DNA from: Smithella sp.
Lineage (GTDB): Bacteria > Desulfobacterota > Syntrophia > Syntrophales > Smithellaceae
Direction of reading: 5' to 3'
Assembly: GCA_039679455.1 (NCBI GenBank)
Contig: JBDKUX010000154.1
Coordinates: 22,552-86,551 of the forward strand
Length of the DNA: 64,000 bases
The notes below the pieces were generated by a model, which was not told the origin of the DNA, searched no databases, and was given only the letters and a program-made list of their open reading frames with translations. Of this stretch, positions 1 to 64,000 are shown piece by piece; the stretch's first letter is position 1; the number at the start of each line of letters is the position of its first letter. Made by a program: the position numbers and the translations under genes.

Positions 1-56
1 GGATCAAAGGAACCGGGATAAACTGCAATCCTGTTGTTAAATTTGTCTTGTGTCAT
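1..56 (-). CDS. coaD: phosphopantetheine adenylyltransferase, N-terminal fragment (gene runs off the left edge)
   Basis: The reverse complement of 1-56 reads ATG ACA CAA GAC AAA TTT AAC AAC AGG ATT GCA GTT TAT CCC GGT TCC TTT GAT CC. This translates to MTQDKFNNRIAVYPGSFD(P), the canonical CoaD N-terminal nucleotide-binding motif. The start overlaps the rsmD 3' end, matching the usual rsmD-coaD order. It is absent from the ORF track because it is truncated. Confidence 0.75.
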   Translation of the reverse strand, partial: MTQDKFNNRIAVYPGSFD

Positions 57-609
57 GAGCGCTCCATTTTAAAAAAGTCAGGGCGTTGTCGCCATATTTT
101 CTCTGATCTGTGAGAATTAGTTTTTCATCTAACAATGATTCCACATCCTCCCTTGTCGAATGCTGAATCACTACTATGGCCTCTTCCGTAAAAACCGGTT
201 TTTCTTTCAATAACTTTATCGCAACTTCCACCAAGCCCCGGTTATAAGGGGGGTCAGCGAAAACAATATCAAACTTATTTTTATTTTTAAAAAGATCACT
301 TAGTCCTGCTCTGACATCTCTGGCGATAATCCGGCAAATATTATCAAGATTGCAGGCGATAACATTTTTTTGGGCAACCGCTGCAATTGTCTTATCTTTT
401 TCTATAAGGACGATTTCTTTTGCCCCACGGCTGGCAGCTTCTATCCCTACACTTCCCGAACCGGCAAAAAGATCAAGAAATGATTTATCCGTAACTGAGC
501 CCAGGATATTAAAAAGATTTTCCCGCAAAAAATCGGAAGTTGGTCTTTCTCTTGATGCAGATGGAAACTGTATTGTCCTACCCTTGGCCTTACCTCCAAC
601 AACCCTCAT
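37..609 (-). CDS. rsmD: 16S rRNA (guanine966-N2)-methyltransferase RsmD
   Basis: 190-aa ORF starting MRVVGGKAKGR. It has the SAM-binding motif DLFAGSGSVGIEA and the catalytic DPPY motif, and lies upstream of coaD. Confidence 0.85.
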   Translation of the reverse strand: MRVVGGKAKGRTIQFPSASRERPTSDFLRENLFNILGSVTDKSFLDLFAGSGSVGIEAASRGAKEIVLIEKDKTIAAVAQKNVIACNLDNICRIIARDVRAGLSDLFKNKNKFDIVFADPPYNRGLVEVAIKLLKEKPVFTEEAIVVIQHSTREDVESLLDEKLILTDQRKYGDNALTFLKWSAHDTRQI

Positions 610-635
610 AATTTTAATAAAATATTTTCAGGATT

Positions 636-1433
636 TTACTTCTCAGCTTCCTGCTGCTCCTGCTCCTGTTCATTTGTCTTCTTTTCCCGGGCTTTTTGCA
701 CCAATTGTCTTCTGAACTTTATCACCCACCAGATCGGCCCGGAAATTACGTATGCCGCCATTAAAACAAAAGGCATGATCTCTTTTTCCGCATATATAAC
801 AATTAAGAGAATAACCAGCAATAAAAAAGACATGAATGGTTTACGGGCGAAAAGCTTCATATCTTTGCCGCTGTAATATTTAACATTACTGACCATCAGC
901 AGCGATAGGATAATGACAAAGAATAAAACGCAGAGATTTTCAAATTTCCCTTCAACGCCGAGATAATGGAAAAAAATCACTGTTGTGGAGACAAATGCCG
1001 CCGCAGCGGGAATCGGCAAACCATTAAAGACCTTGCTTTCGATAATGCCTATCTGGATATTAAAACGGGCCAGTCGCAACGCCCCGCAAAGGACAAACAT
1101 AAACGCCGCAATCCATCCCCATCGCCCGAAGAATGACATTGACCATATATACGCCAGGAGCGACGGAGCAACACCGAAGGCCACCAGGTCGGCCAGGGAA
1201 TCGTATTCGGCGCCGAATTTACTGGTGGTATTGGTCATTCGGGCAATTCGTCCATCCAGACTGTCCAGGACAAGCGAGACTAAAATGGCGGCTGCAGCTA
1301 CTGTAAATTTCTCTTGCAGAGAAGAAATTATCGAATAAAAACCGGCAAACAGAGATGCAGTGGTAAAGAGATTCGGTAAAACGTAAATTCCTTTTTTAAT
1401 GCGGATTTTTTTTAGCGGCGTCTCATCATTCAT
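636..1433 (-). CDS. pssA: CDP-diacylglycerol--serine O-phosphatidyltransferase
   Basis: Carries the CDP-alcohol phosphatidyltransferase motif DSLDGRIAR...GAEYDSLADLV and multiple hydrophobic segments. It sits immediately downstream of psd. Confidence 0.85.
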   Translation of the reverse strand: MNDETPLKKIRIKKGIYVLPNLFTTASLFAGFYSIISSLQEKFTVAAAAILVSLVLDSLDGRIARMTNTTSKFGAEYDSLADLVAFGVAPSLLAYIWSMSFFGRWGWIAAFMFVLCGALRLARFNIQIGIIESKVFNGLPIPAAAAFVSTTVIFFHYLGVEGKFENLCVLFFVIILSLLMVSNVKYYSGKDMKLFARKPFMSFLLLVILLIVIYAEKEIMPFVLMAAYVISGPIWWVIKFRRQLVQKAREKKTNEQEQEQQEAEK

Positions 1434-1460
1434 GCTGGTCTCTTTTTTTTAAGCCATGTA

Positions 1461-2102
1461 TTACGGCAAATATCCCAAAGGAGTTTCACCCGCCTTGACC
1501 TTTTCACCAATCACAGCGGTTATACGGGAATCTTCCGGCAAATAAACATCAACCCGGGATCCAAAGCGAATCAGACCGAACCTCTCTCCTTTTTTAATTT
1601 CATCTCCCACTTTAACCCAACAAACAATCCGGCGGGCAATAAGACCGGCAATCTGCACTACCCAGATCAAAGATCCATTGTCAGTAAGAATTTGTATTGC
1701 ATTGCGTTCATTGTCACTGGAGGCTTTATCCAGATTGGCGGAAAGAAATTTCCCCTCGTAATAATTAATTGCTGCAATTTTCCCGCCATAGGGAACACGG
1801 TTTACATGGACATTAAAGACATTCATAAAAATGCTTATCTTTTTGAATTTTCCGGCTATGGCGTCATTCATTTCGACACTTTCCACCTTAATCACTTTGC
1901 CGTCGGCAGGTGAAATGACAACCTTTTCTTTTTCCAAAAAACGGCGTTCGGGATTACGAAAAAACCAAATGACAAAAAAAAGGATTAAGGCGGATGAAAC
2001 CAAAAGCCAGCATAAACCCAAAAAAGCAATAAATATTGTTATAATAAGAGAGAATATAATGAAGGGATAACCTTCCTGGGCAATGATGCTGTCATGTTTC
2101 AT
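1461..2102 (-). CDS. psd: phosphatidylserine decarboxylase proenzyme (short type)
   Basis: Has the C-terminal RFGSRVDVYLP self-cleavage (G-S) region and N-terminal TM segments, and pairs with pssA. The track start at 2162 is TTG, so I prefer the first ATG at 2102 (MKHDSIIAQEGYP). Confidence 0.8.
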   Translation of the reverse strand: MKHDSIIAQEGYPFIIFSLIITIFIAFLGLCWLLVSSALILFFVIWFFRNPERRFLEKEKVVISPADGKVIKVESVEMNDAIAGKFKKISIFMNVFNVHVNRVPYGGKIAAINYYEGKFLSANLDKASSDNERNAIQILTDNGSLIWVVQIAGLIARRIVCWVKVGDEIKKGERFGLIRFGSRVDVYLPEDSRITAVIGEKVKAGETPLGYLP

Positions 2103-2284
2103 AAAGTTATAATCTTTCTCGAAATAAGGGGCTTGTGTATTATAATTAGATAAGCTTGTCAATATATCTTTGGTCTCGACAATTATCTTATGAAATTATT
2201 AACTTATAAAGAATTTACACTGATTGACTCTTAGTCTCCCTGTCTATATAATAAGTAAAAATATTATTATTTCTCTTGGATAAC

Positions 2285-3754
2285 ATGCACATGTCTAAAA
2301 TCAGATGGTACTATGTATGGGGTGCTTTCTTTACGCTCGTCTTTTTTTCTCTTTTAACCATTCGTCTGGGAATTTTTCAGAAGAATCATGATCCAATGCC
2401 GATGGTTCCGGTTACTGCAGGTGAACGTTCCTCTGAAAGCTGGATGAACATATATCAAAACAATAAAAAGATCGGCGTCTCCCACCGGACTTTTTCAGTT
2501 CGTGATAAAGGTTTCAGTATCGGTGAGAATGTATCCATGCAAATAAATACCATGGGAGTAACGCAGGTGCTTAACATCTCCACTAATAGCGATCTTAACA
2601 CCGACATGACAGTTTCCTCTTTTAATTTTGATATAACTTCCAGCCTTTTTCGTTTTAATGCCCATGGTTTTGTGGTCAAAAACAGACTAATGCTTTTTAC
2701 CGGCCTGCCCGGCGCCCAACAGAAAATCGAAATTCCCCTCAAGGAGATACCTCGTATCAGCGGCAACATTTACGACGCCGCATTCCGTTTAAGTCTCGAA
2801 AAGGATATGACACATATTTTCAGCATTTTTGATCCCTCCACTTTGTCTCTGCGCTCTATCCAGGTCACCCGCCATGCTGATGAAATCATTTCCATCATGG
2901 GTAAACGAATTCTGGCTAAAAAATACTGCGCCGATTTTATGGGTGCACAAAATTGCGCGTGGCTGGGTAACAATGGAGATACTTTAAAAGAAACCGGCAT
3001 CCTGGGTCTTTCACTGGAAAAAGTGAGTCCGGAAAAAGCAAAAGAAGGAATATCGAAAGAAGACAAGATTGATTTTACGCAGGTTGCCTCCATACCGGCC
3101 AATGTCATCATTGATAATCCGCAAAAATTAAGCCGGATCAAAATTCAAATCGGCGCTGTCCGCAACATTCCGCTTCATCTTCATGGCGACAGGCAAAATT
3201 TCCGCAACGACGTTTTAACAATTATCAGGGAACAACCATCGGCGTTGCAACCGGCGGGCAATGACATACCAAGGGATGTAGCCGTTTTTCTCCAGGCCAC
3301 ACCTCTGGTGCAGGCCAACCATCCGGATATTAAAGCGCAGGTGGATAAGATTGTTGACCCCTCTGACTCGCCCGAACAAAAAGCAAAAAAAATAGTCGAC
3401 TGGGTATATCGCCACATTGAAAAGAAACCTGTTTTGTCCGTGCCGAACGCGCTGGAAGTTTTGTTAAACAAAGCCGGTGATTGTAATGAGCATGCCGTCC
3501 TGGTTGCCGCCTTTCTGAGAACTGCGGGCATTCCTGCCCAAATAGAATCAGGACTTGTATACCTCTCCGGACGATTTTATTATCATGCCTGGAACAGCGT
3601 TTACCTGGGAAAATGGATTACTGCCGATGCGATTTTCAATCAGTTCCCTACCGATGTAACTCATATCCGGCTCATCCGTGGCGAAGCAAACAAACAATTG
3701 GACTTAATAGGAGTAATGGGAAAAATAAAACTGGAGATACTGGAGCGTCAATAA
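2285..3754 (+). CDS. membrane-anchored transglutaminase-like domain protein
   Basis: N-terminal TM helix (YYVWGAFFTLVFFSLLTI) and a C-terminal transglutaminase-like core, GDCNEHAVLVAAFLR...YYHAWN...D. The track start at 2276 is TTG; ATG codons occur at 2285 and 2291. Confidence 0.75.
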   Translation: MHMSKIRWYYVWGAFFTLVFFSLLTIRLGIFQKNHDPMPMVPVTAGERSSESWMNIYQNNKKIGVSHRTFSVRDKGFSIGENVSMQINTMGVTQVLNISTNSDLNTDMTVSSFNFDITSSLFRFNAHGFVVKNRLMLFTGLPGAQQKIEIPLKEIPRISGNIYDAAFRLSLEKDMTHIFSIFDPSTLSLRSIQVTRHADEIISIMGKRILAKKYCADFMGAQNCAWLGNNGDTLKETGILGLSLEKVSPEKAKEGISKEDKIDFTQVASIPANVIIDNPQKLSRIKIQIGAVRNIPLHLHGDRQNFRNDVLTIIREQPSALQPAGNDIPRDVAVFLQATPLVQANHPDIKAQVDKIVDPSDSPEQKAKKIVDWVYRHIEKKPVLSVPNALEVLLNKAGDCNEHAVLVAAFLRTAGIPAQIESGLVYLSGRFYYHAWNSVYLGKWITADAIFNQFPTDVTHIRLIRGEANKQLDLIGVMGKIKLEILERQ

Positions 3755-4488
3755 TGATTCAACTGATTGATCTGACAAAAGAATACGGCCTCACCATCGC
3801 CGTCAACAAGCTCAACCTTAATGTTTCCCCCGGAGAAATTTACGGTTTCATCGGTCCCAACGGCGCCGGTAAAACCACAACTATCCGGATGATGGGAGGA
3901 ATTCTGGCACCAACAGCAGGCCGCATTATCATCGGCGGCATTGACATGGTCCGTAACCCCATCGCGGCCAAAAAACTTATTGGTTTTGTTCCGGACAGGC
4001 CGTTTCTTTACGAAAAGCTCACCGGCATAGAGTTCCTGCACTTTTCAGCAGACTTATATGATGTCAATGCGGAAACATTTCAGAAAAAAGCGGAAGAACT
4101 GCTGCGCCGTTTCTCTCTTTGGGATTGGGCGGATGAAATAATCGAGGCGTACTCCCACGGCATGAAGCAAAGGCTGATTATTGCGGCGGCGCTGCTTCAT
4201 GATCCGCAAATACTGATTATTGATGAACCGATGGTCGGCCTTGATCCGGCGGCCGTGCACATGGTTAAGGATATCTTTAAAGAGCTGTCGCACCGGCAAA
4301 CAACCATCTTTGTCTCCACGCACACTCTGAGCATAGCGGAAGATTTATGCCATAGAATCGGCGTAATTAATAAAGGGATGCTGCTGGCCCAGGGTGATGT
4401 CCATGAATTACGTAGTATTGCCAAGCTTGGTGAAGCGAGGCTGGAAGAAGTATTTCTGACATTAATTAAAGAAGATACTTTTATATGA
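3754..4488 (+). CDS. ABC transporter ATP-binding protein
   Basis: Walker A GPNGAGKTT, signature region SHGMKQRL and Walker B ILIIDEP. The ATG at 3754 overlaps the upstream stop (TAATG) and gives the typical N-terminus MIQLIDLTKEYG. The track start at 3613 is an upstream extension. Confidence 0.9.
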   Translation: MIQLIDLTKEYGLTIAVNKLNLNVSPGEIYGFIGPNGAGKTTTIRMMGGILAPTAGRIIIGGIDMVRNPIAAKKLIGFVPDRPFLYEKLTGIEFLHFSADLYDVNAETFQKKAEELLRRFSLWDWADEIIEAYSHGMKQRLIIAAALLHDPQILIIDEPMVGLDPAAVHMVKDIFKELSHRQTTIFVSTHTLSIAEDLCHRIGVINKGMLLAQGDVHELRSIAKLGEARLEEVFLTLIKEDTFI

Positions 4489-6185
4489 GAACAATTTACC
4501 CGTTATTAAAGCCCCGTTTCCTGTCTGCTTTCAATAACATGCGGAAAAGCAATAAAAACAGTTTCCGGATCAGGTTTCTCATTTTCAGCGCCATCGGCCT
4601 TATTTTCTGGAGCGGCACATTTCTGACCTGCTACCGCATTCTGCTTTATTTTCAAAGCGTACAGGACTTCGGAAACATTCTGGCCATGAAACTTCTTTCC
4701 ATGGCGATTATGACTTTCTTTGCGCTGCTTATTTTCAGCAATATTATCAACATACTTTCTCATCTGTACCTGAGCCGGGACTTGCAGCTTTTACACTCTC
4801 TGCCTGTCGGCGCCGGAGATCTTTTCTTCTCGCGCTGGCTTATCAGCACCTTTGACAGTTCCTGGATGGTCGTTCTCTTCAGTCTCCCGGTCTTCCTTTC
4901 TTACGGAATCATTTATAAAGCGGGCATCTTCTTTTACCTCATTGCGGTACTGTCCATAATACTCATGTGTCTTATCACTTCCGCGCTTAGCGGCATTCTT
5001 GTCTTATTTGGCGCAAAAATCCTGCCCGCGGGCCGTATCCGGACAGTCTTCATTATTCTTGGTATTACATTAGTCCTGATGCTTGTTCTTGCTTTACGTT
5101 TGACAAGACCGGAGCAGCTGGTCAACCCGGACAGTTTCGCCTCCGCCGTACTTTATCTGAATTCAATGCAAACTCCCGATTTTCCTCTTTTGCCCACTAC
5201 CTGGATTACCGATGCCGTTAGGAACGCCCTTAACAATAAGTTCAAAAGTTCTCTTTTTGATATAGCCCTTACCGGAAGCTGCGCCTTCACTCTTATTTTC
5301 TTTGCCGGTATCATTGCCCGGAAGACATATTTTCCAGGTTTTTCCAAATCGCAAACAACCCCCGGACGACTTTTCACCCCGGCAAAAAATCAGGGGCTGC
5401 ACTGGGAAAATCTATTTAACTTTCTCTCCCGTACGGCAAAAGCTTTTGCCGTCAAAGAAATCCGGACTTTTTTCCGGGACTCAACACAATGGCCGCAACT
5501 ATTTCTTATGGGTGCTTTAATTGTAATTTATCTTTATAATTTTTCAGTTTTACCTCTAGATAAAGCACCGATAAAAACGATCTATCTGCAAAATTTATTT
5601 TCCTTTCTTAACATGGGGCTGGCTGCGTTTGTTCTTTCGGCGATTGCCGCCCGTTTCGTCTTTCCGGCGGTAAGCATGGAAGGAGCTGCTTTCTGGATCA
5701 TCCGGGCAGCTCCGGTATCTTTGAAAACATTTCTTTGGATTAAATTTTTCGTTTATTACATTCCATTAATATTACTCGCGGAACTGCTCGTTGTCTGTTC
5801 CAATCTGATGCTGCAGGTTTCTTTTTTCATGATGGCCTTATCGATATTAACAATATTCTGCCTCGTCCCTGCCGTGGTGGCCATGGGAATCGGATTGGGT
5901 GCAATATATCCTGATTTCCAGTCCGAAAATCCCGCCCAGACGGTAACAAGCTTTGGCGGCCTGCTTTTCATGATTCTTTCTCTGGCTTTAATAGCCGTGG
6001 TCATAATTCTCGAAGCCGGACCAGTTTATTACATTTTTGTGTCCGGAATGCGCCATCAAAGCCTTACAACCTGGCAGATGGCGTGGTTTGCCGGTTCTTT
6101 TACCATCGCCCTGTTCCTCTGCATATTTGTAGTCGCTTATCCCATGCGCCTGGGTGAAAAAAACCTGCAGAATATGCAAAGATGA
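4485..6185 (+). CDS. polytopic membrane protein, putative ABC exporter permease
   Basis: 566 aa with many hydrophobic segments. Its start overlaps the ATPase stop (ATGA). The role is inferred from this coupling to the ATPase. Confidence 0.65.
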   Translation: MRTIYPLLKPRFLSAFNNMRKSNKNSFRIRFLIFSAIGLIFWSGTFLTCYRILLYFQSVQDFGNILAMKLLSMAIMTFFALLIFSNIINILSHLYLSRDLQLLHSLPVGAGDLFFSRWLISTFDSSWMVVLFSLPVFLSYGIIYKAGIFFYLIAVLSIILMCLITSALSGILVLFGAKILPAGRIRTVFIILGITLVLMLVLALRLTRPEQLVNPDSFASAVLYLNSMQTPDFPLLPTTWITDAVRNALNNKFKSSLFDIALTGSCAFTLIFFAGIIARKTYFPGFSKSQTTPGRLFTPAKNQGLHWENLFNFLSRTAKAFAVKEIRTFFRDSTQWPQLFLMGALIVIYLYNFSVLPLDKAPIKTIYLQNLFSFLNMGLAAFVLSAIAARFVFPAVSMEGAAFWIIRAAPVSLKTFLWIKFFVYYIPLILLAELLVVCSNLMLQVSFFMMALSILTIFCLVPAVVAMGIGLGAIYPDFQSENPAQTVTSFGGLLFMILSLALIAVVIILEAGPVYYIFVSGMRHQSLTTWQMAWFAGSFTIALFLCIFVVAYPMRLGEKNLQNMQR

Positions 6186-6294
6186 TTTAATTTTCCACCT
6201 TTTAAATGGCATGTTAATTGAGCGGATTTGCCAATATTTTCCCTTTGGTTCTTTGCAGCCGTCGGCATGGACATTTTTGTTTTCTCTAAAGGAT

Positions 6295-6933
6295 TTATTT
6301 CTTCTGTATGTCGTTTTCGGAATCCCTTAGATCGGTGGAAGTTACGTGAAAGGAGGCTTCCATAGGGGACTGGTTCACCACCCATTGATTCAACAGTTTT
6401 TGATGATTTTCAAGGCGTTCCTTTAGACGGCTTTCGATAGGGCCATTAGGTAACTGACGGGCAAGGGAGGCGATTTCTGCTTGCGAGGTTTGTAATTCCA
6501 TAATCCGGTTTCCAATGGCACCGAGCATTTGATTAATCATTTTTGCTTCAGTTTTCAAGAAATCATTACGCCGCAGATAAACATTGCGTGTAGCGTCACC
6601 TTGCGCCAGCGTTTCGAAGGTATGCATCATATTTACCAGCGGTCCGCATAGTCTGTGAGAAAATACAATATAATAAACAATTGAAATTACAATGATCATT
6701 ATTATCATAATGCCGCCCCGATCAAGCAGGCGCAATAACGCTTCCGCTGATGCATATCGAATCCATAAAGAATCAGCCATCTTCAGATCATGATAAAAGG
6801 TTGATAGCAAAACGAAACAGAAAGTAAGTATCATCATTATCAGGAAAAATAGATTCGCCAGAACCAGGCGAAGCTGAAAGCTGGAATGGGTCAAAAGATG
6901 ACTCCACTTTCTGCGATTGACATTTGTTCCCAT
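6295..6933 (-). CDS. membrane protein with HAMP-like linker and coiled coil
   Basis: Two TM segments followed by a HAMP-like stretch (HRLCGPLVNMMHTFETLAQGDATRNVYLRRNDFLKTEAKMINQM). The ATG is preceded by GGAGGG. It is the last gene of the pseudopilin/HD-GYP operon. Confidence 0.6.
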   Translation of the reverse strand: MGTNVNRRKWSHLLTHSSFQLRLVLANLFFLIMMILTFCFVLLSTFYHDLKMADSLWIRYASAEALLRLLDRGGIMIIMIIVISIVYYIVFSHRLCGPLVNMMHTFETLAQGDATRNVYLRRNDFLKTEAKMINQMLGAIGNRIMELQTSQAEIASLARQLPNGPIESRLKERLENHQKLLNQWVVNQSPMEASFHVTSTDLRDSENDIQKK

Positions 6934-6982
6934 AACAAGCCCTCCCTCTTTATCAAAATCCGCGATCCATTTTTTACCAGAC

Positions 6983-7369
6983 TCAGGGCAACGATGCGCG
7001 TTTCCAGTTTATCGCTGGCTGGTTTTCAAACCATAGAGAATTCCTATCATTATTTGAATAGACCAGGCTCAAGGTTAATGTTGTTTGATTGGTATCCCTA
7101 TATTTAATTCTAACAATTTGTTGCGAATCCTTCTCTATTTGAGTTATTTCTTGAATAACACCAATTTCGGTGTTCTGTTCTTTATTCCCAAAGATGACTT
7201 GTTTCGCTTCTATCTTCATGAAACAATGCTGATAGTTTTCATGATCGCTTTCCCATTTTCCAATCACTTGTTCAGGCATTTGTGAACCTGTGCAGGCTGG
7301 AAAAACAGCCAAACACAGCAGGAGCAACCACCAGCCCCGCAACAGCTTATAATTGTCATGCGTTTTCAT
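6983..7369 (-). CDS. small lipoprotein, unknown function
   Basis: Signal peptide with a lipobox (LLLLCLAVFPAC). The ATG overlaps the HD-GYP stop (ATGA at 7366-7369). Confidence 0.6.
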   Translation of the reverse strand: MKTHDNYKLLRGWWLLLLCLAVFPACTGSQMPEQVIGKWESDHENYQHCFMKIEAKQVIFGNKEQNTEIGVIQEITQIEKDSQQIVRIKYRDTNQTTLTLSLVYSNNDRNSLWFENQPAINWKRASLP

Positions 7370-9483
7370 ACGTTTTTTCCTTTTAGTGTCATCATGTTAA
7401 GAAACACTTCAACCACCTCGGGAGCAAATTGCCGGCCGGCCTCTTGTCTGATAATCTGCATGACCTTATCTTTATCTAAGCCATTACGGTAAGGCCGGTC
7501 GGAAACCATGGCATCATAGGCATCCGCCAAACTCATAATTCTGGATAATAAATGTATCCGCTCTTTCTCCAACCCGAAAGGATACCCCTTGCCGTCATAT
7601 CGTTCATGATGCTGCTCGATAATCGGGATGATCTCCGCGTATGCCTTGATGGGGCTGAGAATCATCGCACCAATGGAAGGATGATCCTTGATGATCTCAT
7701 ATTCCTCTTTCGTCAACGTTCCATTTTTATCCAATATTTGTGAGGGAATGCTGATTTTCCCGATATCATGCAGCAATCCAGCGCGGCGCAGGTTTTCCTG
7801 GGATGACGCATCCAACCCCATGGCCGCTGCAATGTTTACAGCCAACTCAGTGACGCGCACTGAATGACCGGCCGTCCAGGATGATTTGGCATCTACGGTG
7901 CGCGCCAGTGCATAAAGGGTCCCCAAGTTCAGTTCCTTGAGTTCCCGAACCAAGTTGGAATTGGCAAATGCCACGGCCAAATGATCACAAAATCCACGAA
8001 TTCGTTCAAGTTCTGCAAGGTCGAATTCCTTCTGTTTTCCTACACCCATGCTTACCATGGCAAAAATGCGCTGCTGCAGCCGGATGGGAAATATGTAATA
8101 GCCATATACACCCGGTTGCTGCAATGTGGAGAGGCAGGAGGGAGCATCAGAGCCTGCATCAAACCTCAACCAACGTCGATCATCCTCAATGATGCGGTAT
8201 TCTTCAGGATTTAATTGGAGCGGCACTATAACGGGTTCCTGGTCCGGTTTTCCATTGCTATGGACAAATGAACGGCCTTGAAAGGGTTGATTCGCTTCCA
8301 GCAGGGAAATGGCTATCGGCTGGTTCCCGTAAAGTGTCTTGAAAAGTTTCAAACCGGTCATCACAATCTGCTCAATATCCGAAATGGCTAAAATGGTTTG
8401 ATCCATATTTGCACTTTCCGTCATGATCTGAAATTGAATATCCAACTCATGCGTCATATGATTAAATGCAGCGGCCAGATCATTGAACTCATCACAGGTA
8501 TCGACAACGACACGATGGGAAAACTTACGATCTGCGATAAGACGAGCCCCTTCCATGAGCGACTTAATAGGGTTCAGGCTCCTGTTGATGGCCCATGCAC
8601 TCAATCCGAGTACAATGATAAACGCGAGTACCAGGACAAAATGAAAAATAGTCTGAAAGATATGCAGAGGTTCAAAGACATGCTCTTTGGGCTCCAGTAA
8701 CATCACCATCCACTGGGATACGCCAAAGTGTGGTTTTAAAAACATGGACCAGTGGGCGGCAAAAAAGGAACTGCCTAGGAGGGACACTTCGGTTTGTCCG
8801 CTGGGTCGTCCGTTAATGAGGTGCCACATACGCTCATACCAGACATTCTCAGCCGTCATGGAACTGTATAATTTACCGCCCCGGTCATCCCAAAGGCAAA
8901 CCTCAGTGGAGGCCGGCAAATTGTTGCCTCTTTCCAACCCCCATAAATACTTTGGATTAACCATACCAATGAGGAATTCACCATCGGCCCCAGGATTTCC
9001 CGACCTGTGGATAATAGCCACTGAAGATTGCCCCACGGAATTAGTCCAGGTTACCAGACGGATGTTTTGTTGGGCGGAGACCATTTTGTGGATAGTTTCC
9101 AGGCGGGCGGGCGGCAGCGCGCTCCCCCAGGATGATGATATTTTCATGTTGCGGAACAGCGCCATACCGCTAAACAACTCGGAATTACGATCCCTCAAGG
9201 CTCGCGGCAAATCCGAAAAATTGATACTTTTTTTGCTCACAGATTGGATATCGTGCACCACCTGCAACTGCTGATCGGCCAATAAAAGACGCTCGTAAAT
9301 AGACAAGGCATGTGATTTGGCTGATTGGTGCAGCCTTTCGAAAGCCTGATCCTGGAGTTGCCGGATGACACGGTGATAGGAAATTCCAACCATAGCCAGG
9401 ATGGGGATCAGGGCACAAATGATAAACATAGCGAAAAATCGCCTTGCCAGCTTGCTTTTCAGAATGTTTGAACTTATTGCCAT
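7366..9483 (-). CDS. HD-GYP domain cyclic-di-GMP phosphodiesterase with periplasmic sensor, HAMP and GAF-like regions
   Basis: N-terminal TM, about 250 aa of extracytoplasmic region, a second TM, a HAMP (NPIKSLMEGARLIADRKFSHRV...FNHMTHEL), then a C-terminal HD-GYP domain (GLLHDIGKISIP...HHERYDGKGYP). Confidence 0.85.
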   Translation of the reverse strand: MAISSNILKSKLARRFFAMFIICALIPILAMVGISYHRVIRQLQDQAFERLHQSAKSHALSIYERLLLADQQLQVVHDIQSVSKKSINFSDLPRALRDRNSELFSGMALFRNMKISSSWGSALPPARLETIHKMVSAQQNIRLVTWTNSVGQSSVAIIHRSGNPGADGEFLIGMVNPKYLWGLERGNNLPASTEVCLWDDRGGKLYSSMTAENVWYERMWHLINGRPSGQTEVSLLGSSFFAAHWSMFLKPHFGVSQWMVMLLEPKEHVFEPLHIFQTIFHFVLVLAFIIVLGLSAWAINRSLNPIKSLMEGARLIADRKFSHRVVVDTCDEFNDLAAAFNHMTHELDIQFQIMTESANMDQTILAISDIEQIVMTGLKLFKTLYGNQPIAISLLEANQPFQGRSFVHSNGKPDQEPVIVPLQLNPEEYRIIEDDRRWLRFDAGSDAPSCLSTLQQPGVYGYYIFPIRLQQRIFAMVSMGVGKQKEFDLAELERIRGFCDHLAVAFANSNLVRELKELNLGTLYALARTVDAKSSWTAGHSVRVTELAVNIAAAMGLDASSQENLRRAGLLHDIGKISIPSQILDKNGTLTKEEYEIIKDHPSIGAMILSPIKAYAEIIPIIEQHHERYDGKGYPFGLEKERIHLLSRIMSLADAYDAMVSDRPYRNGLDKDKVMQIIRQEAGRQFAPEVVEVFLNMMTLKGKNV

Positions 9484-9948
9484 TTAATATCCTGCTGCAG
9501 TGCCTATGTATGCGCCGTCATTGGCCCTGATAATATCATCCTGGCTATTCTTGGCGGTTAACGCTAAAGTGCTGACACCATCCGGCCCCATGCTGTACAA
9601 GTCAAAATCGCTGTTGATGGGAACCAAAAAACGATCCTTGCGGGCGCTCCCTGCCACTTTAGGCCCCAGACCGGCTAACTTAATGTATTGATAAGAATTT
9701 CCCCATGGGTCTTTCATATTACTCAAGCCAATATCGGCAAGACTGCCCGGATACACCCCTGTGTCTACGAAATAGCCGGATACAGCTTGATCGATGACCT
9801 TGATTCCGGAAATAGCAACGGCAATCTGCGCTTTTTCACGGTAGTGGATGAAAACAGGTATGGCCACGGCTGCCAAAATAGCTATAACAGCGATAACTAT
9901 CATCAATTCAATCAGTGTAAATCCCTTGGAGTTACTTTGGATTATCAA
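9484..9948 (-). CDS. GspG-like pseudopilin / type IV pilin-like protein
   Basis: Prepilin cleavage/methylation motif KG|FTLIELMIVIAVIAILAAVAIP and a GspG-like region DPWGNSYQY...YSMGPDG...DDI. The maximal ORF reaches the ATG at 10005. A TTG at 9948, preceded by AAGGG, would give a normal 9-aa leader (MIIQSNSKG). The stop abuts the HD-GYP start. Confidence 0.75.
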   Translation of the reverse strand: MIIQSNSKGFTLIELMIVIAVIAILAAVAIPVFIHYREKAQIAVAISGIKVIDQAVSGYFVDTGVYPGSLADIGLSNMKDPWGNSYQYIKLAGLGPKVAGSARKDRFLVPINSDFDLYSMGPDGVSTLALTAKNSQDDIIRANDGAYIGTAAGY

Positions 9949-10309
9949 TAATCGGCCCTTACAGTAGATCTTATTCGACACTGATATCAACAACACAAAT
10001 ACCATAAGCGATCAGTGCCTATTTCTCATCCAAACTCTTATACCGTGCCATCATGGAAATTTCGAACAATAAGACCGGAACATTGTGAAACAATTCACAT
10101 TATATCTAACTCGGCTTTTATAATATAAACTTTAAATATATGGTATTTTCCGGTACATTCCAGCGGAATGACTGGTGACGAATGCAGAACTCAAATTCAA
10201 TAATATGCTGGGACTGACAGGACTTTTACTATTCTTCCCAACGAACTATTTGATTAAACGGAAAGCAGGTATTATATAAGAACAGTTTATCAAATAATTG
10301 AGGCCTATA

Positions 10310-11221
10310 ATGAATATAGCGCAAGACAGAGACAAAAGATTCGGCATGGCGAATCGCATCATCACTATTGGTTTCTGGATTAATGCCGTACTGATGGCGA
10401 TGAAGCTGCTTGCCGGTTATTTCGGTAAATCCGAAGCCGTTTTTGCCGATGGTATTGAGAGCGCCTGCGATTTTGTCGCCATCATCGCCACGCTGATTGC
10501 TCTCAAGGTGGGATGCAAATCGGTTGACCGGGAACATCCTTATGGACACGGCAAGGCCGAATGCATCTCCGCCATCTTTGTTTCTTTGATTATTCTTGCT
10601 GCCGGTGGCGGCATCCTGTACAAGGCGGCCATCACCTTCATTCACGGAGACTACCCTGAACCGCACTTGATTGCCGTTGCGGCTGCCTTCACGACTATAT
10701 TAGTAAAAGAGATCCTTTTTCACTATACCCACCGTGTTGCCATACTGCTCGAAAGCCCCGCCGTAGATGCAATTGCCAAAGATCATCGCAAAGATGCACT
10801 GACTTCCATCGCCACATTGATCGGTGTTACCGGCGCGTACTTCGGCATTGTTTTTTTAGACCCGCTCGCCGCTGCTCTCACCTCATTTTTTATTTTTTAT
10901 ATCGGCATAACAACTTTCAAAAAAAGTTGTCACGACCTGATGGATGGTCAACCTCCCCAGGAAATATTGACACAAATTAGCAGTACAGCCGAAGAAATTA
11001 CCGGAGTTGCTCGTGTTCATGAGATAAGAGGAAGGCGCTCCGGACAATATCTGATCATAGATTTAAAACTGGAAATGGACCCGGACTTGACCGTGAAACA
11101 ATCGCACGACATAGCAACCAATGTCAAAATCCTTATCTTCAAGCGTTTCTCCAATGTAGGAGACGTTATGATTCACATCAACCCCTCCAACGAAGAACAT
11201 GAAGACTTAATAAGATTATAG
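10310..11221 (+). CDS. cation diffusion facilitator family transporter
   Basis: TM domain with the CDF metal-site pattern (ADGIESACD...HPYGHGKAE) and a C-terminal cytoplasmic domain (HEIRGRRSGQYLIIDLKLEM...IHINP). The track start at 10298 is TTG; the ATG at 10310 follows GAGG. Confidence 0.85.
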   Translation: MNIAQDRDKRFGMANRIITIGFWINAVLMAMKLLAGYFGKSEAVFADGIESACDFVAIIATLIALKVGCKSVDREHPYGHGKAECISAIFVSLIILAAGGGILYKAAITFIHGDYPEPHLIAVAAAFTTILVKEILFHYTHRVAILLESPAVDAIAKDHRKDALTSIATLIGVTGAYFGIVFLDPLAAALTSFFIFYIGITTFKKSCHDLMDGQPPQEILTQISSTAEEITGVARVHEIRGRRSGQYLIIDLKLEMDPDLTVKQSHDIATNVKILIFKRFSNVGDVMIHINPSNEEHEDLIRL

Positions 11222-11354
11222 CCGGATTTTGATGTTTGATTCCGACTAATCGGCGAAAATTGTCTTGATTTTACTCGTGTGATGAGTTAAACAAGCCCCT
11301 CTCATAATAAAGCTGTTTTATTATGATATTATTGTGAAATTGAAAGGATATTTC

Positions 11355-13436
11355 ATGGCAAAGTACGACTCCAAATCCCTCAGAAATCTGGCCGTTGTCG
11401 GCCACGGCAGTACAGGTAAAACCTCTCTTTGTGAATCAATTTTATTTACCTCCGGAAAAAGCGAACGGCTCGGTCGCGTCGATGATGCCAGTTCGGTTAT
11501 GGATTTTGAACCCGAAGAACAAAAACGACGAAGTTCCATCAGTTCAGCGGCAAATTTTGTCGAATGGGATAAACATAAAATCAATTTTATTGATACGCCG
11601 GGCGATTCCAATTTCTCCTTTGATATAAAATGTTCATTGAGCGTCGTGGATAACGCCGTCATCGTCATTGATGCGGTCAGCGGTGTGGAATTTCAGACTC
11701 AAAAAGTTTGGGAATTTGCCGATGAGTATGATCTCCCGCGGGCTATTTTCATTAACAGAATGGATCGTGAACGCGCCAACTTTAACAAAGCTCTGGAAAG
11801 CATAAAAAACAGTTTCAAGAGAAAAGTAACCCCCATCTGCCTGCCTGTCGGTGCAGAGGATAAATTCAACGGCATTATTGATCTGATCAATTTCAAAGCC
11901 TATTCATTCACTGACAACAAAGGAATAGGTAAGGCTGCTGATATTCCGGCAGAATTGATGGAGGAAGCTAAATCCTTCCGCGACACAATGGTCGAGGATA
12001 TTGCGGAATGTGATGATGAACTGATGAACAAATATCTGGAAGAGGGCGAGCTTTCCGCTGAAGAACTTAAAGCCGGATTGAAAAAAGGGGTCTCCTCCGG
12101 CAATCTGATTCCTCTCATCTGCGGCTCGGCGCTAAAAGGAATCGGTGTTTCCCTGCTGCTCGATATGGTCGTCAATTCTTTCCGTTCTCCTGCCGAATGC
12201 GCACCCCACAAGGGTAAAAAACCGGGCACCGATACCGTGGAAGAAAGAATGCCTGCCGAAGACGCGCCCTTCTCCGCTATCGTTTTCAAGACCATTGCCG
12301 ATCCCTACGCCGGACGATTAACATTGTTCCGTGTATACTCCGGAAAGCTTGCCTCTGACACCGCCGTTTACAATTCCACAAAGAAGATTACGGAAAAATT
12401 CGGTCATGTCTTCTTCCTGGAAGGTAAAAATCAAAAACAGGCTGAAGAATTGATTCCCGGCGACATAGCCGGTGTCGCGAAACTTAAAGATACCGTTACC
12501 GGCGACACCCTCTGCATGGAAAAAGCGCCGATCATTTTTGACAGCGTGGAAGTGCCCAATCCCATCATGTCCTTTGCCATCGAACCCAAAACAAGGGGTG
12601 ATGAAGATAAGATTGCTTCATCCATTCATCGACTGACGGAAGAAGACCCGACAATCGTATTCTCCCGTAATGTCGAAACCAAGGAAATGATACTTTCGGG
12701 AATGGGTCAGGTGCATATCGAAGTCAACATCGAAAAGATGAAAAGAAAATTCGGTGTTGAAGTCAATTTGAACACGCCCAAGGTTCCTTACAAAGAAACC
12801 ATCAAGGGGAAGACCAACGTTCAGGGTAAATACAAGAAACAGTCGGGCGGCCGCGGTCAATTTGGCGATTGCTGGATTGACATTGAGCCATTGCCCCGCG
12901 GTGGCGGTTTCATATTTGAAGATAAAATTGTCGGTGGTGTAATTCCGGGACAATATCGTCCGGCTGTCGAGAAGGGTATCGTGGAAGCAGCGGCCAAAGG
13001 CGTCATCGCCGGTTATCCTGTTGTCGATTTCAAAGTGGCATTGACCTTCGGTTCCTACCATACGGTAGATTCGTCGGAAATGGCTTTTAAAATTGCCGGT
13101 TCTATGGCTTTCCAGAAAGGCGTCGAGCAATGCCAGCCGATTTTACTGGAACCCATCGTTAACATTAGTATCGAAGTTCCCGACGAATACATGGGCGACG
13201 TCATCGGTGATTTAAACAGTCGTCGAGGACGAGTTCTCGGCATGGAATCCCATGGCTCCAATCAGGTAATCAAGGGGCAGGTACCGCTGGCTGAAATTTT
13301 AAAGTACGCCCCCGATCTGCGTTCCATGACCAGCGGCCGGGGTAATTTTACCTACACTGAGTCCCACTACGAAGAAGTGCCGGCTTTCATCGCAGAAAAG
13401 ATTATTGCCGAATCGAAGAAAGAGAAAGAAGAATAA
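11355..13436 (+). CDS. elongation factor G paralogue (EF-G-like GTPase)
   Basis: Full EF-G domain architecture. The G1 motif is GHGSTGKT, where canonical EF-G has AHIDAGKTT, followed by DTPG and NRMD. The ATG at 11355 follows AAAGGA; the track start at 11334 is an extension. Confidence 0.85.
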   Translation: MAKYDSKSLRNLAVVGHGSTGKTSLCESILFTSGKSERLGRVDDASSVMDFEPEEQKRRSSISSAANFVEWDKHKINFIDTPGDSNFSFDIKCSLSVVDNAVIVIDAVSGVEFQTQKVWEFADEYDLPRAIFINRMDRERANFNKALESIKNSFKRKVTPICLPVGAEDKFNGIIDLINFKAYSFTDNKGIGKAADIPAELMEEAKSFRDTMVEDIAECDDELMNKYLEEGELSAEELKAGLKKGVSSGNLIPLICGSALKGIGVSLLLDMVVNSFRSPAECAPHKGKKPGTDTVEERMPAEDAPFSAIVFKTIADPYAGRLTLFRVYSGKLASDTAVYNSTKKITEKFGHVFFLEGKNQKQAEELIPGDIAGVAKLKDTVTGDTLCMEKAPIIFDSVEVPNPIMSFAIEPKTRGDEDKIASSIHRLTEEDPTIVFSRNVETKEMILSGMGQVHIEVNIEKMKRKFGVEVNLNTPKVPYKETIKGKTNVQGKYKKQSGGRGQFGDCWIDIEPLPRGGGFIFEDKIVGGVIPGQYRPAVEKGIVEAAAKGVIAGYPVVDFKVALTFGSYHTVDSSEMAFKIAGSMAFQKGVEQCQPILLEPIVNISIEVPDEYMGDVIGDLNSRRGRVLGMESHGSNQVIKGQVPLAEILKYAPDLRSMTSGRGNFTYTESHYEEVPAFIAEKIIAESKKEKEE

Positions 13437-13463
13437 AGCAGAAAAACGAAAAATTGAAACCTG

Positions 13464-13499
13464 GACCGCCGTTGCTTGTAAACGGCGGTCTTTTTATTT
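13464..13499 (+). terminator. rho-independent terminator after the EF-G paralogue
   Basis: Perfect 10-bp stem GACCGCCGTT (13464-13473) / AACGGCGGTC (13481-13490) with a 7-nt loop, followed by TTTTTATTT. Confidence 0.8.
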
Positions 13500-13526
13500 C
13501 GGGCACAATGATAATATTACAACGAG

Positions 13527-14021
13527 TTATGTGTGCAGGCTTTTTTCATTCTGGTATATGGACAACTCTTTCAGGAACTGCAGAGAATTACGCCGATGAG
13601 TCCCCTCCCAGAAGATGCGCCGACAGCGTGGACATTTATGAAATGCATGGCAATTAGCGAAAACATAGGGCGGCACCAGGTTGTACACTTCTTCTTTCTC
13701 AACCGGCTCCAGCCTTTCATTGCATTTAAGGCAGATGCTGAACATTTTTTCTTTCTGAAGGATTAAGGAATATTCAGCAATCACTTCCTGAAGCTGACTG
13801 CCGACATCAGTACCCTTAACAAAATATAATTGTCCGGAAAACTGGCGCTTCAGCATATCCCGCCTTCTGGTTAGAACAATTCTTTTTTCGGAAGCAGCCA
13901 GATTCAGCAAATTCCTGCCGGCTTCATACGAGTATACAATCGTATCATAACCAACGAGCCGCAGCCATTTGGCTAATTTAGACAAGGTGCCGTCTGCGAG
14001 ATACTTTGGATCTTCAGACAT
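13527..14021 (-). CDS. Mut7-C RNase domain (DUF82, PIN-like plus zinc ribbon) protein
   Basis: ADGTLSKLAKWLRLVGYDT... followed by CxxC...CPRC zinc-ribbon cysteines (CLKCN, CPRCRR). The ATG at 14021 (MSEDPKYLADG) is preferred over the track start at 14093. Confidence 0.7.
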   Translation of the reverse strand: MSEDPKYLADGTLSKLAKWLRLVGYDTIVYSYEAGRNLLNLAASEKRIVLTRRRDMLKRQFSGQLYFVKGTDVGSQLQEVIAEYSLILQKEKMFSICLKCNERLEPVEKEEVYNLVPPYVFANCHAFHKCPRCRRIFWEGTHRRNSLQFLKELSIYQNEKSLHT

Positions 14022-14328
14022 TTTGCGGGGGTATTTTAGACTCTTCGATGATCGGGGGTGGTTCATTGGCGCGAAGTTCTTTGCGCAAATCACGAATGGT
14101 CTTATTCAAACGACTGATGTTCCGGTTTAAACGAAATCTTTCGATTATGCCCAGAAAACCGGTAACAACTACCCCTATCAGAAGAGCTATAAAAAGCAGC
14201 ACGTATATGGGAACAAACATGTCAAAAAAATTATAATATTTAAGATGAACCGGCGCTGAATTCTCCAGAGAAAAAGTAACAATAAAAAAAGCAAATATTA
14301 TAAATAAAATTAAATAAACCACTTTCAT
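14014..14328 (-). CDS. LapA-domain (DUF1049) inner-membrane protein
   Basis: MKVVYLILFIIFAFFIVTFSLENS...VLLFIALLIGVVVTGFLG gives two TM helices, followed by a basic coiled tail. The ATG at 14328 is preceded by GGAGG. The track ORF extends into the HIT gene. Confidence 0.6.
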   Translation of the reverse strand: MKVVYLILFIIFAFFIVTFSLENSAPVHLKYYNFFDMFVPIYVLLFIALLIGVVVTGFLGIIERFRLNRNISRLNKTIRDLRKELRANEPPPIIEESKIPPQNV

Positions 14329-14332
14329 CTCA

Positions 14333-14818
14333 TTAATCCTCCCGATGATATTTCTGAAAAAGAGGGGCAAGCTTTTTCGCCGTTGTTTCCAAATCCTCCG
14401 GTACAATCCGCACATCACTTACAACGCTCATAAAGTTTGAATCGCCTTCCCAACGAGGAATTACATGCATGTGGATATGCTCTTCAATACCAGCCCCGGA
14501 TGCTTTGCCGATATTGAAACCTATATTAAAACCACCAGGATTCATCGCTTCCTTAAGCACTCTTATTGATGTGTCCAATAATGTAAATATTTCAATTCTT
14601 TCTTCTTGAGTTAAATCTTCAATTTCAGCAACATGACGCGTTGGGATAATCATCAAATGACCAGTGTTGTAAGGATATCTGTTCATCATAACAAAACAAC
14701 ATTTGCCTTCATGCATTATATAATCATCGCATCTGATCGAACTTTTACAAAATATACAGCCCTTTGGTTTTTCCCCTTTAATATATTCCATCCGACACGG
14801 TGCAAAAATTGTTTCCAT
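14333..14818 (-). CDS. HIT family hydrolase
   Basis: Histidine triad HIHMHVIPR and N-terminal Cys pairs (CIFC). Confidence 0.85.
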   Translation of the reverse strand: METIFAPCRMEYIKGEKPKGCIFCKSSIRCDDYIMHEGKCCFVMMNRYPYNTGHLMIIPTRHVAEIEDLTQEERIEIFTLLDTSIRVLKEAMNPGGFNIGFNIGKASGAGIEEHIHMHVIPRWEGDSNFMSVVSDVRIVPEDLETTAKKLAPLFQKYHRED

Positions 14819-14826
14819 ATTCCAAC

Positions 14827-15324
14827 CTAAATATTTATTATCTTACCTGTTATCGCCTTGTCAATTTCTAATATACCTACGGATCTATGCGGTGCGAAAC
14901 GTTTGTCTGTTGGTGATCCGGGATTAAAAAAAAATACGCCGCCTTTTTTATGGCAAGCCGGAATGTGGGTGTGCCCATAAATAATGCAATCCAGTTTGCC
15001 TAATCTGGCTAGTATTCTTTCCTCTATTCCCGCAGGAGATCCCCATCCGTGGATAACTCCAAACTGAAATCCCTTTATTTCAAAAAACAACTGTTCGGGT
15101 AATTCCTCTCTGACGGAAGTATAATCCATGTTGCCGCAGACTGCCTTAATCTCTTTGTCGGCAAACATATCCAATACACGCAAATCGACTAAATCTCCGG
15201 CATGAATAATTATATCCACATCGCCAAAATGCTTATTGATGATGGTTTCTAATCTTTGGTCATAACCGGGAAGATGTGTATCGGAAATGACGCCTATTTT
15301 TATTTTTTCCATTGCCATAATCAT
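14827..15324 (-). CDS. YfcE/MJ0936-family metallophosphoesterase
   Basis: Motifs ISDTH, GD(L)VD, GNMD, GHTH. The start could be the ATG at 15324, 15318 or 15312. Confidence 0.8.
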   Translation of the reverse strand: MIMAMEKIKIGVISDTHLPGYDQRLETIINKHFGDVDIIIHAGDLVDLRVLDMFADKEIKAVCGNMDYTSVREELPEQLFFEIKGFQFGVIHGWGSPAGIEERILARLGKLDCIIYGHTHIPACHKKGGVFFFNPGSPTDKRFAPHRSVGILEIDKAITGKIINI

Positions 15325-15432
15325 CCCGGATTATTAACGGCAAGATATAAAAAAAACAAGTTTTATTTCTTTTTAACCACGGCAAAAGCTTTTAATTTGA
15401 CTTTAAATAAAAGTGAAGTTAATATTTACACC

Positions 15433-17729
<2,297 letters not shown>

Positions 17730-17732
17730 TGT

Positions 17733-18005
17733 ATGAAGCGCGTACGACTTCATATATGCGGTCTGGTTCAGGGGGTGTGCTTTCGGGCGGCAACAAGACA
17801 AATCGCCACGAAATTAAATCTCACCGGCTGGGTGCGCAACATGAAAGACCGACGTGTCGAAGCCATTTTTGAAGGTGAGGATGCCGCTGTAGAAAAAATT
17901 GTTGAATGGTGTCAGGTCGGCCCGCCTTCAGCCCGCGTGGATAAAGTCATAATGATGGAAGAGCAATACACGGGCTTGTTTTCCGGCTTCAGCATAAAGT
18001 ATTAA
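17733..18005 (+). CDS. acyP: acylphosphatase
   Basis: 90 aa with GLVQGVCFRAATRQIA...GWVRN, the acylphosphatase signature. Confidence 0.85.
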   Translation: MKRVRLHICGLVQGVCFRAATRQIATKLNLTGWVRNMKDRRVEAIFEGEDAAVEKIVEWCQVGPPSARVDKVIMMEEQYTGLFSGFSIKY

Positions 18006-18009
18006 TCGC

Positions 18010-18477
18010 CTATAAGCTGCATCCAATCTTTTCCAGCAATCTATTGAGGAATTCCAGTTGCCCCTTTAATATTTTTTCCCTGGCCTCTTGAATGTCAAAC
18101 CACCGCCCCTTATCAACTTCCGGATACTCCCTGGTGATGCCGCTCTTTGGCGGCCACTCCAGACTGAAGGTATTGCTGATAATTTTAGACGTGTCGAAGT
18201 CATGCTCCAAAGCCCACGCATGTACTATTTTCCTGCTCGGTTGTTTAACTTCCCCCAGATCGATAAACTCTCCGTCCACATCCTGTCCAGTTTCTTCTTT
18301 AAATTCACGTTTGGCGGCATCGAGGGAATCCTCGCCTTCCTCGTACATTCCTTTGCAAACCGACCATGCTCCATCGTCCTTCTTTGCCCAGAAAGGACCG
18401 CCGGGATGCACGAGCATAACCAGAAGCTTTCCTTCATTAAAGCGATATAACAGTATGCCTGCACTGCGAACGCTCAT
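18010..18477 (-). CDS. NUDIX hydrolase
   Basis: NUDIX box GMYEEGEDSLDAAKREFKEETGQ. Confidence 0.8.
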   Translation of the reverse strand: MSVRSAGILLYRFNEGKLLVMLVHPGGPFWAKKDDGAWSVCKGMYEEGEDSLDAAKREFKEETGQDVDGEFIDLGEVKQPSRKIVHAWALEHDFDTSKIISNTFSLEWPPKSGITREYPEVDKGRWFDIQEAREKILKGQLEFLNRLLEKIGCSL

Positions 18478-18590
18478 GACCTGCCTCTCTTCCAGATATT
18501 CTAATACGATTTTTTTACAGCCGCCAGCAGTAAGTGCTTTAAATGCTAACGAACCTGGATAATATCCCGGCCAAAAAAATGCAATACTTA

Positions 18591-18619
18591 TTGATAATGC
18601 AATCGAATTAAAGTATTAA
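18591..18619 (+). promoter_or_regulatory. candidate sigma70-type promoter for the 18721 gene
   Basis: TTGATA (18591-18596), a 17-nt spacer, then TATTAA (18614-18619), about 100 nt upstream of the ATG. Called by pattern only. Confidence 0.25.
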
Positions 18620-18720
18620 ATATAAATAATCAGGGATGTAAAGCCAACAGTTCCGTCAGCGTTTTGCGCTGATCCATATTAACAACGGCGGACTTTTATA
18701 ATCGAAGGCGGAGGCCAACT

Positions 18721-19680
18721 ATGTTTACGTTTGCACAGAAACATAATATAGTTCAGCAGACCAGGTCTACGATTTCCGGTTGGAGTCACTCCAGGCAAAG
18801 CCGTGAGGTAAATTCGATCCTTCACTTACAGCGCACAAACGGCATACAGAGGATTTTAGATGAAAACAAAAGGAAGACAGCGGCCAAAGAAGCCTCTATC
18901 GGCACAGAGACTTCGCGTTTCGATCATGACTTTAGTCGGATTCCCGTGCATTCCGAAAAGCCTTTTTTGAGCTTGGCCAAACCATCACACCCGGCGCCGA
19001 CGGGGTCGCACTCGACGCAGGGAGGATCGACAATCTCCGGACGTGCTCCCGGCGAAAACGAGAACAATCCTGGGCTCATCGGTGGCGTCATCTCCACTGC
19101 CGCCGGTAACTTCGTGAGTGGCATTGCAGCGCAGTTGACGGGGATCGGCATCAACACAGCCGACACCCACGCGGCAACATGGAACCCTCACGGGGCCTTC
19201 AACTGGCGCATTACATGGAACATGACAGGGAAAAACGTGGGTGCGACCACCAACGGGTGGCTGGTTCAGAACGTTAACAACACATACTCCGGTGTCGACT
19301 CCGCAGGCGCTGTGATCACCACGGCGCGTGTGGGCGCGACACCGAGCTATTACGAAGCCTGGCCGGTTGTCGCCGGCGCTGTGCAACAACCTTGGGGCGG
19401 AGTGTCCGACGACACCTGGGGACGGCCGGACCTTTCCGTGTGGCCCACTGTGGCCGACGCCGGTACGAAGGGTCGCTGGTCGATGACCAGCAAGGTCTAC
19501 TTCACAACCACTGATCCCACAGCCCACGGCTTGGCTCGACGTAACGTAGCCGACGCGGGAGACCTTCCTTCAGCGGTCGCCGCCCCGCCGGATCTGGGCG
19601 TTATCCGCCTGCAACGGTATGCCCGCGGGACCTGGGACAGCACAGGGCCTGCTCCTGTCCATACAGGAGAGAACGGCTGA
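18721..19680 (+). CDS. DUF4157-leader protein with a foreign, high-GC C-terminal domain of unknown function (polymorphic-toxin-like architecture)
   Basis: The N-terminal ~85 aa contain LHLQRTNGIQRIL and FDHDFSRIPVH, the two hallmark motifs at the start of DUF4157-family proteins. No HExxH follows them. Around 18970 the DNA composition jumps from about 40-43% to about 58-67% GC (hand counts on 60-nt lines). The C-terminal ~230 aa are Gly/Thr/Trp-rich with no motif I recognise. Confidence 0.7.
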   Translation: MFTFAQKHNIVQQTRSTISGWSHSRQSREVNSILHLQRTNGIQRILDENKRKTAAKEASIGTETSRFDHDFSRIPVHSEKPFLSLAKPSHPAPTGSHSTQGGSTISGRAPGENENNPGLIGGVISTAAGNFVSGIAAQLTGIGINTADTHAATWNPHGAFNWRITWNMTGKNVGATTNGWLVQNVNNTYSGVDSAGAVITTARVGATPSYYEAWPVVAGAVQQPWGGVSDDTWGRPDLSVWPTVADAGTKGRWSMTSKVYFTTTDPTAHGLARRNVADAGDLPSAVAAPPDLGVIRLQRYARGTWDSTGPAPVHTGENG

Positions 19681-19708
19681 TGCGACACGTAAAAGCGACT
19701 TTTGACCG

Positions 19709-20392
19709 GTGGCGACACTCCGGACCACTACCTGCAGCATCCGGGATTTGATGGATGGAGCCGTCTCCGCTGTTCCTACTACTTCAAGAGGTATTATTAA
19801 CGTGACTCTTCTCGCCGCCGCAGCCAGTTCGGTCTTCACCACCTTTAACCCGGGTGTTTTGGTTGCCGTGGTAAACACACTGCTTGCCCTAGGCAAGTAC
19901 GGCGCACTGGACGCTGTCGAGCGCCGGCTCGCCGAGGCTGACCGTATCGCTGATCCACAACACGGTCTATTCCTCATCCTGCGTCTTCTGTTTGAAGTCC
20001 CTGCCGATCCGGGTTTCCACCCGCCTATGCACATTGGAATCCCGAATGTCGCAGCGCCCAGGGACGCAAAGACTCTGCCCCATTTCCCACTGATTGTCGT
20101 GGACGACATCCCTCTTCTATTGATAACAACGTTCATTATGGGAGGCTCCCCCGAATTGGTCGAAGCCCACTTAAAGCACTTCCACGATAACGGCACCCTT
20201 CGAACTGCCCCCCTTACACCGAAAACCTTTTTAAGCCCGGCCAAAATTATCGGCCATCTCATCCCGCTTTACCGTAACGCCTATGGGATTGAACCGGCAC
20301 CGGCCCAGATCAAAATGCTCGAACAGCAATTGCGGCGTATGCAAATTTCGACAAATGGGAAGCCTGGGAGTCTGTCGGATTCACCTTCCTGA
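19709..20392 (+). CDS. hypothetical protein encoded in the same high-GC insert (candidate cognate or immunity-like partner)
   Basis: The amino-acid composition looks natural on the + strand, whereas the overlapping minus-strand ORF is Arg/Ser/Ala-rich, as expected for a shadow ORF. The track start at 19709 is GTG, with an alternative ATG at 19751 (MDGAVSAV). GC decays from about 62% to about 47% along the gene. No recognised motif. Confidence 0.5.
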   Translation: MATLRTTTCSIRDLMDGAVSAVPTTSRGIINVTLLAAAASSVFTTFNPGVLVAVVNTLLALGKYGALDAVERRLAEADRIADPQHGLFLILRLLFEVPADPGFHPPMHIGIPNVAAPRDAKTLPHFPLIVVDDIPLLLITTFIMGGSPELVEAHLKHFHDNGTLRTAPLTPKTFLSPAKIIGHLIPLYRNAYGIEPAPAQIKMLEQQLRRMQISTNGKPGSLSDSPS

Positions 20393-20421
20393 TTTAACAG
20401 TCATTAACATTACCTCAATTT

Positions 20422-20667
20422 TTGCCATCAGCGTTTGCTCTTGATATTCAAGGCTTATGGAAACATCGATGTTACTTGAAAGATGCGAGCATCGAGCATT
20501 ATTCAGGCAATAGTTCCTGGTATTTTTGGACAGCCATCACGCCGAACGGCTCCGCATATAAATGCCAGGCTTTTTCCGGTGACAAGACAAGTTACTGCAG
20601 AGAAATTAAAATCAACGACTCCGAAAAAAAAGAAGAAAGTTCCCAGAAGATAAGCAGTAACAAATAG
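20422..20667 (+). CDS. questionable small ORF (81 aa, TTG start)
   Basis: Open frame only. It has four Cys and a Lys/Ser/Glu-rich tail, no SD sequence, and overlaps an equally long antisense ORF. Confidence 0.2.
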   Translation: MPSAFALDIQGLWKHRCYLKDASIEHYSGNSSWYFWTAITPNGSAYKCQAFSGDKTSYCREIKINDSEKKEESSQKISSNK

Positions 20668-21107
20668 GAAGGTGACATCCCAAAGTCTTAAGTTATGTCG
20701 ATTGCACGTCATGAATAACTTCCTGCTTATCAAGCGTTCGCTGATTTTTCTATTTATACGTTAGTACTATCGGAAATAAATTGTTAACCTTTATCGGGAC
20801 ACTGAATATCCATGGGATGACCATGGCCAGTTTTAACACTCCAAGTATTTAAACTGACACACAAACGGGACATCCCTTCAAACAAATAACAATCATTATT
20901 TCGCCTAAATTATACCTATCAATATATTGCACTTGTTAAAAAAAGTGCAAAGTATTAAACCTAAAGCTTATTTTGAAGATTTAAAAGTTTATTGTTTTTA
21001 TCGATCTGCTTTATGTTTTGCCAGTCTCGGAATTTAACAGTGTGACAGGGCTATAACTGATTTAACAAGTCTTTATACTACAATCACTGAACAGAAGGAG
21101 GGAAACA

Positions 21108-21737
21108 ATGAACATTTATAGGAAAATTGTTTATGAAATAATATTGATAATCATCTCGTTAACGCTTGTCTGCACTATATCAACGAACGTTCAAGCTAAT
21201 TACTTATATTCCTATACCGGGCGAGATTTTAATCAACGCTATAACATGGGCTCGGGCCACACAAACCTTAGAGGATACTTCACAACAGCAACTCCCATTG
21301 GCAGCACCGTGCTGACTAATGTGAGTCCGATCAACTATGACTTCACTGATGGGGTCATGCGCTGGACAAACACGTCTCAACCTCTCGCCGGCTACACCCT
21401 TTTCCAGATGTCGGAAGACCAAGACCATAACCCTCTACAATGGCACATCGATCTGTGGCTAAACTTCAGCACGCAAGGCTACACAGACCTATGGCATGCA
21501 GGTATAGACTATGACTTTACCTATCCGGATAATCAAATCACGCTAGATATTGTCGAGCACATATATGGAATGGCCTCATTGGAGAAGGACTCTGCCTTTA
21601 TCTGGTATATGTCTAACCACCCACACGGTGAGTGGACTCCGGGACAATACTACCAAGTACCCATACCCCCTTCCATACTTCTCTTTCCCTGCGGGCTAAT
21701 TGGTCTGTGGGGTTGGGGGCGTAAGAAGTTTCAATAA
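21108..21737 (+). CDS. secreted protein with a PEP-CTERM-like C-terminal sorting signal
   Basis: Strong SD (AAGGAGGG) and a signal peptide (IILIIISLTLVCTISTNVQA). The C-terminus VPIPPSILLFPCGLIGLWGWGRKKFQ* reads as a Pro-rich motif, then a TM helix, then a basic tail, with VPIP in place of the canonical VPEP. Confidence 0.6.
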   Translation: MNIYRKIVYEIILIIISLTLVCTISTNVQANYLYSYTGRDFNQRYNMGSGHTNLRGYFTTATPIGSTVLTNVSPINYDFTDGVMRWTNTSQPLAGYTLFQMSEDQDHNPLQWHIDLWLNFSTQGYTDLWHAGIDYDFTYPDNQITLDIVEHIYGMASLEKDSAFIWYMSNHPHGEWTPGQYYQVPIPPSILLFPCGLIGLWGWGRKKFQ

Positions 21738-21825
21738 TGGAAAACATATTTCAATTATTGCAGAAAGGCATGGTCGATGTGGCGAGCCGATCGTTTAACG
21801 TGTTGATAACTGCAGTATCATGATG

Positions 21826-21858
21826 AAAAAAGCCTCTAATTTCGTTTAATTAGAGGCT
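21826..21858 (-). terminator. rho-independent (probably bidirectional) terminator downstream of the aminotransferase gene
   Basis: Stem AGCCTCTAAT (21831-21840) / ATTAGAGGCT (21849-21858) with an 8-nt loop. It is flanked by AAAAA on the + strand (a U-tract for the minus-strand transcript) and by TTT on the other side. Confidence 0.65.
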
Positions 21859-22050
21859 TTTCCTCTCAGCAATTTATCTTTCTCACTGAGTATATTGGTT
21901 AACTATTTATAATTGTAAGCTTTTCTTATGTATTATAACCGCCTATCAACACTTTACGCGACTGGCTTGTCGATGTGGCTCTGCCTTTTTTCATACTTTA
22001 CAAATAGTAAGCAATAGATTGAGCCTCCCTCTATTATTGAAAAGTAGTAA

Positions 22051-23232
22051 TTACTTGCATTCCTTAATCACTTCCGCAAAACCGGCAATGGAATGTATGA
22101 TTGTCGCATCGTCGACGCAGTAGGCAATGCGGAAGTAGCCGGGGCTGCCGAAGGCACTGCCGGGGACAACCAGGATATTTCTTTTTAAAAGCATCTGGAC
22201 AAAAGCAGTGTCATCGGGAATCGGGCTTTGGGGAAACAGATAAAAGGCGCCCTGTGGTTTTTCAAACTTATACCCGGCCTCAGATAGTCCTGTGCAAAGC
22301 AGATCGCGTTTTCTTTTATAAACGTCCACTTCCACTGTTATATCCTGGAGTCTCGCCACAATTCTCTGCATCAGCGCCGGGGCGTTGACGAATCCGGAAA
22401 TCCGCGTGCACAATATTAATGCACTAATCAATTGAGCAGCTTCCTCAATTTCCGGATTGATGGCGATATAGCCTATTCTTTCTCCGGGCAGAGACAAGGT
22501 TTTGGAATAGGAATAGGCAATAATGCTGTTTTGATAAACGGCGAGAATATTGGGTACGTCAACATTGTCATAAACTATTTCCCGGTAGGGCTCATCGGAG
22601 ATAAGATAAATTGTTCTTTTCAGCTCTTTGCTTTTTTTCTCCAGCACCAGCGACAAGTCGGTGATGTTCTCTTTACTGTATACTTTTCCCGTGGGATTGT
22701 TGGGCGAATTGATTATCAAAGCCTTCGTCTTTTCATTGACGGCCGCTTCCATGGCGGCAACATCAAGTGAAAAGTCGTCTTTGGTTTTCACTCTCCGGAT
22801 AACACCGCCGTAGTTTTCAACATAAGGCGTATATTCCATAAAGAAAGGCACCGGCACAATGACTTCATCCTCCGGATCAAGGAGGGCTTTCAAAATCACA
22901 TTCAACGCACCGCCGGCGCCGCAGGACATAATCACATGATCACCGGCCAGGTGAAGACCGGACGTCCTGTTAATTTTCGCCGCGATGGCCTGTCTTGTTT
23001 CCATGTAGCCCGCGTTGGGCATGTAACCGTGTTTATAGGGAATGATCTCCTGAGCTATTTTTACCAGTTCTTTTTCGAAATCCTTGGGCGGATCCACGTT
23101 GGGATTGCCCAGACTGAAATCATAAACTTTATCGGCACCGAATTTTTGTTTGAGAATTGCGCCTTCTTCAAACATTTTGCGGATCATTGACGAACTCGAA
23201 GTAGCGACTTTAATTTTTTTAGAAATAGACAT
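22051..23232 (-). CDS. class I/II pyridoxal-phosphate-dependent aminotransferase (aspartate/alanine type)
   Basis: 393 aa with NPNNPTG and the PLP-lysine region YSYSKTLSLPGERIGY. Confidence 0.85.
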   Translation of the reverse strand: MSISKKIKVATSSSSMIRKMFEEGAILKQKFGADKVYDFSLGNPNVDPPKDFEKELVKIAQEIIPYKHGYMPNAGYMETRQAIAAKINRTSGLHLAGDHVIMSCGAGGALNVILKALLDPEDEVIVPVPFFMEYTPYVENYGGVIRRVKTKDDFSLDVAAMEAAVNEKTKALIINSPNNPTGKVYSKENITDLSLVLEKKSKELKRTIYLISDEPYREIVYDNVDVPNILAVYQNSIIAYSYSKTLSLPGERIGYIAINPEIEEAAQLISALILCTRISGFVNAPALMQRIVARLQDITVEVDVYKRKRDLLCTGLSEAGYKFEKPQGAFYLFPQSPIPDDTAFVQMLLKRNILVVPGSAFGSPGYFRIAYCVDDATIIHSIAGFAEVIKECK

Positions 23233-23260
23233 TTTCTTTGACCTCTTTACTATTTTTTAT

Positions 23261-23920
23261 TCAGCAGTTTTCGGCGAGATAAGCATTGATGTCACTAAAG
23301 TCTTTGTATGGTATGCAGGGAATCCCTTTCTGTTGACAGCGTTGGAAAAGGAGATTCTTGGCAAAAACTATGTCGGCAAATTTGGATGGACAAAAATCGG
23401 AATAACCATCGCCGACGTAAATGATCTCATCATAAATCAGGCGGTTGGAATTCAGTATCCAGCTCTTGCAGGTTCCGCAGCGACCGCATAAATCATTTCT
23501 CTCAGGGAATTCGACGGAAAAGGAATTATTCTCACCAAAGACGGCTATGTTGGAATAATATTCAATTTCGGTAAGATTATATTTTTTCAGGATTGCTTTT
23601 ATATAAAAATCAAAACCGTCGGATACGATCTTGACATCAATATTTTTATTCTTGCATAAAGAATAGAATTCCAGAAAAAATGGATCAAGATTTTCGATTG
23701 TCAGAACGTAATCGAGTATTTCCTCCCTGGAGCCTTCGAGTCTTTGAGCAATTTTCTCGTAAGCAATGCGGGAACCAATCTTTCCTTTGGCAAATTCCTT
23801 TTCGATATCTTCCAAACTTGACGTGACAAACTTCATGATGAAGCGGCTGCCTAAATCAACCGTGGAAATTGTACCGTCAAAATCGGTGATAATAAGATTT
23901 TTTTTGGATTTGGAAGACAT
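23261..23920 (-). CDS. HAD-IB phosphatase, MtnX-like
   Basis: HAD motif I ITDFDGTI and motif IV GDGYSD...ADIVFAK. A Cys cluster CGRCGTCK sits in the cap, as in MtnX-type phosphatases. Confidence 0.65.
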   Translation of the reverse strand: MSSKSKKNLIITDFDGTISTVDLGSRFIMKFVTSSLEDIEKEFAKGKIGSRIAYEKIAQRLEGSREEILDYVLTIENLDPFFLEFYSLCKNKNIDVKIVSDGFDFYIKAILKKYNLTEIEYYSNIAVFGENNSFSVEFPERNDLCGRCGTCKSWILNSNRLIYDEIIYVGDGYSDFCPSKFADIVFAKNLLFQRCQQKGIPCIPYKDFSDINAYLAENC

Positions 23921-23949
23921 TAACTGATTAATACTTCTTTCTTTATATA

Positions 23950-24264
23950 CTATTTTCCTTTGCGGCGTCTGAACAAAACATAAATTCCCAACAAAACAAG
24001 CAGTATTGGCAGCACATATTGAGAATATTTTGAAAATTGAATACCGACAAATTCATTAGCCAGAAAAACCGTGCCGGCCGCAGTAACAAACCAGCCGCCT
24101 AAATCCTTGACTCTTTGATAAATGGCGCATAACCCTATGACAATAATCAGTACCGGCCATGTTTTTCCAAATGAGTATATCCCCGCCTTGCTCAGATAAA
24201 TCAATACTCCCAGAGTAATTAAGATCATGCCTCCCGGAAGCGAATGACTTTTTTCACTAGCCAT
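23950..24264 (-). CDS. small integral membrane protein
   Basis: About 4 hydrophobic segments. The ATG at 24264 (MASEKSH) is preceded by GGAGAAGG. The longer track ORF (to 24306) would run through a strong hairpin. Confidence 0.5.
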   Translation of the reverse strand: MASEKSHSLPGGMILITLGVLIYLSKAGIYSFGKTWPVLIIVIGLCAIYQRVKDLGGWFVTAAGTVFLANEFVGIQFSKYSQYVLPILLVLLGIYVLFRRRKGK

Positions 24265-24288
24265 AAAACCTTCTCCTGCCTGATACAT

Positions 24289-24326
24289 AGAGCGGCAGAC
24301 GGACATCTGCCGCTCTTTTATTTTTT
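24289..24326 (+). terminator. intrinsic-terminator-like hairpin oriented against the local (minus-strand) genes
   Basis: Perfect 11-bp stem AGAGCGGCAGA (24289-24299) / TCTGCCGCTCT (24306-24316) with a 6-nt loop, followed on the + strand by TTTATTTTTT. On the minus strand it has no downstream U-tract. Confidence 0.5.
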
Positions 24327-25086
24327 ATTCTTTTTCCGTCAATTTCAAAAATGGTTTGAACAAATCAATCGGAATGGGGAAAACTGTCGTTGAATTATTT
24401 TCCGATGCAATCTGATTGAGTGTTTGCAAATATCGCAGCTGCAGCGACATCGGCTGTGTTTCCATTACAGCAGCCGCTTCAATCAGTTTTTGCGCCGCCT
24501 GAAATTCACCTTCCGCATTGATGACTTTAGCCCTTCGCTCTCTTTCCGCTTCAGCTTGTTTCGCCATCGAACGTTTCATTTCTTCCGGCAGATCGATGTG
24601 CTTTACTTCGACCAGAGACACTTTAATTCCCCAGGGTTCGGTACTGCGATCCAGAATCGCCTGTAAATGCATATTAATCTTTTCGCGCTCGGAAAGTATT
24701 TCATCCAATTCCATCTGTCCGCAAACGCTGCGCAGCGTTGTCTGTGCCAACTGGGAAGTGGCATAAAGGTAATTTTCTACATTCGTAACCGCCGCGTTGG
24801 CATCCATTACGCGGAAATAAACAACGGCGCTTACTTTAATAGATACGTTGTCTTTCGTGATCACATCCTGCGGAGGAACATCCATGGTGATTGTCCGCAT
24901 ATCCACTTTCACCACCCTGTCAATTCCGGGAATGATGATGATCAGACCGGGCCCCTTGACGTCTCTTATTCTTCCCAGACGAAATATAACCGCCCTTTCG
25001 TATTCATTTAAAATACGAATGGCGGCAGCTAAAAACATGATCACCAGTACAATCACTACAAGTGTCGGAAAAGGAAAAGCTCCCAT
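24325..25086 (-). CDS. SPFH/band 7 (stomatin-like) protein
   Basis: N-terminal TM plus an SPFH domain (RAVIFRLGR...ITKDNV...) and a C-terminal AEAERERRA coiled coil. It is paired with an upstream NfeD gene. Confidence 0.9.
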
Positions 25087-25111
25087 TTTATCGTCCTCCT
25101 TTTATAATAAA

Positions 25112-26413
25112 TTATTTCCCTTTTACTTCCTGCACATTCAATACGAGGCCATCGACCTTAATAATTTTTACTTTCGCTCCCTTAGTAATGGGTTTTTCAC
25201 TTGTTGCCTTCCAGTATTCTCCTTTAAAAAATACCTGCCCATCTCCGTTTATATCAGTTACCGCTTCGGCTTCCGCGTTGATCATCGCTTCCGAGCCGGA
25301 GTAGTGCTTTCTCAACTGCGCCTTAAGAGCAAGCCAGATTACAACTATAAAGAAGGCTGAAGTCACAACAACCGCTGGAATTAATACCTGCAATGAAATC
25401 CGCAAGACAGGATCAGCGGTATCAAATAAAAGCAGAGATCCCATAATTAATGAAATTACACCTCCCACGGTAAGCATTCCATGACTCATGACTTTTATCT
25501 CGGCAATAAACAAAATCACACCGAAAAGTATCAGCAGGATTCCGGTGTAATTTACTGGTAAAGTGGACAAACCGAAAAAGGCAAGCAAAAGGGATATGCC
25601 GCCGATGACCCCCGGCAGGATTGCCCCTGGTGTGGACAATTCGAAGTACAATCCGGCCAGACCGATCAGCAAAAGGATATAAGAAATATTAGGGTCGGAA
25701 ATCACCGCGAGTATCCCCTCGCGCGTTCCCATTTTCTTATCGCGGATTACGGCGTCTTTTGTCGTTATTTTCTTTTTGCCGCCGGGCAGGTTCACTTCTT
25801 TCTGATCTATTACGGATAAAAGGCTTTTAACATCAGGAGCCACAAAATCAATGACGTTTAGCTTCAGCGCTTCTTCAGCGGTAATTGATTCGCTTTTGCG
25901 CACTGCCTTTTCCACCCACTCTTCCGAGCGTCCTCTGGATTTAGCTATGCTGCGGGCATAGGCGGCGGCATCATTTTCGATCTTCTTCGACATGGTTTTA
26001 TCCATCCCGCCGTTTCCAATACCAATGGCCACGGGATGAGCGGCGCCGATATTGGTGCCCGGAGCCATTGCGGCAATATGCGCCGCCTGGGTGACAATTA
26101 CACCGGCTGAAGCCGCACGGGCACCGGAAGGATATACATAAACAATCACCGGCACTGGTGCATTAAGAATGCTTTTCGCAATATCACGCATTGCGGTATC
26201 CAGGCCTCCCGGAGTATCCAGCAAGATAATAAGGCCCTCCGCTCCATCTTTTCCGGCCTCCTCAATGCTTTTTGCAATGTATTTTGCGGTGGGGGATGTA
26301 ATAATGCCGTCAATGCTGATCATATTGAATACAGGCTTTTTTTCTATGGCAAAAGCGGTAACGGCTGGCGCCAGTAAAATCAAAATCAATATGGTGATAA
26401 TTCTTTTCGGCAT
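25112..26413 (-). CDS. NfeD-family membrane-bound ClpP-class serine protease
   Basis: Signal/TM, a ClpP-like domain (LLDTPGG...SGARAASAG), a TM bundle and a C-terminal OB-fold NfeD domain. The ATG at 26413 (MPKRIIT) follows GAGG; the track start is 26440. Confidence 0.85.
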   Translation of the reverse strand: MPKRIITILILILLAPAVTAFAIEKKPVFNMISIDGIITSPTAKYIAKSIEEAGKDGAEGLIILLDTPGGLDTAMRDIAKSILNAPVPVIVYVYPSGARAASAGVIVTQAAHIAAMAPGTNIGAAHPVAIGIGNGGMDKTMSKKIENDAAAYARSIAKSRGRSEEWVEKAVRKSESITAEEALKLNVIDFVAPDVKSLLSVIDQKEVNLPGGKKKITTKDAVIRDKKMGTREGILAVISDPNISYILLLIGLAGLYFELSTPGAILPGVIGGISLLLAFFGLSTLPVNYTGILLILFGVILFIAEIKVMSHGMLTVGGVISLIMGSLLLFDTADPVLRISLQVLIPAVVVTSAFFIVVIWLALKAQLRKHYSGSEAMINAEAEAVTDINGDGQVFFKGEYWKATSEKPITKGAKVKIIKVDGLVLNVQEVKGK

Positions 26414-26446
26414 TACTCTACCTCTTCCATTCGAGCGCATTGAAAG

Positions 26447-27163
26447 TTAATTTTGCAGTTCTTTCATGATCAGTTGCACATCTTCCCAGACTGTCTTCTT
26501 GGCCGCGGGATTGCGCAACAAGTAGGCGGGATGATATGTCGGCATCAGCTTTATTCCTTCGTAGTAATGAAAACGGCCGCGTAAAACGCTGATCGGTGCA
26601 TCTGTTTTCAGCAATGTCTTTGCGGCAAAAGTTCCCAGAGCACAGATTATCTGCGGGGAGATACTTCTTAACTGCTGTTTTAAAAACGGCTCACAGACAG
26701 CGATCTCCTCCGGCAGGGGATTTCTATTATGGGGCGGACGGCACTTGAGAATGTTGCAGATATAGACTTCTTTACGAGTCAAACCCATCGCTTCGATTAT
26801 TTTTGTCAGCAACTGGCCTGCCCGACCGACAAACGGCAACCCCTGTTCATCTTCGTCTGCGCCCGGCGCTTCTCCCACAAAAACAATTTTCGCGTGAGCA
26901 TTGCCGTCGCCAAAAACCAGGTTCTTCCTCGTTTTACCTAAACTGCACAGCTGACAGTCCGCCATATCCGCACGAATACCGCCTAAATCCTGTTTGTTAT
27001 TTTTAGTTTTAATTTTAATATCTTTCTGCACCCGCTCCACTTTTTCCAGACTGATGCCGGCTGCATATTTGTTGTGATCTTTTACATGGCTCTTCATTGC
27101 TTTTACGACTGAAAGCAGCTGGGCGCGCAATTGCAGTTGCGACTCTACGGGAACTTCAACCAT
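26447..27163 (-). CDS. uracil-DNA glycosylase, family 4
   Basis: [23 protein letters not shown] and HPAYLLRNP motifs, plus Cys residues consistent with a 4Fe-4S cluster. Confidence 0.85.
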
Positions 27164-28374
27164 TACTTCTTTCTTTTGCCTTTCTTAACAATTTCTTCTT
27201 TGATCCGGTCGAGAATTCTTATGGCGGCATCAATTTTTGTCATTTGCGGGCAGGCTTCCGTATTGCCGTTGCAGTCAATTATCGTAATTATATTGGTATC
27301 AGTCCGGAAACCTGCGCCTTCGTCCCGCAGGCTGTTGGCCACGATGAAATCCATATTTTTTCTTTTCATTTTGTCGCGGGCATTGGCCAGAAGATTTTCC
27401 GTCTCCATGGCGAAGCCGACCAAAATACGACTGTTTTTAACCTTGCCGATTTCTTCAATTATGTCAGCATTTCTTTCCAAAACCAGTGAAAGAGGCTGAT
27501 TATTTTTCTTTATTTTTTCCTTTGAAAGAAGAGCCGGACGATAGTCGGCGACAGCGGCAGCTTTGATAATAATCGTCGCGTCCTTGAAATTTTCCAATAC
27601 CGCTTCATACATTTCCCGGGCCGTGCGTATCTGGACCAGTTTACTAACCTGCGGCGCGGGCAGACCTGTCGGTCCTGTAATTAAAGTTACTTTAGCACCC
27701 CGCCTGTGGGCAACCCGGGCCAGAGCATAACCCATTTTCCCCGATGATAAATTGGTAATAAACCGCACGGGATCCAACGGCTCTTCAGTGGGACCGGCTG
27801 TAACCAGAATATTTTCACCCGCTAAATCTTTGGGTGCCAGCAGTGCTGTAACTTCTTCCACGATAGAGGAAGCTTCCGGCAGCCTTCCGGCACCCTGAGT
27901 CTTGCAGGCCAACTCGCCGTAAGCGCTGTCCATTACTACATAACCGTATTTCTTGAGTTTTTGAATATTATCCTGAACAGCCGAATTGGCCAGCATCTTG
28001 TCATTCATGGCCGGACAGATCAGGACGGGCTTGTCTGCCGCCATTATTGTCGTCGAAAGTAAATCATCCGCAATTCCGTTGGCTATCTTTCCGATAATAT
28101 TGCCCGTGGCCGGAGCAATGATAAAGGCATCGGCGAAGTCGACCAGACTAATGTGGGCCATGTCATATTTGACTGTAGGGACAAACATGTCTGTATAGAC
28201 CTGATCTTTGGAAAGTGTCTGAAAAGTTAAGGGAGTAACAAATTCCATGGCGTTCTTCGTCATGATGACTTTTACCTGCGCCCCTTCTTTAATCAGTGCA
28301 CGAGTCAACTCCGCCGCCTTGTAAGCGGCAATCCCTCCGGACACCCCCAAAACTATTTTCTTACCTTTAAGCAT
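27163..28374 (-). CDS. coaBC: bifunctional phosphopantothenoylcysteine decarboxylase / phosphopantothenate-cysteine ligase
   Basis: N-terminal flavoprotein domain (KKIVLGVSGGIAAYK...PAMN) and a C-terminal CoaB domain (ITAGPTEEPLDPVRFITNLSSGKMG). ATG at 28374 (MLKGKKIV). The stop overlaps the UDG start. Confidence 0.9.
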   Translation of the reverse strand: MLKGKKIVLGVSGGIAAYKAAELTRALIKEGAQVKVIMTKNAMEFVTPLTFQTLSKDQVYTDMFVPTVKYDMAHISLVDFADAFIIAPATGNIIGKIANGIADDLLSTTIMAADKPVLICPAMNDKMLANSAVQDNIQKLKKYGYVVMDSAYGELACKTQGAGRLPEASSIVEEVTALLAPKDLAGENILVTAGPTEEPLDPVRFITNLSSGKMGYALARVAHRRGAKVTLITGPTGLPAPQVSKLVQIRTAREMYEAVLENFKDATIIIKAAAVADYRPALLSKEKIKKNNQPLSLVLERNADIIEEIGKVKNSRILVGFAMETENLLANARDKMKRKNMDFIVANSLRDEGAGFRTDTNIITIIDCNGNTEACPQMTKIDAAIRILDRIKEEIVKKGKRKK

Positions 28375-28553
28375 ATTTATCTGATCACCTATTTTTTTGC
28401 AGAATATAACAGTGTTTACATGCAAGATCAAGGCATAAAGAAAATTAGACAATCGTTCATATCTTTAAAATCACGGAAATTTGTCTTGCAAAAGACCTTT
28501 AAAGAAATTATAGATTCACCCAGAAATAGTATCTCATAAAACCGAGGGAAATC

Positions 28554-29891
28554 ATGAAAAAGATTAACTTATCTGTAACAGTCATAATAACTGCCGCTGT
28601 CGTTATCATTGCCGGTCTTGGCTTGGGCTTCTTATGGTGGGGAAATTACCTGGAAAGGGAAACACCGTCTATCAAATTTAGTCAGGATATCAGTATAATC
28701 GGGAAACAAAAAAAGCTGGATATAACCTTTTCCGATCAGAAAAGCGGTCTTTCTCATATATATGCGGAAATCATTCAGGATAATAAGGGACAGATTCTGG
28801 CCGAAGAAAATATTTCTGTCAAAGGAAACAAGCAAAAAGTATTATCCTTAACCATTGACTCGATGGCTCTAAAGCTGCATGACGGTCCGGCGACAATTAA
28901 ATTTACTGCTACGGATCATGCCTTATTTAAGAATGAAAACATTATGTCCCGGCCCGTCACAATAGATACGATTCCGCTACAGATCTTTCCGCTCAATCCT
29001 GTTAATCATGCCAATCAGGGCGGTACGTGTTTTATTGCCTTCCACTCGTCAAAACCCCTGGCTTCGGCAGGTGTTTATGTCGACAACAATTTTACTTCCG
29101 GCTATACGGCTTCTATTAACAACAAGCCCACAACGGTCGTTTATTTTTCCTTACCATCAGATGCCGCCAATGCTAAAACGGCAATTAAAGCTTTTGCCCG
29201 TGATACAGCCGGAAACGAATCTGTTATTTCTATTCCCTGCCTGATTAAAGAAAAGAAATTCCGCGCGGATAAAATGAACTTAAGTGACACGTTTCTGCAG
29301 CAGAAAATGCCTGAATTTCAGATAATGGTTCCTTCCCTGCGCGGGAAAACGCTGCTGGATACATTCATCTATGTGAACGGTCAAATGCGCAACGAAAATT
29401 TCCGTACAATACAGTCTGTTTGTCAAAAATCATCCCCTTCCAAACTCTGGGACGGCACATTTCTGCGCATGTCCAACGCTTCACCCATGGCTTTGTTCGG
29501 TGATAAAAGAACATATGTAGTCGGCGGAAAAGATGTCGGCGAATCCGTACACGGCGGTGTTGATCTGGCTTCTACCATGCATGCGCCGATTGAAGCGGCC
29601 AACAACGGTATTATTGTTTTCGCCGGTGCTTTGGGAATTTACGGCAACGCTGTAATCATTGATCACGGTCAGGGAATATTCAGCATTTACGGACATATGT
29701 CCTCCATCAATACCACAACTGGAAAAGCGGTGAAGAAGCAAGAGGTAATTGGTTATTCCGGGATATCTGGACTGGCGGGCGGCGATCATTTACATTTTGG
29801 TATTCTTGTCGGCGGACAATTCGTCAACCCGCAGGAATGGTGGGATCCCCACTGGATTAACGACAATGTAAGCAAAAAGATGATTTTCTGA
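28554..29891 (+). CDS. M23 family metallopeptidase (LytM-like)
   Basis: N-terminal TM anchor and a C-terminal HGGVDLAS...GDHLHFGILVGGQFVNP. Confidence 0.85.
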   Translation: MKKINLSVTVIITAAVVIIAGLGLGFLWWGNYLERETPSIKFSQDISIIGKQKKLDITFSDQKSGLSHIYAEIIQDNKGQILAEENISVKGNKQKVLSLTIDSMALKLHDGPATIKFTATDHALFKNENIMSRPVTIDTIPLQIFPLNPVNHANQGGTCFIAFHSSKPLASAGVYVDNNFTSGYTASINNKPTTVVYFSLPSDAANAKTAIKAFARDTAGNESVISIPCLIKEKKFRADKMNLSDTFLQQKMPEFQIMVPSLRGKTLLDTFIYVNGQMRNENFRTIQSVCQKSSPSKLWDGTFLRMSNASPMALFGDKRTYVVGGKDVGESVHGGVDLASTMHAPIEAANNGIIVFAGALGIYGNAVIIDHGQGIFSIYGHMSSINTTTGKAVKKQEVIGYSGISGLAGGDHLHFGILVGGQFVNPQEWWDPHWINDNVSKKMIF

Positions 29892-29968
29892 TATTGACCG
29901 GTTCGCTGAGCCTAAGATAATAATGAAGCAATCGCAAAGAACAACAAAAGTTGATTTTTTAACCGAAA

Positions 29969-30835
29969 TCAGCTTTTGTTGATGTCGCGATGCGTAACAT
30001 TTACAATATATTTCATTTCCGAAAAATGCGCACCTAACTGATCGGCCATGACTACGGAGCGGTGTTTTCCGCCTGTGCAGCCTAATGCAACATTCAAGCG
30101 CACCTTGCCTTCCTTGTCATACAAAGGGATTAAATAAGTCATTAAATCGAATATTTTTTCCAAAAATATTTTACTTTTTTCGTTTTTTAAAACATAGTCG
30201 CGAACGGCTTCATTTTGTCCGCTGAACTCTTTTAAATCTTCGACAAAGTACGGATTGGGTAAAAATCTTACATCAAAAACCAGGTCGGCATCGGCGGGCA
30301 AACCGTAACGGTATCCAAAGGAAACAACATTTATTATTACCTTTTTATGTTGGGATGCCGGCAAAAAATACCGCTGAACAATATCTTTAAGCTGATGAAC
30401 ATTGGTGGACGTCGAATCGATAATCTGGTCAGCCATTTCTTTCAGTGAAGATAATTTTTCTCTTTCCTGTCGAATGCCGTCCATAATCGAACCTTTTTCG
30501 GAGAGAGGATGCGTGCGTCTCGTTACACTGAAGCGTCGTAAAAGTGACTCGTCACTGGAATCCAAAAAAAGAATTTCGATTTTATAACCTTTTTCTTTCA
30601 GGCGGGAAAAAATATCTTCATACTTTTTCAGAAAACTTCTTTCACGCAGGTCCATCACCATCGCGACCTGTTTTATTTCCGGAGAAGATTTTGTTGTTAT
30701 GTCTAAAAATTTCGGCAGCAAGACGACCGGCAGGTTATCAACACAGAAAAAACCAATATCTTCCAGAGCCCGAAGCGCCGTACTTTTACCGGAACCGGAA
30801 AGACCTGTAATAATAACAACGCGGAGATTTTGCAT
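29969..30835 (-). CDS. rapZ: RNase adapter protein RapZ
   Basis: [30 protein letters not shown] and a C-terminal CTGGKHRSV. It is in the conserved position downstream of the rpoN-hpf-ptsN genes. Confidence 0.9.
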
Positions 30836-31677
30836 TACATATCCTTTGACAGTTGGCTGATGGTTTTCTCTAACAGATTTTCATTAAAATAGCTAGTAGA
30901 CGGAATATTGATGTGAAAGCAAATCAATTTTTGCCCCAGAATATCCTTTTCTCCTTCTATTATAATAGGGACATTTTTTTCTGCGGTTTTTTCAACTTCC
31001 ACAACGACAGCAAGTCTTGTGCTTTTTTTTATCCTGTCAGGGCTCAACAAATCAATGACAGGTATAATTCCCGTAGCTTCGGTATGCAGGTAACTGCTAA
31101 TTTTCTTATGTCCGGTGGCGATTAATTCACCGTGTTTATTTTTTTTAATCACAGCTATATCGTCTGCCACCCAATAATATTTTTTTGCCACCGTCTCCAG
31201 CGCCGCCGTCGTTTTTCCTATTCCGCTGGCTCCGGTAATTAAAATACCCTTCCCTTCTGCTTCCAGCAGAACTCCATGAACGAAAACAGTTTCCTGAAAT
31301 TTTTCACGAAGCAGTTCCTTTACAAGACTGGTCAGATAACGCTCATCATATTTAGAGGCGGCAACAGTAATATCATCGCTTGCCGGAAGATTTTTGAAAT
31401 CAGCAGGAATTGTCGGAGATTCGGCGAAGATAAGAAAAACAAAATTATTTCTTAAAAAATTATTCTGTTTCGCACGGAATTTACTTAAAACCGGGGGACT
31501 TATTACTGCAATAGTTGGTGTATTATTTCTTGATTTAGAATACGGTTTTTGATTTATAAGCCGGATATTGATTTTAAAGAAGTTTTTTTGCCAGCCGGTG
31601 GAAGCAATGATTTCTTCGATGCCCAGTCTCGTGATTTTTCCCTGAAAGATCTCTTTTAGAGACAATGTCTTTTTCAT
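30835..31677 (-). CDS. hprK: HPr kinase/phosphorylase
   Basis: P-loop [18 protein letters not shown] and a Walker-B-like VADD. ATG at 31677 ([13 protein letters not shown]). The track start at 31776 would overlap ptsN. Confidence 0.8.
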
Positions 31678-31738
31678 GGATGTCCAAGTTTTGAAGGACA
31701 GGTACAGGTAAAAGTGAAAATTTGCCGCCGGACTTTTC

Positions 31739-32215
31739 TTACATAAACTGATTCGTATGTTTATTATCTTCTTCAATAATTATTTCATACAAATCATTGT
31801 TGGATTCTGCCTCCATAAGTTTTTCACGGAACTTGGCCGTCTTCAACATTCTGCAAATCTTTGCTAAAATCTTCAAGTGCTGGTTAGTGCTGCTTTCGGG
31901 CGCAAGCAATAAAAAGAAAATGTGAACAAGCTTGCCGTCAATGGAATCAAAAGCAACGCCCTTTTTGCTGCGGCCAAAAGCAATAATGATTTCTTCCAGA
32001 TTACTTATTTTACCATGGGGAATGGCAACTCCGTCTCCGATTCCGGTGGAACCGAGCTTTTCTCTTTGCAGTAAAACATCATAAACTTGCCGCTTATCAA
32101 CTCTCAGAGGTCCTTTTATCACCATTTCCGATAATTCGGCCAGTGCTTCAGTTTTATTCTTTGCCTGTAGATTATCGTCAAGATATTCCATTTTTAATAG
32201 TTGTTCCAAACGCAT
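31739..32215 (-). CDS. ptsN: PTS IIA-like nitrogen regulatory protein (EIIA-Ntr)
   Basis: EIIA fold with the phosphorylatable His in GDGVAIPHGK. Its position after hpf fits. Confidence 0.85.
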   Translation of the reverse strand: MRLEQLLKMEYLDDNLQAKNKTEALAELSEMVIKGPLRVDKRQVYDVLLQREKLGSTGIGDGVAIPHGKISNLEEIIIAFGRSKKGVAFDSIDGKLVHIFFLLLAPESSTNQHLKILAKICRMLKTAKFREKLMEAESNNDLYEIIIEEDNKHTNQFM

Positions 32216-32332
32216 TTAACTCACCTGATTTAAAATCTACAGAAACAATGATTATTACATCATTATGGCAATGAATTTAAATAGATATCAGCCCCATAAG
32301 AATATTATGAGGCTGAACGGATGACTTATTTT

Positions 32333-32860
32333 TTAACTATTAGTTTCAATGAGGGTGTAGTTTCCATCGTCGTGATGGTATACCAGACTTACATTTTCGG
32401 AAAGAGAATCACGATACATAATAAAACGCGCTTTACTTTCTTCTATTTCCATTATTGCTTCATCAAGCGACATGGGTTTTAAAACAATTTTTTTTGTTTC
32501 CACAATTTTATTGGTCGTTGTTTCTTCTTCACCTTGCACTGCTTTTCCTTCGGTATGGCGTATACTGCGGGGTTTATGTTCTCTGACTTTATCTTTTTGT
32601 TTCTTAAGTTGCTTTTCAATTTTTTCGATACAGCTGTCTATCGCCAAATGCATATCTTTTGCTTCTTCTTTGGCATTTACATTCCAGCCATTGGCGCTCA
32701 GATTTATTTCTGCAAAGTTTCTGAATTTTTCGGTGGAAAGAATGATATGTGCTTCGGAGGGCATATCCAGATATTTTTTCAGTTTAACTACTCTCTCTTC
32801 TGCGTAAACTTTTTGCCAGTTTTCACCTTCACCATTCCTGAAAGTAACCGAAATCTTCAT
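32333..32860 (-). CDS. hpf: ribosome hibernation promoting factor (long form)
   Basis: N-terminal S30AE/sigma-54-modulation domain and a C-terminal dimerisation domain (PMSLDEAIMEIE...FIMYRD). It lies directly downstream of rpoN. Confidence 0.9.
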   Translation of the reverse strand: MKISVTFRNGEGENWQKVYAEERVVKLKKYLDMPSEAHIILSTEKFRNFAEINLSANGWNVNAKEEAKDMHLAIDSCIEKIEKQLKKQKDKVREHKPRSIRHTEGKAVQGEEETTTNKIVETKKIVLKPMSLDEAIMEIEESKARFIMYRDSLSENVSLVYHHDDGNYTLIETNS

Positions 32861-33031
32861 TAATTATTCCTCCCTGATTAATTTAAACTTTTCCAAAGCT
32901 TACTGCGACTTTTTACTCTATTCAGGCAATCTCTGGAAAATAAAGGCAAGTCATATAGTGATGTCAATGGCAAAAGTCAATTAATATTTTATACGATTTA
33001 ATATTATAATCGTAATTTGCGGCTTATCACT

Positions 33032-34507
33032 TTAAAAATATTTCTTTCTTTTCGATGATGGCAGAATTCCCATCATTTCTCTGTACTTGGCTACTGTGCG
33101 TCTGGCAATGTTGATGCCCTTTTGTTTCAGTAAATCAACTATTTCGCAGTCACTGTAAGGCTTCTTGGGATCTTCCTTACCCACCAGATTCTTAATCTCT
33201 TCTTTGACGCTTTTCGAGGCAATATTTTCACCGGAAGTTCTTTGTATGGAGCTGCCGAAAAAATACTTCATTTCAAAGATGCCGCGGGGTGTATGCATGT
33301 ATTTATTGGTTACGACACGGCTGATTGTAGATTCATGCATTTCCACGTCATCCGCCACATCCCGGAGAATCAACGGTTTGAGAAACTTTATTCCCCTGTC
33401 AAAAAAATCTTTTTGAAATCCTACGATACTCTCGGCAACCTTATAGATTGTCTTTTGACGCTGCTGTATGCTTTTTATCAACCATGTTGCCGATTGAACT
33501 TTCTCCCTGATGTATTTTTTCCCGTTTTCTTCCTCATTATGGTCGCCATGACTGCTTACCCCCGCCATAACTTCCCGGTAAAAATTACTTATCCGCAAGC
33601 GCGGCATCCCGTCATCGTTGAGAATAATCTTATATTCGTCTCCTGATTTAAGAACATACACATCAGGCACAATTGATTGAACTTTTTCTTCCGAATACAT
33701 ACTGCCGGGACGCGGATCCATGTTACTGATCAACAGCACTGCCGTTTCCACTTCTCCCAGGGGAACCTTCAATTTGCGGGCAATATTAATATAATTTTTC
33801 AGCTCCAAATCTTTAAGGTGATCCTTGATTATCACTTCCACAATCTGATTTTTCGTGCCCAGCATCCTGGCCTGAATCAACAGACACTCCTGCAAATTAC
33901 GCGCGGCGACTCCGGCTGGATCAAATTCCTGCACCTTTAACAATACGGATTCAACAAATTCTTCCGTAACATTTTCCAATGCGGCAATTTCCTGAAGCGT
34001 TGCACACAAATATCCATTCTGGTCCAGATTTCCTACTATCTGTGCGCCGATTCTCATTTCTTCTTCCGAAAAGGGAGAAAGCTTCATCTGCCACATCAGA
34101 TGCTCGGTCAATGATTCTGCTTCCGTAATAATATTGTCCCAAGCCGGCGCTTCGGCATCCTTGCTTTCATAGGAAACACCAATCGGCCCATAGTCTTCCA
34201 GGTAATTGCCCCAGTCGAATTCTTCACGGCCATCTCCTTCACCGGTGAGTTCCACTGCCCGTTCAACAGCTTTCGTTTCATCCCGCTCAATCGATTGTAC
34301 ATCATCTTCCACTTCGGAATGAACCATATCCTCGCTGCTTTCATCCGATGTAACTTCCTCCAGAAAAGGATTTTCTTCCATTTCCTGATTGATGGTATCA
34401 ACGAGTTCCAGCCGGGACAACTGCAAAAGCTTTATCGCCTGCTGCAGTTGGGGAGTCATAATTAACTGTTGAGCTAGTTTAAGATTTTGTTTTAATTCAA
34501 AAGCCAT
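33032..34507 (-). CDS. rpoN: RNA polymerase sigma-54 factor
   Basis: N-terminal LKLAQQLIMTPQLQQAIKLLQLS and the C-terminal RpoN box ARRTVAKYR. ATG at 34507; the track start at 34513 is TTG. Confidence 0.95.
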   Translation of the reverse strand: MAFELKQNLKLAQQLIMTPQLQQAIKLLQLSRLELVDTINQEMEENPFLEEVTSDESSEDMVHSEVEDDVQSIERDETKAVERAVELTGEGDGREEFDWGNYLEDYGPIGVSYESKDAEAPAWDNIITEAESLTEHLMWQMKLSPFSEEEMRIGAQIVGNLDQNGYLCATLQEIAALENVTEEFVESVLLKVQEFDPAGVAARNLQECLLIQARMLGTKNQIVEVIIKDHLKDLELKNYINIARKLKVPLGEVETAVLLISNMDPRPGSMYSEEKVQSIVPDVYVLKSGDEYKIILNDDGMPRLRISNFYREVMAGVSSHGDHNEEENGKKYIREKVQSATWLIKSIQQRQKTIYKVAESIVGFQKDFFDRGIKFLKPLILRDVADDVEMHESTISRVVTNKYMHTPRGIFEMKYFFGSSIQRTSGENIASKSVKEEIKNLVGKEDPKKPYSDCEIVDLLKQKGINIARRTVAKYREMMGILPSSKRKKYF

Positions 34508-34534
34508 ATACAATAATCTTCTTCTATATATTTA

Positions 34535-35257
34535 TTACAAACTAAAATCTTCGCCAAAATAGAACTTCCTGGCTAATTCACTGTTGGCGATTACTTCCGG
34601 CTCGCCTTCAACAAGGATTGCTCCTTCATTTACTATATAAGCGCGATCGCAGCAGGACAGAGTTTCCCGAACATTATGGTCGGAAATAATAATACCTATT
34701 CCTTTTGCTTTCAACTTGCCGATTATTTTCTGAATGTCCGCGACGGCAAGCGGATCAATTCCGGCAAAAGGTTCGTCTAAAAGAATATATTTCGGGGATG
34801 TTACCAACGCCCGCGTAATTTCAACTCTTCTTCTTTCACCGCCGGAAAGGGAATAAGCATGATTTTTAGCAAGGCTTGTAAGATCTAATTCTCCGAGCAG
34901 AACCCTGAGCCTTTCTTTTCTTTCATCTTCCTTTAAGGCAAGAGTTTCCAAAATTGCCATAATATTTTCTTCCACAGTTAACTTACGAAAAATTGAAGGC
35001 TCCTGGGGCAGATAATTCAATCCCCGCTGGGCTCTTTTATACATGGGATATTTGCCTATATCCTCGCCGTCAAGAAATATTTCTCCGCCATCGGGCTTGA
35101 TTAAGCCGACAATCATATAAAAAGTTGTTGTTTTACCGGCGCCATTGGGACCAAGCAAACCAACAACTTCCCCCGGCGAAATGGATATATTAATGCCGTT
35201 GACAACTTTTCTTTTATTGTAAATTTTTGTTAATCCCTTTGCTAATAAATTACCCAT
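34535..35257 (-). CDS. lptB: LPS export ABC transporter ATP-binding protein
   Basis: GLLGPNGAGKTTTFY, LSGGERRR and ILLDEP motifs, in the position between lptA and rpoN. Confidence 0.9.
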   Translation of the reverse strand: MGNLLAKGLTKIYNKRKVVNGINISISPGEVVGLLGPNGAGKTTTFYMIVGLIKPDGGEIFLDGEDIGKYPMYKRAQRGLNYLPQEPSIFRKLTVEENIMAILETLALKEDERKERLRVLLGELDLTSLAKNHAYSLSGGERRRVEITRALVTSPKYILLDEPFAGIDPLAVADIQKIIGKLKAKGIGIIISDHNVRETLSCCDRAYIVNEGAILVEGEPEVIANSELARKFYFGEDFSL

Positions 35258-35268
35258 TTTGTCTTTTT

Positions 35269-35832
35269 TTATTTCTTTTTTTTATCTTCATTCTTCTCTT
35301 GCGGGTAAATAACGGCTTTCACTCTTTTTTTATCTTTGCTCTCCACCACTCCGCGATCCTCATTGACAAAAACAATTACTTTCTCCCCTTTTATAGTATT
35401 TTTGCCGTCGCGCAGCACCGGATTACCGGTCATAATAATTTGTCCGCTATCCTGATAATAAACAGCTTCCTCACCTGTGGCAACCCGCTCTTTTTGAGTC
35501 ACTATAACATGACCTTTAGCTTCAATTTTTTCCAGATCGCCCGTTCCTTCCATTGCTTTAATACCTGTCTTGTCTTTTTTGCCAGCTTGTTTTTTGTAAT
35601 AGATAATCAAGCGATCCGATTTTATCTCCCGATCACCCTGCGTGGCCACGGCATTTCCCGAAAATACCACCATTTTTTTTTCGTTATAGGCATCCATGCG
35701 GTCCGATACAATTTCTATCGGCTCTTTGGAAGTGAGTTTTTTAACTTTTGGCGGATTATCTACAGCCTGAACCATAGAAACAGCCGATAATATAAGCAGG
35801 ATGGACAGAGTAACTATTTTTTTAATTGTCAT
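35269..35832 (-). CDS. lptA: LPS transport periplasmic protein LptA (OstA-like)
   Basis: Signal peptide plus OstA-like beta-jellyroll repeats (IEIVSDRMDAYN...FSGNAV...). Synteny supports the call. Confidence 0.8.
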   Translation of the reverse strand: MTIKKIVTLSILLILSAVSMVQAVDNPPKVKKLTSKEPIEIVSDRMDAYNEKKMVVFSGNAVATQGDREIKSDRLIIYYKKQAGKKDKTGIKAMEGTGDLEKIEAKGHVIVTQKERVATGEEAVYYQDSGQIIMTGNPVLRDGKNTIKGEKVIVFVNEDRGVVESKDKKRVKAVIYPQEKNEDKKKK

Positions 35833-35842
35833 TTTATATACA

Positions 35843-36394
35843 CTAATTTATTTTTGCTTTAACTGAAGATAAGAGTTTTAATTCTCCCGCATTCATATAA
35901 AGAACAAGTCCTTTACCCTCTATTCTCATTTTATTGTTTTCCATAACTACCGGGGCACTGGTGTAAAATTTCCTCTCCGCATTGGAATATTTAACATAAT
36001 CGGTGGCAAAGCGATCGCCCGAGTCGGAGACAATGACAACATTTCCTCTAATTTCAATGTCTTTTTTGTCGGTAAGCATTTGACCTTTATCTCCCGTCAT
36101 CCGGTACACTTTTTTTTCCGCCGTCGTTAATGTTATTTGCACCTGATCAAAGTCGGCCACATTTTGCTTTTTGTCGTATTGGGCGGTTTTTGCTCTTACT
36201 TCCCACTTTGAGTTGGCAGCGCCTACTTCCGTATAGACAAAATCTTTTATTTGCAGATCGACATGATCGGGCAATATCTTTAATATTTTCTTAGGCTTAT
36301 CGTTAACATTTCGAATAACGGCAACAACTACTGAAACCGCCGTAACAACGATCAAAACCGATAATATAATTATTTTTTTTTTACTAATTTTCAT
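35843..36394 (-). CDS. lptC: LPS export system protein LptC
   Basis: Single N-terminal TM anchor and an LptC-like periplasmic domain. Synteny (kdsC-lptC-lptA-lptB) supports the call. Confidence 0.75.
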   Translation of the reverse strand: MKISKKKIIILSVLIVVTAVSVVVAVIRNVNDKPKKILKILPDHVDLQIKDFVYTEVGAANSKWEVRAKTAQYDKKQNVADFDQVQITLTTAEKKVYRMTGDKGQMLTDKKDIEIRGNVVIVSDSGDRFATDYVKYSNAERKFYTSAPVVMENNKMRIEGKGLVLYMNAGELKLLSSVKAKIN

Positions 36395-36509
36395 TTAATT
36401 CAATTTCAATATTTTTTGTCGTTCCGTCCAGCTTGATTCTTTTATATCACTCAGTATCAGACATGTAAAGTTATAAGACTTTTCCAGGTCACGCCCGATA
36501 ATTGTCAAG

Positions 36510-37049
36510 TTAAAGATGTTCCGTAAATTCATACTTGGCGGCGATCTCCGACCATCTCCCCTGTGCCTGCAGCAGCATTTCGCACACTTCACGCACCGCA
36601 CCGCATCCGCCTTTATTTTTCGTCACGTAATCAACTGTTTTTTTTACTATATCAAGCGCATCGGCCACCGCAGCGGAAAACCCGGCCTCTTTTAATACTG
36701 GAATATCAACAATATCGTCACCTATAAAGGCCGCTTCACTGGAGGTCAATTTGTTTTTTTGTAATATTTCTATAAATACTTCTTTTTTATTATAGATTTT
36801 TTGATAAACTTCTTTAATTTCCAGGTCATGCGCGCGATGCTTTACCACTTCCGATTTCCGGCCGGTGAGCAGCGCCACTTCGATTCCATAACGTTGAATA
36901 AGCTTAATACCGTGACCGTCACGCACATTGAAGTTTTTTATTTCCCGGCCGGTGTCATCCATAATTATCCGGCCGTCAGTCATTACACCATCCACATCCA
37001 TAATGAGGATTTTAATATTTTTTAATTTTTCCCGAAGACTTTTTTTCAT
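36510..37049 (-). CDS. kdsC: 3-deoxy-D-manno-octulosonate 8-phosphate phosphatase
   Basis: HAD motifs IMDVDGVMTDG and GDDIVD, with the size and context typical of KdsC. Confidence 0.85.
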   Translation of the reverse strand: MKKSLREKLKNIKILIMDVDGVMTDGRIIMDDTGREIKNFNVRDGHGIKLIQRYGIEVALLTGRKSEVVKHRAHDLEIKEVYQKIYNKKEVFIEILQKNKLTSSEAAFIGDDIVDIPVLKEAGFSAAVADALDIVKKTVDYVTKNKGGCGAVREVCEMLLQAQGRWSEIAAKYEFTEHL

Positions 37050-37052
37050 CTT

Positions 37053-37874
37053 TTATATTTCCTTCACCACATTATCAATTTTCTTCAGTATCGTCAGCAA
37101 TGCCTCCAGTGAATCGAGATAAAGCGAATTAGCGCCATCGCAGAGAGCTTTTTCCGGATCACGGTGCACTTCCAGAAAGACTCCGTCGACACCAGCCGCT
37201 ACAGCCGCTCGGGCAAGATACTTGGCCATTTCCCGCTCTCCTCCAGAGGCAGTGCCCGCTCCGCCCGGCAATTGCACAGAATGCGTAGCGTCAAAAATTA
37301 CCGGGTATCCCATTTCTCTGATAATTGGCAAAGAACGGACATCAAAGACAAGATTGTTATATCCAAACGATGTGCCCCTTTCCGTTATCATAATATTATC
37401 GTTGCCAGTTGATTTTGCTTTAATAATGATATTGGCGACATCTCCCGGAGCGAGGAATTGTCCTTTTTTTACATTTATAACCCGGGCCTTTTTCGCAATT
37501 TCCAAAATGAAATCGGTCTGACGGCAAAGAAACGCAGGCACCTGCATGACATCCAGCACCCGGGCCGCCGGATCAATTTCCTCAAAGCGATGCACATCGG
37601 AAAGAACAGGAACTCCCACTTTGTCTTTAACTTTCTGGAGAATAGCCAAACCCTTTTCAGGCCCCGGCCCTCGGTAAGAATTTATTGATGTACGATTCGC
37701 CTTGTCATAAGACGCTTTAAAAATATAGGGAATTTCCAGTTTACCTGTCAGATTTTTCAAATACTCGGCTATATCGATTGCTGCTTCTTCATTTTCCAGG
37801 ACGCACGGACCGGCGATAAGAACAAATCCCTTATTACCGCCTATGGTAATGCTGCCCATGTCAATCTGCTTCAT
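37053..37874 (-). CDS. kdsA: 3-deoxy-8-phosphooctulonate synthase
   Basis: AGPCVLE, FKASYDKANR, QVPAFLCRQTD and FDATHSVQ motifs. Confidence 0.95.
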   Translation of the reverse strand: MKQIDMGSITIGGNKGFVLIAGPCVLENEEAAIDIAEYLKNLTGKLEIPYIFKASYDKANRTSINSYRGPGPEKGLAILQKVKDKVGVPVLSDVHRFEEIDPAARVLDVMQVPAFLCRQTDFILEIAKKARVINVKKGQFLAPGDVANIIIKAKSTGNDNIMITERGTSFGYNNLVFDVRSLPIIREMGYPVIFDATHSVQLPGGAGTASGGEREMAKYLARAAVAAGVDGVFLEVHRDPEKALCDGANSLYLDSLEALLTILKKIDNVVKEI

Positions 37875-37886
37875 GTTTTTTACTCC

Positions 37887-39896
37887 TCAGTCTGTTTTCT
37901 GCAATCTCTTCTGTAAAAGCATAATTTTCAGTTTTGGTATTCTTCTGCCTGCTTTGGATTCGGGATTCAGTTCATAAGCTTTTGTATATGCCTTTAGAGC
38001 TTCTGCATAAAGACCTTTTTTCTCGTATGCTTCACCCAGGTTGGCGTAGACATCATCGTCTTCCCGGTCATATTTCAAAGCAATTTGATAATTTTTAATG
38101 GCCTTGTCCCAATCACCGCCGGCCGCATAAGCGTAGCCCAGGCTGGAGTACGATGCCGCCTTTCTTGGTTCCATCGCGGCGACTTTCTGGTAATTTTTTA
38201 TGGCTTGATCAACTTTTTTCTGCTTCAGATAATAATTGGCAAGAATTGACAGCACTTCTTTTGTGGGAGGCGACACCTTTTGATATTCAGCTATCGCCTC
38301 TTTTTCCCGCCCCAGTTTGCCGTAGGCATAAGCAAGATTATAATGGAGGTTTGAGCTTTTAGCGCCAAGCTTAATCGCTTTTTTATAGTTTTCCGCCGAT
38401 GCGGTATATTTCTTCAGTTCACCGTAGGCAAAACCGAGGTTGGCAAAGATTGCTGCGTTTTGGGGAGCTGTCTTGGCCAGTTTCTCATAATACTTAACAG
38501 CTTGATCATACTTTTTGTTTTTAAAATATAGCGTTGCCAGGCGCTCTCGTGCATCGGCATCGCCGGGTTTAATTTTCAGCGCCTGCTCATATTCTTTGAT
38601 GGCCTCGGCATCAAGCTTCCTTTTTTCATAAGCGGCGCCAAGATTAAAATGGATCACCGATTCCGATGCATTAAGTTCCGCCGCCTGTTTTAAATTGCTG
38701 AGCTCCTCCCGGGAATTGCCTTTTCCGGCGTATGCCACCGCCAAATTAGCACGGGCAATGGCATTCCCCGGTTCACTGGCCAGCACTTCCTTGTAATACT
38801 TGACGGCATCATCATATTTTTTATTTTTTAAATATGCATCGCCAAGGGCAAGCTTTGCCGATGTTTTGTCCGGTGCATGTGCAATAATATATTCATACTG
38901 TTCAATAGCCGGGCTCATCTTGTTCATGCGGGCATAAATATTTCCCAGCCTTAAACGTATCTGATAATTATCGGGATTATTTTTAACGGCCTCCATATAG
39001 TTCTTGATTGCCTGATCCCCAAGGCCTTTTTCTTCCAGCAATAATCCCAGACCTTCGTAAGCCTCGGCATCGTGCGGATCGGCTTTGACGAGCTTTGTAA
39101 ATACCTCAATGGCGCGATCAAATTCCTTGTTGCGAATATGGCATTTGGCTAATTCTCTCAGCACCACCTTATCATCAGGATTTATCGTCAAGATTTCCTG
39201 ATATAATTTAACAGCCTCGTCCATCTTCCCTATGCGGATATAGATTCCAGCCAGAATTTTACGTACACCCGTGTCTTCTTTATTGATGGCAACCGCTTTT
39301 TTCAGATATTCAATTTGTGTTTGAACATTCGCCGTCCCCTTGGCAAAACGCAACCAGTCCTGCGGTGTAATAACAACTTTAATCGGAACTTTGGCCAATA
39401 AATTTTTCCCATAATTTATGCGGATGGAATAATCGGACACGGTTCCGCCGCCGCGGCTCATTACTCCTTCCGCCATAACTTTATTGACCAGATCTATCCC
39501 CCGCATTAAAACACCAATATCATTTTCACCCTTACCCAGACCCTCAACATTAACTGTTATGTTTGCTCCCTTCATGTCGTCGGTTACGACCGATTTCACT
39601 ACGAATTCATCACGATAAGTAACTTCCAGGGATTCATTCATGCGGACATGAATATCTTTGCCGTTCTTTTCCATTTCCAGATAATAGAAATGAATCCTGC
39701 TGTGAAACACGTAGTAAGAAATGGTGTTTTTTATTCGTACGGCATTAAACGTAATTTTTTCCAATGCATGAGGACGAAGGAAAAACAACAGCGCAAAAAT
39801 CACGATTATGCCGGCGGCAACACCCGGAATAATCCATCTTTTCTGTAAAAATTCTTCATTATAGTTTTGCTGGTTGTTATTTTTATTATCTTCCAT
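37887..39896 (-). CDS. membrane-anchored tetratricopeptide repeat protein
   Basis: N-terminal TM, a ~170-aa unique domain, then more than 10 TPR units (repeated A..Y..AL...P.....A..NLG). The ATG at 39896 follows GGGGAG; the track start at 39920 is GTG. Confidence 0.75.
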   Translation of the reverse strand: MEDNKNNNQQNYNEEFLQKRWIIPGVAAGIIVIFALLFFLRPHALEKITFNAVRIKNTISYYVFHSRIHFYYLEMEKNGKDIHVRMNESLEVTYRDEFVVKSVVTDDMKGANITVNVEGLGKGENDIGVLMRGIDLVNKVMAEGVMSRGGGTVSDYSIRINYGKNLLAKVPIKVVITPQDWLRFAKGTANVQTQIEYLKKAVAINKEDTGVRKILAGIYIRIGKMDEAVKLYQEILTINPDDKVVLRELAKCHIRNKEFDRAIEVFTKLVKADPHDAEAYEGLGLLLEEKGLGDQAIKNYMEAVKNNPDNYQIRLRLGNIYARMNKMSPAIEQYEYIIAHAPDKTSAKLALGDAYLKNKKYDDAVKYYKEVLASEPGNAIARANLAVAYAGKGNSREELSNLKQAAELNASESVIHFNLGAAYEKRKLDAEAIKEYEQALKIKPGDADARERLATLYFKNKKYDQAVKYYEKLAKTAPQNAAIFANLGFAYGELKKYTASAENYKKAIKLGAKSSNLHYNLAYAYGKLGREKEAIAEYQKVSPPTKEVLSILANYYLKQKKVDQAIKNYQKVAAMEPRKAASYSSLGYAYAAGGDWDKAIKNYQIALKYDREDDDVYANLGEAYEKKGLYAEALKAYTKAYELNPESKAGRRIPKLKIMLLQKRLQKTD

Positions 39897-39938
39897 CTGC
39901 TCCCCGATAAGACAAATCACCTTTCAGCTTTCCCGGCT

Positions 39939-40826
39939 TCAACCACGTGGATGAAATTTTTGATGAATTTCCTTTAACCTCTCCCGAGTGATATGAGTAT
40001 AAATTTGTGTAGTGGATATATCGGCATGCCCCAGCATTACCTGCACTGTCCGCAAATCGGCTCCGCCTTCCAAAAGGTGGGAAGCAAATGAATGACGGAA
40101 AGTATGGGGATGGACTTTCTTGTATAATCCTGATTTTTTAGCATAGCCGACAACTATTTTCCAAAATCCCTGCCGGGTAAATTTCCCTCCGAAGCGGTTA
40201 AGAAACAAAATATCTGTGCTTTTTCCCTGCATTAATTGCGGCCTGGCCTTTTCTACATAATGTCTCGTGCAGTCATAAGCTGTTTTACCAATCGGCACTA
40301 TCCGTTCCTTACTGCCCTTCCCCATAACAACTAGGAAGCCAACCTGCCAGTTAATACTGTTCATCGTCAAACCGATTAATTCGGAGACACGAATGCCCGT
40401 GGCATATAACAATTCCAGCATTGCACTGTTGCGCACCGCCGGCGCCGTTTCCATTCCCGGCTGGGCCAGAATAAGATTCATCTCTTCTTTGCTGATTGTA
40501 TCCGGCAGCCGCATCCATACTTTGGCCAGTTCTATATTGGCGAGCGGCGTCTGATCAAGTATCTTTTCCTGCAAAAGATACTTGTAAAATCCCCTCAGGG
40601 CTGCTAATGACCGGTTTGCTGAATTGGCTGAAAGTCCCTCATCCTTTATTCGCACCAGATATTCTATAACAGTTTCCGGCAAAATCTGCCGTAAGTCCGT
40701 AATACCTTTTTCCTGAACAATACACAGAAAACGGCGCAGATCCCGTCCATAGGCCTCCAGAGTATTTTCCGCCATGCCGCGCTCAATTAGTAGATAGTTC
40801 AAATATTTCTCCAGTAACTCCTGCAT
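39939..40826 (-). CDS. xerD: site-specific tyrosine recombinase XerD
   Basis: N-terminal LLEKYLNYLLIERGMAENTLEAYGRDL (SAM-like domain) and catalytic R...HTFRHSFASHLL...GHADISTTQIYTH. ATG at 40826 gives 295 aa. Confidence 0.85.
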   Translation of the reverse strand: MQELLEKYLNYLLIERGMAENTLEAYGRDLRRFLCIVQEKGITDLRQILPETVIEYLVRIKDEGLSANSANRSLAALRGFYKYLLQEKILDQTPLANIELAKVWMRLPDTISKEEMNLILAQPGMETAPAVRNSAMLELLYATGIRVSELIGLTMNSINWQVGFLVVMGKGSKERIVPIGKTAYDCTRHYVEKARPQLMQGKSTDILFLNRFGGKFTRQGFWKIVVGYAKKSGLYKKVHPHTFRHSFASHLLEGGADLRTVQVMLGHADISTTQIYTHITRERLKEIHQKFHPRG

Positions 40827-40938
40827 AAGGCTTACTAACGCAAATATAACAACGAAGCAAAGATTTTTTATTGACTTATTTTGCTTTCTCATAAAAAAAT
40901 AAACCACGAGATATTAATTACCAGGCAGGGAGCAGCAA

Positions 40939-41385
40939 ATGAAAAAAATAATTATCGCCTCCGATCACGGCGCTGTTGTTTTGAAAGATCAAATTATATC
41001 TTTTTTAAAGACTAAAAATTGTGAGATCAAAGACATGGGGGTGAACAGTGATGATTCCGTTGATTACCCTGATATTGCGATAAAAGCATGTAGGGAATTT
41101 AATAAAGGCGGATATGATTTCGGCATTCTTCTTTGCGGTACGGGAATCGGTATGTCGCTTGCCGCCAATAAAATTAAGGGCATCCGGTGTGCGGCAGTGC
41201 TTGATCTGTTTACCGCGGAAATGGCTAAAGCTCACAATAATGCCAATTTCATCGTCTTCGGCGGCAGAATAAAATACTGCGTACCCATCACGGATATGAT
41301 CGAAAAATTCATGAATACGAATTTTGAAGGCGGCCGCCATGAACGAAGAATAACCAAAATCATGGCAATAGAAGATCAATGCTGA
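40939..41385 (+). CDS. rpiB: ribose-5-phosphate isomerase B
   Basis: IIIASDHGA...LLCGTGIGMSLAANK...GGRHERR, the RpiB/LacA/LacB family pattern. Confidence 0.9.
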   Translation: MKKIIIASDHGAVVLKDQIISFLKTKNCEIKDMGVNSDDSVDYPDIAIKACREFNKGGYDFGILLCGTGIGMSLAANKIKGIRCAAVLDLFTAEMAKAHNNANFIVFGGRIKYCVPITDMIEKFMNTNFEGGRHERRITKIMAIEDQC

Positions 41386-43250
41386 TTAATTTTGTTGGGA
41401 AATAAAGCATCGGTTAGTCCCGACGTACGTTTGATGCGCCTGGAAACCGCACTTGCAAGAACATCTTCACCTGCCCAGATTTGGACATAGCGGCGGGCAC
41501 GGGTAATTCCCGTATAAACCAATTCTCTGGTCGCAACCGGAATATCCCTGTCGGATAATGCCAGCAATACCCGGTCGTATTCCGAACCCTGGCTCTTATG
41601 AACAGTCATCGCCCAAACTGTTTCCAGTCCCGGTAATCGTGAAGGAATAATTTTTCTTATTTTGCCGTGCTCATCCCTGAAGTGCGCCAGCATTTCGCCT
41701 TCTTCCCGGCGATTCCGTAAGATAATTCCCACATCTCCATTAAACAGATTGAGGTTGTAATCATTCTGAGTAACCATAACCGGCCTTCCTTCATAAAATG
41801 ATCCTTGGATATTAATCAGTTTGACTTCACTTAAAGCTTTTTCCACAAAGGCGTTGATCCTCTGCGTCCCCCAATTGCCCACACGCAAAGCGCATAATAT
41901 GCGGAATTTTTCCAGACAATCAAATATTTTGTCTTCGCCATCCCTGCGCTTTACCGTTTCCAGGTATTCGGAATATCCGTCAATAATCGCCTTGGCAAAA
42001 TTCTTGTGTAAAACACGTGGCGAGGTAAGATCAATCCATTCTACATCGGAATAATGACGGCCTTGCAGCAATTCGAAAACCTTCGGAATATTACCGCATT
42101 TCACAGCATGGCTTAAGGCGTTGATTCCGCTTTCCTGGGCAAACCGGAAATTGGTCTGCAATTCAATTATACTGTCTTGAACGCCGGCGGGCATATCCAT
42201 GGATATCAATTTTTCACCGGACAGATCGGCAATCTGACCGGCGAATTCCCGTGAATAGATATCAGCTGCGTCTTGTGCGCAAATATCGCCCAAAACTACC
42301 CCGGCATCTACCGACGCGAGTTGATCTTTATCCCCTAATAAAATTATCCGACTATCGTCTGGCAGCGCTTTGAAGAGTTTAGCCAGCAGCGGTACATCCG
42401 CCATGGAGGCTTCATCGACAACCACAAGATCGTAAGGCAAGGGATTATCTTCATTGAACCGGAAGTAGGGAGAATTGCCTAAACTCCCCAACAGGCGGTG
42501 AATTGTCTGGGCATCATTGGGAATAAGAACCTTCACCGCATCAGTGCAAGTTAATTTCTCTTTGGTCTTGCGGACGGATTCCTGAAGTCTCGCTGCCGCC
42601 TTACCCGTCGGAGCAGCCAGAGCTATCTGCAGATTTCTTTTTTCCATTTCCAAAAGCAGCGCCATTATTTTCGTGATAGTGGTTGTTTTCCCCGTTCCGG
42701 GACTGCCGCTGATGACAAGAAAATTTTTCAGGATGGCGGCTGTAGCAGCAACCCTGTGCCAGTTGATTTTTCCCTGATCATAATTACCCGGGAAATAGAG
42801 CCGAAGCCTGGTCGTAAGTTCCGACTTGTCAAGTTCGACTTTTCGAAGAGAAGATTTTCGGGATAAAATATTACCGGCAATATCCTGTTCGTATTGCCAG
42901 TAGCGCTGTAGATATAAACGGTTCCTGGCATCCAAAATTAACGGTTTGAATTCTGATGGTTTGCCAACACAAGAGGAAGACTGCAGTGCGTTGAGCCAAT
43001 CTTTAAGTTCCGGGCAGGAAATTGCCTCTGTTCCTTCTTCGGAGGGGGTGATAACATTTCCGGCCAGTGCATTCAAATCCAGACATACATGCCCCAGGCG
43101 CACAGAGCGGCTGACCAGCATTGCAGCAAGAAATAAATAATCACTTTTTCCCGGTACTAAGTCTGCAATAAAATTGCCAAAATGAATATCTATGGAGGAG
43201 AAATAATTATGAAAGTTTTTTTTTACATTATCTTTATACGGAACTGTCAT
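41376..43250 (-). CDS. recD: exodeoxyribonuclease V subunit alpha
   Basis: SF1 helicase motifs ISGSPGTGKTTTI, VVDEASM and LLGDKDQL, and a C-terminal TVHKSQGSE...YTGITRAR. The N-terminal domain is typical of RecD1. ATG at 43250; the track start at 43265 is TTG. Confidence 0.85.
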   Translation of the reverse strand: MTVPYKDNVKKNFHNYFSSIDIHFGNFIADLVPGKSDYLFLAAMLVSRSVRLGHVCLDLNALAGNVITPSEEGTEAISCPELKDWLNALQSSSCVGKPSEFKPLILDARNRLYLQRYWQYEQDIAGNILSRKSSLRKVELDKSELTTRLRLYFPGNYDQGKINWHRVAATAAILKNFLVISGSPGTGKTTTITKIMALLLEMEKRNLQIALAAPTGKAAARLQESVRKTKEKLTCTDAVKVLIPNDAQTIHRLLGSLGNSPYFRFNEDNPLPYDLVVVDEASMADVPLLAKLFKALPDDSRIILLGDKDQLASVDAGVVLGDICAQDAADIYSREFAGQIADLSGEKLISMDMPAGVQDSIIELQTNFRFAQESGINALSHAVKCGNIPKVFELLQGRHYSDVEWIDLTSPRVLHKNFAKAIIDGYSEYLETVKRRDGEDKIFDCLEKFRILCALRVGNWGTQRINAFVEKALSEVKLINIQGSFYEGRPVMVTQNDYNLNLFNGDVGIILRNRREEGEMLAHFRDEHGKIRKIIPSRLPGLETVWAMTVHKSQGSEYDRVLLALSDRDIPVATRELVYTGITRARRYVQIWAGEDVLASAVSRRIKRTSGLTDALFPNKINQH

Positions 43251-43283
43251 AAAAACGACAATCAATTACAAATTGAGCTCTCC

Positions 43284-44126
43284 TTAGTCGAGCATTTCCC
43301 TGATTTTGCAGGAAAATTGCGAAAAGCTGAATGGTTTTTGGATAAACCCCTGGCAGCCGCGATCCAGAATTTCCTGCACCCTGCCACAGATGCTGTCTCC
43401 GCTGGAAAGAAGAACATTGACATTGGAATTAATCTCTTTAAGACGGTCGTAAGTTTCTCCACCTGATATTCCCGGCATAATTATATCCAAAATAACTAGT
43501 GCAATTTCGCCTTTCTTCTCCTGGTAAATCGAAATCGCCTCCCGGCCGTTCGATGCTACATAGACATTGTATCCCATCGATTCCAGCATTTTCTTTCCTA
43601 CATCTCTGATACTCTTTTCATCATCAACCAGCAGAATTGTTTCCGTTCCCATGGCAATTATCCCGGCTCCGGTTTCCATATCTTCTTCCAGCGTTTCCTT
43701 GCCGGAAACGGGCAGCAAGACGTTTTTATCAGTAAGTTTCCCTTCAATACGGTGGTCTTTGGCAAAGTCCAACAATTGTCGAGTTAAAGCAACGCCGCTT
43801 CGCACCTGTCCTTCAATCTGCTTAAGATTCTCATAATGGGGATGGGATGGTTCAAAATCCAATAACGAAACAGCTGCAACTCCGCGAATTCCCATTAACA
43901 GGTTATTGATATCGTTGGCTATATCGCGAACAAATTTACCAACGGCATCCATCTTAACGGTGGAATCAGTTCCTGCAAGAAACTTTTTGTATTTTACCTC
44001 ATTTTCCCGCAGCTCTTCGTTAATCTTTTTAAGTTCTGAAGCAGAAGTCTCCAATTCCTGAATTTTCTGCTTTAATATTTCATTTTCCTTAATAAGCTCA
44101 GTGTTTTTTGTGGATGACTCGCTCAT
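43284..44126 (-). CDS. coiled-coil / DHp-like (His-less) / receiver-domain protein
   Basis: N-terminal coiled coil. The DHp-like segment reads MDAVGKFVRDIANDINNLLMGI, where related kinases have AHDxNNLL, so the phospho-acceptor His is replaced by Asn. There is no HATPase domain. C-terminal REC domain (ILLVDDEKS...LVILDIIMPG...K). Confidence 0.7.
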   Translation of the reverse strand: MSESSTKNTELIKENEILKQKIQELETSASELKKINEELRENEVKYKKFLAGTDSTVKMDAVGKFVRDIANDINNLLMGIRGVAAVSLLDFEPSHPHYENLKQIEGQVRSGVALTRQLLDFAKDHRIEGKLTDKNVLLPVSGKETLEEDMETGAGIIAMGTETILLVDDEKSIRDVGKKMLESMGYNVYVASNGREAISIYQEKKGEIALVILDIIMPGISGGETYDRLKEINSNVNVLLSSGDSICGRVQEILDRGCQGFIQKPFSFSQFSCKIREMLD

Positions 44127-44371
44127 TGGATACTCCTTTTTCGAGATAAGCTGTTGATATTGTTAATATAATTATAACTGTTTTTGGTGAACAATATCGT
44201 CTGATAGCTACCGAATACTATGTGTATCGTCAAATAAAAATCGGCATATTATAAATTGACAATATGATAATTGTCCATGTAATATTTTAATAATAATACG
44301 CAGAGAAAAAAGAATCTGTCAAGCATCGTTTGCACATTCTGCTAATCATATTCGAATAGAAAGGAGTTAAA

Positions 44372-44839
44372 ATGAAACGTTTTTTTTTCATCGTCTTGTT
44401 AATCGCTTTTGCTGTCTCAGCTGAGGCCGCCGATGTAGGTGTATCGGTCAGCATTGGTCAGCCCGGCTTCTATGGCCAGATAGATATTGGAGATTTTCCA
44501 AGGCCACAGGTTATTTTCCCTAAACCTGTTTTAATCGCTCCCGTACCTGTTGGTGTGGCGCCTCCTCCTCCGGTCTATGTTCATATTCCGCCGGGTCACG
44601 AGAAAAAGTGGAATAAGCATTGTCATAAATACAATGCCTGCGACCGCCCTGTCTATTTCGTTCGTGACAGATGGTATAATGAAACATATGTGCCGGCATA
44701 CCAGGCACGGCATGGACATCCAGGCGGTCCCGACAATCACCATGACAAACACCACGGCAAAGACAAGCACAGGGATAAACACAAGAATCATCATAAGGAT
44801 CACCACAAAGGTCATGGTAAAGATAAACACAGAGGCTGA
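44372..44839 (+). CDS. secreted histidine-rich protein
   Basis: SD AAAGGAG and signal peptide MKRFFFIVLLIAFAVSAEA. A Pro-rich middle region is followed by the C-terminal tail HGHPGGPDNHHDKHHGKDKHRDKHKNHHKDHHKGHGKDKHRG. Confidence 0.7.
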   Translation: MKRFFFIVLLIAFAVSAEAADVGVSVSIGQPGFYGQIDIGDFPRPQVIFPKPVLIAPVPVGVAPPPPVYVHIPPGHEKKWNKHCHKYNACDRPVYFVRDRWYNETYVPAYQARHGHPGGPDNHHDKHHGKDKHRDKHKNHHKDHHKGHGKDKHRG

Positions 44840-44874
44840 ACCGTAATCAAATAAACTGCAGACAAAAGTCGTTT

Positions 44875-44925
44875 CCATCCAGTGAGCATACTTCACAGAA
44901 GTGAGCGCTGGATGGATTTTTATTT
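44875..44925 (+). terminator. rho-independent terminator after the His-rich protein gene
   Basis: Stem CCATCCAG (44875-44882) / CTGGATGG (44908-44915) around a 25-nt loop, followed by ATTTTTATTT. Confidence 0.55.
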
Positions 44926-45149
44926 ATAACCAAGCACTTTTCTTCTTAATTAACTCCATTTTCAAATCAGTGAAAAACCATTGCACATCCACCAGTCAAT
45001 GACAATAACAAGTTGCATTCCCTGCCTAACATTGTTGACTTCAGTCTGGCATGATACTGCTGCTTATGAGGAAAAGAGTTCCATACTATTGACAGTTCGA
45101 ACAGCAATATTCAAATTAAAACTGTAAATAACCCTTAAGGAGGCAAACC

Positions 45150-45680
45150 ATGATTATTCCGCTACAGATTACAGCTCATGGTATCGAACTCACTGAAGAG
45201 ATGAGGGAAGATATCGCGGAAAAGGTAAATAAGCTCGATAAATTCTATAATAGAATTATGCGCTGCAGAGTTGTAGTGGAGGAGCCAAAGCGGCATTCCC
45301 ATAAGGGAAATTTGTACAGTGTGCACATCATCATGACTGTTCCCGGTGCGGAACTTGTGACTAAACGCGAGTTGCATGAAGAACTTATGTTGGCAATGAG
45401 GGATGCTTTCCTAGCAGCCCAGCGGAAACTCAAAGAGTTTTCCCGTGAACAGGGTGGTGAAGTTAAGAATCATGAAAAAAAGCCGCATGGATTCATTAGT
45501 GTGCTTTTCCCTGATCAGGAGTATGGATTTCTCGTATCCGGCGAAGGTTACGATGTATATTTTCACAAAAACAGCGTTATAAACAAAGATTTTGAAAAGC
45601 TTGAAGTAGGAATGGAAGTTCGCTTCTCCGAGGAGATGGGAGATAAGGGACCGCAGGCAAGTTCCGTAACTGTAATTTAG
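45150..45680 (+). CDS. HPF/RaiA-like domain fused to a cold-shock (CSD/S1-like) domain
   Basis: SD AAGGAGG. Residues 1-105 follow the HPF/YfiA pattern (MIIPLQITAHGIELTEEMREDIAEKVNKLDKFYNRIMRCRVVVE...KGNLYSVHIIMTVPG...). The C-terminal ~65 aa look like a cold-shock domain (HGFISVLFPDQEYGFLVSGEGYDVYFHKNSV...VRFSEEMGDKGPQA). Confidence 0.7.
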   Translation: MIIPLQITAHGIELTEEMREDIAEKVNKLDKFYNRIMRCRVVVEEPKRHSHKGNLYSVHIIMTVPGAELVTKRELHEELMLAMRDAFLAAQRKLKEFSREQGGEVKNHEKKPHGFISVLFPDQEYGFLVSGEGYDVYFHKNSVINKDFEKLEVGMEVRFSEEMGDKGPQASSVTVI

Positions 45681-45730
45681 GTAATTTATGCCGCCATGAA
45701 ATGCCGTCGGCAGTGTTTATGAACATGGCT

Positions 45731-45787
45731 GGAAGGAAGTCTTTGAAAGACTAGGCACTTTCGAGTATCTGACAAAGACTTCCTTCC
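45731..45787. repeat. perfect 14-bp inverted repeat (long hairpin) between convergent genes
   Basis: GGAAGGAAGTCTTT (45731-45744) pairs with AAAGACTTCCTTCC (45774-45787) across a 29-nt loop. The left arm can alternatively pair with a nearer AAAGAC at 45746-45751. The element ends 1 nt before the stop of the minus-strand HD gene. Confidence 0.6.
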
Positions 45788-45788
45788 T

Positions 45789-46739
45789 TTAATGAAAAGA
45801 AGCTTCAAGCAGATAGTTTTCACCGGTTTCTCTATCGCGACCAAGGCCCTGTGTGCGCCTGAGCCTTTTTGGGAAGTCGATACCGTCATCGGCGATAATG
45901 GAGCGGAGATAGGTCATTTGATTGGTAATAGCTTCATCATAAAGGTCGCGTGCCACAAAGTAGCGGGTGTGGAAATGCTCTTTAGTCCGGCTCGAAACAC
46001 GGCCCAGGGTAACGTGTAGTCTTTCTTTGACGTAATCATAAAATCCGATGGTTTTTTTTAGCATATCGATGGTGCTGTCGAAGCCTTCGATCCCTGCTTC
46101 ACTGAATTCGTAATAAAGGAATTTCAGCTTCTCAAGATATACCCTGTCTGCCATCTGCCCCATAATATCCGCAGCTGCAAGTATCTCCGCTGCTATCCGT
46201 TCTTTTTCGGATTGAAATGATATTGTTTCCCAGGGACGTTCAAGATCTGTCCCCAGGATTAGTCGCGATATGCGCTCGGCACTTTCGGGTGTAAGGCCGA
46301 AGGTTTCAGCTTCCAGCATAACGAAAGCAGCGGAACGGGCCACGTGAACTTTTGTGTATTGTGCTCCCGTACCGCTGTTATCGCCTTCTTTTCGAATATA
46401 GCCGGTATCATGGAGCAGAGCGGCAATCAGTACTTCTCCGGCCAGGGTGGCTCCCAGTTTGATGCCTGTCAGTTCACAGCCGTCAAGAAGACGGGATGTT
46501 GCGGCAAAAACCGCTGCAACATGAGCAAAATCGTGGTATTCAACACCACAGGCCAGGTAACCCGGCAAATTACCATCATAGAGGATTTTGGTAAGCATGA
46601 AGGCATTGTTGATATGGTTAAAGTCCGCGTTCCGGTACGAATATCGAAAGATTTGTTCCGCGTCTCTGATGATTGCCTGTGGATTGGTTGGATCGACGAG
46701 AATCGAGATTTGAATTTCCATTTCAGGAGCCGTTTTCAT
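45789..46739 (-). CDS. HD-domain metal-dependent phosphohydrolase
   Basis: YHDFAHVAAV...AALLHDTGYIRKEG gives the H...HD...D pattern. 316 aa. Confidence 0.65.
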   Translation of the reverse strand: MKTAPEMEIQISILVDPTNPQAIIRDAEQIFRYSYRNADFNHINNAFMLTKILYDGNLPGYLACGVEYHDFAHVAAVFAATSRLLDGCELTGIKLGATLAGEVLIAALLHDTGYIRKEGDNSGTGAQYTKVHVARSAAFVMLEAETFGLTPESAERISRLILGTDLERPWETISFQSEKERIAAEILAAADIMGQMADRVYLEKLKFLYYEFSEAGIEGFDSTIDMLKKTIGFYDYVKERLHVTLGRVSSRTKEHFHTRYFVARDLYDEAITNQMTYLRSIIADDGIDFPKRLRRTQGLGRDRETGENYLLEASFH

Positions 46740-46787
46740 TATCTGCCTTCGAACTTTTAAATAGTATTTGTTTTTGAATGAACCGCT

Positions 46788-47045
46788 TCATTTGTCATAA
46801 AAATCATTTGCCTTTTTGAAACTTTCATCCACATTATTTTTAATGTTGTCGCAGCCGCTTTTATATGTTTTCAACCATTCAGAGAAAGCTTTTCTGCTTT
46901 CTTCCGGCAACATGGGTATTTTTTCCATGAATTTGTTGATAAATCTTCCCGTCTGCTCGTGTAGTGAACTTATTGCATTAAAATTATTGTCAAATACTGC
47001 TTTATTGAACGCGATAACTTGTTTGGCAATTTGTTTCGGATCCAT
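46788..47045 (-). CDS. small helical protein, phasin-like (paralogue 1)
   Basis: 85 aa: MDPKQIAKQVIAFNKAVFDNNFNAISSLHEQ...PEESRKAFSEWLKTYK. By eye it is about one-third identical to the 47599-47901 product. The phasin-like label is tentative. Confidence 0.5.
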   Translation of the reverse strand: MDPKQIAKQVIAFNKAVFDNNFNAISSLHEQTGRFINKFMEKIPMLPEESRKAFSEWLKTYKSGCDNIKNNVDESFKKANDFYDK

Positions 47046-47106
47046 TACATCCTCCAGATTAAATTCCCGTTGGTTATTTATCTATCCGGCATTTGGTGCT
47101 TTTTCT

Positions 47107-47568
47107 TTAAGTCCTGCACGACTCTGGCCTGATGAGCAGCACAGGTACAGTAGAATTATGCAGAACCTCAAGCGCTACGCTGCCGAACATAAGTTTTTCC
47201 AGCCCGGTATATCCGTGGGTGGCAATAATGATCAGGTCAATGCCCATTTTTCGGACATATTCTGAAATTATTTTAGCGGGCCTGAGGCTTTCCACTGACT
47301 GTGTTTTCACTTTGATGCCTTCAGCACCGAGCCTTGACTCCACGTCATCAAGATAAGTGTGGGAGTATTCCATAACTCTTTCCTTGAGATCTGCGTAGGC
47401 AAGGCCACCATAATTGTATTCGGAAGGCATGAATTCTATGTGAGCCGAATATACGTTTAAAATAGTAACCTCTTCAACGTTGCCGCTTTTCACCATGTTT
47501 ATGACATGGGGCAACGCACATTCCGCCAGCTTTGAACCGTCCAGGGGCACCAATACTTTCCGAAACAT
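47107..47568 (-). CDS. universal stress protein
   Basis: KVLVPLDGS...IIATHGYTGLEKLMFGSVALEVLHNSTVPVLLIR (UspA ATP-binding type). The ATG at 47568 is preceded by GGAGG. Confidence 0.85.
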   Translation of the reverse strand: MFRKVLVPLDGSKLAECALPHVINMVKSGNVEEVTILNVYSAHIEFMPSEYNYGGLAYADLKERVMEYSHTYLDDVESRLGAEGIKVKTQSVESLRPAKIISEYVRKMGIDLIIIATHGYTGLEKLMFGSVALEVLHNSTVPVLLIRPESCRT

Positions 47569-47598
47569 ATAAGCAGACCTCCGCAATATTTAGTTGAT

Positions 47599-47901
47599 CT
47601 ACTGTTGTTTTTTATTAGTTTTGGCTGCTATATTCTCTTTTGGAAAATTGATAAAGTAATCGGCAATTTTTTTATAGTTCTCGTCATACGATTTTTTAAA
47701 GTTTTCACGTGCTTTCTTGTAAGAGGTAACCCATTCATTAATGGCTTTTTTTCCTTCTTCCGGGAACCATGTCGCTTTTTCCAAATAATCGAACATCAGC
47801 TTCTCGGCTTGATCCTGCAATAAAACCATGGCATTGAAAGTACTATCAAAGGTAGTTTTGTTGAAATCGATCATTTGTTTAGCCGTCTGATTTTGATCCA
47901 T
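47599..47901 (-). CDS. small helical protein, phasin-like (paralogue 2)
   Basis: 100 aa: MDQNQTAKQMIDFNKTTFDSTFNAMVLLQDQ...PEEGKKAINEWVTSYKK. SD GGAGG. Paralogue of the 46788-47045 product. Confidence 0.5.
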   Translation of the reverse strand: MDQNQTAKQMIDFNKTTFDSTFNAMVLLQDQAEKLMFDYLEKATWFPEEGKKAINEWVTSYKKARENFKKSYDENYKKIADYFINFPKENIAAKTNKKQQ

Positions 47902-48219
47902 GATAAAACCTCCTTTAAGTAATTACGCAGCTTGCTGATCTTTCTCCATTGATGATAATTTGCCCCAACTCTACAAAATCGTTGTCATTTTACATTGGTT
48001 ATTGCAAAAACAACATATACCCGAAAGTTTATTTTTCTATATCCTTAGTTATATAATCTCTGTGATATTTCGTGATAGCACATAATAGAAAGAGAGAACT
48101 TAATCACTGCAAATTATGATACTGAAAGAAAATGTCTCAGACACGACGCTGATAGTAAAATGTGTCAGCACTTCGCGCGCCGCATTCGCGTTGATCTCAT
48201 CTTTTGATAGTATCTTCAA

Positions 48220-50397
48220 CTATTTCAACAATTCATCTCTAACCGCCGTCCCAATCTTTTCCATGATATAAGGTTTTTGAATATAGCACCCTGCACCTAA
48301 TTTCATGGCATCTTCAACCTTTTTTGTTTCCGAAAAGCCACTCACGATGACGGCCTTCTGTTTCGGATTGATTTCGAGAACTCTTTTATAGGTTTCCAGG
48401 CCATCAATGCCCGGGTCCATAATCATGTCCAGAACTATGAGATCAACCGTTTTGTTCTTCAAGTAGGCAACAGCCTCTTCCCCGCCCGACACAGCGTTGA
48501 CTTGATAGCCAAGCCTGCTCAGCATGGTGACGGCAAGCTCTCTTTGCTGCTGCACATCATCAACCACCAGTATCAATTCTCCCCTGCCCGTGTATGAGTC
48601 AGCCGACACCAGTTTCAGATCTATTGCTGCTTTCTCTTCCCTGGCAATGGGGAAATAAAGAGAAAAAATGGTTCCCTTTCCCTCCTCGCTTTGAACATCA
48701 ATATAGCCTTTATGATCCTTTACGGTTCCCCAAACAACTGCAAGCCCCAGCCCTGTTCCACTTTTCCCCATAACCTTCTTCGTATAGAATGGTTCAAAAA
48801 TCTTTTCGATGTCGACCGAAGAGATTCCCTTGCCGTTGTCCGATATGTGCAAGACAGCATAGTCACCCTCGTGCAAATGATCATACCCTTGAACCGGCTT
48901 GTCGAGATGACGATTCTCCGTCCTTATTGTAACTTCCCCACAATCGGATATAGCCTCTGCTGCATTGGACAACAGGTTAAAGAGCATTTTTTCCAGGTGA
49001 ACTGGAGAACCTTTTAAATTTAAAAGATCTTGATCCAGAATGGAATCAAGGGTTATACCCGGATAAAATGTCTTCATTCTCTCCAGCTCCGGCGATTTTA
49101 AACATTTGCAAATAATGTCATTCAGATTGATCACTTCTGAGACAGTCACACCCCTTCTGGCCAACGTCAGCAGGTCTTGAATAATAGCCGCTCCCTTCTG
49201 GCCCGATTGCAGGATGTTGGTGGCATACTTTTTCAAGCGATTTTCCTCCTGTACTTCTTCCAGGAGCAGTTCCGAATATCCGACAAGCACACCAAGGACA
49301 TTATTGAGGTCATGAGCAACACCGCCGGCCATAATCCCCAGAGACTCCATTTTCTCAGCACGATGCAAGCGCTCTTCCAGTTTTTGACGTTCCTCCTGGG
49401 CCTTTTTCCGTTCCGTAATATCTAAAAGTGATGCCACACTTCTTTTGGTACCCGGTATCACGTCAATCGTCAGAATGACGTCTTTTACACGACCATCCCG
49501 ATCCCTGAATTTAAATTCATAACTTTTAGGAGCGGCATGTTTATCATGTCTGCGCAGCTTGTGACTGTTCAACATCCTGTCGAGGTCTTCTTTCTCGACA
49601 AACTCCGTCCAGCATTTTTTACCCTCCAATTCACCCCTGGTATAACCGGATAATTTTTCATATTCAGCGTTTGCAAGAAGGATGATTGTGTTGTCATCTA
49701 AAATCACTGTGGCCGTACCTGTATTGTCAAAGATTGCCCTGTACCAGTTTTCCGATTCCTTGAGAGCATTTTCCACAAACCGCCGTTCGTTAATTTCCTT
49801 TTGAAGTTGATCATTCACAAATTGCAGTTTCGCTGTACGTTCCTTCACCATCTCTTCAAGATGATCCCGGTGCCGTACCAATTCCTCTTCTATCTTTTTG
49901 TGCTCCGTGAAATCTGTAATTGATAAGACATAACCTTTGGTGGAATCATCTACATCCATCAAATGTCCTGTTAACAGGCATGGGACCCTATGACCGTCTT
50001 TATGCACGAGTCCGCATTCATGCATGAGTGATCTTATTTGTTGAAATTCACCGCAAATGACTTTCGTTATTTCATCTTTGCGGCGCGTTGGATAGAACGC
50101 CTCGATTGTTTTACCGACTATTTCCCCCAGTTCCCATCCTAAAATATCCGTAAATGCCTTGTTGCACCAGGCAAATGCGCCGCCCCTGATTAAACATACA
50201 CCGTGCGTTGTGCATCCCAGAATAGCCATGAGCAATTCCTGGGATTGTTTTATCTTTTCATGCGCAATGGCCAGTTCTTCCGCCTTTTCCTGGGCATCTT
50301 CGAGATTAAAGATATATTCCTGGAGAAGACGTCTTTGATTTTCTGTTTTGTCTGTTTTGACTTTCTTCATGGAAAAACCTATCCCTTCGACAATCAC
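48220..50397 (-). CDS. hybrid sensor histidine kinase (PAS-PAS-HisKA-HATPase-REC)
   Basis: Two PAS-like regions, an H-box GGVAHDLNNVL, an N box (LSNAAEA), a G box (GTGLGLAVV) and a C-terminal REC (ILVVDD...LIVLDMIMDPG). Alternative ATG at 50370 (MKKVKTD); 50397 is GTG. Confidence 0.85.
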   Translation of the reverse strand: MIVEGIGFSMKKVKTDKTENQRRLLQEYIFNLEDAQEKAEELAIAHEKIKQSQELLMAILGCTTHGVCLIRGGAFAWCNKAFTDILGWELGEIVGKTIEAFYPTRRKDEITKVICGEFQQIRSLMHECGLVHKDGHRVPCLLTGHLMDVDDSTKGYVLSITDFTEHKKIEEELVRHRDHLEEMVKERTAKLQFVNDQLQKEINERRFVENALKESENWYRAIFDNTGTATVILDDNTIILLANAEYEKLSGYTRGELEGKKCWTEFVEKEDLDRMLNSHKLRRHDKHAAPKSYEFKFRDRDGRVKDVILTIDVIPGTKRSVASLLDITERKKAQEERQKLEERLHRAEKMESLGIMAGGVAHDLNNVLGVLVGYSELLLEEVQEENRLKKYATNILQSGQKGAAIIQDLLTLARRGVTVSEVINLNDIICKCLKSPELERMKTFYPGITLDSILDQDLLNLKGSPVHLEKMLFNLLSNAAEAISDCGEVTIRTENRHLDKPVQGYDHLHEGDYAVLHISDNGKGISSVDIEKIFEPFYTKKVMGKSGTGLGLAVVWGTVKDHKGYIDVQSEEGKGTIFSLYFPIAREEKAAIDLKLVSADSYTGRGELILVVDDVQQQRELAVTMLSRLGYQVNAVSGGEEAVAYLKNKTVDLIVLDMIMDPGIDGLETYKRVLEINPKQKAVIVSGFSETKKVEDAMKLGAGCYIQKPYIMEKIGTAVRDELLK

Positions 50398-50793
50398 CTA
50401 TTGTTTATCATACGCACGTATTTCATCCAGGATAGCGGGAAAACTCATTGGCTTGCATAAATACTTATCAGCTCCCGCTTCCAAACCTTCGTTAATTTCG
50501 AAAGATTGTGCTTTGGCGGAGAGCATAAGAATCGGGATATCTTTTGTTTTATCATCTGCTTTCAGCCTCTTGCATACTTCAATTCCACTTAATCTCGGAA
50601 GTTTTACATCTAAAAGAATAATGTCCGGGAGATTTGAAAACGCCTGTTGAACGGCTTCTTCACCGTCTTCCGCCACATACACGGTATAACCAAGCTTGGT
50701 GAACTTTCTTATCAAATAAGACGATATAGGTTTATCGTCATCGACGACCAGAATTTTCTTAATTGCCACGAGCTGCTCTCCTTTCCGCAACAT
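50398..50793 (-). CDS. single-domain response regulator (receiver only)
   Basis: ILVVDDDKP...IILLDVKLP...SAK; 131 aa. It lies between the two kinase genes with 0-3 nt gaps. Confidence 0.85.
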   Translation of the reverse strand: MLRKGEQLVAIKKILVVDDDKPISSYLIRKFTKLGYTVYVAEDGEEAVQQAFSNLPDIILLDVKLPRLSGIEVCKRLKADDKTKDIPILMLSAKAQSFEINEGLEAGADKYLCKPMSFPAILDEIRAYDKQ

Positions 50794-50796
50794 GTT

Positions 50797-53298
50797 TCAA
50801 ACATTTCCGACATCTGTTAAAGGAAGACAAATAATAAAAATCGCCCCTTTCCGTTCTCCTCCCAACGGAAAATCAGGATAATACTCTTCCGGAACAGGAC
50901 TCTCACACCGTATTGTTCCACCATGCTTTTCCACGAACCCCTTTGTAATCGTCAGCCCCAATCCGCTTCCGCCGACTTTGTGAGACATGAGGCTGTCCGC
51001 CTGAAAGAATTTCTTAAATACTTCTTCTTTTGCCCACTCAGGCACTCCGTATCCATTATCAGCAACAGTAAAGATTGTCTCGTTTCCCTCTTTTGCCGTT
51101 TTTACAATGATTTTTCCTCCATCCGGCGAATACTTGATGGAATTGCTCAAAAGATTAATCATGACCTGGACCATGCGGTCTTTATCGACCGGAATATCGG
51201 GAATATCCGCAGGCACATTCTTAACGATTGTATGCCCGTGAGCTAAAGCCAGATCGGAGACTTCCGCCATTGCCCTGTCAATGATTTCCGCAACGGGTGT
51301 ACGGGAAAGATTTAGCTCAACTTTCTGCGCTTCAATTCTGGACAGATCAAGGAGGTTTTCGACAAGATGCAACAGCCGTTCAATGCCTACCTTGGCAAGT
51401 GCGAGATCTTCCCGGACCTCTTCGTCAATCTCCCCTGAATATCCCTCCAAGATACCGGATACCCCTAACATCATAGCTTGAATAGGTGTCCTCAATTCAT
51501 GGGATGCTATCGTGACAAATTCCGATTTCATTCTATCGATCTCAGATATGGCTTTTGCCATCTCGTTGAATGATTTTGCAAGCTGACCTATCTCATCTTT
51601 CGATTTTACATCAATCGATTGGTCAAAATCGCCTTTACTCATTGAAACCGCGCTTTCCGTCAATCGCCTCAAAGGACCCGTCAGATTAAAACTTATAACA
51701 ACAGACATGCCGATAATGCAAAAGCCGGCTAATAAAGAAATGATGAGAATGAGATGCCGGTTGTACAACGCTCTCTCACTGATTAACTGTCTGGTTTTAC
51801 TATTTGCATGAACAATCTCTTTCCCCTGTTCGAGAATGCTTTTTTCTATTTTGGCTTTCGTGATATTTGCGTCCTTGTGAAAATCATCAACATTGGCGCC
51901 AATTGTCACATACCCAAAGCCTCTCTTTGAGTTTCCATACGGACCGGTGTAGTAAGGAATAGCGGCATATGTAGTAAGTTTCCAGAGACCGCTCCAGAGA
52001 AGTAGGAAGGACCCTGATCCCCCGTTTTCCGTTCCTTCATGCCATCCCTGGCATTGGGGGGCGGTATCAAGCACCCGGCAATCCAGGGAAATTTCACCGG
52101 CTTTCATCTGTTCAATCGAACCTGATTTTTTCAGAGTAAAGTTGCGGAATGAAGGAAGTTTCTGTACAAATTTTTCTAAAGTCATTCCGCTTTTTTTATA
52201 ATCATCATACGTCTCCTGGCTTAACCATCCCGGCACCTCTTTTCCTGTTTGCGGATCGAAGCCGCAAATAAAAAAATCACGCGCATGGGCGACGCATTGA
52301 TCATTTACATCCCAGATAAAGGCATAATTGCCCGATCCACCGTCCGACAGAACAGTAAATCTTTCTTCCGTAGGGAATACATGGTCGGTATATTCCATTA
52401 CATGAGTGTGGTCTAAAGCCATGGTCACATAGCCTGTTTTTTTTCCTTTCTCATCATAGATGGGAGTCACCCATCTGATAATACCCTCAAATTTTTTACC
52501 GTAAGGATTCTCTTTGCCGGCGTAGGCGCTTTCCCGTTTTACCCTGATACCCTCCCTGGTTTTATAAAGCCAGCCTCTAACATAAGCGCCTATGACCCTG
52601 GAAACATAGATTTCGCCTTTTTTCAGATTTGCCAGATACGGAAAATAATCTTCCGCCCTGCAATATGTGTTTTCCTTTCTGCTTACATCAGTCAGGTTAT
52701 TGGAAATCCTGCCATCTGCAATCTTGATCTTTTCCCGGCCCTGCAAATCGATAAATGTTATCTCTTTGTAGATTGGTTTAGATACCTTATGGAAATCAAG
52801 AGGCGGAAAATTCCTCCATTCTTTATTTTCCGGGTTTCGTGTCTGAAGTTTAACGGCGCTTCTTCGAGATTTCCCGGCTTCACGAGGGTCGGTCACAATA
52901 ACATCTTTTTTTGTTGTCCGATAGACATTGAGGTACCGTTCGGGATCGGGATTAAATGACGCAAGAATCAGGATTTCCCTGTCTCTTTCATAGAGAAAAT
53001 CGGCAATTCTCGCGGCCAGCTCCACGGTTCTCAGTTCGATGGCTTCCTTCGCTTTGCGATCAAGAGCTTGTACGCTGTCCGCTATTGATGTTTTACCTAT
53101 ATCTTCCGCCGCTTTCAGGTTTTCCTTCCCCATTTCCTCGGCTCTCCGGGCTGCCTGGAAACCTGTATCAGTTAAGTTTTCCGTGGCAATGTACCCGATA
53201 ATAATCAATGGAATGACCGACAGAATCAAATAAGAAATGATCAACTTGGGCAGGATCCCTAAATTCAAAAATTTATCATATATTTTTTTAAGCATCAC
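50797..53298 (-). CDS. sensor histidine kinase with a large extracytoplasmic domain and HAMP
   Basis: A TM, about 480 aa of extracytoplasmic region, a second TM, a HAMP (GPLRRLTESAVSMSKGDFDQSI...FNEMAKAI), the H-box ASHELRTPI and an HATPase (GGSGLGLTI). Confidence 0.85.
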   Translation of the reverse strand: MMLKKIYDKFLNLGILPKLIISYLILSVIPLIIIGYIATENLTDTGFQAARRAEEMGKENLKAAEDIGKTSIADSVQALDRKAKEAIELRTVELAARIADFLYERDREILILASFNPDPERYLNVYRTTKKDVIVTDPREAGKSRRSAVKLQTRNPENKEWRNFPPLDFHKVSKPIYKEITFIDLQGREKIKIADGRISNNLTDVSRKENTYCRAEDYFPYLANLKKGEIYVSRVIGAYVRGWLYKTREGIRVKRESAYAGKENPYGKKFEGIIRWVTPIYDEKGKKTGYVTMALDHTHVMEYTDHVFPTEERFTVLSDGGSGNYAFIWDVNDQCVAHARDFFICGFDPQTGKEVPGWLSQETYDDYKKSGMTLEKFVQKLPSFRNFTLKKSGSIEQMKAGEISLDCRVLDTAPQCQGWHEGTENGGSGSFLLLWSGLWKLTTYAAIPYYTGPYGNSKRGFGYVTIGANVDDFHKDANITKAKIEKSILEQGKEIVHANSKTRQLISERALYNRHLILIISLLAGFCIIGMSVVISFNLTGPLRRLTESAVSMSKGDFDQSIDVKSKDEIGQLAKSFNEMAKAISEIDRMKSEFVTIASHELRTPIQAMMLGVSGILEGYSGEIDEEVREDLALAKVGIERLLHLVENLLDLSRIEAQKVELNLSRTPVAEIIDRAMAEVSDLALAHGHTIVKNVPADIPDIPVDKDRMVQVMINLLSNSIKYSPDGGKIIVKTAKEGNETIFTVADNGYGVPEWAKEEVFKKFFQADSLMSHKVGGSGLGLTITKGFVEKHGGTIRCESPVPEEYYPDFPLGGERKGAIFIICLPLTDVGNV

Positions 53299-53404
53299 GC
53301 TTCCTGAAAAAAATATTACTTTCCGCAGTCGAAATGATACAACACGAATGCTTACTGGTTTATATGCAATAATTGAACCATTACTTATTTACACAGAATC
53401 ACCG

Positions 53405-53440
53405 ATAAAGGCAGTAATTATGAATAATTACTGCCTTTAT
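53405..53440 (-). terminator. perfect 16-bp hairpin between recB and the kinase gene (candidate terminator or processing site)
   Basis: ATAAAGGCAGTAATTA (53405-53420), loop TGAA, then TAATTACTGCCTTTAT (53425-53440). It is AU-rich at its base but has no long U-tract on either strand. Confidence 0.45.
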
Positions 53441-53495
53441 TAAGCAAAGATCACATAATATTTTTGAGATAGGGAGTCAAGAATCCGATGCTCTT

Positions 53496-56400
53496 TTATT
53501 CATCTGTCGGCAGCATAAGTCTGTCCAATTGCCGGATCAGGGCGTAATCCGGCAAGTCAAAGTAAACCCCGTTTCCTTTGCCCGCCTCGGCGTTCAGACC
53601 GCGCAGGAAGATGTAATAAACTCCGCCGAAATGTTTTTCGTAATTGAAATTTTTCACTCTTCTTTGCAGATATTTAACCAGGGCGACAGTATAGAGCAGA
53701 TACTGCAAAACGTAGGATGACCGGGACATCGTATTTTTTAAAGAGTCAGGTACGTAATGGGCATAGCTCTCGCCGAGATAATTGGACTTCCAGTCGACCA
53801 GATAAAATCGTCCCTCGTGTTCAAAAACCATGTCGATGAATCCTTTCAAATAACCACGGGTCAAAGGAAAGTATATTTCCCGGTATAGATCCTCTTTCGA
53901 TGCAATATTATTTCTATAGAGTCCGGTATTCTCCAAAACATTTATTATTTTTCCCGCCGTAATTTCCTGCAAAGGAAAACAAAACTCTACTTCTTTCCGG
54001 CAGCTTTTTGCCGGTATCATATTTAAACTGAATTGTGCGCCTGCAAAGCCCAGCGGCATGGCGATTAATTCTTTTATCATTTTCTCAACCGCCGGAAGCC
54101 AGATTTGATCAAACCTGTAATTCGATAATTTTTCCGACACAATTGTATTTAAGTCTGTTTCATTAACTTCGGCATAATTTAAATTCTCAAGTATTTCGTG
54201 CAGCATAATACCGGTTGTTGTTCCCCGGGGAAAGGCCAGCATATTTTCCGTATTCTCCACCGCAGGTTGAGACAGGAACATATAGTCCTTATCTTCATCT
54301 TCAATTTCCCATCTTGCCTCTTCCTCATGCGGTCTGTGCATACTTGTAAGATAGGTAAAACTGGCAATTTTCCAGCTATGATCAATGCTTCCTTTGAATT
54401 GCCGAAAGTTCAGGTTTACTAATCCTTCTTTTGCCGGCCGGATTTTGATTGGCGTTATTTCTCCTATTTCTTTCAGTTGGATATCGGTGGATGCACGATT
54501 GACAAGCATATTCAGGTGTCCCAGCATTTCGTCATTACGCAATGCATCCCAGTTGCCTCCGGAAGACAAAGACTGCCGATGAAACAGATAAGCTGCCGCA
54601 CTGTCCGCCGTGTTTTTAATCTTTCCCCAGACGAAGTAGCAGCAATTTTTTGCCCTGGTGAGGGCCACATAAAGCAGACGGCAATTTTCCGCCAGAATTT
54701 CTCTGGCATATTGTTCCCTGTTGGCGGCGATCATTGCGGAACCGAGATCAGCCGTAAGCTGCCAGTTATTTTTCCCATCATGGAAGAAAAGAGGCATGGC
54801 GTCACTATTCTTCCGACCTTTTTCCCAGCCGAAGGGACAAAAGACGACGGGATATTCCAGTCCTTTGCTTTTGTGGATAGTAACTATTTTTACGCAATTT
54901 TTGTCCGTTTCCAGCCGCAGCTGTTCTTCATCCGCCGCCGTATCCGCCCGGCTGCGCATATCGTCAAGCCAGCGAAGAATTTCTGGGAAATTAAGGTTTT
55001 CCTGCTTTTGCGCGAGATGTAATTCCTGGGCCAGATGCAGATAGTTGGTGAGTTTTCTCTCACCGCCGGCAAATGTCATAAGGCGCTGCCGAACATGCTC
55101 TTTATCCAGAAAAACGTAAAACATCGTCAGGAAGCCGTGCAGGCGCCATAAATCATGATATTGCTGAAACTTAATCCGCCAGTTTGCAAGGATCGCTTCA
55201 TCTTCCAGGCAACCGGCCAAATCTTCGGCAGCAAGTTCGAAAAACGATGTAGCCAGCGCCGCCAGCAGATAACCTTCATTTTCCCAGGAAATAACTCCCA
55301 GCAAAAACCGTTTCAATTCTTCCGCTTCTTCCGAAATAAAGACACTCTCCGTACTGAGCAGCACTGAAGGGATTCCAATTTTTGTCAACTCTTTTTGAAA
55401 AGATATTGCTTCTACGTTTTTTCGCACTAACACAGCAATGTCGTTTTCCTGCAGCGGCCGGTCACTGATACGGACTTTCTTTCGATCGCTCAACTCCAGC
55501 AGCCTGGATATTTCTGCGATTACCGCGCGTGTTATAAGATCGCGGGCATCCGTAACGCCCAGCGGTTTATTATCGTCCGTCCCCGGTAAAAACCACCATT
55601 GCAGCGCATGGTTTTCTTCATCTTCGATATGCAGCTCATCGACTTGTGCGCCTTTTGCCGCCTCTACGGGGATGTATTCAATTTCTTCATAGACAAACGG
55701 CCGGGAAGGTGTTGCAAACAGAACATTGATGGCGTTGACCAGAGCAGACTCCGAACGCCAGTTTTCCTGCATCGAATATTTATAATCGATGTTTTTTGAC
55801 GCCCGCAAGTAAGCAAAGATATCGGCGCCGCGGAAGCTGTATATAGCCTGCTTGGGATCACCGATGTAAAAGACGACATTTTCCGATCTTGTATTGTTGG
55901 ACAAAAAAATTGACTGTAATATGGCAAACTGAAGGGGATCAGTATCCTGAAATTCATCAACCAGAACAGCCCTGTATTTTTTCCGCAGTACCTGTGCAAG
56001 TTTTTCTCCTCCGCTGGACAACAAGGCGTTTTGCGCCTGCACCAGCAGATCATCAAAATAAAGCACATTCTTTTTCTGCTTCATCTTAGGAAACTCGCGC
56101 AGAAGTTCTTCCAGAAACTGCTTTTTCAATCGGGCAAGTCTGTTTTCCAGCAGTTCCATCAGTTGGGCGGCAAGCAAACATAAATCATCACATAGTGCAA
56201 AAGCCTGATGCTGAGGCGTAGTCGCGCCTTTTTTTGTCTTAGAACAAAGAGCCTGTGCGCTTAGCTTGATCAGTGCCGGGGGAACAGGCAACGGAGCGTT
56301 ATCATCCAGGGCAATCCCGTCTATTTCCCCGGCAATCTTATCCACCTTTTTGCCGTATGTTCCGGCATGGAGCGCACTGCTTTGCAAAAGAGAGATTATT

Positions 56401-57104
56401 TCACTTCTCTGATTCTGCCACAGCTTTTGAAAACTGCGGAATTTCTCCTTCAACTCCTGCGCCGGGACATGTAAATCTTCAGCCGCCGCATTTTTATAGT
56501 CCGGAATTACCTGCAAAGCCGGCGTGACCATGGCCAGCTTTAACAGCTGCAGGAAATAGCCTTTATTAATGCCGCAGGAAAGCGCATAGCGGACAATCAA
56601 TGGATCGTTTTGATAAAAATTCCTGCGCCAGAAATCTTCGACAAATTCCCGCTCCAGTCCCAGCTGATTTTCGATCAGTTCGGCATCAAACATGGTGGCG
56701 CTTTCAAAGGCATTGTCCAGCAAAATACGCTGACAGAATCCGTGGATTGTATGGATCGCTGCTTCGTCAAAATTTGTCAGTGCCCGCCCCAGTCGGCTGG
56801 TAATTTTTTTTCTTTGCGATGCATCAGGATGCTGTTCTAGAACAGCCTGTAAAAAAGAATTTGCAGCATTCCCCTCAGCAAAGGCTGTTTGCGCCTCCTG
56901 CAGCATTTTCCGGATTCGCCTTTTTAACTCCGCCGTTGCCGCTTTAGTATAGGTAATGACTAAAATCTGCCGCGGCGCTAATTCTCTCTCCAGAACGAAC
57001 CGCAGATAGAGGGAAGCCAAAGCATGAGTTTTACCGGTGCCGGCGCTGGCCTCAATCAGATTCACGCCGTTAAGCGGACATTTTATCGCATCAAACGGAA
57101 TCAT
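53496..57104 (-). CDS. recB: exodeoxyribonuclease V subunit beta
   Basis: 1202 aa. UvrD-like helicase motifs (IEASAGTGKTHAL, LVDEFQDTD, TIHKSKGLE) and a C-terminal nuclease motif (GFIDMVFEHEGRFYLVDWKSN). Confidence 0.9.
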   Translation of the reverse strand: MIPFDAIKCPLNGVNLIEASAGTGKTHALASLYLRFVLERELAPRQILVITYTKAATAELKRRIRKMLQEAQTAFAEGNAANSFLQAVLEQHPDASQRKKITSRLGRALTNFDEAAIHTIHGFCQRILLDNAFESATMFDAELIENQLGLEREFVEDFWRRNFYQNDPLIVRYALSCGINKGYFLQLLKLAMVTPALQVIPDYKNAAAEDLHVPAQELKEKFRSFQKLWQNQRSEIISLLQSSALHAGTYGKKVDKIAGEIDGIALDDNAPLPVPPALIKLSAQALCSKTKKGATTPQHQAFALCDDLCLLAAQLMELLENRLARLKKQFLEELLREFPKMKQKKNVLYFDDLLVQAQNALLSSGGEKLAQVLRKKYRAVLVDEFQDTDPLQFAILQSIFLSNNTRSENVVFYIGDPKQAIYSFRGADIFAYLRASKNIDYKYSMQENWRSESALVNAINVLFATPSRPFVYEEIEYIPVEAAKGAQVDELHIEDEENHALQWWFLPGTDDNKPLGVTDARDLITRAVIAEISRLLELSDRKKVRISDRPLQENDIAVLVRKNVEAISFQKELTKIGIPSVLLSTESVFISEEAEELKRFLLGVISWENEGYLLAALATSFFELAAEDLAGCLEDEAILANWRIKFQQYHDLWRLHGFLTMFYVFLDKEHVRQRLMTFAGGERKLTNYLHLAQELHLAQKQENLNFPEILRWLDDMRSRADTAADEEQLRLETDKNCVKIVTIHKSKGLEYPVVFCPFGWEKGRKNSDAMPLFFHDGKNNWQLTADLGSAMIAANREQYAREILAENCRLLYVALTRAKNCCYFVWGKIKNTADSAAAYLFHRQSLSSGGNWDALRNDEMLGHLNMLVNRASTDIQLKEIGEITPIKIRPAKEGLVNLNFRQFKGSIDHSWKIASFTYLTSMHRPHEEEARWEIEDEDKDYMFLSQPAVENTENMLAFPRGTTTGIMLHEILENLNYAEVNETDLNTIVSEKLSNYRFDQIWLPAVEKMIKELIAMPLGFAGAQFSLNMIPAKSCRKEVEFCFPLQEITAGKIINVLENTGLYRNNIASKEDLYREIYFPLTRGYLKGFIDMVFEHEGRFYLVDWKSNYLGESYAHYVPDSLKNTMSRSSYVLQYLLYTVALVKYLQRRVKNFNYEKHFGGVYYIFLRGLNAEAGKGNGVYFDLPDYALIRQLDRLMLPTDE

Positions 57105-57107
57105 TAC

Positions 57108-60100
57108 CTACAACTCCAATTTCCCCAAATTTAAGAAAATAGGCCCCAGTATTTCCACGGCGACATTTTCAAATTCATGATCCATAGGGTCATAACCTGC
57201 GAAACAGATTTTATGGGCAATCTCCCGGGCCTCTCCTTCCACCCAGCCATTGCCGTCACCCCACCAGATTTTTCCCGCAGCCCGGAGAGCTTCCTTGCTG
57301 CTTTTCTGTTTTTGTAATAAAACCTTTGCATATTCCAAAGAAGTACGTGGAAATAATTTCAACGGTTTTTTCTGCCCTTGCCGGTAATATTCAATCAGCC
57401 TTTCCAATATTTTCCGGGCGTCATCTATTTTGCCAAACAAAAATTGTCCATCCTCCCCCAGGAGAATGCTTTTTGAAGATAAGTCACAAGCCGGATCGAA
57501 ATTAATCAGTAAATGGCTGATCCATGTTTGCAGATAGTCATTCATTTTTAAAGTAGCCGGACGATAATGAATTAGATTATTTTCAAAAATATTCTCGATT
57601 GCGCCGGTAATCCGCACATCACCGATATTAACGTCGATGGATATTTTTCCCGGTTCCCTGCCCGCAACAGATGTGCATACCAGTTCGGCAAAATCTTGCA
57701 TTTCGCTTTTCAGCGAAGCAAAATAATATTCTCCCGCCGCGCCGACAGGCAATGCGCCGGCAGCTTTTCTGATCTCATAAATTTTGGTTTCATCCGAATT
57801 TTGTATTTTTGTCTTCAGCAGATCCTGCTTGATTGAATAAGCGGAGAGATTGTCAATAGTGAACGGTTCACAATCTTCTGTTTCCTCGTTATCGCGCGAA
57901 ATTTTCAGGCAGAGCCTTTTCTCCAGAAAATACTTTACCGGATGACGATAAAAATTAATTAAGTCATTGACGGTTATTGTTTTTTCCTCAAGCGGCAATT
58001 CATTCAGCTCTTTAACCAGAAAAGGCTGTACCTCTTTTTGCTCACCGGCCAGCGCCCGTGCAGCCCGATAATTTTCCTGTGAGTAACTGTAGAGTATTTC
58101 TTGCCCCCCGAAATAATCGGGATGAAATTCATGCAAATGATGCTGTCTTGTTATTCGTGCGGAGGCGGCGATTCCGCCATCACCAATGATGAATCCTCCG
58201 TCTATGTAATCCAGCAGATCGCTCACCAGCGTGGAAGGAAGAATCGCGCTGTTGTCCTGCATGTTCTGTCCGACATAACTGATGATCAGGTTTTTTCTGG
58301 CCGACAGAATCGCTTCCAGAAACAAATACTGATCCTCGCCGCGCAGTGATCTGTCTCCCAAGCGCTTTTTCAAATCGGTCAAATCAAAGCCGGGCTTACT
58401 ATCCCTGCGCGGATAGGCTTCATTATCCATGCCGATCAAACATATCACATCGAAAGGTATGCTGCGCATCGGCAGCATCGCACAAAACGTGACGCTGCCG
58501 GATAAATAACGTGAGCTCAAAACCATGGCAGCGGAGGAATGAGAGAGATAACTTTTGATTACTTTCAGATCAACGGCTGTGTCTATTTTAGCAAATTGCT
58601 GCTCGCGGGTAATGCGGTTGATTACCTCATTGAGTTTATACAGTTGATCCCTGTATTCACCCGTTTCCGGAAAAAAATCAGCAATTATTCTTTTCAATAT
58701 TTCACACCAGTTCTCCAGTGTTTTGTGGCCTGCTGAAAGATCTTTAGCACACAGGAGCGCCGACCAGAAATCAAGAAAGTTGCCGAGGATCTCTGTTTTA
58801 TCTCCCTCTATCTCACCGTATGGGAATATACCGTTAAACAATTCTCCTCTGCGGCCATCAAGCGCCAAGCCTGCCAGCATGGAATTAAAACCGTTCTGCC
58901 ACGTATTTTGGGGAAATGCAGGCAGGTCAAATTCCATCCGGTGTTTTTCATTTACTCCCCATTTTATTTTTACCGCCGCTGCCCAGCGCCGGATCAATTC
59001 TCTGGCTGAATCGGTTATGCCGAATTTTTCCGATATGGCCTCGTTTTCCAAAAGAGATAATACTTCACCAGCGGTAAAACGACCGGCTACCAAATCCAGC
59101 AGTGCAAAAAATCCACCGGCTACGGTATTGCCGGTAAAACTCCGCCGGTCGGCAATGCTATATGGTATTTTCGGGATACGCGATTCAAAGACAGCTTCAA
59201 TGTAAGGCGCATAGGCTTCTATATTGGGTGTCATCACCAGGATATCCTTGCACAAAAGCGTGCTGTCTTTTTCCAGGAGTTTCAGCAAAGTATTATGGAG
59301 GTTTTCCACTTCACGCAGCGAAGCGTGACAGGAATGAATCTGGATGGATTCATCATCAGCCTCAATTTCACTGCGCGGCCTTCCGTCCTTACCTCGATCG
59401 CAGAGCAGATAAATATCCGCCTGAATCGCGGAGAGCAGACTTGTTTGCTGCGGCTCTTCAAACAGTTCCTCATATTCGGTAGATAGGGAGGAAACCTGTC
59501 GGAAGAAATCACGGCCGACTGATCCCAGTGACGCCAAAAGACGGTTGCCGCTTTCCAAGTGCAGCAAATCCTCACCAAAATCATCAACATTGTGCGGAAA
59601 TTTTTGCAGGGTTAAATCAATCTCCCGCCCAGATTTAATATCCGCCCAGAATTCCCGCGAGGGATTCAAATAATAAATATTTACCGGAATATGCTTTGAC
59701 AGCCGGTCAAATACATCCAGATGATACGGCGGAAGATAGGAAATGCCGAAGATTGATATTCTTTCCGGCAACGCATCCTGGCTTGGCGGCTTGTTTTCTG
59801 CCATTCGGGAAAATAACTGCCGGAGCCGCGCCTTGTGCATCCCGCCTTGATCGGCGGAGATTTTTTGCCAAAGGAGCGCCTGCCACTTTTCCTGTGGAGA
59901 GCTGATTTTCCCCTCCTCCCAAGCTAAAATCTTCTCAGGCCGGAAAATCAAATACTGGTCAAAAACAGCGGCAATTTTACTGGCAAGCCCAAACAGTTTC
60001 AATTGATCGTAACTATTTCCCAGGTAGTTGTGAACGGGCTGAAAATCATCTTCCCGCATAAGCCGGGGTAGAATATCCATAATTTTCCAGGTCAACACAT

Positions 60101-60359
60101 CTATGTTGTAGGACAAGTCCGGTTGATAGTCCGCTATAAACGCTTTAAAGACATCATCGATAAAGGCATTGGGAAAAGGAAAATCATAATTGCTGTATAT
60201 TCCATGATAGTGGGCCAACTCCAGGGAAAGCCACTTTTGCATGCCCGTACTCTGGATCACTATTGTTTCGCTGGCAAACGGAGAAGACAGCGGCGCGTTT
60301 AATTCATCCGCGAGACGCCGGGCTAATATCTCCAATTTATTGCTGACGATGATCTTCAT
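57108..60359 (-). CDS. recC: exodeoxyribonuclease V subunit gamma
   Basis: 1083 aa with a typical RecC N-terminus (MKIIVSNKLEILARRLADEL...) and the expected length. It sits immediately upstream of recB with a 3-nt gap. Confidence 0.85.
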   Translation of the reverse strand: MKIIVSNKLEILARRLADELNAPLSSPFASETIVIQSTGMQKWLSLELAHYHGIYSNYDFPFPNAFIDDVFKAFIADYQPDLSYNIDVLTWKIMDILPRLMREDDFQPVHNYLGNSYDQLKLFGLASKIAAVFDQYLIFRPEKILAWEEGKISSPQEKWQALLWQKISADQGGMHKARLRQLFSRMAENKPPSQDALPERISIFGISYLPPYHLDVFDRLSKHIPVNIYYLNPSREFWADIKSGREIDLTLQKFPHNVDDFGEDLLHLESGNRLLASLGSVGRDFFRQVSSLSTEYEELFEEPQQTSLLSAIQADIYLLCDRGKDGRPRSEIEADDESIQIHSCHASLREVENLHNTLLKLLEKDSTLLCKDILVMTPNIEAYAPYIEAVFESRIPKIPYSIADRRSFTGNTVAGGFFALLDLVAGRFTAGEVLSLLENEAISEKFGITDSARELIRRWAAAVKIKWGVNEKHRMEFDLPAFPQNTWQNGFNSMLAGLALDGRRGELFNGIFPYGEIEGDKTEILGNFLDFWSALLCAKDLSAGHKTLENWCEILKRIIADFFPETGEYRDQLYKLNEVINRITREQQFAKIDTAVDLKVIKSYLSHSSAAMVLSSRYLSGSVTFCAMLPMRSIPFDVICLIGMDNEAYPRRDSKPGFDLTDLKKRLGDRSLRGEDQYLFLEAILSARKNLIISYVGQNMQDNSAILPSTLVSDLLDYIDGGFIIGDGGIAASARITRQHHLHEFHPDYFGGQEILYSYSQENYRAARALAGEQKEVQPFLVKELNELPLEEKTITVNDLINFYRHPVKYFLEKRLCLKISRDNEETEDCEPFTIDNLSAYSIKQDLLKTKIQNSDETKIYEIRKAAGALPVGAAGEYYFASLKSEMQDFAELVCTSVAGREPGKISIDVNIGDVRITGAIENIFENNLIHYRPATLKMNDYLQTWISHLLINFDPACDLSSKSILLGEDGQFLFGKIDDARKILERLIEYYRQGQKKPLKLFPRTSLEYAKVLLQKQKSSKEALRAAGKIWWGDGNGWVEGEAREIAHKICFAGYDPMDHEFENVAVEILGPIFLNLGKLEL

Positions 60360-60453
60360 TCTGGACTTTCTATTTGCCGAAAATTTAAGATTGAAGTATC
60401 ATAATTTTCACTTTATGGTAACAACCAAAATTAATTTGGTTCGGAAGGGATCA

Positions 60454-61050
60454 ATGGTTAAAGATTCAGATTCACTACAGGATTTGATTAACAAAGCTTT
60501 TGAGCTCGGAGTCAGCGACGCCGGGATCATTTCTGCCCGATCAATCGTAGTTGAAGACCGTTTTGTCGAAATGTGTGCCACACCCCAATGTCCGGGCTAC
60601 GGTCAGTCTCCCAACTGCCCGCCTCACGCCATGAAACCCGGCAAGTTCAGAAAACTCCTGGCTCAATACGAACATGTTCTCGCCTTCAAGATTGACACCC
60701 CCACCGAGGTACTTCTTGACGACAGACGATTTGACGTAGCGAAACTCATTCATGAAATATCCGCCGTCATTGAACGACTGGCAAAAGAAAAAGGTTTTGT
60801 CCATTCCCGAGGGTTTGCCGCGGGCTCCTGCAAAATGATTTTTTGCAGGGAACAGGCAAGATGCATTGTGCTGGATAAGAATGAGGATTGCCGTTTCCCC
60901 GATAAAGCCAGACCGTCGCTATCCGGTCTTGGGGTTAATTTTCTGGAACTAAGCAGGATGATCGGCTGGCAATTTAATAAAATTACCAAAGACACCAAAC
61001 CGGACGAAGTTTCCATGGGAATGATGTCGGGAATGGTTTTGATAGGATAA
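60454..61050 (+). CDS. DUF2284-family predicted metal-binding protein
   Basis: CATPQCPGYGQSPNCPPH plus a later Cys cluster (GSCKMIFC...C). ATG at 60454 (MVKDSDSL). The track ORF from 60241 overlaps recC. Confidence 0.6.
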   Translation: MVKDSDSLQDLINKAFELGVSDAGIISARSIVVEDRFVEMCATPQCPGYGQSPNCPPHAMKPGKFRKLLAQYEHVLAFKIDTPTEVLLDDRRFDVAKLIHEISAVIERLAKEKGFVHSRGFAAGSCKMIFCREQARCIVLDKNEDCRFPDKARPSLSGLGVNFLELSRMIGWQFNKITKDTKPDEVSMGMMSGMVLIG

Positions 61051-61072
61051 ACTCGTAGATAAAATCAAAGCT

Positions 61073-61231
61073 TTGTTTCTTGCGATAGGGAGTGAATTGA
61101 TAGAAGGCAGGGTTTTGCGTGCAGGGTTTAAAAAAGTGATTTACACGCCGACTTCAACCGTCCCTACCAGTAAGGAAGCTGAGATAAGTAAGAACAGCGT
61201 ATTAATTTCTGGAACAACTGGAGGTAAAACC
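61073..61231 (+). pseudogene. possible degraded hicA remnant, in frame with hicB
   Basis: It occupies the slot where hicA normally sits. The frame reads ..SELIEGRVLRAGFKKVIYTPTSTVPTSKEAEISKNSVLIS.., which loosely resembles HicA (..ELIK.L.K.GF..V....vP.h.gkel..gtl..I). However, it lacks the GSH catalytic region, an ATG and a stop. Very tentative. Confidence 0.2.
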
Positions 61232-61573
61232 ATGAAAAAGCCAATGACGTATAAAGGCTATACCGCAAAGATTGAATACAGTGACGAAGATGAATGTCTT
61301 ATTGGCCGCATTTCCGACATTCGCCATATCATAACTTTTCAGGGTGACACCGTGAAGGAAATTAGACAAGCCTTTGAGGAAGCCGTTGACTTTTATCTCC
61401 ATAGTTGCGCCGAAAAAAACGAAGAACCGGAAATACCTTTTACTGGCCGCTCAGTTGTGCGCGTCAGTGCAGCACTTCATAGCGTGATAGCTTTAGCCGC
61501 CAAGCACGAAAATAAGAGCATCAACGAATGGATTACCGAAGTCTGCAAAAAGCCACGCGACACAGAGGATTAA
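61232..61573 (+). CDS. hicB: HicB-family antitoxin (type II TA system)
   Basis: SD GGAGG then ATG. MKKPMTYKGYTAKIEYSDEDECLIGRISDIRHIITFQGDTVKEIRQAFEEAVDFYL is the HicB N-terminal fold pattern, and the C-terminal FTGRSVVRVSAALHSVIALAAKHENKSINEWI is a ribbon-helix-helix-like DNA-binding tail. Confidence 0.75.
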   Translation: MKKPMTYKGYTAKIEYSDEDECLIGRISDIRHIITFQGDTVKEIRQAFEEAVDFYLHSCAEKNEEPEIPFTGRSVVRVSAALHSVIALAAKHENKSINEWITEVCKKPRDTED

Positions 61574-61731
61574 GGGTTATATGATGAAGAATCATTGACA
61601 CCAACTGGGGGCATAAGTGGGACGCTGTTAACTTATAAACTTATTAGCATTCAGGACAAAAATAGTATCCCTTGAGTCTTTAGGCCTATCCCTTTGGCTA
61701 CTACTGTTCCATCATCAACGGACGAATAACC

Positions 61732-62148
61732 ATGCTGGACAATTCAAAAAACAAAAATATTGTGAGCTTTGTACAAAATACATTGGGTTGTCAGTGTGCT
61801 GAAGAGGTATTTAATTCAATTGAATTAGGAAGAGGCAGCACTCCAAACGGCGAAGCAGCGTTTGCAAAAATAGTTATTGGCAATCGATTACTTATTTATA
61901 TCGTGAAGCCTTTGTCAGATTCAGAGAGTTTAACAAATGATTTAATACCGATTCTTACAGAAATGGGAATATTGGAAAGGGATAATAAAGGTTACAATCG
62001 GTTTCGGCTTGTTCTCGCTAAGCAATCCGATGATGTAATATCGAATACTTTCATAAAAGATTTCCAAAAGGCTGCCGGGCATGACGAAAAAGCACATATT
62101 CACTTTGTATCCCAACAGGAACTGCCGAATGTGCCTGAGATAGCCTGA
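61732..62148 (+). CDS. hypothetical protein (138 aa)
   Basis: Clean ATG ORF with a GCQC motif near the N-terminus and no family I recognise. It lies 40 nt upstream of the methyltransferase gene. Confidence 0.5.
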   Translation: MLDNSKNKNIVSFVQNTLGCQCAEEVFNSIELGRGSTPNGEAAFAKIVIGNRLLIYIVKPLSDSESLTNDLIPILTEMGILERDNKGYNRFRLVLAKQSDDVISNTFIKDFQKAAGHDEKAHIHFVSQQELPNVPEIA

Positions 62149-62188
62149 TATTTTCTTTTTGGATGAGCATAATACTCAAGGAAACTTA

Positions 62189-63121
62189 ATGAGCTACACT
62201 TTAAACACAACCAATAATTATCATATAAACGAACTGAACTCTCTGGGCTGGGAGATGACTGTCTGCAACGCCCTTTATCCCGCAACAAGCCCCTGCCGTA
62301 AGGCCCTGCAATCCAATAATTCTTTTGGTGTTTTGCTCTATCAATTTCTGGAAAAATTATTTCCCTTGAATCAAGTAAGCAATGTTTTAGAGATCGGCGG
62401 CGGTTTGGGCAATCTTATGCATGATTTTCTGATGCTTAAGCCGCAGATAAAAGCGACGATGATCGATATTTCACCGCATCTTTTGGCAAAACAAAAAGAA
62501 CTTTTGCACCGATATGCCGTTGATTTTCGGGAAATGGACATTTTACAAATCGACGTCGGCGAACTTTCCCAGTTTGATTTGGTTATCATGAATGAAAACC
62601 TTGGTGATCTACCCACATTGGTGGCTGACAGCGCCCATAAATCTCTTCCGGAAGACGGCATTTCTTCCTTTCATCGGGCAGGCTATTTTATCGATAAATA
62701 TCAATTGCCGGTGGCGCAAAATGAGAACATCAATATCGGCGCTTGGGAAATTTTGGAGAAACTCTGTCTCGCCGGGATAAAATATATTTATCTGAGTGAA
62801 CACAGTTGTGAAGCTGCGGCGCCTGATCATTTAAAATCATACCTTCGTTTTACGGCCTTGGGAAATCCGAAAAAGATTGCGCTTAAGGGACACGATGAAT
62901 ATACAATAAAATTTTCCTGTCTTCAGAAAATCGCCCAAAAGTTCGATTATAATGTAGTTCGCGGCCTTTTTGCCGATTTTGTAAAGCCGGATTTCAATGA
63001 TCAAGTTCGCGCTGCCCTGCGTCTGCAAACACCACATACCGGCGAGCAGGAAATTTTGCAGCATTTTGTTTATGATCTTTATAAGTATGAATATCTGGTA
63101 TTAACAAAAGGAGATAAATAA
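62189..63121 (+). CDS. class I SAM-dependent methyltransferase (MidA/DUF185-like by eye)
   Basis: SAM motif I VLEIGGGLGNLMHDFL and a later DLVIMNENLGDLP resembling the NE..DA.P motif of MidA-type enzymes. The ATG at 62189 follows AAGGA; the track start at 62159 is TTG. Confidence 0.65.
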   Translation: MSYTLNTTNNYHINELNSLGWEMTVCNALYPATSPCRKALQSNNSFGVLLYQFLEKLFPLNQVSNVLEIGGGLGNLMHDFLMLKPQIKATMIDISPHLLAKQKELLHRYAVDFREMDILQIDVGELSQFDLVIMNENLGDLPTLVADSAHKSLPEDGISSFHRAGYFIDKYQLPVAQNENINIGAWEILEKLCLAGIKYIYLSEHSCEAAAPDHLKSYLRFTALGNPKKIALKGHDEYTIKFSCLQKIAQKFDYNVVRGLFADFVKPDFNDQVRAALRLQTPHTGEQEILQHFVYDLYKYEYLVLTKGDK

Positions 63122-63489
63122 TGAAGAAGAACAATATAATTGCCATTTTTGCCGCATTGGCTTTCCTGTTTTTTTCGACGGCAAGCAGCTGGGCGTTTCG
63201 TTGTGGTTCAGGATTGGTAAGCGAAGGCGACAGCAAGACTAAAGTTCAGGTTACCTGCGGAAAACCAACATCTAAAGAAACTTCCTGCGAAAACAAGCAG
63301 GAATACACAACAACCACTAAATCCGGCAAAACCCGGAATGTCAAAAAGTGCGGCAAGAAACTGGAAGTCTGGTATTACAACTGCGGCGACAATGATTTTA
63401 TCTATAAGCTTACCTTTGAAGACGGCATACTAAAAGACGAAGACACGGAAGGACGGGGTAAAGGCAAGTCCGATTGTCTGGGCAGGTAA
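63121..63489 (+). CDS. DUF2845-family secreted protein
   Basis: Signal peptide (IAIFAALAFLFFSTASSWA), then FRCGSGLVSEGDSKTKVQVTCGKPTSKE...LEVWYYNCGDNDFIYKLTFEDGIL. The ATG overlaps the methyltransferase stop (TAATG). Confidence 0.6.
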   Translation: MKKNNIIAIFAALAFLFFSTASSWAFRCGSGLVSEGDSKTKVQVTCGKPTSKETSCENKQEYTTTTKSGKTRNVKKCGKKLEVWYYNCGDNDFIYKLTFEDGILKDEDTEGRGKGKSDCLGR

Positions 63490-63500
63490 TGCCTTTACAA

Positions 63501-63585
63501 TGTCATTTCGAAGCGAAGCGAGAAATCCATGTCCTGAATGTATATGAGGGATCTTTAAGATTCCTCACATACGTTCGGAATGACA
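63501..63585. repeat. imperfect palindromic (REP/MITE-like) element
   Basis: The left arm TGTCATTTCGAAGCGAAGCGAGAAATC (63501-63527) is about 20/27 complementary to the right arm GATTCCTCACATACGTTCGGAATGACA (63559-63585). A nested inner inverted repeat GAGGGATCTT/AAGATTCCTC is also present. It lies between convergent genes. Confidence 0.55.
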
Positions 63586-63660
63586 ATTACTACAATCATG
63601 ACACAGCTTCCAGGGGGGGTTGTTGCCGCCGCGGTATCATCTATGATTTTAAAAATGAAA

Positions 63661-64000
63661 TTACAGCGAATTCATGGAAATGAGGTCTCTGGCGTCAAGG
63701 TGCATGGATTCGTCTATCAATAAACCTTCACGGATCAGTTCCAGAACCAGCGGTTTTTCCTCCGGAAATTTATATCCCTCGAAATCCTGACGGAAGAGCA
63801 GCCCACCTTGCCTGTTGGCCCAGGAATTCATCCGGTGATCAAAACAAACTTTGGAAGTAACGTCCAAACCTTCGATCATCAGTCGCAACTCTTCCAAGCG
63901 CTGGTGGGGTGAAGAAATATGCAGTCGTCCTTTTTCATATTCCTCAAATAACGGAGTTCCATAGCGGGGAACCAAAGGCCGGGACCGGATGTAATGCGGA
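63661..64000 (-). CDS. C-terminal part of a probable radical SAM-family enzyme (gene continues past the right edge)
   Basis: The frame stays open to the window edge (..PHYIRSRPLVPRYGTPLFEEYEKG..). The P(L)xPxxGTPL(F/Y) segment resembles the end of radical-SAM TIM-barrel cores. The catalytic CxxxCxxC lies outside the window, so the call is tentative. Confidence 0.35.
   Translation of the reverse strand, partial: PHYIRSRPLVPRYGTPLFEEYEKGRLHISSPHQRLEELRLMIEGLDVTSKVCFDHRMNSWANRQGGLLFRQDFEGYKFPEEKPLVLELIREGLLIDESMHLDARDLISMNSL

Follow-up and report, generated by a model that had tools for sequence, protein, structure and literature searches.

In characterised extracellular contractile injection systems (eCIS), the disordered, basic N-terminal leader of a cargo protein is the part that the AAA+ ATPase recognises for loading into the tube. 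Among the closest described proteins, the eCIS-associated toxins (EATs; Geller et al. 2021, PMC8213781; Danov et al. 2024, PMC11297309) combine a hydrophilic, disordered N-terminal signal with a C-terminal effector domain that varies; their genes stand next to eCIS_core genes at the 3' ends of eCIS operons, some of them adjoining immunity-type genes. [quoted passage not shown] 2022, PMC8894135; PROCIS preprint 10.64898/2026.05.27.728243) have a disordered N-terminus, an optional DUF4157 domain and a C-terminal domain; their N-terminal region is the loading determinant, AlgoCIS depending for loading on this disordered region and not on DUF4157 (bioRxiv 10.64898/2026.05.27.728243), and the cargo of one system has similar N-termini. 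Rhs and other polymorphic toxin systems have a conserved delivery region, a toxin tip that varies at the C-terminus and an immunity gene downstream, and orphan T6SS effector–immunity pairs or immunity genes are horizontally acquired modules under selection that lie, with a patchy distribution in close relatives, away from the machinery.

Against this background we analysed a two-gene locus within a 64-kb stretch of Smithella sp. DNA, hereafter the window (Table 1). We consider it probable that this locus is a horizontally acquired, orphan cassette of the eCIS cargo/immunity type, belonging to an unannotated but widespread family, in which the first product would be toxic and the second would confer immunity. 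It has in common with EATs the leader, the distinct C-terminal domain, the adjoining small gene and, as seen in its homologues, a gene position next to eCIS_core at the 3' end of an eCIS operon. Unlike EATs, ORF1 lacks DUF4157/eCIS_core and HExxH, carrying only an 18-residue motif that resembles the first strand; its C-terminal domain is set apart from EAT1–17 by their published domain annotations (PMC8213781, PMC11297309), and the window copy lies neither within nor beside an eCIS operon. The likeness to AlgoCIS cargo is one of architecture, with DUF4157 missing from ORF1 and its loading presumed. With Rhs and polymorphic toxin systems it shares a domain joined to several different N-terminal delivery regions and a small gene directly downstream, but it shows no sign of cassette displacement or arrays of orphan C-terminal modules; unlike orphan T6SS pairs, which it resembles as a two-gene module, it would depend on an extracellular phage-tail-like particle for delivery.

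Table 1. Coordinates of the cassette and its parts, in positions of the window
Feature	Position	Strand	Basis
Horizontally acquired island, ~1.9 kb: two genes and upstream non-coding DNA	~18479..20403		Empty-site comparison, GC
AT-rich upstream non-coding region; ribosome-binding site GGAGG at 18709–18713	18479..18720	+	Sequence, L001 alignment
ORF1, 319 aa, eCIS-cargo-type: leader, linker and beta-sandwich	18721..19680	+	Homologues, orthologues
N-terminal leader, codons 1–86; disordered, hydrophilic, basic	18721..18978	+	Predicted structure, leader HMM
LHLQRTNGIQRIL motif, codons 34–46	18820..18858	+	
FDHDFSRIPVH motif, codons 67–77	18919..18951	+	
Gly/Ser/Ala-rich linker, codons 87–139	18979..19137	+	Family alignment
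C-terminal beta-sandwich, codons 140–319, ~180 residues; presumed effector/toxin module	19138..19677	+	AF2, conservation
ORF2, 196 aa; GTG start preceded by AAGAGG; presumed cognate immunity protein	19802..20392	+	Conserved pairing

The initial annotation had drawn attention to this tract because of its GC content, and a recount of its 60-nt lines gave 35, 37, 40 and 36 G+C at 19021, 19081, 19381 and 19861, with 19 and 22 at the flanking lines 18601 and 20701. The earlier counts were thereby reproduced almost exactly (line 19861 had been noted as 37), and the jump in composition is real. Profiled over 200 nt at a time, GC climbed from 0.41–0.50 (18600–18999) to 0.58–0.67 (18900–19699) and was back down to 0.44 by 20300–20499; over 500 nt, the peak within the region was 0.636 (z = 5.1), compared with an average of 0.435 outside it (sd 0.039, maximum 0.54) and a mean of 0.438 for the window. 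GC3 was not flat either: it was 0.523 in ORF1 codons 1–86, 0.695 in codons 87–319 and 0.592 in ORF2, as against 0.47 ± 0.036 (range 0.373–0.533) in the 27 long ORFs of the window, so that the C-terminal part does differ in this respect from the other genes, as had been claimed. Because GC3 deviates too, the jump is not merely an effect of amino-acid composition, and that explanation alone was ruled out by the deviant GC3 together with the empty sites in relatives.

These relatives also establish that the high-GC tract is foreign DNA, horizontally acquired, as the initial annotation had proposed. Three Smithella loci with the same ligA–acyP–NUDIX synteny lack the cassette, the site being empty in L026 and holding other content in L024 and L027. 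Homology to L026, whose LigA protein is 91% identical, ends at 18478 and restarts at 20403/20404 ('ATTACCTCAATTTTTGCC'), 12 nt past the ORF2 stop, and L024 is alignable up to 18510, which places the left border at ~18479–18510. Beyond 18510 the upstream region has no counterpart in any of the three, and it is 80% identical to the orthologous locus in L001. We found no convincing sigma-70 promoter upstream of ORF1, nothing significant around the island by way of repeats, promoters or terminators, only short, chance-level direct repeats flanking it and no integrase, the nearest tyrosine recombinase lying 20 kb off (39939–40907); the window gave no tRNA or Rfam match, and a search of viral contigs turned up no relatives.

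Syntenic orthologues of ORF1, 80–81% identical, are present in the Smithella-type contigs L001 and L009. Relative to L001, the domain has a dS of 0.33 and a dN/dS of 0.107, ORF2 values of 0.32 and 0.22, and ligA values of 0.46 and 0.097; purifying selection acts on both cassette genes in Smithella. The cassette family matches its surroundings in composition only in genomes of 0.65–0.72 GC, and substitutions in the domain on the window branch comprised 19 GC-to-AT versus 20 AT-to-GC changes, which speaks at most weakly for amelioration. We suggest that a high-GC lineage was the source of the whole cassette, with its leader, and that the cassette would then have descended vertically in a Smithella subclade. 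As the initial annotation had stated, the window contains no injection machinery: no sheath, tube, baseplate, AAA or Pvc16 domain was found in the 28 further ORFs of 250 aa or more that were scanned, which with a single exception have housekeeping, signalling or DNA-repair domains. Among them ligA was assigned by homology, and its product is 93% identical to a protein of a Smithella sp. MAG, in keeping with the identity of the host. The 21 kb that were read of the 41.5-kb L001 contig are likewise free of eCIS genes, and delivery in the host is therefore unsupported. There was no second copy of the leader or the domain in the window, nor any orphan C-terminal fragment or additional partner gene downstream at the locus, and literature searches on Smithella and contractile injection, or on orphan eCIS effector/immunity pairs, returned nothing relevant.

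The leader carries both motifs that had been described for it (LHLQRTNGIQRIL and FDHDFSRIPVH) and lies within a stretch of low predicted order (AF2 pLDDT < 50 for residues 1–129). It possesses the hydrophilicity, aromatic residues and charge published as features of eCIS signal peptides (PMC11297309), with a Kyte–Doolittle sum of -43 over its first 50 aa, two aromatics among the first 8 residues and a charge of +3 over residues 6–21. Against an HMM trained only on proteins without the beta-sandwich domain it scored 76.9 bits (E = 6e-26), the leaders of two orthologues scoring 49.5 and 51.9 bits. PF13699 (DUF4157/eCIS_core), the profile by which the initial annotation had proposed to check the leader, gave no hmmscan match in ORF1 even at E ≤ 1, a result that formally tells against the reading as it was put. 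With a home-made 86-position eCIS_core HMM only positions 20–37 aligned (residues 64–81, 8.3 bits), and HExxH is absent throughout the 319-aa translation, whereas HELxH is present in core-bearing homologues such as P0026 and P0028. Judged by these profiles, the leader shares homology with those of DUF4157/eCIS_core proteins without itself being a PF13699 domain; of the original claim, the shared trafficking leader stands and the domain assignment does not.

The same leader is found on proteins without the beta-sandwich domain (P0024, P0028 and P0033), and at L002 the ORF1 homologue and the adjoining eCIS_core protein have the same type of N-terminus, as in the cargo of AlgoCIS. Clade-specific leader deletions are common to the window, P0001 and P0002, and the clade-specific segment 'DEN..KEASIG..HDFSRIPVHS[DE]K' recurs in P0003 (L008, GC 0.70), one of the homologues; the order leader–linker–domain also holds in homologues from genomes of 0.65–0.72 GC. 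No leader-like sequence was detected in the empty-site relatives or elsewhere in the window. Compared with L001, the leader has a dN/dS of 0.62 and a dS of 0.46, the latter equal to that of ligA.

The linker, which includes the hydrophobic Gly-rich LIGGVISTAAGNFVSGIAA, is kept family-wide as GSTxSGxAPGE...LIGG...STGxGNxVGGxAALxTGIDI, with low AF2 confidence and a dN/dS of 0.19; a firm transmembrane helix was rejected, the top 19-residue Kyte–Doolittle mean being only 1.49. The C-terminal domain that follows is predicted with high confidence to be all-beta (pLDDT 89–98). It is Trp-rich and Cys-free and has no recognisable catalytic motif; W162, G179, Q183, E212, W214, D231 and W305 are invariant among 47–162 diverse members, and Gln183, Glu212 and Asp231 may, from this conservation, be catalytic. 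Neither ORF1 nor ORF2 matched Pfam, NCBIfam or PADLOC, PHROGs gave ORF2 no match and ORF1 a single non-significant one (E = 0.056), and sequence-profile searches of the PDB produced no meaningful match, whether the alignment was narrow or broad. The Foldseek matches in the PDB were all generic beta-sandwiches and Ig-like binding domains and non-significant (best E = 0.009), and BFVD yielded a single uncharacterised giant-virus protein (E = 1.6e-5). Across Pfam, NCBIfam, PADLOC, the PDB and BFVD, then, no known toxin or enzyme resembled the domain in sequence or structure, in line with the earlier remark that it looks like nothing that can be named.

ORF2 is a real, co-inherited partner gene, as had been supposed, but it most likely starts at GTG 19802, where all homologues begin, instead of at 19709 or 19751. 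Its product is 86% identical to the neighbour of the domain in L001, 59% to that in L002 and 32% to those in L006 and L007. A homologue lies directly downstream of the domain in 11 of 11 genome loci with a domain at least 37% identical, from several phyla, and also in L001, L002, L004, L006, L007 and L008; this holds at every reasonably close homologous locus examined, about eight phyla in all, and the two coding regions frequently overlap. The most distant domain copies (L021–L023) have no ORF2 homologue alongside. This pairing and the dN/dS of 0.22 show that the frame is not non-coding, and an antisense 230-aa ORF (19570–20262) was dismissed as a high-GC artefact, given the conservation of ORF2 across phyla and the same dN/dS. 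Pfam found nothing in 22 diverse ORF2 homologues, the AlphaFold model is poor (pLDDT 53), there is no leader and the invariant residues are chiefly Pro, Gly and hydrophobic.

Homologues of ORF1 numbered 35 in a first search and 1,256 representative clusters at 50% identity, and several of the pairs lie inside complete eCIS loci. The locus in L004 encodes a sheath, a gp19 tube, Pvc16_N, AAA and DUF6519, together with other eCIS_core cargo bearing Ntox16 or PLA2-like domains, the Ntox16 cargo being followed by DUF6714 in a toxin-then-small-gene layout; in L007 the pair is accompanied by tube, Phage_base_V, PAAR and gp25, and an eCIS context was also seen at L002/L003, L012, L015, L019 and L020. 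The link between such leader proteins and eCIS that the initial annotation had mentioned is borne out by homologues within eCIS loci (L002–L004, L007, L012), and the pair occurs at loci without a nearby eCIS as well (the window, L001, L006 and L013, the last from the isolate Chitinophaga sp. SYP-B3965). N-terminal to the domain we found the leader only, eCIS_core, or eCIS_core with PG_binding_1. In L023, a 1,452-aa Rhs/YD protein apparently has a distant copy of the domain (a weak match of 33 bits, without an ORF2-type neighbour) after its DPxGL motif, where the copy seems to make up the C-terminal tip. Modularity therefore runs both ways, the leader having alternative C-termini and the domain alternative delivery regions, although the Rhs case is weak.

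The initial annotation had read ORF1 as a chimera, in which a resident, host-like leader gene received its C-terminal module and immunity gene by a swap in situ, with the GC step at about codon 87 as the junction. The step is indeed sharp in both GC and GC3, the leader GC3 of 0.52 falls inside the host range, the window leader is nearer to the canonical one than those of its two orthologues (76.9 bits against 49.5 and 51.9), and a conserved leader on many different C-termini could in principle guide recombination. Both island borders (~18479–18510 and 20403/20404), however, lie outside the gene, which the empty-site relatives lack in its entirety, homology breaking upstream of the start codon; because of the position of these borders, the leader arrived with the cassette. 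Nor do those relatives or the rest of the window contain a resident leader. Moreover, high-GC homologues, including P0003, have leader, linker and domain in one continuous stretch, the leader deletions are shared with P0001 and P0002, the leader dS of 0.46 equals that of ligA, and the step (0.50 versus 0.64) was already present in the ancestor reconstructed for the three loci. With no junction inside the gene and no orphan modules downstream, there is no sign of C-terminal cassette displacement at the locus. Gene conversion of the leader from a host paralogue was rejected because of the shared deletions and the ligA-like dS. Sequence comparison thus largely refutes the chimera, which we now consider highly improbable. 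The intragenic step, which sits at the 5' end of the Gly-rich linker, is not a recombination scar, and would instead mark where a fast-evolving leader rich in K, N, Q, I and S meets a constrained part rich in G, A, P, T and W.

On the reading that we favour, an orphan eCIS cargo/immunity-type cassette, the leader of ORF1 would serve loading and the beta-sandwich, set off by the Gly-rich linker, would be the active, toxic module; ORF2, made from the same transcript and leaderless, would stay in the producer and most likely bind and neutralise the domain as an immunity protein. The cassette would either supply an eCIS whose genes lie in another part of the genome, or else persist as an orphan toxin/immunity module for protection or addiction. 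That many eCIS toxins have no immunity genes (PMC8213781) counts against this role for ORF2, which could alternatively be a dedicated chaperone or adaptor, keeping the effector unfolded or soluble or presenting it for loading, or a cofactor of its activity, the cassette still being eCIS cargo. Strict pairing over deep divergence with often overlapping coding regions, the want of a leader and invariant Pro, Gly and hydrophobic residues such as a binding protein would have all fit this proposal, and chaperone-like helpers for eCIS toxins have been discussed (PMC11297309). Yet the pair is under purifying selection at loci without a nearby eCIS (the window, L001, L006, L013), which neutralisation explains better than loading, and the Ntox16–DUF6714 cargo of the L004 locus has the toxin-then-small-gene layout; we regard a chaperone as unlikely. 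It is distinctly unlikely, in our judgement, that ORF1 is no toxin at all and that the beta-sandwich is a carbohydrate- or cell-wall-binding or accessory particle module in a non-antagonistic pair. The generic, non-significant Foldseek matches, the PG_binding_1 adjoining the domain in long forms and its Trp-rich, Cys-free make-up without a recognisable catalytic motif point that way, but ORF1 has a cargo-type leader, a dedicated partner gene and an invariant Gln/Glu/Asp set, and its homologues occupy the effector end of eCIS operons amid cargo with known toxin domains and, apparently, the place of the toxin tip in an Rhs protein.

The suggestion in the initial annotation of a new effector/immunity pair therefore remains plausible from sequence, with the qualification that the family is large. 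What is new is the family; its kind was already known, and the locus would not be a chimera assembled in the Smithella genome. More tentatively, the pair could represent a new toxin/immunity family with a new activity, an invariant Gln–Glu–Asp site and a fold without a solved relative, shared between eCIS cargo and Rhs proteins in at least eight phyla, whose orphan pairs would, in lineages lacking an injection system such as this syntrophic Smithella, be kept for protection against the particles of neighbours or for addiction.

The locus illustrates that a sharp GC step within a gene need not mean a recombination junction. Payloads of eCIS are still poorly catalogued, and they are relevant both to microbial ecology and as cargo for programmable protein delivery. 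To these the cassette adds an unannotated cargo domain that is widespread (1,256 clusters at 50% identity) and constantly accompanied by its partner gene, and that is directly testable given its confident predicted structure and short list of candidate catalytic residues. Pairs of eCIS cargo and partner would, on this evidence, travel and persist as 2-kb orphans, for example in an anaerobic syntroph without a visible injection system.

The window is ordinary chromosome of a Smithella/Smithellaceae bacterium. A protein named 'MAG: Smithella sp.' shares 93% identity with the window's LigA, and the ORFs scanned, all 250 aa or longer, have housekeeping, signalling or DNA-repair functions (EF-G, ligase, RecBCD, sigma-54, HPr kinase, two-component systems), except for one that had no match. 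No phage-tail-like gene was found among these scanned ORFs, which bears out the initial annotation's remark that injection machinery is absent from the window. The gene order ligA, acylphosphatase, NUDIX, ORF1 and its downstream partner ORF2 is common to the window and the syntenic contig L001, and the short contig L009 keeps it up to the contig end; three further close relatives (LigA protein 93%, 91% and 88% identical) retain ligA-acyP-NUDIX with different content downstream. When the window was compared by BLASTN with the cassette-free relative L026, homology stopped at 18478, just beyond the NUDIX start, and restarted at 20403/20404, 12 nt past the ORF2 stop. These breaks delimit a foreign segment of about 1.9 kb (~18479-20403), comprising the upstream spacer, the entire ORF1 with its leader, and ORF2, and this segment is almost certainly a foreign island. 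No flanking repeats, tRNA or integrase were found nearby. Among close Smithella relatives, the position next to NUDIX is a hotspot at which gene content varies (Table). Just downstream, an ORF of 81 aa with Cys residues and a weak SPASM-like match (E = 0.007) seems to correspond to the 3' portion of a 110-aa gene, whose intact forms are found in L001 and L026, and ~200 bp of L001 between two homology blocks are missing here from the window. The next 209-aa ORF has a hydrophobic segment at its N-terminus, no Pfam or NCBIfam match, and a C-terminus, 'VPIPPSILLFPCGLIGLWGWGRKKFQ', which we take to resemble a PEP-CTERM-type sorting signal.

The compositional anomaly is present where it had been described. 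GC in 200-nt windows is 0.36-0.50 until ~18990, 0.58-0.67 over ~18900-19700, ~0.51-0.61 across ORF2 and 0.30-0.44 past 20300, and the peak of 0.636 lies 5.1 sd above the 500-nt windows elsewhere in the window, which average 0.435 (sd 0.039, max 0.54). GC3 is 0.695 in ORF1 codons 87-319, 0.523 in codons 1-86 and 0.592 in ORF2, against 0.47 ± 0.036 (range 0.373-0.533) for the 27 other long ORFs. The 60-nt hand counts behind the original description were reproduced save for one, which was off by one, and both quoted peptide motifs occur in the ORF1 translation. Its interpretation as a chimera, in which a host-like leader had been joined to a foreign C-terminal domain, is not supported: the island breaks lie outside ORF1 and include the leader, nothing resembling the leader exists in the empty-site relatives or in other parts of the window, and the three Smithella-type loci give a majority-consensus ancestor in which the step was already there (0.50 vs 0.64). 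Two small deletions, and the stretch following the LHLQR motif, are common to the leaders of the window, P0001 and P0002; 'DEN..KEASIG..HDFSRIPVHS[DE]K' occurs both in the window leader and in P0003, which comes from a contig of 0.70 GC. In high-GC genomes the composition of the ORF1 homologue and its partner is that of the DNA around them (flank GC 0.70 in L004, 0.72 in L007, 0.70 in L008, 0.645 in L006), with leader GC just slightly below domain GC; the three Smithella-type loci have domains at 0.62-0.64 and leaders at 0.46-0.53 in hosts at 0.43-0.46. The step falls at the border between a weakly constrained, K/N/Q/I/S-rich leader and a constrained, G/A/P/T/W-rich linker and domain. We infer that it reflects amino-acid content together with quicker compositional drift of the leader in the direction of the host, to which directional substitutions on the window branch lend a weak lean (leader, 24 GC->AT vs 14 AT->GC; domain, 19 vs 20).

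Cassette-to-L001 DNA identity resembles that of the flanks; this and the dS values (Nei-Gojobori estimates, window vs L001; Table) indicate that the cassette was already in the common ancestor of these loci. ORF1 and ORF2 are both maintained by purifying selection, and the leader alone evolves fast. Leaders are also very unlike among homologues with 85-90% identical domains, including P0010 inside an eCIS locus, so that rapid leader change is a trait of the family rather than decay of the window copy.

The leader had been assigned to DUF4157 (PF13699, eCIS_core), which it does not match even at E <= 1. An HMM trained on nine leader-bearing proteins lacking the beta-sandwich domain, five of them listed with PF13699, matched ORF1 residues 1-77 with 76.9 bits (E = 6e-26). 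In the training proteins the leader is followed by a spacer and a true eCIS_core domain that starts by repeating the 'RFGxDFSxVRVH' motif and closes with HELxH. ORF1 has just this 18-residue motif (HMM positions 20-37 of 86, 8.3 bits) and no HExxH; its 'DUF4157 leader' is thus the N-terminal stretch ahead of DUF4157 rather than DUF4157 proper. Residues 1-129 are predicted to be disordered (AlphaFold2, 26-sequence alignment, pLDDT < 50), and the N-terminus is hydrophilic (Kyte-Doolittle sum -43 across 50 residues), with two aromatics in the first eight residues and a net charge of +3 across residues 6-21, properties published for eCIS signal peptides (PMC11297309). In AlgoCIS, loading needs a disordered N-terminal region, DUF4157 and the C-terminal domain being dispensable (preprint 10.64898/2026.05.27.728243).

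Residues ~140-319 were modelled from the same alignment as a confident all-beta domain (pLDDT 89-98). This domain had no match in Pfam, NCBIfam, PADLOC or PDB sequences, a single non-significant one in PHROGs (E = 0.056) and no significant structural neighbour (best PDB E = 0.009), and the sole return of a BFVD structure search was an uncharacterised giant-virus protein. Searching 1.84 billion representatives with a profile gave 1,256 family clusters at E <= 1e-3, of which 477 reached E <= 1e-10; no relatives were found on viral contigs. Most members are 250-340 aa long and consist of an N-terminal region plus the domain; among 170 examined, 45 carry the canonical leader (E <= 1e-3) and 33 an HExxH motif, and the ten long members scanned include seven with PF13699 and five with PG_binding_1 beside the domain. 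Positions invariant across 47-162 diverse members are W162, G179, Q183, E212, W214, D231 and W305, of which the polar trio Q183/E212/D231 is a candidate active site. A distant copy (33 bits), following '...DPTNLRDPSGLES', appears to make up the very C-terminal end of an Rhs/YD-repeat protein of 1,452 aa, past the DPxGL motif, where Rhs proteins have their toxin tips; no gene of the ORF2 type was detected near it.

Coordinates and context of the cassette, its homologues and its insertion site
Feature	Position	Description
ORF1 (window, +)	18721-19680	319 aa
ORF1 leader	codons 1-86	DNA identity to L001 0.741; dS 0.46, dN/dS 0.62
ORF1 linker	codons 87-139	dS 0.47, dN/dS 0.19
ORF1 C-terminal part		DNA identity to L001 0.893
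Beta-sandwich domain	codons 140-319	dS 0.33, dN/dS 0.107
ORF2 (window)	19802-20392	DNA identity to L001 0.868; dS 0.32, dN/dS 0.22
ORF2 C-terminal tail (window)	20343-20392	14 residues
ORF2 orthologue end (L001)	11619-11626	stops earlier, without the tail
ligA		DNA identity to L001 0.887; dS 0.46, dN/dS 0.097
Downstream region (window)	20404-20680	ORF 20422-20667, 81 aa
110-aa gene (L001; L026)	11938-12270; 11331-11663	intact
209-aa ORF (window, +)	21108-21737	
Hotspot (window; L001)	~18480 (window)	cassette
Hotspot (L024; L027)	10950-13143; 11038-13228	PG_binding_1/YkuD transpeptidase and OmpA-like gene
Hotspot (L026)	10793-13121	short spacer at cassette site, downstream of NUDIX; TPR and flagellar genes
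L004 (P0008)		complete eCIS locus (Phage_sheath_1, gp19 tube, Pvc16_N, AAA, DUF6519)
L004 further cargo modules	4324-6341; 8366-9676	same eCIS locus as P0008
L002/L003 (P0010)		closes eCIS-like cluster, after 637-aa eCIS_core protein with same leader type at N-terminus
L002/L003 cluster; flank	1-11500; 11500-20888	GC 0.58-0.64; 0.44-0.52
L007 (P0026)		ahead of tube, Phage_base_V, PAAR and gp25 genes
L012		gp25, baseplate and DUF6519 homologues and eCIS_core-like segment nearby
L015, L019, L020		eCIS_core-like segments close by; no structural genes detected
L015 domain genes (Rhizomicrobium MAG)	10175-10675; 11514-11978	~1.3 kb apart; one ORF2 homologue between, eCIS_core gene after
Orphan copies		window (Smithella), L001, L006/L017/L018, L013 (isolate Chitinophaga sp. 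SYP-B3965)
Extended ORF2 homologues (L019; L020; L010)	10172-10987; 10540-11355; 3748-4422	longest-ORF calls
Rhs/YD-repeat protein (L023, Pseudomonadota MAG)	1189-5547	domain relative at tip

Several homologues reside in or beside eCIS loci (Table). The further cargo in L004 comprises eCIS_core with Ntox16 followed by a DUF6714 gene, and an opposite-strand eCIS_core protein with a faint phospholipase-A2 match. On the metagenomic contig L002/L003, the eCIS-like cluster carrying the ORF1 and ORF2 homologues exceeds its flank in GC, so whole eCIS loci also appear as high-GC islands in mid-GC genomes.

That the downstream ORF is a genuine partner, as initially proposed, was confirmed, and its start was moved to GTG 19802, preceded by AAGAGG, since all homologues begin there; ORF2 thus encodes 196 aa. 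Its 15 close homologues are on the same contigs as ORF1 homologues, and one lies directly downstream of the domain in L001 (86% identity), L002 (59%), L004, L006 (32%), L007 (32%) and L008, and in 11 of 11 named-genome loci with a domain at least 37% identical, which span Chlorobiota, Acidobacteriota, Bacteroidota, Chloroflexota, Alphaproteobacteria, Actinomycetota and others; in several (L002, L007, L008) the two coding regions overlap. The three domain copies most remote from that of the window lack an ORF2-type neighbour. ORF2 is without a leader, is predicted to have no transmembrane segment and matches no family; Pro, Gly and hydrophobic residues make up most of its invariant positions, and its AlphaFold model is unreliable (pLDDT 53). 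This pattern fits a cognate immunity protein; ORF2 may instead be a dedicated chaperone or adaptor. Three longest-ORF calls for ORF2 homologues carry lipoprotein-signal-like N-terminal extensions (for example '...LFLPVVLVSC'), by which the partner may be exported in some lineages, or which may be over-extended calls. The window ORF2 ends in a tail, ISTNGKPGSLSDSPS, like those of P0038-P0041.

The foreign 1.9-kb island, the cargo-type architecture, the conserved gene pair, the eCIS linkage of homologues and purifying selection are direct observations. ORF1 is very probably an eCIS-cargo-type protein, and that the pair constitutes toxin plus immunity is slightly favoured; the overall reading, an orphan eCIS cargo/immunity-type cassette on a foreign island, we consider probable, if far from assured. 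Through its disordered leader ORF1 would be recognised and loaded into an eCIS tube; once injected, its beta-sandwich would be toxic to the target cell, and ORF2 would neutralise ORF1 in the producer and its kin. In Smithella, the pair would serve an eCIS outside the 64-kb window or persist as an orphan protection/addiction module. Known eCIS-associated toxins and polymorphic toxin systems have this same architecture and genetic logic (PMC8213781, PMC11297309). What is new is that the C-terminal domain family and the partner family are both unannotated, neither matching any of the domain annotations consulted in those papers for validated toxins, and that the pair is shown to have moved as a 2-kb orphan into a syntroph of low GC.
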